Positions 1 to 42,025 of a DNA stretch of 42,025 nucleotides are shown here, one piece after another. The stretch spans positions 1 through 42,025 of the forward strand of contig JAYENX010000022.1 in assembly GCA_034722435.1 (NCBI GenBank). The letters are read 5' to 3'. Position 1 is the stretch's first letter. The number at the start of each line of letters is the position of its first letter. The notes beneath the pieces were generated by a model, which saw only the letters and a list, made by a program, of their open reading frames with translations, did no database searches and was not told the origin of the DNA. A program made the translations under genes and the position numbers. This DNA is from Nanobdellota archaeon. GTDB lineage: Archaea > Nanobdellota > Nanobdellia > Woesearchaeales > JAHWHD01.

Positions 1-1
1 C

Positions 2-208
2 GTGGTTGAAAAAGAGGAGTATGAAGAAACTTTAGAAGCTGAATTTCAAGGAACCTGTCCTCATTGTAAGAAAGAGGTTGAAGGAATTGTTCCGTTTAAA
101 AGAAAAAGTATTGCGGCTGTTAAGACTCTTCGGCTTAAATGTTCTCATTGTGATGGTAATATAGACATTACTAAGAAGATGAAAGAACCGAAGAAAAAGA
201 AGAAATAG
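2..208 (+). CDS. 3' end of a CDS truncated by the window edge; C-terminal zinc ribbon, Lys-rich tail
   Basis: Open from base 2; CPHC...CSHC pairs; stop at 206-208 followed by a T-rich tract. Confidence 0.6.
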   Translation: MVEKEEYEETLEAEFQGTCPHCKKEVEGIVPFKRKSIAAVKTLRLKCSHCDGNIDITKKMKEPKKKKK

Positions 209-282
209 TTTTTATCTTTCTTATATTTTTTTATTATTATTATTATAAAAAAAGTTTATTCTATAAGTTTGGTAATATATAA

Positions 283-1131
283 TTAACTTATTTGTTGAAG
301 GATTTTAGTTTTTGTAGACTCAGGAATGTTAGTAGTGTATTGAGTGGATTTTTCTGAGGATGTGTCTGCAGTTTTTAGAACGTCTTGTCTAGGTGTAACA
401 AAATATATTCTGACAGGATTGTTAATTAAAGACTCTTGTTCATAAGGTAATAAGAATCCGTTTTTAAGAATATAACACGAGTTTTCTAAAATACGCCTTA
501 AATCGGAATCTTTAGTTACGATTGCGCAAGGTTTTTGTTCAAATATCGACATAAATAATGCAGCTGCAACGATTTGTTCGTCAGAATCAGTTTCGGCAAT
601 CTTTTTCTTTGGACGGTCACCTCTAGAGTAATCAATTTTCGAGTCAGTCAAAGAACTAATTATTTTAATTTTATTCTTAAATTCTAAATATGCATCTGGA
701 TCTTCTGGTTTAAATGATGATTTTTGGGCTATACGCAGAAATTCTTTATATTTGAAAGTAATATCTTCCAGTAATCTTTTTTGTTCAGGGTCACTGTAAT
801 TTCTTTTTTCTTTTTTTGAGTTTTTCTTTTGAATCCAGCGTTCTTTTGAATTTAAATAATGAAGAGAGTTTTGGATACAACCTGCGAAATGACTAATTTC
901 ATTTATTACGCCTTCAACAACATAAACATTTGATTGAGAAATCCAAACTACATTTTTAATTATGCTAGCTAGTACGTCCTCCAATTTTTCAGCGTCTATA
1001 TTGGAATAATGTTGTGAATCAAATAAAACATTATGATACCAACCGTCGTTACCAGGGTTACTTCGAACTTCTTGGTCAGTTAAAATGTATTGTTCTTTAA
1101 GAATTTCTTCAAAAGTTGTTAATTCGTGCAT
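283..1131 (-). CDS. PIN-domain-like (putative RNase) protein with long helical insertion
   Basis: PIN-like acidic pattern: VLFDS, VYVVEGVINEI, DSDEQIVAAA, IVTKDSDLRRI. Confidence 0.6.
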   Translation of the reverse strand: MHELTTFEEILKEQYILTDQEVRSNPGNDGWYHNVLFDSQHYSNIDAEKLEDVLASIIKNVVWISQSNVYVVEGVINEISHFAGCIQNSLHYLNSKERWIQKKNSKKEKRNYSDPEQKRLLEDITFKYKEFLRIAQKSSFKPEDPDAYLEFKNKIKIISSLTDSKIDYSRGDRPKKKIAETDSDEQIVAAALFMSIFEQKPCAIVTKDSDLRRILENSCYILKNGFLLPYEQESLINNPVRIYFVTPRQDVLKTADTSSEKSTQYTTNIPESTKTKILQQIS

Positions 1132-1196
1132 TTTATTATTTAGTTAAGTATTTATTTAAAACTTATGTAGATATTGTTAGTCAATAAATAAATTAT

Positions 1197-1213
1197 AAAC
1201 ATTTATATATAAA
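1197..1213 (+). promoter_or_regulatory. Archaeal BRE/TATA-type promoter candidate for metG
   Basis: aaacatttatatataaa ~20 nt upstream of the ATG; the same AACATTTATA core recurs before several transcription units in the window. Confidence 0.5.
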
Positions 1214-1232
1214 TTCTGAATTCTGATTAATC

Positions 1233-3353
1233 ATGCCAAAAAAAGTATTGATAACCTCAGCATTACCGTATGTGAATAATGTGCCTCATCTAGGTACTAT
1301 GGTATGCATTTTATCTGCTGATGTGTATGCACGATTTCTTAGGTCAACAAAGGTTCCTTGTTTATTTGTATGTGGAACTGATGAACATGGTACGACTGCA
1401 GAGGTTAAAGCTGCTGAAGAAGGTTTGACACCGCGAAAATTAGTGGATAAATATTTTGAAATACATAAAGAGATTTATGAATGGTTCCAGTGCAGTTTTG
1501 ATGTGTTTGGTAGAACGTCTTCTAAAGTTAATGCGGAAGTTACACTCGACATATTTGATAAACTTGATAAAAATGGCTATATTAAATCTGATACTCTTGA
1601 ACAATTATATTGTGAGCATGATAAGAAATATTTAGCTGATAGATTTGTAGAAGGTACTTGCCCACACTGCGAATATGAATATGCTCGAGGCGATCAATGC
1701 GAAAGTTGTGGGAAATTGTTGAACGCTGTAGAATTAAAAGATGCAAAATGTAAAACTTGCGGTAGTACTCCAATTGTTAGAAAGACTACTCATTTGTTTA
1801 TTGATCTTCCAAAGATTGAACCCGAATTAAGAGCATGGATTGATAAATCATCTGAACATTGGGCAGAAAATGCTAAGACATTAACATATGCTTGGTTAAA
1901 GGAAGGTTTAAAGCAAAGATGTATAACCAGGGACCTTAAATGGGGAATTCCTGTGCCTAAAAAAGGGTACGAAGATAAAGTTTTTTATTCATGGTTTGAT
2001 GCACCTATAGGGTATATTTCTATACTAAAAGAGAATCATGAAAGAGAGTTTGATATGTGGTGGCACAACCCTGATAATGTTAAACTTGTACAATTCATGG
2101 GTAAAGATAATATCCCGTTCCATACTATATTGTTTCCTTCATTTTTAATTGGCGCTAGAGACGATTATACTTTGCTTCATACAATGGAATCAAATGAATA
2201 TCTTAACTATGAAAATGCACAGTTCAGTAAAAGTAGAGGTACGGGCGTGTTCGGTGATGATGCTATAGATACTGGGATAGATGTTGATGTTTGGAGATAT
2301 TATATCATGGTCAATAGACCTGAAAAAACTGACACGGAATTTACATGGAACGATTTCCAGGTTAAGCTTAACAACGAATTAGTTGCTAACATTGGTAATT
2401 TAGTTAATCGTACTGTATCCTTCATTAACAGATTTTATGATGGTAAGATTCCTAAATATAAGTTAACTAAACATGATGATGAGTTTGTTGAACAGTTAAG
2501 AGCTAAAGAGGTACATATTACTAACCTTTTAAGAGATGTTGAGATAAAAGAAGCGTTAAGAGAGATTATGGCAACTTCTGGTCTGGGTAATAAATATTTC
2601 CAGGAGCAAGAACCGTGGAAAGCTGTTAAAGATGATAAGAAAAAAGCTGACAGGACTATAGCCGTACTTTGTCATGTTGTGAAAGATTTAGCGATTCTTA
2701 TAGAACCTTATCTTCCAATGACAGCTACACGGATAAGGGTAATGCTTAATGTTGAGAAATTGTCGTGGGCAGATCTGGGTAAATTGAATATTAAACCAGG
2801 CCATACATTGAACAAGGCAAGAATCTTGTTTTCAAAGCTTGAAGATTCGCAGGTTAAAGAGTTCAGGGAGAAATATGCAGGTAAAAAGAAAGATAATACC
2901 ATACCCGATATAAGGGTTGCAGAGATAATTGGGGTTGAAGAACATCCTAAAGCCGATAAACTTTATATTTTTAAAATTAATCTAGGAAATGAACAAAGAC
3001 AAATAGTGGCAGGGTTGCGAAAGTATTATGAAAAGGATGCGTTAGTAGGGAAAAAGATTGTTGTAGTATGTAGTCTTGAACCTGCAGAATTACGCGGAGA
3101 GACAAGCGAGGGTATGTTGTTAGCTGTTGATGATGATAAAAATGTTGGTGTTTTAGTAGCGCCGGATAGTAAACCAGGTGATCAGGTAACTGCGGAAGGG
3201 TTTGAAGTTAGCAAGAATCAAATATCTATTGATGAATTTATGAAGTTTGAGATTAAATGTAAGCGCGGAACTGCATATTTTTGTGGCACAGTGCTTGAGA
3301 CCGAACATGAACAGATTGTTTCTGAGAAAGTTAAGGATGGTAAGGTTAGATAA
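1233..3353 (+). CDS. metG: Methionine--tRNA ligase with C-terminal OB-fold tRNA-binding domain
   Basis: LITSALPYVNNVPHLG (HIGH-like HLGT), Cys knuckles (CPHC, CESC, CKTC), ITRDLKWG, WFDAPIGY, FMGKDNIPFH, FSKSRG (KMSKS-like), C-terminal HPKADKL...RQIVAG...SEGMLL. Confidence 0.98.
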   Translation: MPKKVLITSALPYVNNVPHLGTMVCILSADVYARFLRSTKVPCLFVCGTDEHGTTAEVKAAEEGLTPRKLVDKYFEIHKEIYEWFQCSFDVFGRTSSKVNAEVTLDIFDKLDKNGYIKSDTLEQLYCEHDKKYLADRFVEGTCPHCEYEYARGDQCESCGKLLNAVELKDAKCKTCGSTPIVRKTTHLFIDLPKIEPELRAWIDKSSEHWAENAKTLTYAWLKEGLKQRCITRDLKWGIPVPKKGYEDKVFYSWFDAPIGYISILKENHEREFDMWWHNPDNVKLVQFMGKDNIPFHTILFPSFLIGARDDYTLLHTMESNEYLNYENAQFSKSRGTGVFGDDAIDTGIDVDVWRYYIMVNRPEKTDTEFTWNDFQVKLNNELVANIGNLVNRTVSFINRFYDGKIPKYKLTKHDDEFVEQLRAKEVHITNLLRDVEIKEALREIMATSGLGNKYFQEQEPWKAVKDDKKKADRTIAVLCHVVKDLAILIEPYLPMTATRIRVMLNVEKLSWADLGKLNIKPGHTLNKARILFSKLEDSQVKEFREKYAGKKKDNTIPDIRVAEIIGVEEHPKADKLYIFKINLGNEQRQIVAGLRKYYEKDALVGKKIVVVCSLEPAELRGETSEGMLLAVDDDKNVGVLVAPDSKPGDQVTAEGFEVSKNQISIDEFMKFEIKCKRGTAYFCGTVLETEHEQIVSEKVKDGKVR

Positions 3354-3392
3354 CTTTTGACATAATCCTCTATAATTATATACAAAAAAACC

Positions 3393-3405
3393 AAACATTT
3401 ATAAG
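3393..3405 (+). promoter_or_regulatory. BRE/TATA-type promoter candidate for the surface-protein operon
   Basis: aaacatttataag ~40 nt upstream of the first gene of the 22 kb run. Confidence 0.5.
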
Positions 3406-3443
3406 CTAAAACTGATTTTTCTTTATAAATTAATTAAACAGGG

Positions 3444-5531
3444 GTGTTTATAATTATTGATAAAAGAGGTCAGATAACTATATTTATAATTATAGGTATC
3501 ATGATTCTGGCAACAGTAGGTATAATTGTCTATGTTCGTTATTCTGCTGTTAAGCCCTCTGTTGGTATTTCTGAGATTGTTCCTGAAGAAGTTGCACCTG
3601 TGAAAGTGTTTGTAGAAGAGTGTCTGCAGCAAGTTGCCACTAGAGGTTTAGAAATTGCGGGTGAACAAGGTGGATACATTGATCCTGAGTCGTGGGGATT
3701 GATTTATAGAGAGAATGATCCTACAAGTGGAAATGCAATAGAATTTACGTCTTTAGTTCCGTATTGGTTTCATCTAGGTGCCGATAATGATTGTTCAGGT
3801 ACTTGTTGGTTTGGTTCAGAGAAACCACCTCTTAGAATTGAGGACGGTAATCCGAGCATACAATCAATGGTTGAACAATATGTTCTTGATAATATTGACC
3901 AATGTTTTAGAAATTTTAACAGTTTTCCACAGTATGAAGTTGTAGTAGAAGGCGAGAAAGAAATAACTTCGATAATCGCACGAAATAATGTAGTGTATAA
4001 TTTTAAACTACCTCTAAAAATCGATTCAGGCTCTACAAAGGCAAAAATTTCTCAGTTTAGCTCAACAGTACAGATCGCATTGCCTGCGCTTTATGATTTA
4101 TCATCAACAATTACAGATACGCAAGCGCAGTATTGTTTCCTTGAACATGACGTTATTGAACTTATATCTATTTTTTCTGGTGTTGAAAAAAATAAGTTTC
4201 CGCCAATGTCGGAAATGAGAATGGATAGTACTCCTGTAATATGGTTTACGCGTGATGTAAAAGAGAAAATGCAGGAACTTCTCCAGAGCTATATTCCACT
4301 TCTACAAATGGAGAATTCTTTAAACTTTAAACAGTTAAGAGTGCCTGACACTGTAGCTAATAGCGATATGATTAATAGAATGTATTCTAACATGATAATT
4401 CCCCTTGACGCAACAGGTTATACTGTATATTTTGATTATTTATCTGACTGGGATATATATTTTGATATGGGTAAAGGTAACATGATAAAACCTGACGGGT
4501 TCAGTGTGCCGTTCTTAGGTTTTGGAATGCAAAAGTATGATTTTGGTTATGATGTTAGCTTTCCCGTAATTGTTACAGTTAATGACCCTACAGCTTTAGG
4601 GGGTCGAGGTTATAATTTTAAGTTTGCTCTTGAAGAAAATATTCGTAATAATAGGTGTTTAGAATCTAATTTTGAAAATTTAGATATATCAAAAGTTTCA
4701 GGTACGTCCATGCTTTGTGATAACGATAAACGTAACTCTGGGTTAATTAATATAAGTGTTAAAGATGAAGAGGGTATACCGGTAGTAGGAGCGTTCATCA
4801 CGTTTGCATCTGATGATGCATGTCCCCTAGGTACAACTGACGGCAGTGGGGAGTATGCAGATAATTTCCCGGTAGCTATTGGAACTTTAAACATCGATCA
4901 TCCTAATTATTTAGCAACTACAAAAGCATATTCAACAAGTTTAGATGAAGATGATGAACAAGACATAGTATTACAAAAATCTAGGAATGTAAAACTTAAA
5001 ATCCTTAAGAAAAATTATATTAGACAACCAGGATGGGCATTCAATAATTTTGAACTTGGATTAGATTTCAAAGAAGAGGCGATATTAACTTTTACAAGAG
5101 TTCCTGAAGAAGGCGAAACAGAATATACAACTATTTCAAGGTATTCTGGTGAAATGTCGTCTAAAAATGAATTTAGTGATGTTGAACTTTATCCAGGAAC
5201 ATACGATGTAAGCATATTGTTATTTTCTTATCGACCTTTAAGAATACCTGAAAGTCATAGAGAAGAAGGTGGATTCTTTGATTCTGTTGAGTTTACAATA
5301 CCAGAAGTTAATATGGAACAATGGCAGTCTGGTGGTCTGGAGATGAAAGAACTGTCTGGACGTTGGACTGTGTCAGCTAATGACCTTGATAGAGCAGATC
5401 ATATTAAATTTTATACCATAGGATTTTATCAAAATGATATGTTAGCTATAGAAGACCTTGATCATATGTCGAAGCTTGAACAGTATACTCAAGTTAATAG
5501 ACCGTATCTAGAACCGAGGATAGAAATATGA
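3444..5531 (+). CDS. Large membrane-anchored protein with class III (prepilin-like) signal peptide; paralogue A1
   Basis: KRGQITIFIIIGIMILATVGIIVYV N-terminus; conserved PVKVFVEECL...GEQGGY; beta-rich body with a transthyretin/carboxypeptidase-regulatory-like segment (ISVKDEEGIPVVGAFITF). True start uncertain (GTG 3444 or ATT 3453). Confidence 0.85.
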   Translation: MFIIIDKRGQITIFIIIGIMILATVGIIVYVRYSAVKPSVGISEIVPEEVAPVKVFVEECLQQVATRGLEIAGEQGGYIDPESWGLIYRENDPTSGNAIEFTSLVPYWFHLGADNDCSGTCWFGSEKPPLRIEDGNPSIQSMVEQYVLDNIDQCFRNFNSFPQYEVVVEGEKEITSIIARNNVVYNFKLPLKIDSGSTKAKISQFSSTVQIALPALYDLSSTITDTQAQYCFLEHDVIELISIFSGVEKNKFPPMSEMRMDSTPVIWFTRDVKEKMQELLQSYIPLLQMENSLNFKQLRVPDTVANSDMINRMYSNMIIPLDATGYTVYFDYLSDWDIYFDMGKGNMIKPDGFSVPFLGFGMQKYDFGYDVSFPVIVTVNDPTALGGRGYNFKFALEENIRNNRCLESNFENLDISKVSGTSMLCDNDKRNSGLINISVKDEEGIPVVGAFITFASDDACPLGTTDGSGEYADNFPVAIGTLNIDHPNYLATTKAYSTSLDEDDEQDIVLQKSRNVKLKILKKNYIRQPGWAFNNFELGLDFKEEAILTFTRVPEEGETEYTTISRYSGEMSSKNEFSDVELYPGTYDVSILLFSYRPLRIPESHREEGGFFDSVEFTIPEVNMEQWQSGGLEMKELSGRWTVSANDLDRADHIKFYTIGFYQNDMLAIEDLDHMSKLEQYTQVNRPYLEPRIEI

Positions 5532-8500
5532 AAGATAAAATAGCAATATTCATGATATGTCTTGTACTAAGTTTGACTATCGTTACTGCTGATGCGTATG
5601 CAGGGATTGTAAGTGTTGAGACTCATGGAATTGATGGCATATCTAATACAGCGGAAAGAGAGGGTTATAGAAGAAATACTAATGATCAAGCGATTATTGA
5701 AGTGGTTGCGGAAAATGCTGATGGAAGTGCTGTGACGAAGGATAAACTGAAAATTGGAACTGCACCTAACTTCCTGAGTTTTACTGAAGATTGTGTACAA
5801 GAACCTCTCTCTACCAAGTATAGATGTAAATTTATTGATACAAGAGATTTTGCGCCAGGTAAACATTCGTTTACTGTAAGGTTATTTGAAACTACAACGC
5901 CAACACAATATACAACTGCGGTTGATGAAAAATCAGGTACACTTTATTCTGATGGTCTAGGGCCTTTGATTGAAATTTTAGAGGTTAGTCAAGTGGGAGA
6001 AAATGTTTCTGTAAAATATAATGTAAGAGATAAAGCTTGCGATGATGCTGATTGTAATGGGAAGTGTGCAGGTATAATGAAAGTAGTATTCCCTGGTGCT
6101 GACCCTGCGTATGAAGAATTGTTGAACACTTCAGATTGTTCAGTAAATAATATTGAAAGTATAGTGCACATACCTCAGACAGGGGTACAAGCAATCACTC
6201 TTGTTGCGCATGATAGGGTGGGTCTTCAGACCACTGCTACATCTGAGCTTCTATTAATAGATACTAATGCTCCGCGAATAGGGGATAATTTTAATATACG
6301 CGTTAATGAACGCGATCTTGGTTACATTTCTACAAGTGCAGGTGATAGAATAATTACTAATGCAGTTCTTACAGTTGAAGTTGATGAAGAAAATATATCG
6401 CAAGCGTTTGCAAATTTGCAAGAGCTTAATTCGTTCAGCGTAATTGAAGATTATAGTAATGTGCCTGCAACAGGGTGTAATCTTGTTAATACTAAATATG
6501 TATGTAACTGGACAGGTCTTAATTTAGTTATATCTGAAGAAGGTCCTAAAATCAGCGTTACAGTTATTGATAAAGCAGGGTATAGCGAAACTAAAGAGAT
6601 ACAAAAGAATCTTCTTGTTGATAATAGTGCTCCAGAGATACTTTTCTTAGGTACTGATAATTGTAAAATGGTGGACGATGAACAAATGTGTTTCATTACT
6701 GACAATAATAATACAATCTTTGCAAGGATTAGAGAGAGCGGTGCAGGGTTTCATCAAAACTTTTCAAGGTTTGGCGAGCTTCGCTATAAACGGATGATAC
6801 TTGACATGACATCTTTAAGAGGAGGAGGTCTTGATAATCTTAGAGTTTTTGCGGATGATTGTGTTCAAACCGGTGCAGATGAATGGGTATGTATATGGAA
6901 AAATGTTAATGTTGATTCTGCGTTCAAAGCTAAAGATAGTTTTAGGTTAAATGTTGTAGATGGTAGCAAGGACGACGCACAAAATTCTGTTGTAGGGATT
7001 ACTTCGGCAACAATATATATTGATAGAACGCTTCCTGTAATCGAAGAGTTAAAAGTTGTTCCTATAACTGAGGCAGGAAGTCTTGAAGGAATATTGGTAG
7101 GTGGTAGGCATGTAAGTGCGATCGCAAAGATTACAGATGAACTACCTGTTACAGGTTATGCTGATTTTTCGAATGTTATATCTGGTGTTGGAGTTGTACA
7201 GGGAGAATGTGCAGTGGTAGAGAATTTCACTACAATCTGTCTATGGGAAGATGCTGGACTGGCTAACTCAGTATCAAGAGAAGAACCTGCATGGGACAGG
7301 GATATATTGTTTACTTTTGAGGATGCAACAGGAAACACTGTTAATCAAACAGTTACTTTAGATATCTTGTTTCAGGAAGATTCGCTTCCTAATTACTGGT
7401 CAATTGATGTTGATGATGTTAGAGCTTCACCAGGGAAACTTGACAAGGCTACGATGCACCTTATACCGCAAAGAGTTTATTTTGAGATTACTCCTCAACG
7501 GACAGGGGTTAGTAATGTTGAACTCAGAGTTTTGGAAATAGAAGGATGTGAAGGAAAGGATTCTGATTTGATCATGGGTGGGAAACTTGTTAGGGGGTCA
7601 TCTAAAGAATGGATTAATCTTGAGATTGTGCCGCATATGCCTGAAGAAAATGTTATTGAATTAAATTTCGAATGTACATTAAAAATAATATCTATAGTTA
7701 ATGATAAAATAGTTACCGGTGCAGAGATTGAGAATGTTACTCTTTCAGTTCCGTTATATGATTCAGGGTTAATATTAGAAGAACAAATAAATGGTAAGAT
7801 TGATGATGCTAAAGATGATTTATTGTTTAAGTTAAGCGATAATGGTGTGTTTGGTACACTGAGTAAAGTTATGGATATTTTTGAAAAAATATGTAAGATT
7901 ACACAGTTATACGGTACAATTGTTCAGTTGATTGCCACAGTAAGACAGGTTGTTGATGTAATGAGCGGTACTCCGTGGGGAGAAGCTGCGAAAGCTAAGA
8001 ATACAAAACTGCAATCAATAACTAATAGTGCTAAGCAAGGTATGTTGAAGCACGTGTATAAATGGTGCGAGTTTATATCGTGTAATAAGAAAAATACTGA
8101 GAACATATTTGGGTCTAGTATGGGTTCTTTTTATTTTAAGGATGCTAAAAAGACTAAGAATTTTGGTTTCTTTGGAAGTTTATCAAAGTATCCAGAAAAT
8201 CCTAAAGAGAGTTTGGCATTAAGTCTGAGCACTGGATGTATACCTGGAATAATATATAATCTTAGAAAGTATAGAAAAATCAATTGTGAATATATATCAT
8301 GTTTAAAGAAGAAGGTGCCGGCAGGTACTCCGATTTCAGTATGCGAGTATCAGAAAAGTTATGCAACATGTACATTTGTATGGGGTAACCTTTTTAGCAT
8401 AATTCCGTTTGCAGGTGCGCTTCAGAAAGTGTTCCAACAATTTTATTATGCGCTTTCGCACCCGCTTAGTCTTGTGACTGGGTTCGTCATGTCGAAAGTG

Positions 8501-8683
8501 TTAGCATGTAAAACAAAAGCTGTAACTGATGCTAAAAAGGGTGTAACAGCATATAATGTGGCATGTACATTTGTTTATCTTGTTCCAGAGATAAAACGGT
8601 TAACTGAGGATTTGAAGAATTTTGCTGATAAATCCGCATGGACAGTTGATGATTCAGTATGTAGTATATTAGACGAGGAATAA
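5528..8683 (+). CDS. Secreted 1051-aa protein: Ig-like repeats plus C-terminal Cys-rich helical domain; paralogue B1
   Basis: Sec-type signal peptide; repeated D-x-x-[AL]P-x-I Ig-boundary motifs (DTNAPRI, DNSAPEI, DRTLPVI); many Cys pairs; CIPGII Cys motif at 8237; ATGA overlap with upstream gene. Confidence 0.85.
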   Translation: MKDKIAIFMICLVLSLTIVTADAYAGIVSVETHGIDGISNTAEREGYRRNTNDQAIIEVVAENADGSAVTKDKLKIGTAPNFLSFTEDCVQEPLSTKYRCKFIDTRDFAPGKHSFTVRLFETTTPTQYTTAVDEKSGTLYSDGLGPLIEILEVSQVGENVSVKYNVRDKACDDADCNGKCAGIMKVVFPGADPAYEELLNTSDCSVNNIESIVHIPQTGVQAITLVAHDRVGLQTTATSELLLIDTNAPRIGDNFNIRVNERDLGYISTSAGDRIITNAVLTVEVDEENISQAFANLQELNSFSVIEDYSNVPATGCNLVNTKYVCNWTGLNLVISEEGPKISVTVIDKAGYSETKEIQKNLLVDNSAPEILFLGTDNCKMVDDEQMCFITDNNNTIFARIRESGAGFHQNFSRFGELRYKRMILDMTSLRGGGLDNLRVFADDCVQTGADEWVCIWKNVNVDSAFKAKDSFRLNVVDGSKDDAQNSVVGITSATIYIDRTLPVIEELKVVPITEAGSLEGILVGGRHVSAIAKITDELPVTGYADFSNVISGVGVVQGECAVVENFTTICLWEDAGLANSVSREEPAWDRDILFTFEDATGNTVNQTVTLDILFQEDSLPNYWSIDVDDVRASPGKLDKATMHLIPQRVYFEITPQRTGVSNVELRVLEIEGCEGKDSDLIMGGKLVRGSSKEWINLEIVPHMPEENVIELNFECTLKIISIVNDKIVTGAEIENVTLSVPLYDSGLILEEQINGKIDDAKDDLLFKLSDNGVFGTLSKVMDIFEKICKITQLYGTIVQLIATVRQVVDVMSGTPWGEAAKAKNTKLQSITNSAKQGMLKHVYKWCEFISCNKKNTENIFGSSMGSFYFKDAKKTKNFGFFGSLSKYPENPKESLALSLSTGCIPGIIYNLRKYRKINCEYISCLKKKVPAGTPISVCEYQKSYATCTFVWGNLFSIIPFAGALQKVFQQFYYALSHPLSLVTGFVMSKVLACKTKAVTDAKKGVTAYNVACTFVYLVPEIKRLTEDLKNFADKSAWTVDDSVCSILDEE

Positions 8684-8684
8684 A

Positions 8685-9239
8685 ATGGTTGATCAAATAT
8701 TCAGGGGATTACCTGTACCAGAAAATGTTATCAGGAAAAGAAGGTTTATGTTTTTGATAGGTATAGTGATAATTATAGTCGCAATTATTGGATTGGTTAT
8801 TTTTTTAACTGGCGATAAAGAAACAGTAACTGAGGATATTAATATTGATAATTTCCAGATTAATAAAGCGGTTTTGGCTAATAGTGTAGGAGATGATTTT
8901 GTGTACACTGAAAAGTCAGGTGAAGAATATAACATCGGTGAGCCTATAACCATGTACTTGGAATCGGTTGGGTATCCAACATATCAAGAAGGAGATAAGT
9001 ATTTGGTAAGTTCGAGTTTTAATGTAGTAATGATTGATGCAGACGGTTATTCAATTGCAACACACACAGGTAATGTTGTGAGTATTAATGATTTTATGGA
9101 TGATAAAAGTTTATTGAAATATTCAGGAGTGTTAGATTCGAGTAGTCTGGAACCAGGAGAGTATAAGTTGGAGTTCGAGGTTACAGATGATATTACTAAT
9201 ACCAGAAGAACAGTCACAAAGGATATTATTGTAAAATGA
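8685..9239 (+). CDS. Single-pass membrane protein with an extracellular Ig-like domain
   Basis: RKRR followed by one hydrophobic helix; C-terminal LEPGEYKLEFEVTD beta-sandwich motif; starts 1 nt after the upstream stop. Confidence 0.8.
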   Translation: MVDQIFRGLPVPENVIRKRRFMFLIGIVIIIVAIIGLVIFLTGDKETVTEDINIDNFQINKAVLANSVGDDFVYTEKSGEEYNIGEPITMYLESVGYPTYQEGDKYLVSSSFNVVMIDADGYSIATHTGNVVSINDFMDDKSLLKYSGVLDSSSLEPGEYKLEFEVTDDITNTRRTVTKDIIVK

Positions 9240-11764
9240 AGAAGTTAGTTATATTCGGATTGTGTATGATTTTGTTAAGTAGTTTGGTAATTGGAGCTAT
9301 AACAAAGCCTAGTAATCTTCCGAATGGTAACTTTGAAAGTATTGTAACGGGAAGAGATGGTTCAATCATTCAAATTTGGCAATATGAGGGTAATTATTAT
9401 AGGCGAGTGGGTACAGAAGATGCTACTGAAATTACAAATACTTTAACAGTAAAAGATCCAACTTCACCTAATAATATTCGAATCTGGACACCGCCAAAAC
9501 CAACACCCGCTACAGCGATCTCGTCATCAACTGCTTCGGGAGGTAGTACTCCGTCTGCAGCGGCACAAGCTGTGTATAGGTTACAAACAATGAGTGGCAC
9601 AGGACTTATCGAAAGTTTTACTAATCTACAGAAAAAAGATCCACAAGCGACAAAAACAACATCTGATGATTTTATGACAACTCAAATAAGTTATACTCAA
9701 ACTAATGGTATAAGGGTAACAAATACTTATACTTATGAAAAGGGTAAATATGTTCTTAAAAAACAACAAAGTTCAACCTCTAAATCAGGAGTTACATCAG
9801 TTACTTTGTATGGAGAAAAAAGTAAAGAACAATATCTTGAAACTAGTGTAGAGGGTAAACCTGTTAGTAGAGTATATACAGATGGAGAAAGAACTGATTT
9901 TTATTCTAGTGACAGGGCATACATTAAAAAATATACAAAACCAGGTACAACCGGAGTGTATTATCAAGAGGTTGTTACGAAAATTGATGGAAAGGATGTG
10001 AAAGTTACATATGTAATAAATCAAAAGACGGGAGATATTGATAAAACAGTTATTGATAAACAAGTAACCACAGGTATGACTGCACAAATGGAAAAAGAGT
10101 TAAAAGCTAAGTTAGAAGTTAAAAGAGTTGAACTTCTTAATGCTGAAAGAAAGGCTGCCGGGTTAACGCCAACTGCTAAACCTGCGACTCCAACGCCTGG
10201 AGCGGTTACAGTAAATAGTGCTCAGTTAAGTGAAGTTGATAAACTGTTAGGCGAAGAATTGAGAAATGCAGATTTCTTTATAGGGGATTATTATAGAGAC
10301 GATAAAAATAATAGAGAGGGTTTCCAAATAACTAATGTCATGGGAGATTCATTTTATGTGTCTGGCGAAGCAGGGACAGGTATATCGGGGCCAAAGTTTG
10401 TTCTTAGAGATAAAGCAGGTAAAATATTATTTACGGCGAGTAGCAGGTCAGAGTTATTAGCTGCGATGAATAAAGCGCCGGCTTTAGCAGCTGCAAAGGT
10501 TACTAAGAAAGGATTGACGGGCGAAGCGATTTATGATTCTGCAATTATTAAAGATGCGGCGAGTAAATATTTAAATGATTTAAATAAGAGGATAAGGGAG
10601 GCAGAAGGAGACGCACAAGAAGCTTTGAAAAAAGAAAGAAGAGAATTTAGGGATAGTGAAGAAAAGCAGTATAAAGCAGCACAAAACTTTTTAAAAGATA
10701 AAACAACTTCAGAGAAAGAATATATTAAAACTTATACCAAATATAGTAATACATTTAGAATTACGGATATATATGATAAAGAGGATGGTACAATATCAAG
10801 GTTAGCGGCTGTTCAGACTAATCAAGGTTTAGTGGCTTTAAACAATGAGCAGTATCAAGGTTTGATAAAGGAGTTTGAAGAGTTTGCGGGTCATCAGTTT
10901 TTTGATGCAGAAGGTGTTGAGAGAAATGCAGTGGCAAGAGCTATTAAGAATAAAGACGGGACAGTCAGCATGCAACTCGAATACTGGGACGGAACGCAAT
11001 GGATTAAGGGACGAACTGACGATATAAAAAGGCGTGTTAAGGCTGCTAAAACTGGCAAGGTTCCGATAACAGCGCAACGTCTTTATGCTTGGACACAGAA
11101 AGGTGCGCAGTTCACTAGCTTGTTAGGGTTTAAAGAAGAAGAAGCATGGGAGTGGGCTGATGAATTATTTGGACCTGGAGAAGTTGCTGATTTCTTGAAA
11201 GGTAATTGGGAAGATAGTGTGTGTACGGGTTTCAAGTTTGTGGATAAACCGTCTGAACAAGGAGTTCTTATGACTGATGGCGGACAGGGAACTCTTGCAG
11301 CACATATTGAAGCTGAAAGAAGTGAATTAACATTTTATAATGATACAACTAAAACTGAGCAAACAGAATACTTGTACAAGATAACGTACGCGTTTGATAC
11401 TGGCGAAGCAGGTAAAGAAGATGGTAATTTGATAGAATTTAATATTAAACTTAACCCGAACGGTAAAAAGTTATATGATGATGATTATAAAATTGGAGGG
11501 AAAGATAATGGTGTAGACGTACCTAATTATGCGGGCAGATTGGGTTCAAGCGCGATTCTGCTTTATTTCCCTGAAAAATATACAGAAATATGTTTAACGT
11601 ACAAATTACAAGGTAACTGGCCGTTGAGCGGTGAGGAAATATGTAATACAGTAATTGATACTGTAGGGAAAGATATATTGGATGAAGTTCCGGATACAGA
11701 ACCTGCGGACACGCCTGGCGAGACAACACCTGAAGGATATACTCCTCCAACCATAGAACCATGA
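9236..11764 (+). CDS. Secreted 842-aa hypothetical protein with Pro/Thr/Ser-rich linkers
   Basis: Signal peptide MKKLVIFGLCMILLSSLVIGA; PPKPTPATA, SSSTASGGSTP, PTAKPATPTPG linkers; Pro/Thr/acidic tail; ATGA overlaps at both ends. Confidence 0.8.
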   Translation: MKKLVIFGLCMILLSSLVIGAITKPSNLPNGNFESIVTGRDGSIIQIWQYEGNYYRRVGTEDATEITNTLTVKDPTSPNNIRIWTPPKPTPATAISSSTASGGSTPSAAAQAVYRLQTMSGTGLIESFTNLQKKDPQATKTTSDDFMTTQISYTQTNGIRVTNTYTYEKGKYVLKKQQSSTSKSGVTSVTLYGEKSKEQYLETSVEGKPVSRVYTDGERTDFYSSDRAYIKKYTKPGTTGVYYQEVVTKIDGKDVKVTYVINQKTGDIDKTVIDKQVTTGMTAQMEKELKAKLEVKRVELLNAERKAAGLTPTAKPATPTPGAVTVNSAQLSEVDKLLGEELRNADFFIGDYYRDDKNNREGFQITNVMGDSFYVSGEAGTGISGPKFVLRDKAGKILFTASSRSELLAAMNKAPALAAAKVTKKGLTGEAIYDSAIIKDAASKYLNDLNKRIREAEGDAQEALKKERREFRDSEEKQYKAAQNFLKDKTTSEKEYIKTYTKYSNTFRITDIYDKEDGTISRLAAVQTNQGLVALNNEQYQGLIKEFEEFAGHQFFDAEGVERNAVARAIKNKDGTVSMQLEYWDGTQWIKGRTDDIKRRVKAAKTGKVPITAQRLYAWTQKGAQFTSLLGFKEEEAWEWADELFGPGEVADFLKGNWEDSVCTGFKFVDKPSEQGVLMTDGGQGTLAAHIEAERSELTFYNDTTKTEQTEYLYKITYAFDTGEAGKEDGNLIEFNIKLNPNGKKLYDDDYKIGGKDNGVDVPNYAGRLGSSAILLYFPEKYTEICLTYKLQGNWPLSGEEICNTVIDTVGKDILDEVPDTEPADTPGETTPEGYTPPTIEP

Positions 11765-12546
11765 AAGATATGTTTAAAGAAAGTTTTAGGAATGTGAAAA
11801 AAAGATTGTTCTGGGTAGTTGCAGGAATGGATTATGCGTTCTTTGCGATATCGGCTTTAGCCATTTATATTTATAGTTTAGCAATTGCAAATGTTGGCGG
11901 ACTTATGCCTGATAGTGTTGATTTTCTTGCACCTGAAAGTGTTCTTGCATCACAATCAACAGCGTTCCAAGGTGCAATAACTACAATCGTAATTTATACA
12001 ATTATATTGTGCGTGTTTATACTATTTAATTTTAGCTTTTGGCGTGGTATGATATGGGCCAAGATATTAAAGAAAAAGTATAATTTTAAGAAAATGTTAA
12101 GGTTTAGTTTACTTAACTTACCTTATCTTATCATTTTTTTAATTATAATGGGGCTTTACACTTTAGTAGTATTTTTATTATTGAGAAGTTCTATGATGTA
12201 TATTGTTCCAGGAATAGGAGAGGTTGCTTCTAGTCTGGTGATGCTTCCAGTATATATTTTAATATTCCTTCCAATCTATACGTACTTAATCAATGTTACA
12301 AATATATTACATATCAAGTTTTTCAGTACAAAACATTATATTAAAGAAACTATCAAGACAATAATGGATATCAAGAAATTATGCGTACATTTAATATTGA
12401 TGGGTATTATTATGTTAATATTTTTATATATTTATTCGTTGCCAATATTTATGGCAGAATCATATATAGGAATCATGTTTACATTTATATTAGTAGTATT
12501 ATATTGTACATGGTTAAAATTGTATATTGTTAAGTTAGTACATTGA
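11761..12546 (+). CDS. Polytopic membrane protein (~6 TM); paralogue C1
   Basis: Six hydrophobic segments; similar to 22317..23081. Confidence 0.8.
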   Translation: MKDMFKESFRNVKKRLFWVVAGMDYAFFAISALAIYIYSLAIANVGGLMPDSVDFLAPESVLASQSTAFQGAITTIVIYTIILCVFILFNFSFWRGMIWAKILKKKYNFKKMLRFSLLNLPYLIIFLIIMGLYTLVVFLLLRSSMMYIVPGIGEVASSLVMLPVYILIFLPIYTYLINVTNILHIKFFSTKHYIKETIKTIMDIKKLCVHLILMGIIMLIFLYIYSLPIFMAESYIGIMFTFILVVLYCTWLKLYIVKLVH

Positions 12547-12582
12547 AGAGTATAGAAAATTAAGTTAGAGTATCGAGTAAAA

Positions 12583-14469
12583 ATGATTAACCAAAAAAAG
12601 AGGGGACAGGTAACGTTATTTATAGTCATAGGCATAATTATGTTGATAGCTGTAGGTTTATTCTTTGTGTTTAGACAATTATCAATTCCTGGTCCTGACA
12701 TGAATGTACCTGATGAAGTTGTGCCTGTGAAACTGTTTGTAGAAGCGTGTTTAGAAGATACTTTGAAAGATGCAATTGTTTTAGCAGGTATCCAAGGAGG
12801 ATATACTGAAATTCCCGAAGATCTTGCAGTGAGTCCGTTTGGGCATTTACAAGTTGCAGGTCCGTTTAAAACGCCAATGTGGTACTATTCAGGTGTTCTA
12901 AGAATACCTGAAATTTTTGAGATTGAAGAACAACTTAATAATTATGTAAACAAGAATATTGAATTATGTATTCAGAACTTTACAGGAATAGAGGCTTTAA
13001 CAGTAAATATTCTTTCTGAGCCTAAGTTTAGCACACAGATTAATAAAAATGATGTTAGTATTGTTATGAATCAAGATATTGAAATTGTTGAAGGAGATGA
13101 AAGATTTGAATGGAACTTTTTCTCTACCGAAGCAGATGTAAAGTTATCAAAAGCTTATGAAATTGCTAAACAAGTTATGGAAAAAGAAAATGAAAATATG
13201 TTCCTCGAGACTGTAACTATTGACCTTATGGCTCTCGACCCTGAAGTTCCATTGACAGATTTCAGGTTTGACACGTGTCATAGATTAACGTGGTCAGAGC
13301 GAGCGATAAATACTAGGTTGAAAGATACATTATATTATAACATGCCGCGTTTACGTGTTGACCGAACAAGGTATGAAAAGTTTGATGATGATGAAGATTA
13401 TCAAAAGAATCATTTTCTTATGGATGCCATAAACCAGGATGAAAAAGATATCACGGTAGGGTTTAGATATGATAAAGATTGGTCAATGTTATTAAATGCT
13501 AGACCTAGTGATGGAGATATCCTGAAAAGTAATAGTGGAAAAGGTTTTGCTAAGTATATGTCTTTCTTATGCATGAACATGTACCATTTTACTTACGATA
13601 TTGAATATCCTGTTGAAATCATAATAAGAGAGGGTACTAGTTTTGATGGTGAAGGGTATGTGTTTAGGTTTGGTACACCTGTAATAATAAAACAGAACCA
13701 GGGTAACAGAGTTTTTGTTGGTGAACCTGAGTTTGAAGTGCCAAGGTATGATACTGATATGTGCGAAACGCAAACTGATGAAGTTTATGATATACGTGCT
13801 ATAGACCCTGTCACGAATGAAGAAATGATTGCTAATGTTTCATTTGAATGTATAGTGTTCAGGTGCGATCTTGGTGAGACAGGATTGACTGATGATGATT
13901 TGGCAGTATCTTTAAAGACGCCGCTTCCTTCAAGTTGTACAGGCGGACATCTTATAGTTAACCCGCAATATGATGAGTTCTTTAATAGAGGGTATTTTGA
14001 GAGTGTGCACCATATAAGTTTAGACGAGATATCTACTAGAGAAGCAATAAATATACCTATTAAGCCGTATAAAAAAGTTGAAATTGATATAAAGAAATAT
14101 CTTAAAGAAGATTTAGAGACTGCACTCGAACTATCAGATGACGAAGAAGTGTTGATACAGTTAGAAAATAAGGATGAAGATTATTTTGAGTTTTATGTAT
14201 GGAGCAAGAATGGAGAGAATGATAAAATTAATTTATTGTTGTTAGAAGATGTTACTTATGATGTTAATTTAATGATTACTAAGGGCGAGCTTTACATGGG
14301 CGGATACAAAACTGCGTGGGATGTTTCATACAGCGATGTCGCTGATAATGAAAAGGTTGAGTTCCCTGTAATATATGGTGCAGTAACTGGAGATGATGAA
14401 ATGGTTGATCTTATCACTTATATCGAGACAGGGTTATACGCACAATTGCTGAAACCGGAGTTAATATGA
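12583..14469 (+). CDS. Large membrane-anchored protein with class III (prepilin-like) signal peptide; paralogue A2
   Basis: KKRGQVTLFIVIGIIMLIAVGLFFVF; PVKLFVEACL...GIQGGY; YHFTYDIEYPV matches YDFGYDVSFPV of 3444..5531. Confidence 0.87.
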   Translation: MINQKKRGQVTLFIVIGIIMLIAVGLFFVFRQLSIPGPDMNVPDEVVPVKLFVEACLEDTLKDAIVLAGIQGGYTEIPEDLAVSPFGHLQVAGPFKTPMWYYSGVLRIPEIFEIEEQLNNYVNKNIELCIQNFTGIEALTVNILSEPKFSTQINKNDVSIVMNQDIEIVEGDERFEWNFFSTEADVKLSKAYEIAKQVMEKENENMFLETVTIDLMALDPEVPLTDFRFDTCHRLTWSERAINTRLKDTLYYNMPRLRVDRTRYEKFDDDEDYQKNHFLMDAINQDEKDITVGFRYDKDWSMLLNARPSDGDILKSNSGKGFAKYMSFLCMNMYHFTYDIEYPVEIIIREGTSFDGEGYVFRFGTPVIIKQNQGNRVFVGEPEFEVPRYDTDMCETQTDEVYDIRAIDPVTNEEMIANVSFECIVFRCDLGETGLTDDDLAVSLKTPLPSSCTGGHLIVNPQYDEFFNRGYFESVHHISLDEISTREAINIPIKPYKKVEIDIKKYLKEDLETALELSDDEEVLIQLENKDEDYFEFYVWSKNGENDKINLLLLEDVTYDVNLMITKGELYMGGYKTAWDVSYSDVADNEKVEFPVIYGAVTGDDEMVDLITYIETGLYAQLLKPELI

Positions 14470-17400
14470 AGAAATCAACAATAGGGATACTTGTATTAAT
14501 TTTGTTAGTTGTACCAATGGCGCATGGTTTAACAATCGGTAGTGTATCAGTTACAGGTGTAGATGAAAATACTATAGAGGTTAACTGGACAAGCGATATT
14601 GCTTCTGATTCGAAAGTTTTGTTTGGCCAAACAACTTTAGACAGTGTTGAGTATAGTTCAATAGTTCAATCTTTACATTCAATAAAATTAATAGGTTTAC
14701 AGCCTGATACTGAATATTTTGTAGTTGTAGAATCGAGCGATGGCAGTAATATAGAAAGAAATGATAACGGCGGTAATTATTATATAGGGAAAACCAAACC
14801 GACAGTTTTGTTTAATAATATAGGTGTAGAAAATGTTGGGACGAATACAGTAGACATTAAATGGGAGACAGATAAAGATACAAGCGGTAAAGTTATATAC
14901 GGTTTAAGTTCAAATCTTGAATTGTCTGCATCGAATAATGTTCTTGCAACTAATCATACAATATCATTATCAGGTTTAGTAAACGGAACTAAATATTTCT
15001 ATAAAGTCGTGGCAGATTATGCAGAGTCAGAGATTAAAGAGTTTACAACGAGAAGCGATATTAGTCAGCCAGATATTACTGAGATTTACATTCCGGAATA
15101 TTATAATAAGAATAGTATTAACATCCAAGGAAAAACTAAGCCGGGTTCTGAAGTAAAACTTTACCTTGAAGACAGATTTATCAGAGCAGGAACTGCGAGA
15201 AGTACTGGAGATTTTAGTTTTAATTATGTTAATCTGGAAAAAGATGTCAATAAAATAAAGTTACAAGTTATCGACACATACGGAGAAGAGTTTGAGAAAG
15301 AGTATACAATTACTATTGATACAATTGCGCCGAATATAAGTTTGAAAAATCTTCCAGAGTCAATTAAACAAGCAAGTATAAAGCTTGACGGTGAAGTAAA
15401 TGAACCTGTAGAGCTTACTATCAAAGTAGGAAATAAAACAGTTTCTTTCAATACAAGTAATAAGATTAGTCAGACTCTTACTTTTAGTGAAGGAGATAAT
15501 GATGTACACATTCTTGCAAGGGATAGAGCAGGGAATGTCTGGGAAGTTAAGAGAAGAATATATTCTGATAGTAAAGATCCTTCATTCGATATGGTGGATA
15601 GAGAGGGTAAAGTTATCAGTATATCTTCTTACAGTCCGTCAATATCGAAGATTATCAGGTTAAGAGGGAAAGCTACTGAGCAAGCAGAAATTATCATTAA
15701 AGTTAATGAAAGAACGTATAAGACGGCAACTAAAGCAGATTTTACGTGGGAGCAACAGATTGAGCTTGAGCGAAAAGTGGTTAGTACAGGAGATATAGGT
15801 CCTAATATCCCGCCAATGGAACAAAGGATAGAACTTGCTGAAAGGTATGCTAACACTATAGAAGTTCATGCTGTTGATAGGTCAGGAAGAGAATCTCCAA
15901 AGAAGAGTGGTACAGTTTATTATCAATTATGTGGAAAAGGTGGAGACTGGGACATAGTTATATCCCCACCAAATCCTGGAGCGTTATCCCCTATAGATCT
16001 TCAGAGAGGGTATGGTATGCTAGGGTTTGAGATTGATCTTGTCTGGCAAGGCGGTGGCGATGCTAGTAAGGCAAAGATATCTGGCAGACCAACCATAAGA
16101 AAGTTTACTCAGATAAGTTCTGAGCTTCGTAAAGAGTATAATATGGATTTAATAGGAACCATACATAAAGATTTCTTAAAAAATAAAGGGTATGTTACAA
16201 TAAATCTTGGTAAGACTGATGATGTTGAAGAATTTGAAACATTAAAGTTTCCTCTTGAGATAGATATACCATATTCGTATGATGAATTTGGAAAACAGGT
16301 ATCGGCAAGGCAGACTACATGTTTCACAATTGAAATTTTGGTTGATAAAACATTTGATGAGTCAAAAATTCCAGAAGGGTTTGTAAAAAGTTCTATCAAG
16401 TTCTTAAACAGTACGATCGAGGTTCTTGATAAAGTGATAGATCCTTTGAAAAAGGTTGAAAAGTTTGTGTTTATAGGTTGTAAAGCTATGCAGTTAAGAA
16501 GTATATTTGACAGAGCTAAAGAGGTAAGAGCTTGTTTCCCTTTCAAGAACAGGATACCGTTAACTGTAATGAAACCTGCCAAAGCTGTTAAAGATGTTGA
16601 AGATTGTAGTAATGTTTTATCGTCAAGCCTTAACAGCGGTTTCCCTGCTGGAGATGTTAAATCGCTTTGCGAAAGTTGTATGGTGGCTAAACAAGGGGCT
16701 GAAAAAGCTAAACATGAAATGGCATTGATCTGTGATAGATATACATGTCCTACAGTACCTACAGTTCAATATTATTCAAGAATTAATGAAGAAAATAAAA
16801 AGAAAACAACTACAACAAAACTTTACTATGCGCCAAATAGCGGTTTTAGTTTACAGAGTAACTGTGACATTAATACTATCACAAGTCTTGCAAATGATAT
16901 GAAAGATGGTAAACTGGAAGGTTCTGAGAAAGATAAGTATAAAACGTGTGAAAAAGAGTACGAGTTTTTGTGGGGACCTGGAACTCTTACAGAACAAAAT
17001 AAAATATTTGAAAAATCTGCGAAATTGTCTGCGCCTGATGATGTAAGATCTAACATGAATACTGGCGGATTATTTAATACAATAAGTAGCCTTTGCGGAG
17101 AGGCAAAGAAAAGTGTTGATTCTAGAAAGTTATGGATTGATAATCGTGAGTTTACTTTTGATGGGAAAGATAAGTCATGGGCAGTGACAGATTCTGTACC
17201 GGTAGGAACTTCTAAAGATAAGCAAGAACAAATATTAAAATCTACAAATACGGTTACAAGGTACGGAGACTGGTTCTATTATAATTTTGAACCTAACTTA
17301 GCAAGCGCATATGGCGAAGTTCCTTTAGATGTAATGGGAAAAAATAAAATTGTTCTTTACAATCCTGTGAAAGCGCCAGTTGAAAGACCTGATTCGCCTA

Positions 17401-20400
17401 AGAATGTTGAGTTAGCAGTAAATAAAGATGGTGTATTATTTTATAAGAAGACAACTGCAGAAAAGAAGTCGTGGTGGGTGCCTGATCAAACAAGTAGAAG
17501 TATAATTTCAAGTTCAACAGGGAGACCTTTAGAACTTAACCAGTTAAAGACCGAATTCGAACGCCAAGAAAATAGCGGTAAATGGTTGATTGAATCTACA
17601 GACGGGTTATTGTCAAGTATTCAAACAGTTTGCGTTCCAGGAATTATTTCGCATATGGAGAATCTTAAGACTGTAAGTGAACAGTTGAAAAGATGTTTCC
17701 AGAACCTTCTAATAAATGACGAGTTCAGGGCAGGGTATTGTAAATCTTTGATAGCTGAGCATGTATGCGATTTAGTGTTTAATCTTATAAGGTGCAGTTT
17801 TAAAGTGTTTGAAGGTAAACCTAGAGAGACAAGAATACAGGCGGGTGTGCCAGGATTTTTCTCAGCTTTAAGTTCTGCAGGAGGAGAAGTTAACAAAGAT
17901 ATCAGAGAAAGGTACGGAAGTACTCTTACATTTGATGCCATATTTAATGATAGAAAACTTGTACATCAGATGTGTCTAGGAGCTTTTAATCATGATTGGG
18001 ACTTTAATATTGAGACAATGTTGGAAGAGACCAGACAGAGAGCAGTACCTATAAAACCTGACGTGTTTGTGTTCCCTACAGAGTATAAATATTACGGGTT
18101 TAATCCGTTGAATGGACGATCCAATATAATGTATCATGCAGGTCTAGGTATTGTTGCAGGAGCTGACATGGATTATGAAGTTAATTTGATATGTAGTAAT
18201 GATAACTCTTGCTCTGATGCTGACGGTTTTGCAGGCGGTAGATGCGATTGTAGTTATGAAGGCCGCGGCGAGATTAAGAAAAATATTGTAAGAGATAGGT
18301 TGACTAAAGGAGAGAGTAACTGGGACGATGCTGATTCGTCAGATATAAGAAAATTACTGAAAGATCTTCAGTATAGGTTCGATAAAATCGAAGTAAAATG
18401 GCGATATAAAGATGCGAAAGGACAGACTGTTACTGATAGTGTTGTTAAAGATCTTAGATTAACAGGCGGTCTTCCATCGGAAGGTTGTAAATTTGACATT
18501 ATTTCTAACGAGTTTAGATGTTTATTCGGGTTCGGTACAGATGGTTATGCTAAATTTGTTGGTGACGTTAAACCATTACAAACAACTTTCCAGGTTGGTG
18601 ACCCTATCAAGTTTAAAGGAAGAATTGATAAGTATAGTCCTGAAGGAGAGAGTAACAGAAATGTTGTGCTAAGGGCAGAAGTGTATAATGATGCGGGCGA
18701 CAGAATAGATAGTACGGGTGGAAGGTTAGAGTTTAACATGCGCGAAGATAAACGGTATTATCTAGAGACTGATTTTGCTGAAAGGGGTGTTCCAGGGTAT
18801 GTAGTTAAACAGGAAGATTTTGTTAAATTCGGAAGCACGTCTACAGGTATATTTAATAGTAATAAAGGAACAAGTTCAAAGTTCTGGGAAGTTTATCCTT
18901 CCCCGTATCTTGCATTAGTAAGCGGAGATATTGGGACTGCAACAGTGAAAGTTGAGTTTACTGATAAAGAATATGAAATCAAGACATCTTCGTATGTGCG
19001 CGGTTCAACAAGAGGCATTATACCTGATGGAAACTTGGTTATCCAGGTTGGATCAGGGACGATTATATTAAAAGATGCAAAAAATAAAAGGCAAGTTGGA
19101 GAAATTCTTTCATTTGAACCTCCAAGGACACATGTAAATCCTAAATATAAAGTTAAGTTAAGCCTACACACTACAGACGCAACAGGAACGCCTAATGCTG
19201 AGTCGATAGACGAGATTGAAGTTGAAGTGACTGTGAGAAGTTCTTTCTCAGGAAGTACTTGTACAACTGATGGTAGAAAGGCGTATGGAGAGTGCGATTG
19301 TAATGGTGACGGTGTCAAAGAATGCGGTAAGTCGGGAGGTAACCAGTATTGTTACAAAATATATGATAGTACAACTAAAAAGGTTGCTGAGAAAGCCTCG
19401 TGCAATAAATATCCTTTATGTAGACAAGGAGAGGTTACAGAGATATGTGATTGTAATGAAGATGGAATGCTTAGTGTTGACCTTAGCTCTAGCAGAGCAG
19501 TTGAAAGTATAAACTTTGGCTTACTAAAGTATGGAGCTAATAAGGAACATACTTATAATAATTTTAAGATATATAGAGATTCAGAAGGTAATAAAGAGTT
19601 GTTATTCTATATAGACGGTTCAGGGCAAAGAAAATATCTGGGTGCTGAATGGGATAGCGTTACATTCAATAGCGGTGATTATGATGGTACGACTTTTAAG
19701 TACAAAGGTCAGGATATCAATTATAAAGGTTCAGAATTTTTTTACATAAGTGAAGAAGGAATTACTAGAAAAGGGCACAGAATTATTGTTGATAGAATAC
19801 AAAATGAAAGGTTAGTTAAAGATAGTACGGATGAAGATTTTGGAGAATTTGATTTAGATTTAGATGCTTTTGAAGATGAACCAGATACCAAAATTGATTC
19901 ATATGTTGAACTTTTCAGGAGATGGAGTGAGATAGTTCTTAAATCTGATAAAACGTCTAGTTGTGAAGGTACTGAGTATAAATATTGTTTTAGTAAAGTG
20001 TGTTATGGCGAAGATATAAATTCAAATCCTGCAGGAGGAACAACAACAAGTACAACTTTACAAAGTGTTTCTAAAATAGGGGTTGATTGGAATGAACCAA
20101 TAAAACGTGAAGATTTAAGAACTGTTGGTTCAAAATGGGACCCTTTCAATCACCCATATGATGTAGATAGATATAGTGCAACTATGTATACCCACAGATG
20201 GCAATCAATTCATAGGGGAATGGATATTTATACTAATAGAAATAATGCACCAGTTTATGCATCGGCTGATGGAGAGGTAATACGTATTTCAAATACTGTT
20301 GTTTATGTTTTACATAAGGGTGTGGGCGGAGAATATACTGGATGTTATGTACATGTTACTAATCCTGCTGTCGCAGTTGGACAAAATGTAAAAAAAGGAG

Positions 20401-26981: not shown

Positions 26982-28055
26982 TCAGAACTTTTTAATCGCT
27001 AATTTTCCCCTTTCGACTTTAATCACATATTCATCTTTATCATTAAACTTTGTGATATTAGTAATGACTTCAGGAAGTAAAATCCTGCCGCCTCTTAATT
27101 GTAGATTAGTTATGATTTCTTGACCAGCTGCGTGTATTCCTACTTCTTTCAAAACATCTGAAGCTTTTTCTTCCTTAGAAACATTTTTTTTTTTTTTAGT
27201 TTCATCATATAGATATTTAGCAATCTTTGCAGCCACGTTTATACCAGTAGCTTTTGTTATACCTTGTAAACCTGGTGAAACATTTACTTCAATAACTAAA
27301 GGTCCTTTAGGTCCTTCAATAATGTCAACAGCGCCGATTCCTAGACCAACTGCTTTTGCAGCGTCAATAGCAATTTTTCTAGTATGTGCGTCAAGAGAGT
27401 AAGCTTCAGCTGAACCACCAGCATGGATGTTAGCTCGTTTATCGCCTTTGATAGCTTTTCTTTGCATTGCTGCAACTACTTTGCCTCCGATAACTATAGC
27501 CCGTATATCTGCGCCGCCAGTTTCAACATATTCTTGGATTATCACAGGTTGTTTCAAAGCAGTCATAGCGTCAAGAACTGAAGATGCAGACGGGTATGAA
27601 TCTGCAAACATGACACCCTTACCATGAGTTCCTTGAGGAAATTTCATAACAATAGGATAATTTACATTTTTAAGAAGTTCTTTAGCAGCCTCGGGAGTTG
27701 CTGCGAGATAAGTTGTTGGCATAGGAACTCCTGCAGCTTGTAGTTGTACATGCGTAAGAAGTTTATCGTGCCCAATTGTGAATGAATGAGGTTTAAGAGG
27801 AAGATATGTTCCGCGCGTTCTTAATATAGAACTTACAGCTCTTGCAAGGTTTGCATATCTGAAAGAACCTTTTACATATACGCAATCGTATTCAGGAAAT
27901 TCTTCACCATCGTACATAAGTTCTAGGCCTTTACCGCCAAAGAATACTTCTATCTTACTTATCTTGACTAAATCTACTTCGTCAAAACATTTTTTCATCT
28001 CTTCAATTGTCCAAAGTGATGATTTCGCGCCAAGGCATACTACTGCTGCTTTCAT
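26982..28055 (-). CDS. rimK: RimK-family ATP-grasp alpha-L-glutamate ligase with C-terminal AbrB-like extension
   Basis: HDKLLT, PIVMKFPQGTHGKGVM, IIQEYV, DIRAIVIGG, RANIHAGG, AVDII, IEVNVSPG. Confidence 0.9.
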   Translation of the reverse strand: MKAAVVCLGAKSSLWTIEEMKKCFDEVDLVKISKIEVFFGGKGLELMYDGEEFPEYDCVYVKGSFRYANLARAVSSILRTRGTYLPLKPHSFTIGHDKLLTHVQLQAAGVPMPTTYLAATPEAAKELLKNVNYPIVMKFPQGTHGKGVMFADSYPSASSVLDAMTALKQPVIIQEYVETGGADIRAIVIGGKVVAAMQRKAIKGDKRANIHAGGSAEAYSLDAHTRKIAIDAAKAVGLGIGAVDIIEGPKGPLVIEVNVSPGLQGITKATGINVAAKIAKYLYDETKKKKNVSKEEKASDVLKEVGIHAAGQEIITNLQLRGGRILLPEVITNITKFNDKDEYVIKVERGKLAIKKF

Positions 28056-28073
28056 AAAATAATTCCCCCTAAA

Positions 28074-28415
28074 TTATTTTTTGCCAGGATCTATTAAAAA
28101 TCCGTGCTTAAGAAGGTTCCTTCCAACAAGAACCTTATAATTCATATGACTTCTGTTTGCTAGAGTGAAATGAGTTTTCATTTTTTTCCCTGCAATTTCA
28201 ATAACTACTTCAACTACCGGTCTTGTTGCGACTCCGAGTGCTTGTTTTACCTGTAATGTCTTAATTATAGGTCCTAGATTAAGTTCTGCTGCTAATACAG
28301 TATCAATTGAATTTGTTTTTGCACCTGTATCGATTCTTGCAGTTACTGTCTTTTTCTTTTTAGGTCCAAAGACCATAACTTTTTCTGTACATCCTATAAT
28401 TATATTATCTGTCAT
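28074..28415 (-). CDS. RimK-associated retropepsin-like protease (RimB/putative ATP-dependent Zn protease family)
   Basis: IIGCTE, ARIDTGA catalytic motif, RPVV, FTLANRSHMNYKVLVGRNLL; directly upstream of rimK. Confidence 0.88.
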   Translation of the reverse strand: MTDNIIIGCTEKVMVFGPKKKKTVTARIDTGAKTNSIDTVLAAELNLGPIIKTLQVKQALGVATRPVVEVVIEIAGKKMKTHFTLANRSHMNYKVLVGRNLLKHGFLIDPGKK

Positions 28416-28434
28416 GGATGAAAATAGAGGGGAG

Positions 28435-28452
28435 TTATTTATAAATGTTACT
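28435..28452 (-). promoter_or_regulatory. BRE/TATA-type promoter candidate for protease-rimK
   Basis: Minus strand agtaacatttataaataa ~20 nt before the ATG at 28415. Confidence 0.5.
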
Positions 28453-28506
28453 AAATAGGGAGTTATACAGGTAAATATTTAAACATAGAAGTATAAAATA
28501 AGTAAT

Positions 28507-29238
28507 ATGAAACTTAATAAGTTATTCTTGTTCGGTATTGTTATGTTGTTGATTTTACAGTTTGCAACTGCGAAAGTTTCGGTTAATGGATTTGTTAATG
28601 ATCATGCAAACATAATTGATGCAGAGGATGAAGCCGAGCTTAATTCTATACTGAAATCGTTATATGATGCAGACATTGCAGAGTTTGCAGTTGTTACAAT
28701 TGATTCTTTAGAAGGAGTAGCCATAGAAAGTTATGCTTTAGATTTAGCGCAAGGCGTTTTAGGTGATAAAGAGAAGAATAATGGTTTATTGTTGTTAGTA
28801 TCTTTGCAAGATAGAGAGTATAGGTTTGAAGTTGGACGTGGTTTAGAAGGAGACTTGAATGATGGTAAAGTTGGTAGGATTGGAAGAACGTACCTCATAC
28901 CTAACTTTAGAGCAGGAGATTATGGGACAGGAATAGTCGAAGCATCAAAATCTGTTCGCAGTGTTTTAGCTAAGGATCTTGAGTCCGCGTATTATGTTGA
29001 AGAACCTGAAGAGAATGATATGATAGTTTGGTTTTATATCATTGTATGGATAATTATTATTGTGCTTCCGATATTGGCAGCAGTTTTAAAAAATAAAAAA
29101 TTTAAGAATAAATATTTCAATGCTGCAGCTGGCGCGATAATTCTTTTTGGAAACCGTGGAGGTCGGGGCGGGTCAGGAGGATTTGGCGGGTTCGGTGGCG
29201 GAGGATTCGGCGGTGGCGGCGCTGGAGGAAAATTCTAG
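28507..29238 (+). CDS. TPM-domain (DUF477) membrane protein
   Basis: FVNDHANII, VVTIDSLEG..IE, NNGLLLLVS, RFEVGRGLEG, TM helix and Gly-rich tail GGGGFGGGGAGG. Confidence 0.93.
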   Translation: MKLNKLFLFGIVMLLILQFATAKVSVNGFVNDHANIIDAEDEAELNSILKSLYDADIAEFAVVTIDSLEGVAIESYALDLAQGVLGDKEKNNGLLLLVSLQDREYRFEVGRGLEGDLNDGKVGRIGRTYLIPNFRAGDYGTGIVEASKSVRSVLAKDLESAYYVEEPEENDMIVWFYIIVWIIIIVLPILAAVLKNKKFKNKYFNAAAGAIILFGNRGGRGGSGGFGGFGGGGFGGGGAGGKF

Positions 29239-29385
29239 TACTGGACATAAAATGTTAATAGATTGGATGATTATAATTTAATTATTTCAAATCTATCAAA
29301 AAAAATTCAACTTTCAAATTATCGTTTTCATCATATAGAAAACAATTTACTAAGATTTCATACATTAAAGAGATTGTGATTTGAA

Positions 29386-30201
29386 ATGAAATTAAAAAAT
29401 AATAAGAAATCAAATAAATGGAATATAACTAAAGAATTTATTATTAAAGAATATGTCACAAATAAGAAATCTTTGCCTCAAATAGCTAAAAAGATTGGAA
29501 TGCCATATGAAACTTTATTCTGGTACAAGAAGAAATTTGGAATTCCTTCGCATTCAACTGCTTTCTGGCACATTGGTAAAAGAAGATCTCCGAAAACTGA
29601 ATTCAAAAAAGGTGCTTCGCCTTGGAATATGGGAACAAAAGGATTAGTGAAGGCTTGGAATAAAGGAAGGAAATTTAATGAAGAGTTCAGAAAAAAGATC
29701 TCGATTGCTACAAAAAAAGCTATGCAAAAACCGGAAATACGAGCAAAAATTCGAAAAACACAATTTAAAAAAGGAATCATACCTTGGAACAAGAATAAAA
29801 CAAATGTTTATTCTAATGAAACAATAGAAAAAATAAGAAAAGCTCGTTTGAAGCAGGTATTCCCAAAAAAGAACACAAAAATTGAAATAATTTTATTCAA
29901 ACTTCTGGAAGAATTAGATGCTAAATTTCATAAACACATCGCAATAAGTACAATCTGTCAAGCAGATGCATTTTTACCTCCAAACTGCGTTATTTTCGCT
30001 GATGGTGATTATTGGCACAGCAATCCCAATAAATATCCAAAACCAATGACTCCAGCACAAATTAAAAATAGGAAAAGAGATATAAAGACAAATAATAGAC
30101 TTATACTTGAAGGTTTCACAGTACTTCGACTTTGGGAAACTGATTTGTTGAAACATCCTGAAAAATGTAAACAGAAAATAATTAAAATAATTCCAAGGTG
30201 A
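29386..30201 (+). CDS. Homing-endonuclease-like protein: HTH, NUMOD3-like repeats, Vsr/DUF559-type nuclease
   Basis: SLPQIAKKIG HTH-like; FKKG.xPWN repeats (TEFKKGASPWN, TQFKKGIIPWN); FADGDYWH...RD...L...GFTVLRLWE. Confidence 0.8.
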   Translation: MKLKNNKKSNKWNITKEFIIKEYVTNKKSLPQIAKKIGMPYETLFWYKKKFGIPSHSTAFWHIGKRRSPKTEFKKGASPWNMGTKGLVKAWNKGRKFNEEFRKKISIATKKAMQKPEIRAKIRKTQFKKGIIPWNKNKTNVYSNETIEKIRKARLKQVFPKKNTKIEIILFKLLEELDAKFHKHIAISTICQADAFLPPNCVIFADGDYWHSNPNKYPKPMTPAQIKNRKRDIKTNNRLILEGFTVLRLWETDLLKHPEKCKQKIIKIIPR

Positions 30202-30206
30202 TAATA

Positions 30207-30398
30207 ATGAAAAAAAAGAAAATACATAAAAAAACTGGAGAACATTATCTTAACTGTCCAAGGTGCGAAGTTCACATGGACAAACTCGAAAAGAAAGATG
30301 TAGTAATTGATATATGTAAAAAGTGTGGCGGTATGTGGGTTGATGCTGGAGAGCTTGAAAAGCTCGCTGAAATTACTAAGGAGGAAATGGAAAAATGA
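30207..30398 (+). CDS. Small zinc-ribbon protein (zf-TFIIB-like)
   Basis: LNCPRC...IDICKKCGGMWVDAGELEKL; AGGTGA RBS 6 nt before ATG 30207, so preferred over GTG 30198. Confidence 0.85.
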   Translation: MKKKKIHKKTGEHYLNCPRCEVHMDKLEKKDVVIDICKKCGGMWVDAGELEKLAEITKEEMEK

Positions 30399-30970
30399 AA
30401 AAGAAGATGTCAGGTACAAAAAAAAGCATTATAGTTGCTATTGCGATTATTTTAATTTTATTGTTATGGTTATGGGGTAGCTATAATAGTTTGATAACTG
30501 CCGATGAAGGTGTTGGTGAGAAATGGGCAAACGTGCAAAGTGCTTATCAAAGAAGGATTGATTTAATTCCTAATCTAATAAGTACAGTCCAAGCAAGTGC
30601 AGATTTCGAGACAAATTTACAGACTCAAGTAACTGCTATGAGAAGTGGGTTAAGTACGTCCGCAACACCTGAAGATTTAGAAATATTAGGTACAAAGATT
30701 AATAGTGCAATAAATCTAGTGTTTGAAGCGTATCCTGAAGTGAAAAGTACTGAAGCTTTCATCACTTTACAAGATCAGTTAGAAGGTACAGAGAACAGGA
30801 TAAAGACTGAACGGGACATATTCAATAAAGCTGTAAAGGATTACAACATTAGAGTTAGAAGAGTTCCAACTAACATTGTAGCAGGCTGGTTTGGTTTTGA
30901 AAAGAAGGTTATGTTCGAAGCTGATGCAGGAGCTGATGTTGTGCCTGATGTAAGTGCAATATTAGGATAA
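30395..30970 (+). CDS. lemA: LemA family protein
   Basis: N-terminal TM, YNSL, WANVQSAYQRRIDLIPNL, AYPEVKS, LEGTENRI, YN..VRRVPTNIVA. Confidence 0.95.
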   Translation: MKKKMSGTKKSIIVAIAIILILLLWLWGSYNSLITADEGVGEKWANVQSAYQRRIDLIPNLISTVQASADFETNLQTQVTAMRSGLSTSATPEDLEILGTKINSAINLVFEAYPEVKSTEAFITLQDQLEGTENRIKTERDIFNKAVKDYNIRVRRVPTNIVAGWFGFEKKVMFEADAGADVVPDVSAILG

Positions 30971-30971
30971 G

Positions 30972-30993
30972 TTATTTATTTTTATTTCTTTTT
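30972..30993 (+). terminator. Oligo-T terminator candidate after lemA
   Basis: ttatttatttttatttcttttt immediately after the stop, between convergent genes; similar tracts follow the stops at 208, 35383 and 39199. Confidence 0.45.
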
Positions 30994-30997
30994 GAAA

Positions 30998-31552
30998 TTA
31001 TTTAAACAAAATCATTGCAGAATCATATTTTAGCTTAATCATTGCTTTTGCCCTAGGTGTAAGTTTATTCCACGACCGTTCTAATTTCCTTGCAACAAAT
31101 TGCTGCGCTTCTTCAATTTTTAATCTTCTTGTAACTAGTGCCAAATTAAATAAAGAACTAACATTATCAAAATGAGACAGCGCATCTGCGTCGGCTATAC
31201 ATTCAGCTTCAATTGTCTCTCTTGGAATATCTTTACTTCCCCTATGTGCAATGATACAATGTTTAATCTGTTCAATTTTTTCTTTAGGATAGTTATATTT
31301 TGTTAGCAATTCTTCAGCATATTTTGCTCCAGAAATGTGATGGTTATCATAATCTCCCAATATACTTGCAATATCATGTAACCAACCCGCCAACTCTACA
31401 ATTTCAATATCCGCACCAGTTTCTTTTGCTAATTGTTTTGCATATTTTACCATGCTAACAAAATGATGATCGTATGCGGCCATTCCAAAAAAGTTAGTTT
31501 CTTTTTGACACTCTTCCTTTACATACTTTCTTACTTCTTCAACAATATCCAT
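30998..31552 (-). CDS. HD-domain phosphohydrolase
   Basis: H..SMVKYA, LAGWLHDI, HH..GA, AHR, IADADALS. Confidence 0.9.
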   Translation of the reverse strand: MDIVEEVRKYVKEECQKETNFFGMAAYDHHFVSMVKYAKQLAKETGADIEIVELAGWLHDIASILGDYDNHHISGAKYAEELLTKYNYPKEKIEQIKHCIIAHRGSKDIPRETIEAECIADADALSHFDNVSSLFNLALVTRRLKIEEAQQFVARKLERSWNKLTPRAKAMIKLKYDSAMILFK

Positions 31553-31657
31553 AATCTAAAACAGAATTTATGAGTTTAATAAATTTATTGTTTTATTCTT
31601 TGATGTTTTTATTATAAATCTAAGTGTAATATATAAATGGAGAGAATTAAAGCAGAA

Positions 31658-32275
31658 TTATTTCTTTTGCGCTAGTATCCATAGATGTCTTTCAGTTCTA
31701 TAATCTTCAACAACTAAAAGTATTTTAAAACCTGCCTCGGAGATTAGTTTTTTATTATTTTCAACAGAATATGAGCTCCAGGCCATAGGCGCTCCTACAA
31801 AGTCAGGATTAACTGCGCATTTCATAGACTCAGCACCTAAAGTAATCAGAATGTAACCTTTACTTTTTAATAAATAGTTCATTCTTGAGAATAATTTCTT
31901 ATGCTCAGTCCTCGGTATATGAAATATTGCAAAAAATGAAATTATAGCATTAAATTTTCCTTTAATCTCTTTACTAAAGAAATCTCCAACCATGTATTTT
32001 GCGTCTTTAACATTCTTCTTTGCTAATTCTATATGTTTCTCTGAAATATCGATTCCTGTTAATCTAATTTTATTCTTTACAAAGTATTTATCGTGAGGTA
32101 AACCAATTCCACAACCGAAATCTAAAATCTTAGAATTGTTATCCAGTCTTGAAATTAATTCATCACACATGAATTTATCGAAAGAAGTTAGTTTCGAACT
32201 TTCACGGTTATAGAATTTTTCATAATTACCTTTATTATAACCTTGTTTTACTAGTTTTCTCATGTTTGAAACCAT
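31658..32275 (-). CDS. Class I SAM-dependent methyltransferase
   Basis: ILDFGCGIG, TGIDISE, FNAIISFFAIFH, LKSKGYILI. Confidence 0.92.
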   Translation of the reverse strand: MVSNMRKLVKQGYNKGNYEKFYNRESSKLTSFDKFMCDELISRLDNNSKILDFGCGIGLPHDKYFVKNKIRLTGIDISEKHIELAKKNVKDAKYMVGDFFSKEIKGKFNAIISFFAIFHIPRTEHKKLFSRMNYLLKSKGYILITLGAESMKCAVNPDFVGAPMAWSSYSVENNKKLISEAGFKILLVVEDYRTERHLWILAQKK

Positions 32276-32296
32276 AAACTGAAACCAGATGTTGAG

Positions 32297-32310
32297 GTAT
32301 ATAAATGTTT
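32297..32310 (-). promoter_or_regulatory. BRE/TATA-type promoter candidate for the methyltransferase
   Basis: Minus strand aaacatttatatac ~20 nt upstream of the start. Confidence 0.5.
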
Positions 32311-32397
32311 AGAAATTGTTAATTGTAATGATTTTAGGGGCTTTTAGAATAAAGGGCTTTGATAAGATTTAAACGTTATAATATATGTGGAAAAACA

Positions 32398-32466
32398 AAC
32401 TGAAGTCCCAGGATTTGCCCCCTCTCAGTTGCCACCCTTTTGAAACTTCGCTTCGTTCGTAACTGG
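32398..32466 (+). ncRNA. Candidate structured small RNA or 5' leader (unassigned)
   Basis: 34/66 GC at 32401-32466 versus 15/60 in the preceding 60 nt; two alternative stems; TATA-like aaacgttataa at 32371. Confidence 0.25.
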
Positions 32467-32568
32467 AAAAAAGTTTAACAAAGATTATCATGATGGTTAT
32501 AGTCATAAAAAAGATTAGAATTCTAAATTAATTGTATACGACTCAAGAAGGGAATAGTTATATTTATA

Positions 32569-32994
32569 ATGGCGTATAATATCTATCCCAATATGAATCA
32601 ACCATTATTAGTAACTGCCGCAATTATTGAAAAGAATCAGAAACTTTTATTGATAAAAAGAGCGAGAGAACCATTTAAAGATTATTGGTGTTTTATTGGA
32701 GGATGTGGTGCATTTAAAACAACTTCAAATCCTATAGAAGCAGTAAAAATAGAAGTCTTGGCAGATATTAATTGTAACTTTAAACCAAACTTTTTTAGAT
32801 ATAATCAAGACAAATTTGAAGTTCCAACAATTACTTTATTTTTTTATGGATCTATCGAAAAGACTCCAGTAATAACACCAAAATATGTTTCTGAATATAG
32901 ATGGTTTGATAAAAAGGATATTTTGAAATTAAATCTAGGTTTTGATCATAAACTAATTCTTAATGAGTATCTGAAAAGATTCCCTTCTGAGTAA
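32569..32994 (+). CDS. Nudix hydrolase-like protein (degenerate Nudix box)
   Basis: VTAAIIEKNQKLLLIKRAREPFKDYWCFIGG, EAVKIE, RWFD, LGFDH. Confidence 0.8.
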   Translation: MAYNIYPNMNQPLLVTAAIIEKNQKLLLIKRAREPFKDYWCFIGGCGAFKTTSNPIEAVKIEVLADINCNFKPNFFRYNQDKFEVPTITLFFYGSIEKTPVITPKYVSEYRWFDKKDILKLNLGFDHKLILNEYLKRFPSE

Positions 32995-33052
32995 TATCAA
33001 ATTCTCAAGATATAAAGTAAAGCATATAAACACACATACAACTAATTAACTT

Positions 33053-33790
33053 ATGGTACAACTTAAAGAGGAGTTTCAGTTATCAGAACATCTTAGTTTA
33101 GATGAATATGATGGGTACATGAAACATAAACCTCTTGAGCAAAGGATTATTTTAGATTTTGTGATTAATAGGTTAAAAGAAAAAAGCAGTCTGAAGATTA
33201 TAGAGTTCGGTGCAGGAACTGGAAGGTTCACTAAACTGTTATTAAATATATTTCCTAAATTAAACTTAATACTTGTTGAGCCTGACAAAAACTGTTGTTT
33301 AAAGTTAAACAAATTAAAAAAGAAATATCCTCAAATAAAAATAGTTCAGTCTACTGCTGAAAATTATAAGTCAAAAGAAAAGTTTGATATTGTCATCATG
33401 GCAACTGCATTTCATCATGTTGCGTTCAAGAATAAGTCTAAAGTTTTGAAACTTGTAAAAAGTATACTTAACAAGAATGGGATGTTTTTATGCGGAGATA
33501 ATTTTATTGCCGAATATAAAAATATGAAAGAAAGGGATCAAGTTTTGAAAAAGTCAATGGATAAATGGATTAGAGATGCAAAAAGAGATAACGATGTTAA
33601 AGAAATAAAAATGGCCCAAGATATGCAGAAGATAGTCTTTAGAAAAGATTATGGTGGAGAATATTTTATCTGCCCTTCAAAGTTCGAAGCACACATTAAA
33701 GAAGCTAAATTAACAGTTAAAGGTAAGGTTAATGTAACTAATACAGATCCCCTCGATATGGAGAAGTATTTCTATTTAGTTATGAGATGA
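33053..33790 (+). CDS. Class I SAM-dependent methyltransferase
   Basis: IIEFGAGTGRFT, LVEPD, FDIVIMATAFHH, LNKNGMF. Confidence 0.9.
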   Translation: MVQLKEEFQLSEHLSLDEYDGYMKHKPLEQRIILDFVINRLKEKSSLKIIEFGAGTGRFTKLLLNIFPKLNLILVEPDKNCCLKLNKLKKKYPQIKIVQSTAENYKSKEKFDIVIMATAFHHVAFKNKSKVLKLVKSILNKNGMFLCGDNFIAEYKNMKERDQVLKKSMDKWIRDAKRDNDVKEIKMAQDMQKIVFRKDYGGEYFICPSKFEAHIKEAKLTVKGKVNVTNTDPLDMEKYFYLVMR

Positions 33791-33804
33791 AGAATTCTTA
33801 AAGA

Positions 33805-34176
33805 TTATTTAGTTGATTGCATACCAACATACACAACTAAACAGCCTCCTGCAGCGAATACTGGACCATCTACCATTGATTCAAGTCCAAAGCTGTTAGC
33901 TACTTTTTCACTAGCTGACTTTACTTTTTGAACTTCTATACCTATATTTGTCTTCTGATTAGGCGTTATTTCACAGTTACCATCTTTAGTAATATCAGGT
34001 GACCAGTTTAATGTAACTCCCATCCAATACGGATTATTTGCTTCTTCTCTTACAGGCCAAGTATTAAGATTATGTCCGCTAATTTCTTGTTTTAAAGTCC
34101 AATAAGCTCTGTCTCTAGGATTCATTCCATAACACATAATACTTCTGTATGCATTTTTTAAAAATTCTATTACCAT
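33805..34176 (-). CDS. Hypothetical protein
   Basis: 123-aa ORF occupying an intergenic gap; no motif recognised. Confidence 0.55.
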   Translation of the reverse strand: MVIEFLKNAYRSIMCYGMNPRDRAYWTLKQEISGHNLNTWPVREEANNPYWMGVTLNWSPDITKDGNCEITPNQKTNIGIEVQKVKSASEKVANSFGLESMVDGPVFAAGGCLVVYVGMQSTK

Positions 34177-34317
34177 TTTGTATGAAGAAAATCGTTATGA
34201 TATAAATAATTAATGTAATCCACATATTAAAGATTTCATTAACAAATATTCAATAATCTGACACAAAAGAGATTTATACACTTAGCTTTATAAATGAGCT
34301 GTTAAATATTGTGTTTT

Positions 34318-34851
34318 ATGGTTAAAATTAAGGGTTATGAGTTCAAGGAAGTAAAGGTTCGTGATTCGTATAATCGAAGAGCTTTGAAGTTTAAGAATAA
34401 TATAATTAACTCTCTTAAATTGTTTGGGATAACTGAAGACGATATAGAGATTCCTTTAGAAACTGTTGCTATGAAAAAAGCACAAGCTACAGTTTCATGG
34501 TACATGTGGGATGAACATTTATTGTTTAGCTATAACGGTTCTGGAAAGTTTGTTGAAAACTTGGCAATGATTGCAAAAGTTATTGATCATTATATTCAAC
34601 TCTTAAGTGAAAACGAAATAACTAAGGAAGAAATGTTAGAGGCGTTTGTAGAAGATGAAGATATTCTTAAACAAAGGAAAGAAGCTAGAGAGGTTCTCGG
34701 TGTAGAAGAAGATTCTACAGATTTTGATGAGATGCATAAAAAGTTTAAAAAACTTTCAAAAGAGCACCACCCTGATATGCCGAACGGAGATACTGAAACG
34801 TTTCAGAAATTAAACCGTGCACATAAAATTCTTAAAAGAGAGTCAAGTTAA
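34318..34851 (+). CDS. C-terminal J-domain (DnaJ-like) protein
   Basis: AREVLGV...KKFKKLSKEHHPD...FQKLNRAHKIL; ATG 34318 preferred over TTG 34309. Confidence 0.88.
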   Translation: MVKIKGYEFKEVKVRDSYNRRALKFKNNIINSLKLFGITEDDIEIPLETVAMKKAQATVSWYMWDEHLLFSYNGSGKFVENLAMIAKVIDHYIQLLSENEITKEEMLEAFVEDEDILKQRKEAREVLGVEEDSTDFDEMHKKFKKLSKEHHPDMPNGDTETFQKLNRAHKILKRESS

Positions 34852-34918
34852 ATTCTGAGATTAAACATTTCGATAAATATATATACTGATTATTAAAAAA
34901 TTCTTATAACATAATGAG

Positions 34919-35383
34919 GTGGTTAGAATTGAAAAAATAATAGCGATTGTTCCAAATTTAAAAATAAAGAAGTTACTAGGTTTCTCAGTTGAAACTTATA
35001 CATTAGTTGTTACAGAATCAAGAAGTATTTTTGCATTTCTAACTTCTGCCATGTTAAAAGAGCAAATTGCGGAAGTAAGAAAACAAGCAAAAGCAGAAGG
35101 GAAAGGATTCTTTGGTCAATGGGGTGCACAGTTAAAAGCGGCATTCACATATGCTGAAAAGTATAGAAATATGGATCCTGAACAAATATTAACTGAAAAT
35201 CCTAAAAATTTCGAAGTAGCGAATTCAGCGGTAGAGAAAGTGAAAATCAGAATGATAAATAATTACGAACAAACTACTAATTACAGGGTAACCCTCAAAA
35301 CCGTTGGCAAGAAATATGTTTTTGAAACTCCATCAGATTCTAAAGTGGAGTTTAAAAAAGCTTACGGAGACAAAGTTGCTTAA
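34919..35383 (+). CDS. Hypothetical protein
   Basis: 154-aa ORF with GAGGTG RBS-like sequence overlapping the GTG (possible ATT start at 34928); oligo-T tract after the stop. Confidence 0.7.
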   Translation: MVRIEKIIAIVPNLKIKKLLGFSVETYTLVVTESRSIFAFLTSAMLKEQIAEVRKQAKAEGKGFFGQWGAQLKAAFTYAEKYRNMDPEQILTENPKNFEVANSAVEKVKIRMINNYEQTTNYRVTLKTVGKKYVFETPSDSKVEFKKAYGDKVA

Positions 35384-35403
35384 TTAGATATTTTATTTTT
35401 CTT

Positions 35404-35433
35404 TTTATTCAATACCTAATTTGTTGTTGAGAT
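35404..35433. repeat. 30-bp perfect direct repeat, copy 1
   Basis: tttattcaatacctaatttgttgttgagat, identical to 36103-36132. Confidence 0.95.
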
Positions 35434-35500
35434 TGGACATAATAAATTCTAAATTATTTAACAGATTATTTTATAAATATGTTTCAATCAACAGAAAATA

Positions 35501-36088
35501 ATGAAAACTAAAAACATGCATACTAGTAATTTACTTCCAAAAAAGATAAATCCTATAATTGAAATCTTTTTTGAATATGCACAGTTAAAAAACCTTTATC
35601 GTCAGGGTTGGCTAAAAAGAGGAGTATCTAAGTTAGATTGTGAAACTGTTGCAGAACATTCTTTTGGAGTCGCATTATTAGGGTATATAATAGCTGAAGA
35701 ATATAGACCCGATTTAGATTCATTTAGAGTAATGAAATTAGGATTGTTTCATGAGATGGGAGAAATATATGCGGGAGATATAATTCCGTCAGATGATATA
35801 AGTATTGAGGATAAAGCTAAAAAAGAGTTTCAAAGTGTTCAACAAGTTTTTTCAGGATTGCCAAATGCTAAAAAATATGTTGATATTTGGTTAGAATATG
35901 AACATCAAGAAACTCCTGAAGCAAAGTTTGTAAAACAAATAGATAAACTTGAGATGGCTTTACAGGCAAATTTATATGAAAGAATGGAGTATACTGGTTT
36001 AAATGAATTTTTTCCTTATGTTGAACAAAGAATTAGTTCTCCAGAATTGAAACCTATCTTAGATGAGATTCTAGAAAGTAGAAATTAA
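35501..36088 (+). CDS. HD-domain 5'-(deoxy)nucleotidase-like protein (YfbR/HDDC2 type)
   Basis: LKNLYRQGW, ETVAEHSF, LFHEMGE..AGDIIP (HE in place of HD), EAKFVKQIDKLEM. Confidence 0.87.
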   Translation: MKTKNMHTSNLLPKKINPIIEIFFEYAQLKNLYRQGWLKRGVSKLDCETVAEHSFGVALLGYIIAEEYRPDLDSFRVMKLGLFHEMGEIYAGDIIPSDDISIEDKAKKEFQSVQQVFSGLPNAKKYVDIWLEYEHQETPEAKFVKQIDKLEMALQANLYERMEYTGLNEFFPYVEQRISSPELKPILDEILESRN

Positions 36089-36102
36089 GTTTATGGTTAA
36101 TC

Positions 36103-36132
36103 TTTATTCAATACCTAATTTGTTGTTGAGAT
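36103..36132. repeat. 30-bp perfect direct repeat, copy 2 (3' end of the lipoprotein gene)
   Basis: Identical to 35404-35433; on the minus strand encodes the last codons LNNKLGIE and the stop. Confidence 0.95.
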
Positions 36133-36580
36133 ACGCCTCTGCGAGTCCGTAGGAGTTAGTTCTTATGAGTTTGTTAGTGTCTTGAAAATGATAATAGTGT
36201 ATTATTTGGTCGTGAGGTGCGAGTTCTTGGACTGACACTACGGGTTTATCGTTAATCAGATAAATTCTACCATCCATAGATTTAAGAGATTTAACAACAC
36301 TGAAGCTAGTAGAATGTATTATTGCAAGTTCTTCATAAAATATATCGTTATGTGGTGGGCCGGAACTTCCTTTATTATATCTATACAGTTCAACAGATCT
36401 TTGTTTTGTTATAGGTGCCTCCACGCTATTAAGAGTGGCTTTATCCTCTAGCTTGAAGACTCTGGCTGATGCTGAATCAGGTCTTACAGGGTCTGAAGCA
36501 ATATCATCAGAGTTTACTTTAAATGTACAACTCGCTACCAAGAATAAGACCAATAATAGTGCTATTACCTCTTTTTTCAT
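36104..36580 (-). CDS. Putative lipoprotein
   Basis: MKKEVIALLLVLFLVASC lipobox-like signal peptide. Confidence 0.7.
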   Translation of the reverse strand: MKKEVIALLLVLFLVASCTFKVNSDDIASDPVRPDSASARVFKLEDKATLNSVEAPITKQRSVELYRYNKGSSGPPHNDIFYEELAIIHSTSFSVVKSLKSMDGRIYLINDKPVVSVQELAPHDQIIHYYHFQDTNKLIRTNSYGLAEAYLNNKLGIE

Positions 36581-36676
36581 TTCAGGACATATAAATGGAT
36601 TTCTATTTAAAAATGTTTAGATTTATAACATAAAGAACAATAAAACTTATAAAGTTAAGATTTTGTTTTTTGTTAG

Positions 36677-39199
36677 ATGGTAGACGTAGTTGGTATAGGA
36701 AATCCCTTGATAGATATTCTTGTGAATGTTGAAGAAGATATCTTGCAAAGGTTTGAACTTAAAAAAGGTATTATGCACCTTGTTGATAAAGAAAAAAGCG
36801 AACTAGTATATTCTTCGTTTGATAAAAACAGTCTTAAGATATCTCCAGGAGATTCAACTGCTAACACTTTAGCAGGTATTGCTAATCTTGGCGGAAATGT
36901 AACTTTCTTCGGAAAGATTGGACAGGATGAGTTCGGAAAATACTATAAAGATGATTTGATTAAAAGTAATGTTAAACCGTGTTTAGCAATAGGTGAGGGC
37001 GTAACTGGAAAAGTTATCAGCCTTATAACTCCTGACACTGAAAGGACAATGGTGACACACCTAGGCGTGGCTTGCGGTTTACAGAAACAGGAAATAATTG
37101 AAGAAGAAATAGTTAACAGTAAATTCTTACACTTAACAGGGTATCAACTTGAAGAACCTTTACTTAAAGAGACTGCTTTTCGGGCAATGCAGATTGCTAA
37201 AGATCATGGCGTAAAAATATCTTTGGATTTGGCTGACCCCGAACTTGTTAAAAGAAATGTGGCAAGCCTTAAAACGATACTTGAAGAGTTTATTAACATT
37301 GTATTTGCTAATGAAGAAGAAGCAAAAGCTTTGACAGGTCTTGAACCTGAACAAGCAGTTGAAGAGATATCTAAATTAGTTGATATTGCAGTTGTAAAAA
37401 TAGGTAAAGAGGGTAGCTTTGTAAAAACAAAAGGTGGACTTTACAGAATTGAAGGATTTGTTGTTGATGCGGTTGACACTACAGGTGCAGGTGACATGTT
37501 TGCAGCAGGTTTTCTTTATGCACTTTCTAACGGAGAGAATGTTGAAATGGCTGGAAAAATGGGTAGTTATGTAGCTTCAAAAGTTGTGAATGGTATAGGC
37601 GGAAGATTGAAAGAGAAGATTGACATTTCAGTGTTAAAAAATAACAAACCAACTAGTAAAAACAATAGTGTTACTAATGATGATGAAGAAAATAATGATG
37701 TTAAAAAGAATAATGAAGCTAATAATAATAATAATAATAATGATGACAATGAAACAAATGAAAAAGGTGGTGGTGTTAATATGAACGAAACTGAAAATTA
37801 TAAAATCAAAGATATGAATCTTGCTGAATTTGGAAGGAAAGAGATTGGAATTGCTGAGAAAGAGATGCCGGGTTTAATGGCGATAAGAAAAAAACATGGA
37901 GATTCAAAACCTTTGCAAGGAGCAAAGATTATGGGTAGTTTACACATGACAATACAGACAGCTGTCTTAATCGAAACATTAGTTGATTTAGGTGCAGATG
38001 TTAGATGGGCTAGCTGTAACATTTTTTCCACACAAGACCATGCAGCGGCTGCAATAGCTAAAGCAGGTGTTCCAGTTTTTGCATGGAAAGGCGAAACATT
38101 AAAAGAATATTGGTGGTGTTCACAGAGAGCTTTAGATTTTAATGGTCAAGGACCTGACTTAATAGTTGATGATGGCGGAGATGCTACCATGATGGTTCAT
38201 AAAGGTGCAGAAGCTGAAAAAGATCCTTCATTATTTGATAAAGATTATAGCGGAGAGGGTGAAGACTTTCGTGAGTTAATAGCTTGCCTAAAAGAAGAGT
38301 ATGCAAAAGATAACCAGCGTTGGACTAAAGCTGCTGCAGGTATTAAAGGAGTTAGTGAAGAAACCACTACAGGAGTTCATAGGCTTTACCAGATGCTTGA
38401 TAGAGGAGAGTTAATGTTCCCAGCAATAAATGTAAACGATTCCGTTACAAAGAGTAAATTCGATAATGTGTACGGGTGCAGGCATTCACTTAACGATGGA
38501 ATTAAAAGAGCTATGGATGTTTTGATATCAGGGAAAACTACAATGATATGCGGTTTTGGTGATGTTGGTAAAGGTTCAGCTGCGTCAATGGCAAATGAAA
38601 AAGCTAGAATCTTAGTTTCTGAAATAGATCCTATATGTGCATTACAAGCTTGCATGGAAGGGTATAAAGTGTGTACTATTGAAGATGCTTTACCTATTGC
38701 GGATATTTATGTAAGTACCACAGGCAACAAAGACATTATCACTGCTGAGCATATGTCTAAAATGAAAGATCAAGCAATTGTTTGTAATATTGGACATTTT
38801 GATAATGAGATTCAGATGGCTGAGCTTGAAAGCTGGCCAGGAATTAAGAAAGAAGAGATTAAAGGAAGCGAGTGTCCAGTGCACAGATATACTTTCCCAG
38901 ATGGTCATTCAATCTATATATTAGCAGAAGGTAGATTAATTAATTTAGGATGTGCAACAGGTCATCCTAGCTTTGTCATGAGTAACTCGTTTGCTAACCA
39001 AACCTTAGCACAAATTGAGTTATGGACTAAAGAACACGAAGTTGGTGTTTACATGTTACCTAAAGAACTTGATGAAGAGGTTGCAAGACTTCACCTTTTA
39101 CAGCTAGGCGCTAAATTGACAGTAATGTCACAAGAACAAGCAGATTACCTTGGCGTGCCTGTGAAAGGACCATATAAATCTGAGCATTATAGGTATTAA
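36677..39199 (+). CDS. ahcY: Fusion of PfkB adenosine-kinase-like domain (aa ~1-320) and adenosylhomocysteinase (aa 369-840)
   Basis: Kinase: [45 protein letters not shown]. AhcY: [75 protein letters not shown]. Confidence 0.95.
37721..37741 (+). repeat. (AAT)7 in-frame microsatellite encoding poly-Asn in the inter-domain linker
   Basis: aataataataataataataat, read as NNNNNNN. Confidence 0.95.
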
Positions 39200-39215
39200 T
39201 TTATTTTTTCTTTTT
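39200..39215 (+). terminator. Oligo-T terminator candidate after the kinase-ahcY gene
   Basis: tttattttttcttttt directly after the TAA. Confidence 0.45.
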
Positions 39216-39344
39216 AATAAATTTTAATAAGAATTCTTAACTACAGTATTCATTAACACAGATGGATGAAATTTTCTAAATTATTATAAAACATATACAT
39301 TTATAAACTAAAACAGTAATTATTTTTTCATAGAGGTAACAGAG

Positions 39345-40358
39345 ATGAAAACATTAAAGTATGGCGCAGAGCAAGCAGTGAAGAATTGTGCGAAAGTTAA
39401 TTCTAAAGAACGAGTTGTTGTAATAACCGATATTGAAACGTTTAAAATTGGTTCAATGATTTCTAAAGAAGCTTTGAAAATCACTAATAATGTTCAACTT
39501 TATGTTATGGAAGATTATGGGAAAAGGACTGATAGAAACCCTTTAAAGTTTCCGAAAGAGATAGGGATGGCATTAAATCATGCAGATGTAAGTTTCTATG
39601 TTGCAGGCGGTAAAAAGGGAGAGATACAGAGTTTTAGAAATCCTATGCTAAACATAATTTCAAAAAGAGCTGCTAAAAAGAAAATCAGGCATATACACAT
39701 GATAGGTGTTAATGAGAAAATAATGAAAACCGGGATGGCAGTAGATTATAAAAAAGTTGCAAAGATGACTGCCAAGATTGCTAAGATTGTAAAAAAATCT
39801 AAACAGATAAGAGTTACAACCTCTGCAGGGACAGATTTTGTTACTACATTTTCACCAGACTATAAATGGATTGCTGTTGATGGTTCTTTCAAGATGGGTG
39901 AATGGAGCAATCTTCCAGACGGTGAAGTGTTTACGTGTGCTAAGAACTGTAATGGCATCATAGTTGTTGATGGTTTGCTGGGTGACTTTTTCGGTGCCAA
40001 ATATGGTATTATGAAAAATCAGCCTCTGATAATGTATATAAAAAATAGCAGAGTTGTAAAGTTTGAGTGTAAGAATAAAAAAATTCTAAGAGAGATAAAA
40101 GAATATTCTAAGATTGATAAGAATGCGAACAGGATAGGAGAGTTTGCAATTGGAACAAATATAGGTTTGAAAAAATTAGTAGGTATAATGGTTCAGGATG
40201 AAAAGTTCCCAGGGATACATGTAGCAATGGGTCACGGGTATTCTGAAGTAACAGGAGCTAACTGGAATAGTAAAGCACATCTTGATTGCGTTCTTTTGAA
40301 AACTACAATAGAAGTAGACGGAAAAATAATAATGAAAAAAGGTGAGTTTTTAGTTTAA
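39345..40358 (+). CDS. M29-type (thermophilic metalloprotease/aminopeptidase T-like) aminopeptidase
   Basis: NLPDGEVFT, IGEFAIGTN, DEKFPGIHVAMG, HLDCV; GAGGT RBS 6 nt before the ATG. Confidence 0.88.
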   Translation: MKTLKYGAEQAVKNCAKVNSKERVVVITDIETFKIGSMISKEALKITNNVQLYVMEDYGKRTDRNPLKFPKEIGMALNHADVSFYVAGGKKGEIQSFRNPMLNIISKRAAKKKIRHIHMIGVNEKIMKTGMAVDYKKVAKMTAKIAKIVKKSKQIRVTTSAGTDFVTTFSPDYKWIAVDGSFKMGEWSNLPDGEVFTCAKNCNGIIVVDGLLGDFFGAKYGIMKNQPLIMYIKNSRVVKFECKNKKILREIKEYSKIDKNANRIGEFAIGTNIGLKKLVGIMVQDEKFPGIHVAMGHGYSEVTGANWNSKAHLDCVLLKTTIEVDGKIIMKKGEFLV

Positions 40359-40381
40359 TTCTTAAAAATAAATAATAAATA

Positions 40382-41854
40382 TTATTGTTCAGGTTTCATT
40401 ATAGGGAATGGAAGAACGTCACGAATAGTTTCTGCGCCTGTAAGGATCATAATCATTCGTTCTACACCAACACCCATACCTCCAGCAGGTGGAAGACCTG
40501 TTTCGATAGCTTGCATGAAATCTTCATCCATGGGGTGTGCTTCTTCGTCACCTCCTCTGCCACGTTCTACTTGAAGATCCATAAGTTTTCTTTGTAGAAT
40601 CGGGTCAGTAAGTTCTGAATACCCGTTACCTATCTCCCAACCCATCATGTACGGTTCAACCCTTTCAACATGTTCATCGCTGTACTTAGTAGGTTTACAT
40701 AAAGGAGTTGATTCAATAGGATGGTCAAGAATGTGTGTAGGCTGGATTAATTTATCCTCTACAAGTTCTTCAAATAAAAGTTCAATCATCATACCCCTGT
40801 TAAGGTCCCCTTCAACGTCAATATTATAGGTAATTCTTAGATCAAACAATTCTTCGTCTGAGAGTTTATCAACGTCAATCTTTCCAAATTCTTTGATTGC
40901 GTCTTTCATAGTATAACGTTTCCAAGGCCTTTTTAGAGAAAGAATCGTATCTCCGTACTTGACTTCAGTAGTATCAAGAAGTTTCACGGCAACGTATTTC
41001 CAGAGTTCTTCAGTAAGTTCCATAACTTTCTCACGGTCAGCGTATGCCTGATAAAATTCAAGCATATAAAATTCAGGGTTATGCGTCTTATCAACACCTT
41101 CATTTCTGAAGTTATAGTTCATATCATAAACTTTTTCAAAACCGCCAACTACTAAACGTTTAAGGAATAGTTCAGGTGAAATCTTCAAGTACATCGGCAT
41201 GTCCCATGCATTAATCTGGGTAACAAAAGGTCTTGCATTCGCACCGCCGTATACTGTCTGTAAAATAGGAGTAGTCATTTCCAAGAAACCTTTCTCCTCC
41301 ATAAAATCTCTAATGTATTTCAGTATAAGTGACCTTTTTCTTAATGTCTCCCTCGTATCAGGGTTCATAATTAAATCAAGTTCTCTATGCCTGTAACGGA
41401 TCTCATCATCTTTTAGACCATGAAATTTTTCAGGTAAAGGTCTTAAAGATTTTGTTAATAATGATAATTCTTTAACGTAAATAGTTAGTTCGCCCCTTTT
41501 TGTCTTGAAGATGTGGCCAGTGACCCCTATTATATCTCCAAGATCGAGCAATTTGAAAAGTTTATAAGATTCTTCTCCAATGTCATCTTTACGGAAATAA
41601 AGTTGAAGATCTCCTTTTTGGTCTCGGATAGTTACGAATGCAGCTTTGCCCATGTCTCTTTTCAATAGAATACGTCCTGCAACTGATAACTTTGCTTTTT
41701 TATCATCTTCTCCAACCTTTAGCTGGTGATATTTATCAAGAATGTCTGTAGAGTGATGTTTATGGTCGTAAGTGTAGGGATAAGGGTCAACACCTAGTTC
41801 TCTTATCTTGCCGAGTTTATCAATTCTTTCCTGAATTAGTTTATCTTCTGTCAT
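40382..41854 (-). CDS. lysS: Lysine--tRNA ligase, class II
   Basis: VAGRI..KR.MGK..F, GDIIGVTG, LPEKFHGL, YGGANARPF, motif 2 FRNEGVDKTHNPEF, motif 3 GMGVGVER. Confidence 0.98.
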   Translation of the reverse strand: MTEDKLIQERIDKLGKIRELGVDPYPYTYDHKHHSTDILDKYHQLKVGEDDKKAKLSVAGRILLKRDMGKAAFVTIRDQKGDLQLYFRKDDIGEESYKLFKLLDLGDIIGVTGHIFKTKRGELTIYVKELSLLTKSLRPLPEKFHGLKDDEIRYRHRELDLIMNPDTRETLRKRSLILKYIRDFMEEKGFLEMTTPILQTVYGGANARPFVTQINAWDMPMYLKISPELFLKRLVVGGFEKVYDMNYNFRNEGVDKTHNPEFYMLEFYQAYADREKVMELTEELWKYVAVKLLDTTEVKYGDTILSLKRPWKRYTMKDAIKEFGKIDVDKLSDEELFDLRITYNIDVEGDLNRGMMIELLFEELVEDKLIQPTHILDHPIESTPLCKPTKYSDEHVERVEPYMMGWEIGNGYSELTDPILQRKLMDLQVERGRGGDEEAHPMDEDFMQAIETGLPPAGGMGVGVERMIMILTGAETIRDVLPFPIMKPEQ

Positions 41855-41879
41855 TTTATATAAAAGTAGTAAAGAAAGT

Positions 41880-41895
41880 GTATATAAATGTTACT
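41880..41895 (-). promoter_or_regulatory. BRE/TATA-type promoter candidate for lysS
   Basis: Minus strand agtaacatttatatac ~25 nt upstream of the ATG. Confidence 0.5.
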
Positions 41896-41940
41896 GCAAA
41901 AACCACAACATTTTTAATCTTAAATATAATTAATTTCAAT

Positions 41941-42025
41941 ATGTTCGTTAAACTTATGGATATTTTTGGAACAAAGACAAGAGCTTTAGAGATGTATGCA
42001 GTGTTTAAAGATGTAAAACCTGTTG
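41941..42025 (+). CDS. 5' end of a CDS truncated by the window edge
   Basis: ATG followed by an open frame MFVKLMDIFGTKTRALEMYAVFKDVKPV; upstream aacatttttaa promoter-like motif. Confidence 0.45.
   Translation, partial: MFVKLMDIFGTKTRALEMYAVFKDVKPV

Follow-up and report, generated by a model that had tools for sequence, protein, structure and literature searches.

Two giant exported proteins, B1 and B2, contain a previously undescribed all-helical, Cys-rich extracellular domain. They are anciently diverged paralogues, and the homology of their helical cores is supported at least within a central hairpin. The core resembles a rigid hub, for the assembly or anchoring of a complex on the cell surface, more than it resembles part of a membrane-piercing toxin. 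Both proteins are encoded in the window analyzed here, a stretch of 42,025 nucleotides from a Nanobdellota archaeon (contig JAYENX010000022.1, assembly GCA_034722435.1); all features described below lie on its forward (+) strand. The source archaeon is tiny, symbiont-type and Woesearchaeota-like, and is a probable episymbiont.

Architecture of B1 and B2

B1 (5528..8683; open reading frame and translation) comprises 1051 aa and combines a Sec signal peptide and Ig-like beta domains with a C-terminal Cys-rich helical core. None of the Pfam and NCBIfam families searched match it. The relatives that were compared are about 1000–1100 aa long and also carry the domain at the C terminus. B1-type proteins possess a signal peptide and many Ig-like domains without an anchor, and they occur as roughly one copy per genome in 77% of the sampled genomes.

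B2 (14466..20576; translation) is considerably longer, with 2036 aa. Its Sec signal peptide is followed by FN3/Ig domains and the helical core, then by a conserved beta-rich region and, at the C terminus, an M23 peptidase; its Pfam matches are fn3, Pur_ac_phosph_N, Glucodextran_B, Big_6 and Peptidase_M23. The M23 domain (20208..20459; PF01551 with 52.6 bits, cut-off 28.7) lies outside the shared core. It is missing in all three B2 relatives that were aligned and is not conserved across the B2 family. The preliminary description had placed a helical Cys-rich core amid beta-sandwich domains, and the structural models and the Pfam matches agree with this, the domains being Ig/FN3-like. The core is the sole region common to B1 and B2 in sequence comparisons. 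Among the B relatives it is also the most conserved part, the Ig arms and the C-terminal ends being variable.

The Cys-rich helical core

In B1 the all-alpha core domain spans residues 735–1051 (7730..8680). Its AlphaFold2 model, based on 29 sequences, shows helices throughout (pLDDT 74, pTM 0.61). The family alignment reveals 11 invariant Cys, all of which are kept in 146/146 representative B1-type relatives. A profile of this domain matched 1436 protein clusters at E<=1e-3. Of the 401 genomes sampled from the order, 309 contain the B1-type domain. One B1-type protein (from genome G238) carries an insert of about 670 aa in the core.

Three ordered motifs had been claimed for both proteins, and their positions and spacings were found as described in both translations. 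Motif I of B1 (L777..D782 and C789-K-x-x-Q793-L794; 7856..7909) is situated on the first long helix of the model (774–812). Motif II (C847-x4-C852; 8066..8083), of which both Cys are invariant in the family, lies at a helix end. Motif III (C904-IPGII-x15-C925-x13-C939-x8-C948; 8237–8371) belongs to the nucleus that is shared with B2. In B1 the nucleus covers residues 886–960 (8183..8407; joint alignment A5) and consists of a short helix, the C904-IPGII helix with C925, a loop, and a helix with C939 and C948. With a pLDDT of 84–93, it is the most confident stretch of the B1 model.

The core region of B2 (residues 625–1240; 16338..18185) is kept in 212 of the 401 genomes. In its AlphaFold2 model (28 sequences) the helices are broken by a poorly predicted beta-rich insert, so that the mean pLDDT of 55 contrasts with 70–87 for the helical segments. 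Motif I (L654..D659 and C672-K-x-x-Q676-L677; 16425..16496) is again located on the first long helix (637–696) and motif II (C756-x4-C761; 16731..16748) at a helix end, where all 28 relatives keep D757, R758 and P762. The longer insert noticed earlier between the motifs of B2 is real: it occupies approximately residues 857–1037 (17034..17576), from motif II to the nucleus, contains short strands only (pLDDT <50) and differs in length among relatives. The nucleus follows at residues 1038–1114 (17577..17807; B1 profile match and joint alignment A5), with the C1056-VPGII helix carrying C1077, a loop, and a helix with C1092, C1101 and C1110. Motif III reads C1056-VPGII-x15-C1077-x14-C1092-x8-C1101 (17631–17768). 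Behind the nucleus, a Gly-rich segment (G-G-I-G-G-F-F...A-G) is conserved in the B2 family. The Gly/Ala-rich helices described in this part of both proteins hold for B1, where residues 960–1001 are helical (pLDDT ~70); in B2, residues 1123–1137 are mostly low-confidence loop.

Homology of the two cores

Judged by sequence comparison, the nucleus (motif III) of B1 and B2 is truly homologous. Plain BLASTP of B1 against B2 is marginal (E 0.033), and hhalign with deep alignments of the full domains yields a probability of just 24–33%, albeit with an E of 6–8e-4 and a Cys register identical to that of the preliminary description. Such values, and the lack of significance of the upstream motifs, could still be reconciled with unrelated Cys-rich helical regions that came to possess a common C-P-G-I-I motif by convergence or chance. 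Several observations make this highly improbable. A profile of 29 public B1-type domains matches B2 1026–1104 with 22.3 bits (E 1.4e-5) in a search of all 4346 six-frame ORFs of the genome. B2 is the only match other than B1 and lies four orders of magnitude ahead of the runner-up (E 0.067). In reciprocal searches the B1 nucleus matches the B2 profile region. None of 3000 shuffles of the B2 core, including those with fixed Cys positions, attained the real score (maximum 8 versus 24.7 bits), which places motif III far beyond chance in the shuffled controls that had been suggested. When the 75-residue core alone was aligned, a window picked post hoc, the hhalign probability rose to 94% (E 1.9e-7). 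The joint MAFFT alignment of 57 sequences requires only about one single-residue gap per family, and the secondary-structure context of the nucleus is alike in both models. Moreover, bridging proteins from other orders of the class are hit by both profiles, with E 1e-7 to 2e-12 for B1 and E 4e-5 to 8e-8 for B2, and the two profiles align on the same 52–57 residues.

The homology claimed for the entire set of motifs is thereby confirmed for motif III, but motifs I and II are not significant by themselves. By HMM they score only about -1 to +2 bits, and their hhalign E is 0.29, in a register that is seven residues off the one first described. The family mean of 0.64 bits versus -3.4 +/- 1.0 for shuffles is suggestive only. 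Both motifs are nevertheless collinear in B1 and B2 and fall on equivalent predicted helices. The core models of B1 and B2 matched none of the solved folds and Pfam/NCBIfam families against which they were compared.

Paired A genes and a conserved neighborhood

Each B gene is preceded by an A gene. A1 (3444..5531; translation) encodes a protein of 695 aa whose class III (pilin-type) signal motif is K-R-G-Q-I-T; the A1 stop overlaps the start of B1 by 4 nt. A2 (12583..14469), with 628 aa, is a paralogue of A1 (BLASTP E 8e-37) that carries the same signal motif and overlaps the B2 start, likewise by 4 nt. Relatives of the A proteins retain the class III motif as K/R-G-Q-[IV]-T. Since A1 and A2 are clear paralogues, a single tandem duplication is indicated: A and B were duplicated jointly. 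The paralogy of the adjoining A genes also argues against a chance resemblance of the B cores.

The pairing is found well beyond the window. An A-type gene adjoins the B1-type gene on the same strand in 27/27 genomes inspected, and the A2-B2 adjacency held in all five other genomes inspected for this pair. Each module also includes a polytopic membrane protein, as recognized by hydropathy: E261 in the first (11761..12546) and H254 in the second (22317..23081), with a weak mutual similarity (E 0.029). In other genomes, relatives of E261 lie in the interval from B1 to A2, and those of H254 come after B2 in three genomes (G352, G010 and G073). The gene order A1-B1...E-A2-B2-H is maintained across families. 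No filament genes are present in the A-B cluster; the genes for an A24 prepilin peptidase and for a type IV filament ATPase and platform lie at other places in the genome.

Proposed membrane activity

The core had originally been read as a possible alpha-pore-former or fusogen. On this view its amphipathic and Gly/Ala-rich segments would insert into the host membrane on contact, and the outcome would be the bridges or pores believed to be required by DPANN cells. Neither the insertion nor this outcome appears probable, and the pore or fusogen reading of the core is not supported. A predicted helical bundle within a giant protein that a probable episymbiont exports would suit it, as would the conserved Gly-rich segment behind the B2-family nucleus and the adjacent, moderately hydrophobic helices 947–965 and 976–994 of B1 (KD19 1.3–1.4). 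In some family members, core windows exceed the hydrophobicity threshold (7/30 and 10/29). In B1 and B2 themselves, however, all 19-residue windows beyond the signal peptides stay below the Kyte-Doolittle transmembrane threshold (1.6), with core maxima of 1.38 (B1) and 1.13 (B2). The mean Eisenberg hydrophobicity of the predicted helices is <=0.48 each, and <=0.31 for helices of >=11 residues. Such values are ordinary for soluble bundles, and the hydrophobicity analysis reveals no membrane-competent hairpin.

The fold comparison with alpha-pore-forming toxins and fusogens likewise returned noise-level scores only. The best Z was 6.0 for B1 and 6.9 for B2, when about 13 is needed for helical models, and no match above noise was obtained to colicins, ClyA/MakA, Cry, Tc or viral fusion proteins. 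With colicin Ia (Z 5.3) and ClyA/MakA (MakA, Z 5.2) the B proteins share the long helical hairpins of a secreted protein, but their core contains no hairpin of membrane-spanning quality. Alpha-helical pore-forming toxins are not known to be heavily Cys-stapled, as the core would be. Engineered disulfides block the insertion of colicin- and Cry-type helices, and the 11 invariant Cys would argue for a locked scaffold rather than a refolding one. A wall-cutting M23 domain would suit a breaching device, but this part of B2 is not conserved in the family. The oligomerizing core, offered as an alternative in the preliminary description, is close to the hub reading preferred here.

Comparison with known surface systems

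In Sulfolobales, SlaA is the canopy protein and SlaB the membrane-anchored stalk protein. The A-B pairs are similar in that an anchorless Ig-rich giant is encoded beside a smaller membrane-held partner, with a helical, stalk-like attachment element that is putative in the A-B pairs. B1 might then be an S-layer (canopy) protein, with the core as lattice-forming or anchor-binding domain, and B2 a second, specialized layer component. The size of the B1-type proteins, their signal peptide, Ig-rich and anchorless build, single copy and wide occurrence would fit, as would the SlaB-like neighbor. However, the searches revealed no sequence or fold tie to any S-layer protein, SlaA and SlaB included. 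Here, the helical Cys-rich element is part of the giant, the module is duplicated, and the anchor carries an N-terminal pilin-type signal instead of a C-terminal TM helix. We regard this S-layer reading as unlikely. It overlaps with the hub reading, as the core is an assembly module in both.

Type IV pilus tip complexes consist of minor pilins and the non-pilin adhesin PilY1. They resemble the present system in that a large Sec-exported non-pilin is encoded with, and presumably carried by, class III signal proteins; the prepilin peptidase and filament ATPase genes are here found at a distance. On the other hand, the A proteins (600–800 aa) are far above pilin size, and the beta-propeller and vWA domain of PilY1 were not detected. 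By analogy, the hub logic would resemble that of SlaA on SlaB or PilY1 on minor pilins, with B a member of neither family. A modular pilin is known in PilB of Streptococcus sanguinis (PMC8179133), and type IV filament systems were reported to be uncommon in DPANN (PMC13705601).

EnvC and PcsB are coiled-coil regulators fused to LytM/M23 or CHAP hydrolases and controlled by FtsEX. B2 similarly contains long helical hairpins and an M23 domain, with polytopic membrane-protein genes downstream. Both appear among the structure matches of B2, but at noise level (PcsB Z 5.7, EnvC Z 5.1). Furthermore, the M23 domain of B2 is about 800 residues from the core and missing in the three aligned relatives, and B1 contains no hydrolase domain.

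Module 98 of Castelle et al. 2021 (PMC8204110) groups 51 unnamed lineage-specific protein families of Pacearchaeota/Woesearchaeota. It includes giant extracellular proteins such as fam00969, which has a murein lytic-transglycosylase domain, and its large exported proteins have no annotated function and a proposed role in cell-cell contact (PMC8204110). The organisms are the same, large exported proteins occur in both cases, and B2 ends in a different murein hydrolase, M23. No transglycosylase Pfam domain occurs in the B2-type relatives listed, and no Cys-rich helical domain is described in that study (PMC8204110).

A proposed disulfide-stapled hub for surface assembly

Our best, still tentative explanation is that the core may serve as a disulfide-stapled hub that holds B in complex with A. 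If both A-B pairs share a homologous interface, the core is the candidate for the B side, being all that B1 and B2 have in common in sequence comparisons. The coupling of B to A is supported by the 4-nt overlaps, the A paralogy, the 27/27 adjacency, the kept gene order, the class III motif of the A proteins and the presence of the prepilin peptidase and type IV filament genes in the genome. In the B2 family Cys are lost in sets (672 and 756 in three relatives; 714 and 735; 690, 738, 761 and 1056 together), and this pairwise loss is the behavior expected of disulfide partners. Together with the complete invariance of the 11 Cys in the B1 type, it suggests a scaffold rather than a moving part. 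As 11 is an odd number, at least one Cys must be free, intermolecular, or paired outside the domain. The core sits mid-protein in B2, as it does in certain B1-type proteins (family f81), and this position suits a hub and not a simple anchor at the C terminus.

Alternatively, the core itself could be an adhesion domain that binds a ligand or host, with the link to A elsewhere in B. It would then be comparable to the DBL domains of Plasmodium, which are Cys-rich helical recognition modules. Its export, its Cys-rich all-helical build and its place in giant surface proteins fit this, and the large inserts tolerated at one site (in B2 and in the protein of G238) could be a variable binding loop. 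Host-facing binding domains are usually fast-varying, however, and here the arms and ends vary while the core is conserved. DBL or other adhesion domains are absent from the fold matches listed, and we hold such a role to be unlikely.

The conserved nucleus is predicted to be a hairpin of some 75 residues. It opens with a short helix that ends in Ser. A Cys-Pro-Gly N-cap then begins a long helix, which bears another Cys 21 residues further on, and a short loop with Gly leads to the return helix, whose two Cys are nine residues apart. The domain of B1 is C-terminal and compact, with about 315 aa and 11 Cys; that of B2 is split by the insert of about 180 residues and followed by about 800 residues that end in the M23 peptidase. 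In the hub reading, the core cysteines would pair as disulfides and thereby fasten the helices to one another as a rigid stalk or hub. Through this hub, the anchorless B would assemble with the membrane-held, pilin-like A at the cell surface, and the hub may also contact the polytopic E/H proteins or further B copies. The outward-directed work would fall to the Ig/FN3 arms and to the variable C termini, here M23.

Homology of the hairpin nucleus

The two giant exported proteins B1 (1051 aa, 5528-8683, plus strand) and B2 (2036 aa, 14466-20576, plus strand) each possess a Cys-rich helical core (B1 735-1051, B2 625-1240), which includes a hairpin nucleus of ~75 residues (B1 886-960, B2 1038-1114). 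According to the preliminary description, three ordered motifs are shared by the two cores, namely motif I (L-x-KV-x-D...CK-x-x-QL, 7858-7909 and 16424-16496), motif II (C-x4-C) and motif III (C-[IV]-PGII-x15-C-x13/14-C-x8-C, 8237-8371 and 17631-17768). All of these were found in the translations at the places and with the spacings claimed. A direct BLASTP comparison of B1 and B2 was marginal (E 0.033, at the C-x-PGII block) and too weak to decide on common descent.

Family alignments and profiles were built from loci fetched from the genomes of relatives. When all 4346 six-frame ORFs of the genome were searched, the B1 profile matched residues 1026-1104 of B2 with 22.3 bits (E 1.4e-5), the next match having an E of 0.067. 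The real score was reached by none of 3000 shuffled B2 cores and likewise by none of 3000 shuffles with the Cys kept fixed (maximum 8 bits vs 24.7), so that the motif III resemblance is significant against both controls. In the reciprocal search, where scores were low, the same few dozen residues were the best stretch of all 29 B2-type and of 29 of the 30 B1-type sequences. Profile-profile alignment (hhalign) of the whole domains gave E 6-8e-4 and reproduced exactly the Cys register proposed for motif III (C904=C1056, C925=C1077, C939=C1092, C948=C1101). For the 75-residue nucleus alone, a window picked after the match was known, the probability was 94% and E 1.9e-7.

The nuclei of 29 B1-type and 28 B2-type proteins could be joined in a single MAFFT alignment (A5) with about one single-residue gap per family. 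Three Cys are invariant in these 57 sequences and the fourth is present in at least 90%; B1 886-960 and B2 1038-1114 both fit the resulting pattern, S-x4-C-[ILV]-P-[GA]-I ... C ... G ... C-x8-C. This Cys-Pro-Gly helical hairpin is used here to define a B-core superfamily, made up of giant exported proteins from archaea of the Woesearchaeales type. The A5 profile has exactly two matches in the source genome, B1 and B2 (E 2e-29 and 2e-23; next 0.034). Both family profiles also match, over the same 52-57 residues, proteins of 1142-2540 aa that belong to the same class but to other orders (E 1e-7 to 2e-12 with the B1 profile, 4e-5 to 8e-8 with the B2 profile). Sequences bridging the whole domains were also looked for; only the hairpin was bridged. 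The proteins of family f81 are matched by the B1 profile in both halves, on either side of a large insert, and gave no match to the B2 profile. The early profiles had included two sequences of genome G092 (L003, L033); with the public-only alignments A3, A4 and A5, repeats of the key tests gave the same results. From these comparisons, the nuclei of B1 and B2 are very probably homologous.

In the other orders, open frames of 1142-2540 aa (loci L096-L100, from G420, G520, G463, G415 and G506) contain, of the core, the hairpin nucleus only, in the form P-[IV]-C-[IL]-T-G ... C-L-K ... G-[IV]-C-D ... I-C-[DE].

The upstream motifs

Motifs I and II had been presented as shared in the same way, and taken alone they proved not significant (HMM scores of ~-1 to +2 bits). 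The hhalign comparison of the upstream motifs gave E 0.29, and its register differed from the proposed one by seven residues (two helical turns). Scored with the N-terminal half of the B1 profile, the B2 family had a mean of 0.64 bits, and shuffled families had -3.4 +/- 1.0. This excess favours relatedness of the two motifs in a suggestive manner only, since the relatives are non-independent and shuffling removes the helical periodicity.

Three indirect points favour the proposed collinear order of the motifs. In both AlphaFold models the first Cys lies on the first long helix, C-x4-C stands at the close of a later helix and Cys-Pro-Gly caps the next long helix, which is preceded by a short Ser-containing helix. 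Among the relatives of B2, C672 and C756 are lost together in three sequences, while C690, C738, C761 and C1056 are jointly absent in one; this would be predicted by disulfides between motifs I and II and between II and III, a pattern that alignment error could mimic. Finally, a B1-type protein of genome G238 is significantly matched by the B1 profile on both sides of a ~670-residue gap (E 6e-12 and 1e-16). Very large inserts can thus be accommodated between the N-terminal helices of the domain and its nucleus, as was proposed for B2.

The core of B1 also contains two near-identical stretches, W-C-E-F-I-S-C-N-K-K (846-855, nt 8063-8092) and N-C-E-Y-I-S-C-L-K-K (919-928, nt 8282-8311), of which the Cys spacing alone is kept in the family consensus. 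They may be the trace of an internal duplication of a unit consisting of a helix and C-x4-C.

Distribution and conservation of the core

The C-terminal 312 residues of B1, searched as a single sequence against 401 genomes from the order of the source organism, gave matches in 309; the matching stretch is typically C-terminal in an open frame of ~1000-1250 aa. The central 601 residues of B2 matched 212 of the same 401. Of 301 genomes in a phylum-wide sample filtered for quality, 186 matched: the matches were strong within the order and confined to the nucleus elsewhere in the class, and the other classes sampled gave none. All three tallies include genomes flagged as unpublished (G092, G112, G121, G206, G208, G210, G303, G335, G370, G374 and G501). 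An exhaustive search of 1.84 billion representative proteins with the B1 profile returned 1436 clusters at E<=1e-3 and 677 at E<=1e-30, most of them proteins of ~1000-1100 aa that carry the domain C-terminally. The named hits are 'hypothetical' or 'fibronectin type III domain-containing' proteins of Woesearchaeota/Nanoarchaeota; the exceptions are a 'chitodextrinase' label and a record assigned to Pseudomonadota.

The eleven Cys of the B1 domain are all retained in each of the 146 full-length representatives. B1 belongs to a subtype of ~315 aa with 11 invariant Cys, usually located at the C-terminus of a ~1000-1100-aa protein; B2 falls outside it, as it has no counterpart of C920 and only its nucleus matches significantly. 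The core is the best-conserved region of the B proteins, the arms and C-terminal ends being variable. The M23 domain at the C-terminus of B2 (PF01551, residues 1915-1998, 52.6 bits vs a curated cut-off of 28.7) lies outside the shared core and is absent in all three relatives that were aligned.

Strong family conservation in B2 also extends beyond the helical core to residues ~1241-1412 (18186-18700), a strand-containing stretch with a G-A-D motif. With invariant Cys at 1243, 1249, 1260, 1262, 1341 and 1352, this is a second Cys-rich region, which B1 lacks.

Predicted structure

The AlphaFold model of B1 735-1051 is all-helical (mean pLDDT 74, pTM 0.61), and the nucleus is its best part (pLDDT 84-93). 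In the model of B2 625-1240, confident helices (pLDDT 70-87) surround a poorly predicted short-strand insert (mean pLDDT 55 overall). With these models, Foldseek returned at best E 0.35 and TM <0.25 against the PDB and no match against BFVD. VIA-align against 48,161 chains gave best Z-scores of 6.0 (B1) and 6.9 (B2), where helical models need a Z of ~13 to be meaningful. A profile search of the PDB sequences reached E 0.14 at best, the core had no match in the local Pfam and NCBIfam libraries, and scores in an ESM Atlas feature search (<=0.78) were noise. No known metal-site pattern was recognised among the Cys. A precomputed Pfam accession (PF27332.1) is attached to one relative, P0197, and may or may not cover the core domain.

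Two further candidates were set aside: a phage-type C-terminal intramolecular chaperone, for which the match was at noise level, and an EnvC/PcsB-type hydrolase regulator, for which a noise-level match was combined with a non-conserved M23 domain.

The gene cluster and its chromosomal setting

The source genome, of which the window forms contig 22, measures 1.3 Mb and is 94% complete. The region is flanked by housekeeping genes (MetRS, enolase, iPGM, SAH hydrolase and a class II aminoacyl-tRNA synthetase of the Asp/Lys/Asn type), and, judging from the public names given to close homologues, the organism belongs to the DPANN archaea of the Woesearchaeota/Nanoarchaeota type. Between MetRS and enolase, a block at 3444-23081 encodes on one strand A1 (695 aa), B1, a 184-aa protein, an 842-aa protein, the polytopic membrane protein E261, A2 (628 aa), B2, a SpoIIM-like membrane protein, a 305-aa protein and H254, a second polytopic membrane protein. 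Each B gene starts within the A gene that precedes it, with an overlap of 4 nt. A1 and A2 are clearly paralogous (E 8e-37, ~400 residues), and E261 and H254 show weak similarity from their N-termini (E 0.029). Apart from weak sub-threshold Pfam hits on A1 and the 305-aa protein, no Pfam or NCBIfam match was found for the A proteins, E261, H254, the 842-aa and the 305-aa protein.

The order (MetRS)-A1-B1-...-E-A2-B2-H is conserved in five genomes of different families. In 20 of 20 further genomes the B1-type gene has an A1-type gene directly beside it on the same strand (18 with A then B, 2 with B then A), and two genomes of family f81 display B-A-B-A. An A gene was hence found beside the B1-type gene in 27 of the 27 genomes inspected (5 + 20 + 2).

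Several other features of the locus were observed. The MetRS gene immediately adjoins A1-B1 in many genomes of different families (1233-5531; loci L101, L104, L105, L108 and L109), which indicates that the module occupies a conserved chromosomal position. In family f81 (L092, G238:C9:8000-24500; L093, G175:C4:43000-58000) the arrangement is MetRS-B-A-B-A, and the B1-type domain lies mid-protein (~residues 700-1020 of ~1600), with ~670 residues inserted within the domain in one copy. The gene of the SpoIIM-family polytopic membrane protein (20576-21406, Pfam 47 bits) lies directly downstream of B2 and overlaps its end; in Bacillus, SpoIIM is a scaffold for wall hydrolases. This gene was not recovered beside B2 in five other genomes checked with phmmer. 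A stand-alone small M23 peptidase (187 aa, 25816-26379, Pfam 51.6 bits) is encoded 5 kb downstream of B2, past enolase and iPGM. Minus-strand open frames of 106-157 aa run antisense to B2 (16109-16582, 17621-17941, 18893-19318) and are most likely chance frames, without support, within a long low-GC gene.

Pilin-type signals of the A proteins

The N-termini of A1 and A2 consist of K-R-G-Q-[IV]-T followed by ~20 apolar residues, which is the pattern of the archaeal class III (pilin-type) signal. In 11 of 14 A relatives inspected, [KR]-G-Q-[IVL]-[TS] with ~20 apolar residues is kept; the other three are A/S-Q variants. A prepilin peptidase (Peptidase_A24, 58.5 bits) is encoded on contig 36; as in type IV filament systems, a partner with a class III signal peptide is thus accompanied by a prepilin peptidase in the genome. 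An assembly ATPase and platform encoded together with the pilin-like genes, another mark of such systems, were not observed: no such genes were found among the ORFs of the A-B cluster, and T2SSE and T2SSF (filament ATPase and platform) are encoded outside it, on contig 59.

Proposed roles: membrane-active core or assembly hub

The helices of the core had been likened to those of pore-forming toxins and fusogens. As far as the sequence can tell, an exposed hydrophobic hairpin is missing, an outcome that the preliminary description had itself named as counting against its reading, and this part of it was not supported. Outside the signal peptides, no 19-residue window of B1 or B2 reaches the usual Kyte-Doolittle threshold for membrane segments (mean 1.6); the maxima in the cores are 1.38 (B1) and 1.13 (B2), compared with ~3 for the true membrane proteins of the cluster. 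Core helices of at least 11 residues have a mean Eisenberg hydrophobicity of at most 0.31 and the moments of ordinary bundle helices. Among the relatives, 7 of 30 B1-type and 10 of 29 B2-type sequences do exceed 1.6 somewhere in the core. The membrane-spanning hydrophobic hairpin that characterizes pore-forming toxins was not found. The similarity of the B2 model to known pore-formers (colicin Ia, Z 5.3; MakA, Z 5.2) is within the noise of helical models, and none were listed for B1. Fusogens (the class I viral type and fusexins) carry their own anchor and a fusion peptide or loop. Neither was found in B1 and B2, which contain no TM segment besides the cleavable signal peptide; the Gly-rich segment of B2 is a low-confidence loop in its model, and no structural match for the cores was obtained in BFVD or the PDB.

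A pore or fusogen role is possible. It is improbable that the core serves as the central part, membrane-active or channel-forming, of a contact machine specific to DPANN archaea. In such a machine, disulfides would keep the core inert on the surface of the symbiont. The Ig arms and hydrolase tips would engage the host, after which reduction or a partner-induced rearrangement would free the core for breaching the host envelope or fusing with it. If true, the core would be the first candidate, at the molecular level, for the means by which these archaea establish a connection with their hosts.

The invariance of the Cys, in a domain that is exported, speaks for a stapled scaffold. As the B proteins have no anchor of their own and the A proteins are anchored, the simplest model is that this putatively Cys-stapled, best-conserved core acts as an assembly hub. 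In this predicted role, which is quite conceivable if somewhat short of probable, B would join the membrane-held A through its core at the envelope, possibly together with E261/H254 or further B copies. The arrangement is proposed by analogy with the assembly of SlaA on SlaB and of PilY1 on minor pilins. In a close variant of the hub model, B1 would have a role in an S-layer; no link to known S-layer proteins came from Pfam, NCBIfam, PDB sequences or fold searches (SbsC, Z 5.4, is noise). A role of the core as a binding domain is also possible.

Novelty and significance

A 51-family module specific to Pacearchaeota and Woesearchaeota, mostly unannotated and with many predicted extracellular members, has been described together with giant murein-transglycosylase proteins (Castelle et al. 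2021, PMC8204110). No description of the core domain was found in the literature. The novelty lies in the protein family and its fold; a mechanism is not part of it.

DPANN archaea of the Woesearchaeota type represent a large share of the diversity of the Archaea. Hardly any have been cultured, and they are presumed to live attached to other cells. To our knowledge, no attachment or exchange machinery has been reported for them. Through the analysis, a resemblance of motifs has become a defined domain family. The family has a usable profile (alignments A3 and A5), comprises ~1400 protein clusters (50% identity), is present in about three quarters of the sampled genomes of the order, and combines eleven invariant Cys with no known fold. 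The domain is central to a gene module that is conserved and duplicated, and it is always paired with a pilin-signal protein. With ~315 residues, the core is a compact expressible target that allows a binary test between a hub and a membrane-active role, and its profile provides a marker for locating the module in metagenomes.

Follow-up and report, generated by a model that had tools for sequence, protein, structure and literature searches.

Organisation of the locus

The window (the whole 42,025-nt stretch of DNA analysed here) comes from the 1.3-Mb genome of a Woesearchaeota-type DPANN archaeon. Within it, an ATG-initiated frame of 840 codons continues to its stop with zero internal stops in the open reading frame list and its translation (Table 1). 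In the encoded protein, a PfkB domain resembling adenosine kinase is connected through an Asn-rich linker, about 47 residues long, to a complete S-adenosylhomocysteine (SAH) hydrolase (AhcY) of the long type. The Pfam matches are PfkB (PF00294; aa 47-310, E 4e-47), AdoHcyase (PF05221; aa 374-839, E 9e-147) and AdoHcyase_NAD (PF00670; aa 597-762, E 1e-71). The initial annotation had described a single reading frame holding two complete enzymes with intact motifs, and the uninterrupted frame, the Pfam and NCBIfam matches and the invariant catalytic residues bear this out.

Table 1. Features of the fused gene and its upstream region, in window coordinates.
Feature	Position	Strand	Basis or remark
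TATA-like box, TTATAAA	36647..36653	+	30 nt upstream of the ATG of the frame
Fused gene, 840 codons plus stop	36677..39199	+	ORF list, translation, Pfam, NCBIfam, homologues
PfkB-family adenosine-kinase-like domain, aa 1-320	36677..37636	+	Pfam PF00294 (E 4e-47), PDB matches, AF2 model
Asn/Asp/Lys/Glu-rich linker, aa 321-368, predicted disordered	37637..37780	+	AF2 pLDDT, relatives
Perfect microsatellite in linker, (TAA)7 / (AAT)7	37720..37741	+	Tandem Repeats Finder: period 3, 7.3 copies, 100% matches
SD-like motif, GGTGGTGGTG (GGTGGTGG)	37766..37775	+	5 nt upstream of the internal ATG
Internal ATG, Met369, ancestral ahcY start	37781..37783	+	Start of the 472-aa P0005
Long-type (insert-bearing, bacterial/eukaryote-like) AhcY, aa 369-840	37781..39196	+	TIGR00936, PDB matches
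Nucleobase motif H423-M-T425-I-Q427	37943-37957	+	HxTxQ/E

Among the annotated proteins of the source assembly, the locus is represented on this contig by a 472-aa AhcY alone (P0005, 100% identical). The automatic annotation begins at the internal ATG and leaves the kinase half uncalled, because the linker still finishes with the former Shine-Dalgarno (SD) site and the ahcY ATG. A practical point follows from this example: the kinase half of such genes can be missed by gene callers.

Transcription probably begins close to the kinase start. Among starts of the source genome that lack an SD motif, TATA-like hexamers peak at -32..-27 (45% and 39%, against a background of about 8%), and TTATAA/TATAAA lie at -30/-29 of ATG 36677. 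This geometry fits the promoter of a leaderless mRNA.

The join of the two domains is real and not an assembly artefact. Three proteins from independent assemblies (P0002-P0004) are fused and share 74-78% full-length identity with the 840-aa protein, stop-to-stop frames of 807-837 aa occur in five other species genomes, and about 30 fused homologues are spread across independent metagenomes. Seven fused loci were verified at the DNA level in species genomes of the DPANN class of the source, and both halves are under purifying selection across 30 fused proteins. A stop codon or frameshift could in principle have been lost during assembly of the low-complexity, AAT-rich linker, whose perfect (AAT)7 tract is a type of sequence prone to length errors. 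Against this, length errors in a triplet repeat preserve the frame, and the three closest homologues have shorter linkers without the repeat. Since the independent assemblies and the five species genomes are fused as well, a local sequencing error is excluded as the cause of the join. We regard an artefact as extremely improbable and close to refuted.

The kinase and hydrolase halves

The N-terminal half has the PfkB fold with the NxxE and DTxGAGD catalytic-base motif, as judged by Pfam, by conservation and by the AF2 model (pLDDT about 90 over the kinase domain). Residues D13 (GNPLID), N63, R123 (ERT), N212/E215 (NxxE) and G270-A271-G272-D273 do not vary among 30 fused homologues. The solved structures closest to this half are 3UBO, entered as 'adenosine kinase' (E 2e-47), and 4E3A (E 5e-45), reportedly crystallised with adenosine; the adenosine-kinase entries are ahead of the other structures by 25 orders of magnitude in E-value. 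In an alignment with Toxoplasma adenosine kinase, the GNPxxD, ERT..THLG, NxxE and DTxGAGD motifs correspond, and GIGNPLID and ERTMVTHLG match 1DGM/1LII from that organism, as well as 3UBO, column for column. An N-terminal lid segment of the adenosine-kinase type is therefore present, comprising GNPxxD with its ribose-binding Asp and the arginine of ERT..THLG. NCBI gives closely related unfused proteins the name 'adenosine kinase'. These matches and names agree with the initial reading of this half as adenosine-kinase-like.

Two features of the kinase half depart from this pattern. The Gly-Gly hinge dipeptide is absent and the sequence reads PGDS, with Asp in place of the second Gly; among the roughly 267 relatives whose hinge motif could be found, 50 have this Gly-Asp pair, NCBI-named adenosine kinases included. 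In addition, no NCBIfam equivalog model, those for adenosine kinase included, matches the kinase half above its cut-off. The kinase half is most likely an adenosine kinase that removes the adenosine released by AhcY.

The C-terminal half is assigned with a curated model: TIGR00936, the ahcY equivalog, reaches 589.6 bits (cut-off 497.6) and covers model positions 1-416 of 416. It aligns over its aa 4-472 with the structures 6UK3, 5V96, 3OND, 4LVC and 3CE6. Among the 30 fused homologues, H423 and T425 are invariant and Q427 is nearly so; the NAD-binding glycines and the C-terminal K834/Y838/Y840 are intact and invariant. According to PMC10978960, HxTxE/Q marks AhcY enzymes that prefer SAH and adenosine, and HxExK those that prefer S-inosylhomocysteine. 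By its HxTxQ motif, the AhcY half falls in the SAH/adenosine-preferring class, and its predicted activity is the NAD-dependent conversion of SAH to adenosine and homocysteine.

Rarity and recurrent origin of the fusion

The fusion is rare, occurring in 6 of the 401 species sampled in the order (about 1.5%), and mostly in scattered, shallow clades. It is also recurrent, with repeated origins in related archaea. Monophyly of the fused kinases fails the AU test (p 2e-63), at least five changes of the fused state map onto the AhcY tree, and the partners include both long and short AhcY types. One fused protein (P0122, genome G001) carries a short-type AhcY behind a kinase that is 71% identical to that of the 840-aa protein. 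Gene order upstream of the fused gene differs between G000 and G001, and either an AhcY swap in place or an independent fusion could account for the short-type case. A clade of 19 fused proteins, whose AhcY halves are 66-75% identical to that of the 840-aa protein, has retained both active sites throughout.

Unfused relatives show how the join came about. In 17 of the 28 genomes of the order for which both matches were listed, ahcY is preceded at 0.7-4 kb by a pfkB gene in the same orientation, and further pfkB–ahcY tandems were checked at the DNA level. In G357 just a TAA and 15 nt, in frame, separate the two genes, and in G294 the in-frame gap is 18 nt. Where genes lie so few in-frame codons apart, one stop-codon mutation fuses them. 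The fusion derives from the conserved tandem through loss of the pfkB stop codon. Open-frame lengths had suggested further fusions in G010, G357, G294, G213 and G262; the DNA has stops between the genes in all five.

The linker itself is the former intergenic spacer, lengthened by AAT/GAT triplet repeats. Linkers of fused relatives measure 1-44 residues and are poorly conserved, and the alignment with the closest relatives has a gap of about 30 residues exactly at the linker of the 840-aa protein. We considered the peptide KG[DE]xKM, which ends the linkers of long-type fusions and of the short-type P0122, as proof of one fusion event. This reading was rejected because the peptide is the translated, conserved SD region of ahcY, which unfused genes share.

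Among the matches listed from a profile scan with the kinase alignment, mostly bacterial, AhcY lay within 3.5 kb at 5 of 80 loci and was fused at none. Nearly all matches in a representative-protein search with the kinase domain were likewise unfused, the fused forms having apparently been absorbed into AhcY clusters. One fusion of AhcY with a HAD domain was also seen (P0087), again with no published description found.

Metabolic setting and proposed function

The source genome, in which gene absences were scored at 94.5% completeness, contains one PfkB gene and one PNP_UDP_1 gene. The latter encodes MTAP, so the genome has no MTAN. Adenosine deaminase, methionine synthase (no MetE, no MetH/BHMT domain) and trans-sulfuration (no Cys/Met PLP enzymes) were not found in this genome, and MetK, AMP phosphorylase and RuBisCO all score above curated cut-offs. 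Given the absences of MTAN, adenosine deaminase, methionine synthase and trans-sulfuration, adenosine phosphorylation is the only recognisable pull on SAH hydrolysis. Together with the conserved pfkB–ahcY tandem in relatives, these metabolic gaps strengthen the functional link between kinase and hydrolase proposed in the initial annotation.

The explanation we favour, and consider likely, is that this is a genuine bifunctional DPANN gene in which pfkB and the downstream ahcY merged, coupling the steps from SAH to adenosine to AMP in one polypeptide. The pfkB stop would have been lost, a short spacer including the ahcY SD would have become an in-frame linker, and triplet repeats would later have extended it in the 840-aa protein. 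Translation from ATG 36677 on a probably leaderless mRNA would give the full-length product, whose AhcY half would form the usual NAD-dependent oligomer and release adenosine and homocysteine from SAH. The tethered kinase would then convert adenosine and ATP to AMP. Hydrolysis of SAH is thermodynamically unfavourable. Because of this, and because the genome has no other recognisable sink for the products, the kinase is the predicted means of keeping SAH low and methyltransferases active. The adenosine saved as AMP could enter nucleotide pools or the AMP phosphorylase/RuBisCO route. We infer the kinase substrate, the coupling and any advantage of the fusion.

The channelling of adenosine to AMP that was initially suggested is not supported by the structural model. 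Linker residues 322-368 have pLDDT below 50, and the whole model (pTM 0.50) has no fixed inter-domain geometry. With a long, disordered linker and this pTM, the model gives no sign of either a tunnel or a fixed interface. The model is consistent at most with tethered proximity and 1:1 co-expression of kinase and AhcY, and fixed 1:1 expression with proximity is the more likely benefit of fusing, rather than a true channel. Any advantage is modest, because most relatives in the order do without the fusion.

Alternative explanations

The PfkB half could instead act on ribose-1-phosphate, a sugar or inosine/guanosine, or accept nucleosides broadly, in which case its link to AhcY would be more distant. 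The genome has AMP phosphorylase, RuBisCO and e2b2/MtnA-type isomerases of the pentose-bisphosphate route and no PfkB gene besides this one; sister fusions pair the kinase with a nucleoside phosphorylase that yields a ribose-1-phosphate; and the Gly-Asp hinge and weak NCBIfam matches to ribose-1-phosphate kinases point the same way. Those matches, however, fall far below their cut-offs: 103.8 bits against 330 for the ATP-dependent ribose-1-phosphate kinase (NF053626), 77.6 against 500 for the ADP-dependent one (NF041134), and 89.7 against 367, over aa 4-249 only, for inosine/guanosine kinase (NF011655). The nearest solved structures and the GNPxxD lid motif favour adenosine, the HxTxQ motif of AhcY is of the adenosine/SAH and not the inosine type, and the input of the AMP phosphorylase route is AMP rather than ribose-1-phosphate. 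We therefore consider a different substrate unlikely. Somewhat easier to entertain, though still the less probable reading, is that the fusion is an accident without kinetic benefit, which comes and goes unselected and leaves the halves working as before. The short in-frame gaps in G357 and G294 are what this would predict, as are the scattered, shallow distribution in so few species and the little-conserved linkers of variable length with a disordered tether. Counter to this, the 19-protein fused clade is fairly old and has kept both active sites, loss of the internal start in G522 implies reliance on the fused form there, and independent fixation on several occasions at least agrees with a benefit.

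A further possibility, not raised in the initial annotation and compatible with the bifunctional gene that we favour, is that the internal SD and ATG 37781 also yield a free 472-aa AhcY; the fused protein might then be minor, or form hetero-oligomers with free AhcY at a variable kinase-to-hydrolase ratio. The unfused ahcY genes of relatives have GGTGAT 5-8 nt before the ATG in 8 of 9 cases, and GGTGGTGGTG occupies the same place here. In our sample of seven DNA-verified species-genome loci, an SD-like pentamer is kept before the internal ATG at six, in at least four lineages, and only 2.7% of internal in-frame ATGs in the source genome have such a motif. Of the 26 fused proteins whose motif could be placed, 23 retain Met at the ahcY-start position, and ATG 37781 is the start picked by the gene caller of the source. 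Given the retained SD and ATG, free AhcY may even be the main product. On the other hand, the motif may be just a recent relic of the spacer, Met is often kept without the Gly-Asp/Glu dipeptide (GGN-GAN codons) that could mark a translated SD, and no TATA-like box suited to an internal promoter was found. G522 (813 aa) lacks both SD and Met, and P0017 lacks Met, so in those lineages the fused protein alone suffices. Overall, we read the motif as a relic of the ahcY ribosome-binding site that may still work, and a second product as conceivable but tentative. Doubtful, in our view, is the more elaborate proposal of a selected, self-contained SAH-to-AMP machine in DPANN cells that lack a recognisable sink for homocysteine or adenosine, in which an AhcY tetramer carries up to four tethered kinases, the internal SD and ATG are kept to set the kinase-to-hydrolase ratio by mixing fused and free subunits, and the AhcY half is swappable by type within one genus, as between the long type of the 840-aa protein and the short type of P0122.

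Significance and comparison with known systems

The fusion provides natural 'Rosetta-stone' evidence for a partnership between AhcY and a widespread prokaryotic PfkB subfamily, whose simplest role in it would be that of an adenosine kinase. If the subfamily is indeed adenosine kinase, thousands of genes labelled 'sugar kinase' could be better annotated. The gene shows how genome-reduced archaea without methionine synthase may hold SAH down, and SAM-regeneration biocatalysis could use it as a module already made in one polypeptide. Close relatives include genes that are fused, unfused or a single stop away from fusion, which also makes this a clean system for studying kinetic gain from a flexible tether.

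Two textbook enzymes are combined here, and the fusion itself is without a describing paper in the literature searched, in line with the initial statement that no characterised natural fusion was known. That the architecture might already be common and described had been named as a ground for refutation: it is rare in the order sampled and, in that literature, undescribed, but it is not unique, since it is present, unremarked, in public databases (MAH07601.1, 823 aa, labelled 'adenosylhomocysteinase').

The closest counterparts are the unfused pfkB–ahcY pairs of Woesearchaeota/Nanoarchaeota-type DPANN archaea, in which the same proteins are encoded in unchanged order and orientation (kinase 41-60% and AhcY 64-83% identical to the 840-aa protein). 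They retain a stop and a spacer, within which four genomes have an oppositely oriented Lrp/AsnC regulator gene, whereas the fused gene gives one polypeptide, and their ahcY SD is what survives as its linker end. The same kinase subfamily also occurs in sister fusions: PfkB–MTA phosphorylase–phosphoribosyltransferase (P0123 and others), PfkB–MTA phosphorylase (P0125, P0183) and PfkB–SAM methyltransferase (P0138). Their N-terminal kinases are 36-47% identical to the kinase half and their C-terminal partners differ, yet all the partners handle adenosyl by-products of SAM; descriptions of these fusions were not found either.

Each half has well-defined single-enzyme relatives. The structural-genomics entries 3UBO (Sinorhizobium meliloti) and 4E3A (Rhizobium etli), putative adenosine kinases, align over their full length and share GN..D, ERT, NxxE and DTTGAGD with the kinase half, but are single-domain proteins with GGS in place of GDS. 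The SAH hydrolases 6UK3, 5V96, 3OND (Lupinus), 4LVC (Bradyrhizobium) and 3CE6 (M. tuberculosis) match the AhcY half at E 1e-175 to 1e-203 over 472 residues. Long-type hydrolases have in common with it HxTxQ, an insert of about 40 residues and the C-terminal K..Y tail, and, unlike the fused protein, none of the long-type structures has an N-terminal kinase. The fused AhcY is of this long type, whereas archaeal relatives of the source often have the short archaeal type.

In eukaryotes, adenosine kinase and SAH hydrolase cooperate non-covalently, and in engineered SAM-regeneration cascades adenosine kinase is added to SAH hydrolase. The logic is the same, in that removal of adenosine pulls SAH hydrolysis. 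Those systems rely on separate proteins or in-vitro mixtures, whereas the archaeal gene joins the two covalently in nature.

A genuine kinase–AhcY fusion

The joining of an adenosine-kinase-like PfkB domain to S-adenosylhomocysteine (SAH) hydrolase (AhcY) in one polypeptide is genuine. The initial annotation had placed both enzymes in a single frame, and this is borne out by a stop-free translation of 840 aa, by 29 other proteins with the kinase first and AhcY second (linkers of ~1–44 residues), and by fused frames read in the DNA of other species genomes. Fused relatives of 786–830 aa were found among 5.8 billion proteins searched, and more were gained by querying with the kinase domain alone and seeking longer proteins. 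Three fused proteins from other assemblies are 74–78% identical to the window protein over the full length. Reading of stop-to-stop frames confirmed the fusion in six of the 401 sampled species of the window's order, the window's genome (G000) counted, and in G522, from another order. 'Open_frame_aa' values of 734–1048 aa in the genome search also suggested fusions in G010, G357, G294, G213 and G262; in the DNA of each of these, however, stop codons separate the two genes, and this value is thus unusable alone for calling fusions.

The source assembly's protein set for this contig holds only a 472-aa AhcY (P0005); automatic annotation therefore took the internal ATG as the start, and the kinase was missed. 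The 368 codons upstream of that call, the whole kinase among them, are unannotated. Further '470-aa AhcY' calls in metagenomes could likewise conceal fusions. In public databases the 823-aa fused protein MAH07601.1 is labelled just 'adenosylhomocysteinase', and nr (NCBI) holds the partial protein of G001, a relative's unpublished genome, as 'adenosylhomocysteinase, partial [Candidatus Woesearchaeota archaeon]'.

Features of the fused locus, its relatives and associated genes
Feature	Position	Strand	Length	In-frame SD-like motif before AhcY Met	Remarks
Window, fused frame	36677-39199	+	840 aa	GGTGGTGGTG-ttaat-ATG	
PfkB domain	aa 47-310				Pfam E 4e-47
Linker	aa 321-368				Asn/Asp/Lys/Glu-rich; between kinase and AhcY domains
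AdoHcyase + NAD domain	aa 374-839				Pfam E 9e-147 and 1e-71
Annotated AhcY call	37781-39199				
Long-type AhcY	37781-39196				
TTATAAA box	36647-36653				-30 from ATG 36677
Methyltransferases (two), NUDIX hydrolase, 5'-nucleotidase	31658-32275, 32569-32994, 33053-33790, 35501-36088				
G001, fused frame			>= 746 aa	GGTGA	Runs to contig end
G074, fused frame			834 aa	GGTGA	Same genus as G237
G237, fused frame			837 aa	GAGGT	Same genus as G074
G364, fused frame			824 aa	GGAGG	
G319, fused frame			807 aa	GGAGG	
G522, fused frame			813 aa		Different order, same class as window
Lrp/AsnC-family regulators between pfkB and ahcY	L016:2819-3259, L017:2397-2879, L015:2377-2895, L021:2656-3192				Four unfused relatives; divergent from ahcY
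One-stop pfkB–ahcY pair	L063:2300-2400 (G357:C82)				
G000, MetK (TIGR01034)	C29:1646-2803				
G000, Maf–adenine phosphoribosyltransferase fusion	C29:3909-5009 (L031:1435-2535)	-	367 aa		
G000, MTA phosphorylase	C29:5569-6318				
Kinase + PNP_UDP_1 fusions	P0123, P0124, P0126, P0128, P0130, P0131		757-815 aa		
Kinase + PNP_UDP_1 fusions	P0125, P0183		~600 aa		

The two halves

The fused protein scores 589.6 with TIGR00936, the NCBIfam ahcY equivalog (cut-off 497.6). Its AhcY half is of the long, insert-bearing type, closest over the whole length to the solved structures 6UK3, 5V96, 3OND, 4LVC and 3CE6. The nucleobase motif reads H-M-T-I-Q; HxTxE/Q marks SAH-preferring enzymes, as against the HxExK of S-inosylhomocysteine hydrolases (PMC10978960).

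The reading of the kinase half as adenosine-kinase-like stands in its nearest solved relatives (3UBO, 'adenosine kinase', E 2e-47; 4E3A, E 5e-45; then the Toxoplasma and human adenosine kinases), in the column-for-column match of its GNPxxD, ERT..THLG, NxxE and DTxGAGD segments to solved adenosine kinases, and in its closest unfused homologues, which NCBI annotation names 'adenosine kinase [Candidatus Woesearchaeota archaeon]'. No NCBIfam equivalog is above cut-off, the ribose-1-phosphate kinase and inosine/guanosine kinase models falling clearly below, and the hinge is Gly-Asp where the family pattern has Gly-Gly. Because ~50 unfused relatives have the same hinge, it is a subfamily trait rather than an effect of fusion. 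Residues D13, N63, R123, N212, E215 and G270–D273 and the AhcY core are invariant in 30 fused proteins; both activities are thus under selection.

In an AlphaFold2 model built with 30 fused homologues as input, both halves have pLDDT ~90. With residues 322–368 below 50 and a pTM of 0.50, the model predicts no fixed arrangement of the two domains. The physical channelling of adenosine to AMP that had been proposed is not supported.

Origin of the fusion

Of the 28 genomes of the order with both matches listed, 17 have the gene of the same kinase 0.7–4 kb upstream of ahcY and on its strand; the adjacency counts take in the unpublished genomes G374 and G210, and more cases were checked in DNA. 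The gene order is reversed in G192 and one Nanoarchaeota MAG. Where the gap is 0.6–1.3 kb, an opposite-strand Lrp/AsnC regulator, which may control the methyl cycle in response to amino acids, separates the genes in all four genomes examined; no Lrp/AsnC-type gene adjoins the fused ORF in the window. The tightest pairs are in frame, with an 18-nt gap and two stops in G294 and only TAA plus 15 nt in G357, an arrangement that may precede fusion, may be left by a fusion only just broken, or may be a candidate for read-through.

GGTGAT stands 5–8 nt ahead of the ATG in eight of nine unfused ahcY genes. Fused genes still spell this Shine–Dalgarno (SD) region in frame, which explains the recurrent 'KG[DE]xxM' linker ends; the fusions are thus stop-codon losses in a tight tandem. 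The end of the linker can thus be recognised as a translated ribosome-binding site. In the window, the spacer was later enlarged by triplet repeats; a perfect (AAT)7 tract lies inside the linker.

On the kinase-domain tree the AhcY-fused label changes 11–12 times, and forcing all 29 fused kinases together, a group defined post hoc once the first tree was known, lowers the log-likelihood by 501 units (AU p 2e-63). On the AhcY tree, where unfused genes were admitted only if DNA-verified, there are nine changes, at least five forced by well-supported branches. The trees thus require five or more gains or losses of the fusion, as would be expected if it had originated independently several times. 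Long and short AhcY types, only ~40% identical, both occur as partners, even inside one genus. G001 is placed in the genus of G000, and the kinase of its fused protein (P0122) shares 71% identity with that of the window and is nested in the window's clade (SH-aLRT 96 and 100); the AhcY joined to this kinase, however, belongs to the short archaeal type and has HxTxE. Either the AhcY half was swapped in place, or close relatives fused independently. The similar linker end, being the translated SD region, is compatible with both, and upstream synteny is not conserved between the two loci. The SAM synthetase of G000 (metK; archaeal PF01941 not found) is, like its long-type AhcY, bacterial/eukaryote-like; set beside the short AhcY of G001, this suggests that methyl-cycle genes have been replaced one at a time.

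Which product is made

In G000, TATA-like hexamers at starts without an SD peak sharply at -32..-27 (45% and 39%, against ~8% background), a strong leaderless-mRNA signature, and at starts with an SD at -50..-41, a spacing that can aid start-codon correction in this genome. A TATA-like box lies at -30 of ATG 36677 and none in -50..-41 of ATG 37781, so the full-length protein should be made; the promoter evidence is consistent with its leaderless expression. It is possible, if on balance rather doubtful, that the internal SD and ATG 37781 additionally yield free AhcY. SD-like motifs precede only 2.7% of internal ATGs in G000, yet one is retained in six of seven fused loci, and the Met in 23 of the 26 fused proteins with the motif located; against any necessity for dual output, the Met is gone in G522 and P0017, another fused protein.

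Proposed role and comparison with known enzymes

G000 (1.3 Mb, 94.5% complete) has, above curated cut-offs, a bacterial-type MetK, MTA phosphorylase (MTAP), a Maf–adenine phosphoribosyltransferase fusion, AMP phosphorylase, form II/III RuBisCO and an MtnA-type isomerase. Archaeal SAM synthetase, MetE, the MetH/BHMT homocysteine domain, adenosine deaminase and Cys/Met PLP enzymes were not found in it. MTAP accounts for its only PNP_UDP_1 gene, which leaves no MTAN/LuxS route, and by gene content AhcY is the only visible means of SAH removal. The AhcY equilibrium favours SAH synthesis, and a drain on a product is needed. Apart from the fused gene, its sole PfkB gene, G000 has no recognisable sink for either AhcY product; the kinase would be the only visible drain, and its AMP could supply nucleotide pools or be passed to AMP phosphorylase and RuBisCO.

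The fused gene, which would clear SAH, neighbours SAH producers and nucleotide-handling enzymes, namely two SAM-dependent methyltransferases, a NUDIX hydrolase and an HD-domain (YfbR-like) 5'-nucleotidase. A second fusion in G000, an N-terminal Maf nucleotide pyrophosphatase with a C-terminal adenine phosphoribosyltransferase, is flanked by MetK and MTA phosphorylase in a small SAM by-product salvage cluster. The same kinase subfamily (44–47% identical) is also fused to PNP_UDP_1 (MTA-phosphorylase-type), in some proteins with a phosphoribosyltransferase added at the C-terminus. We found no description of this triple form, which would unite three enzymes of adenine/adenosine salvage in one polypeptide. 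P0087 (690 aa) joins a HAD-family hydrolase to long-type AhcY, and P0138 (628 aa) the same PfkB kinase to a SAM-dependent methyltransferase.

The initial annotation knew of no characterised natural kinase–AhcY fusion, and our literature search likewise found no published description of a covalent one. Both enzymes are themselves textbook, and their cooperation, in which SAH hydrolysis is pulled by removal of adenosine, is established.
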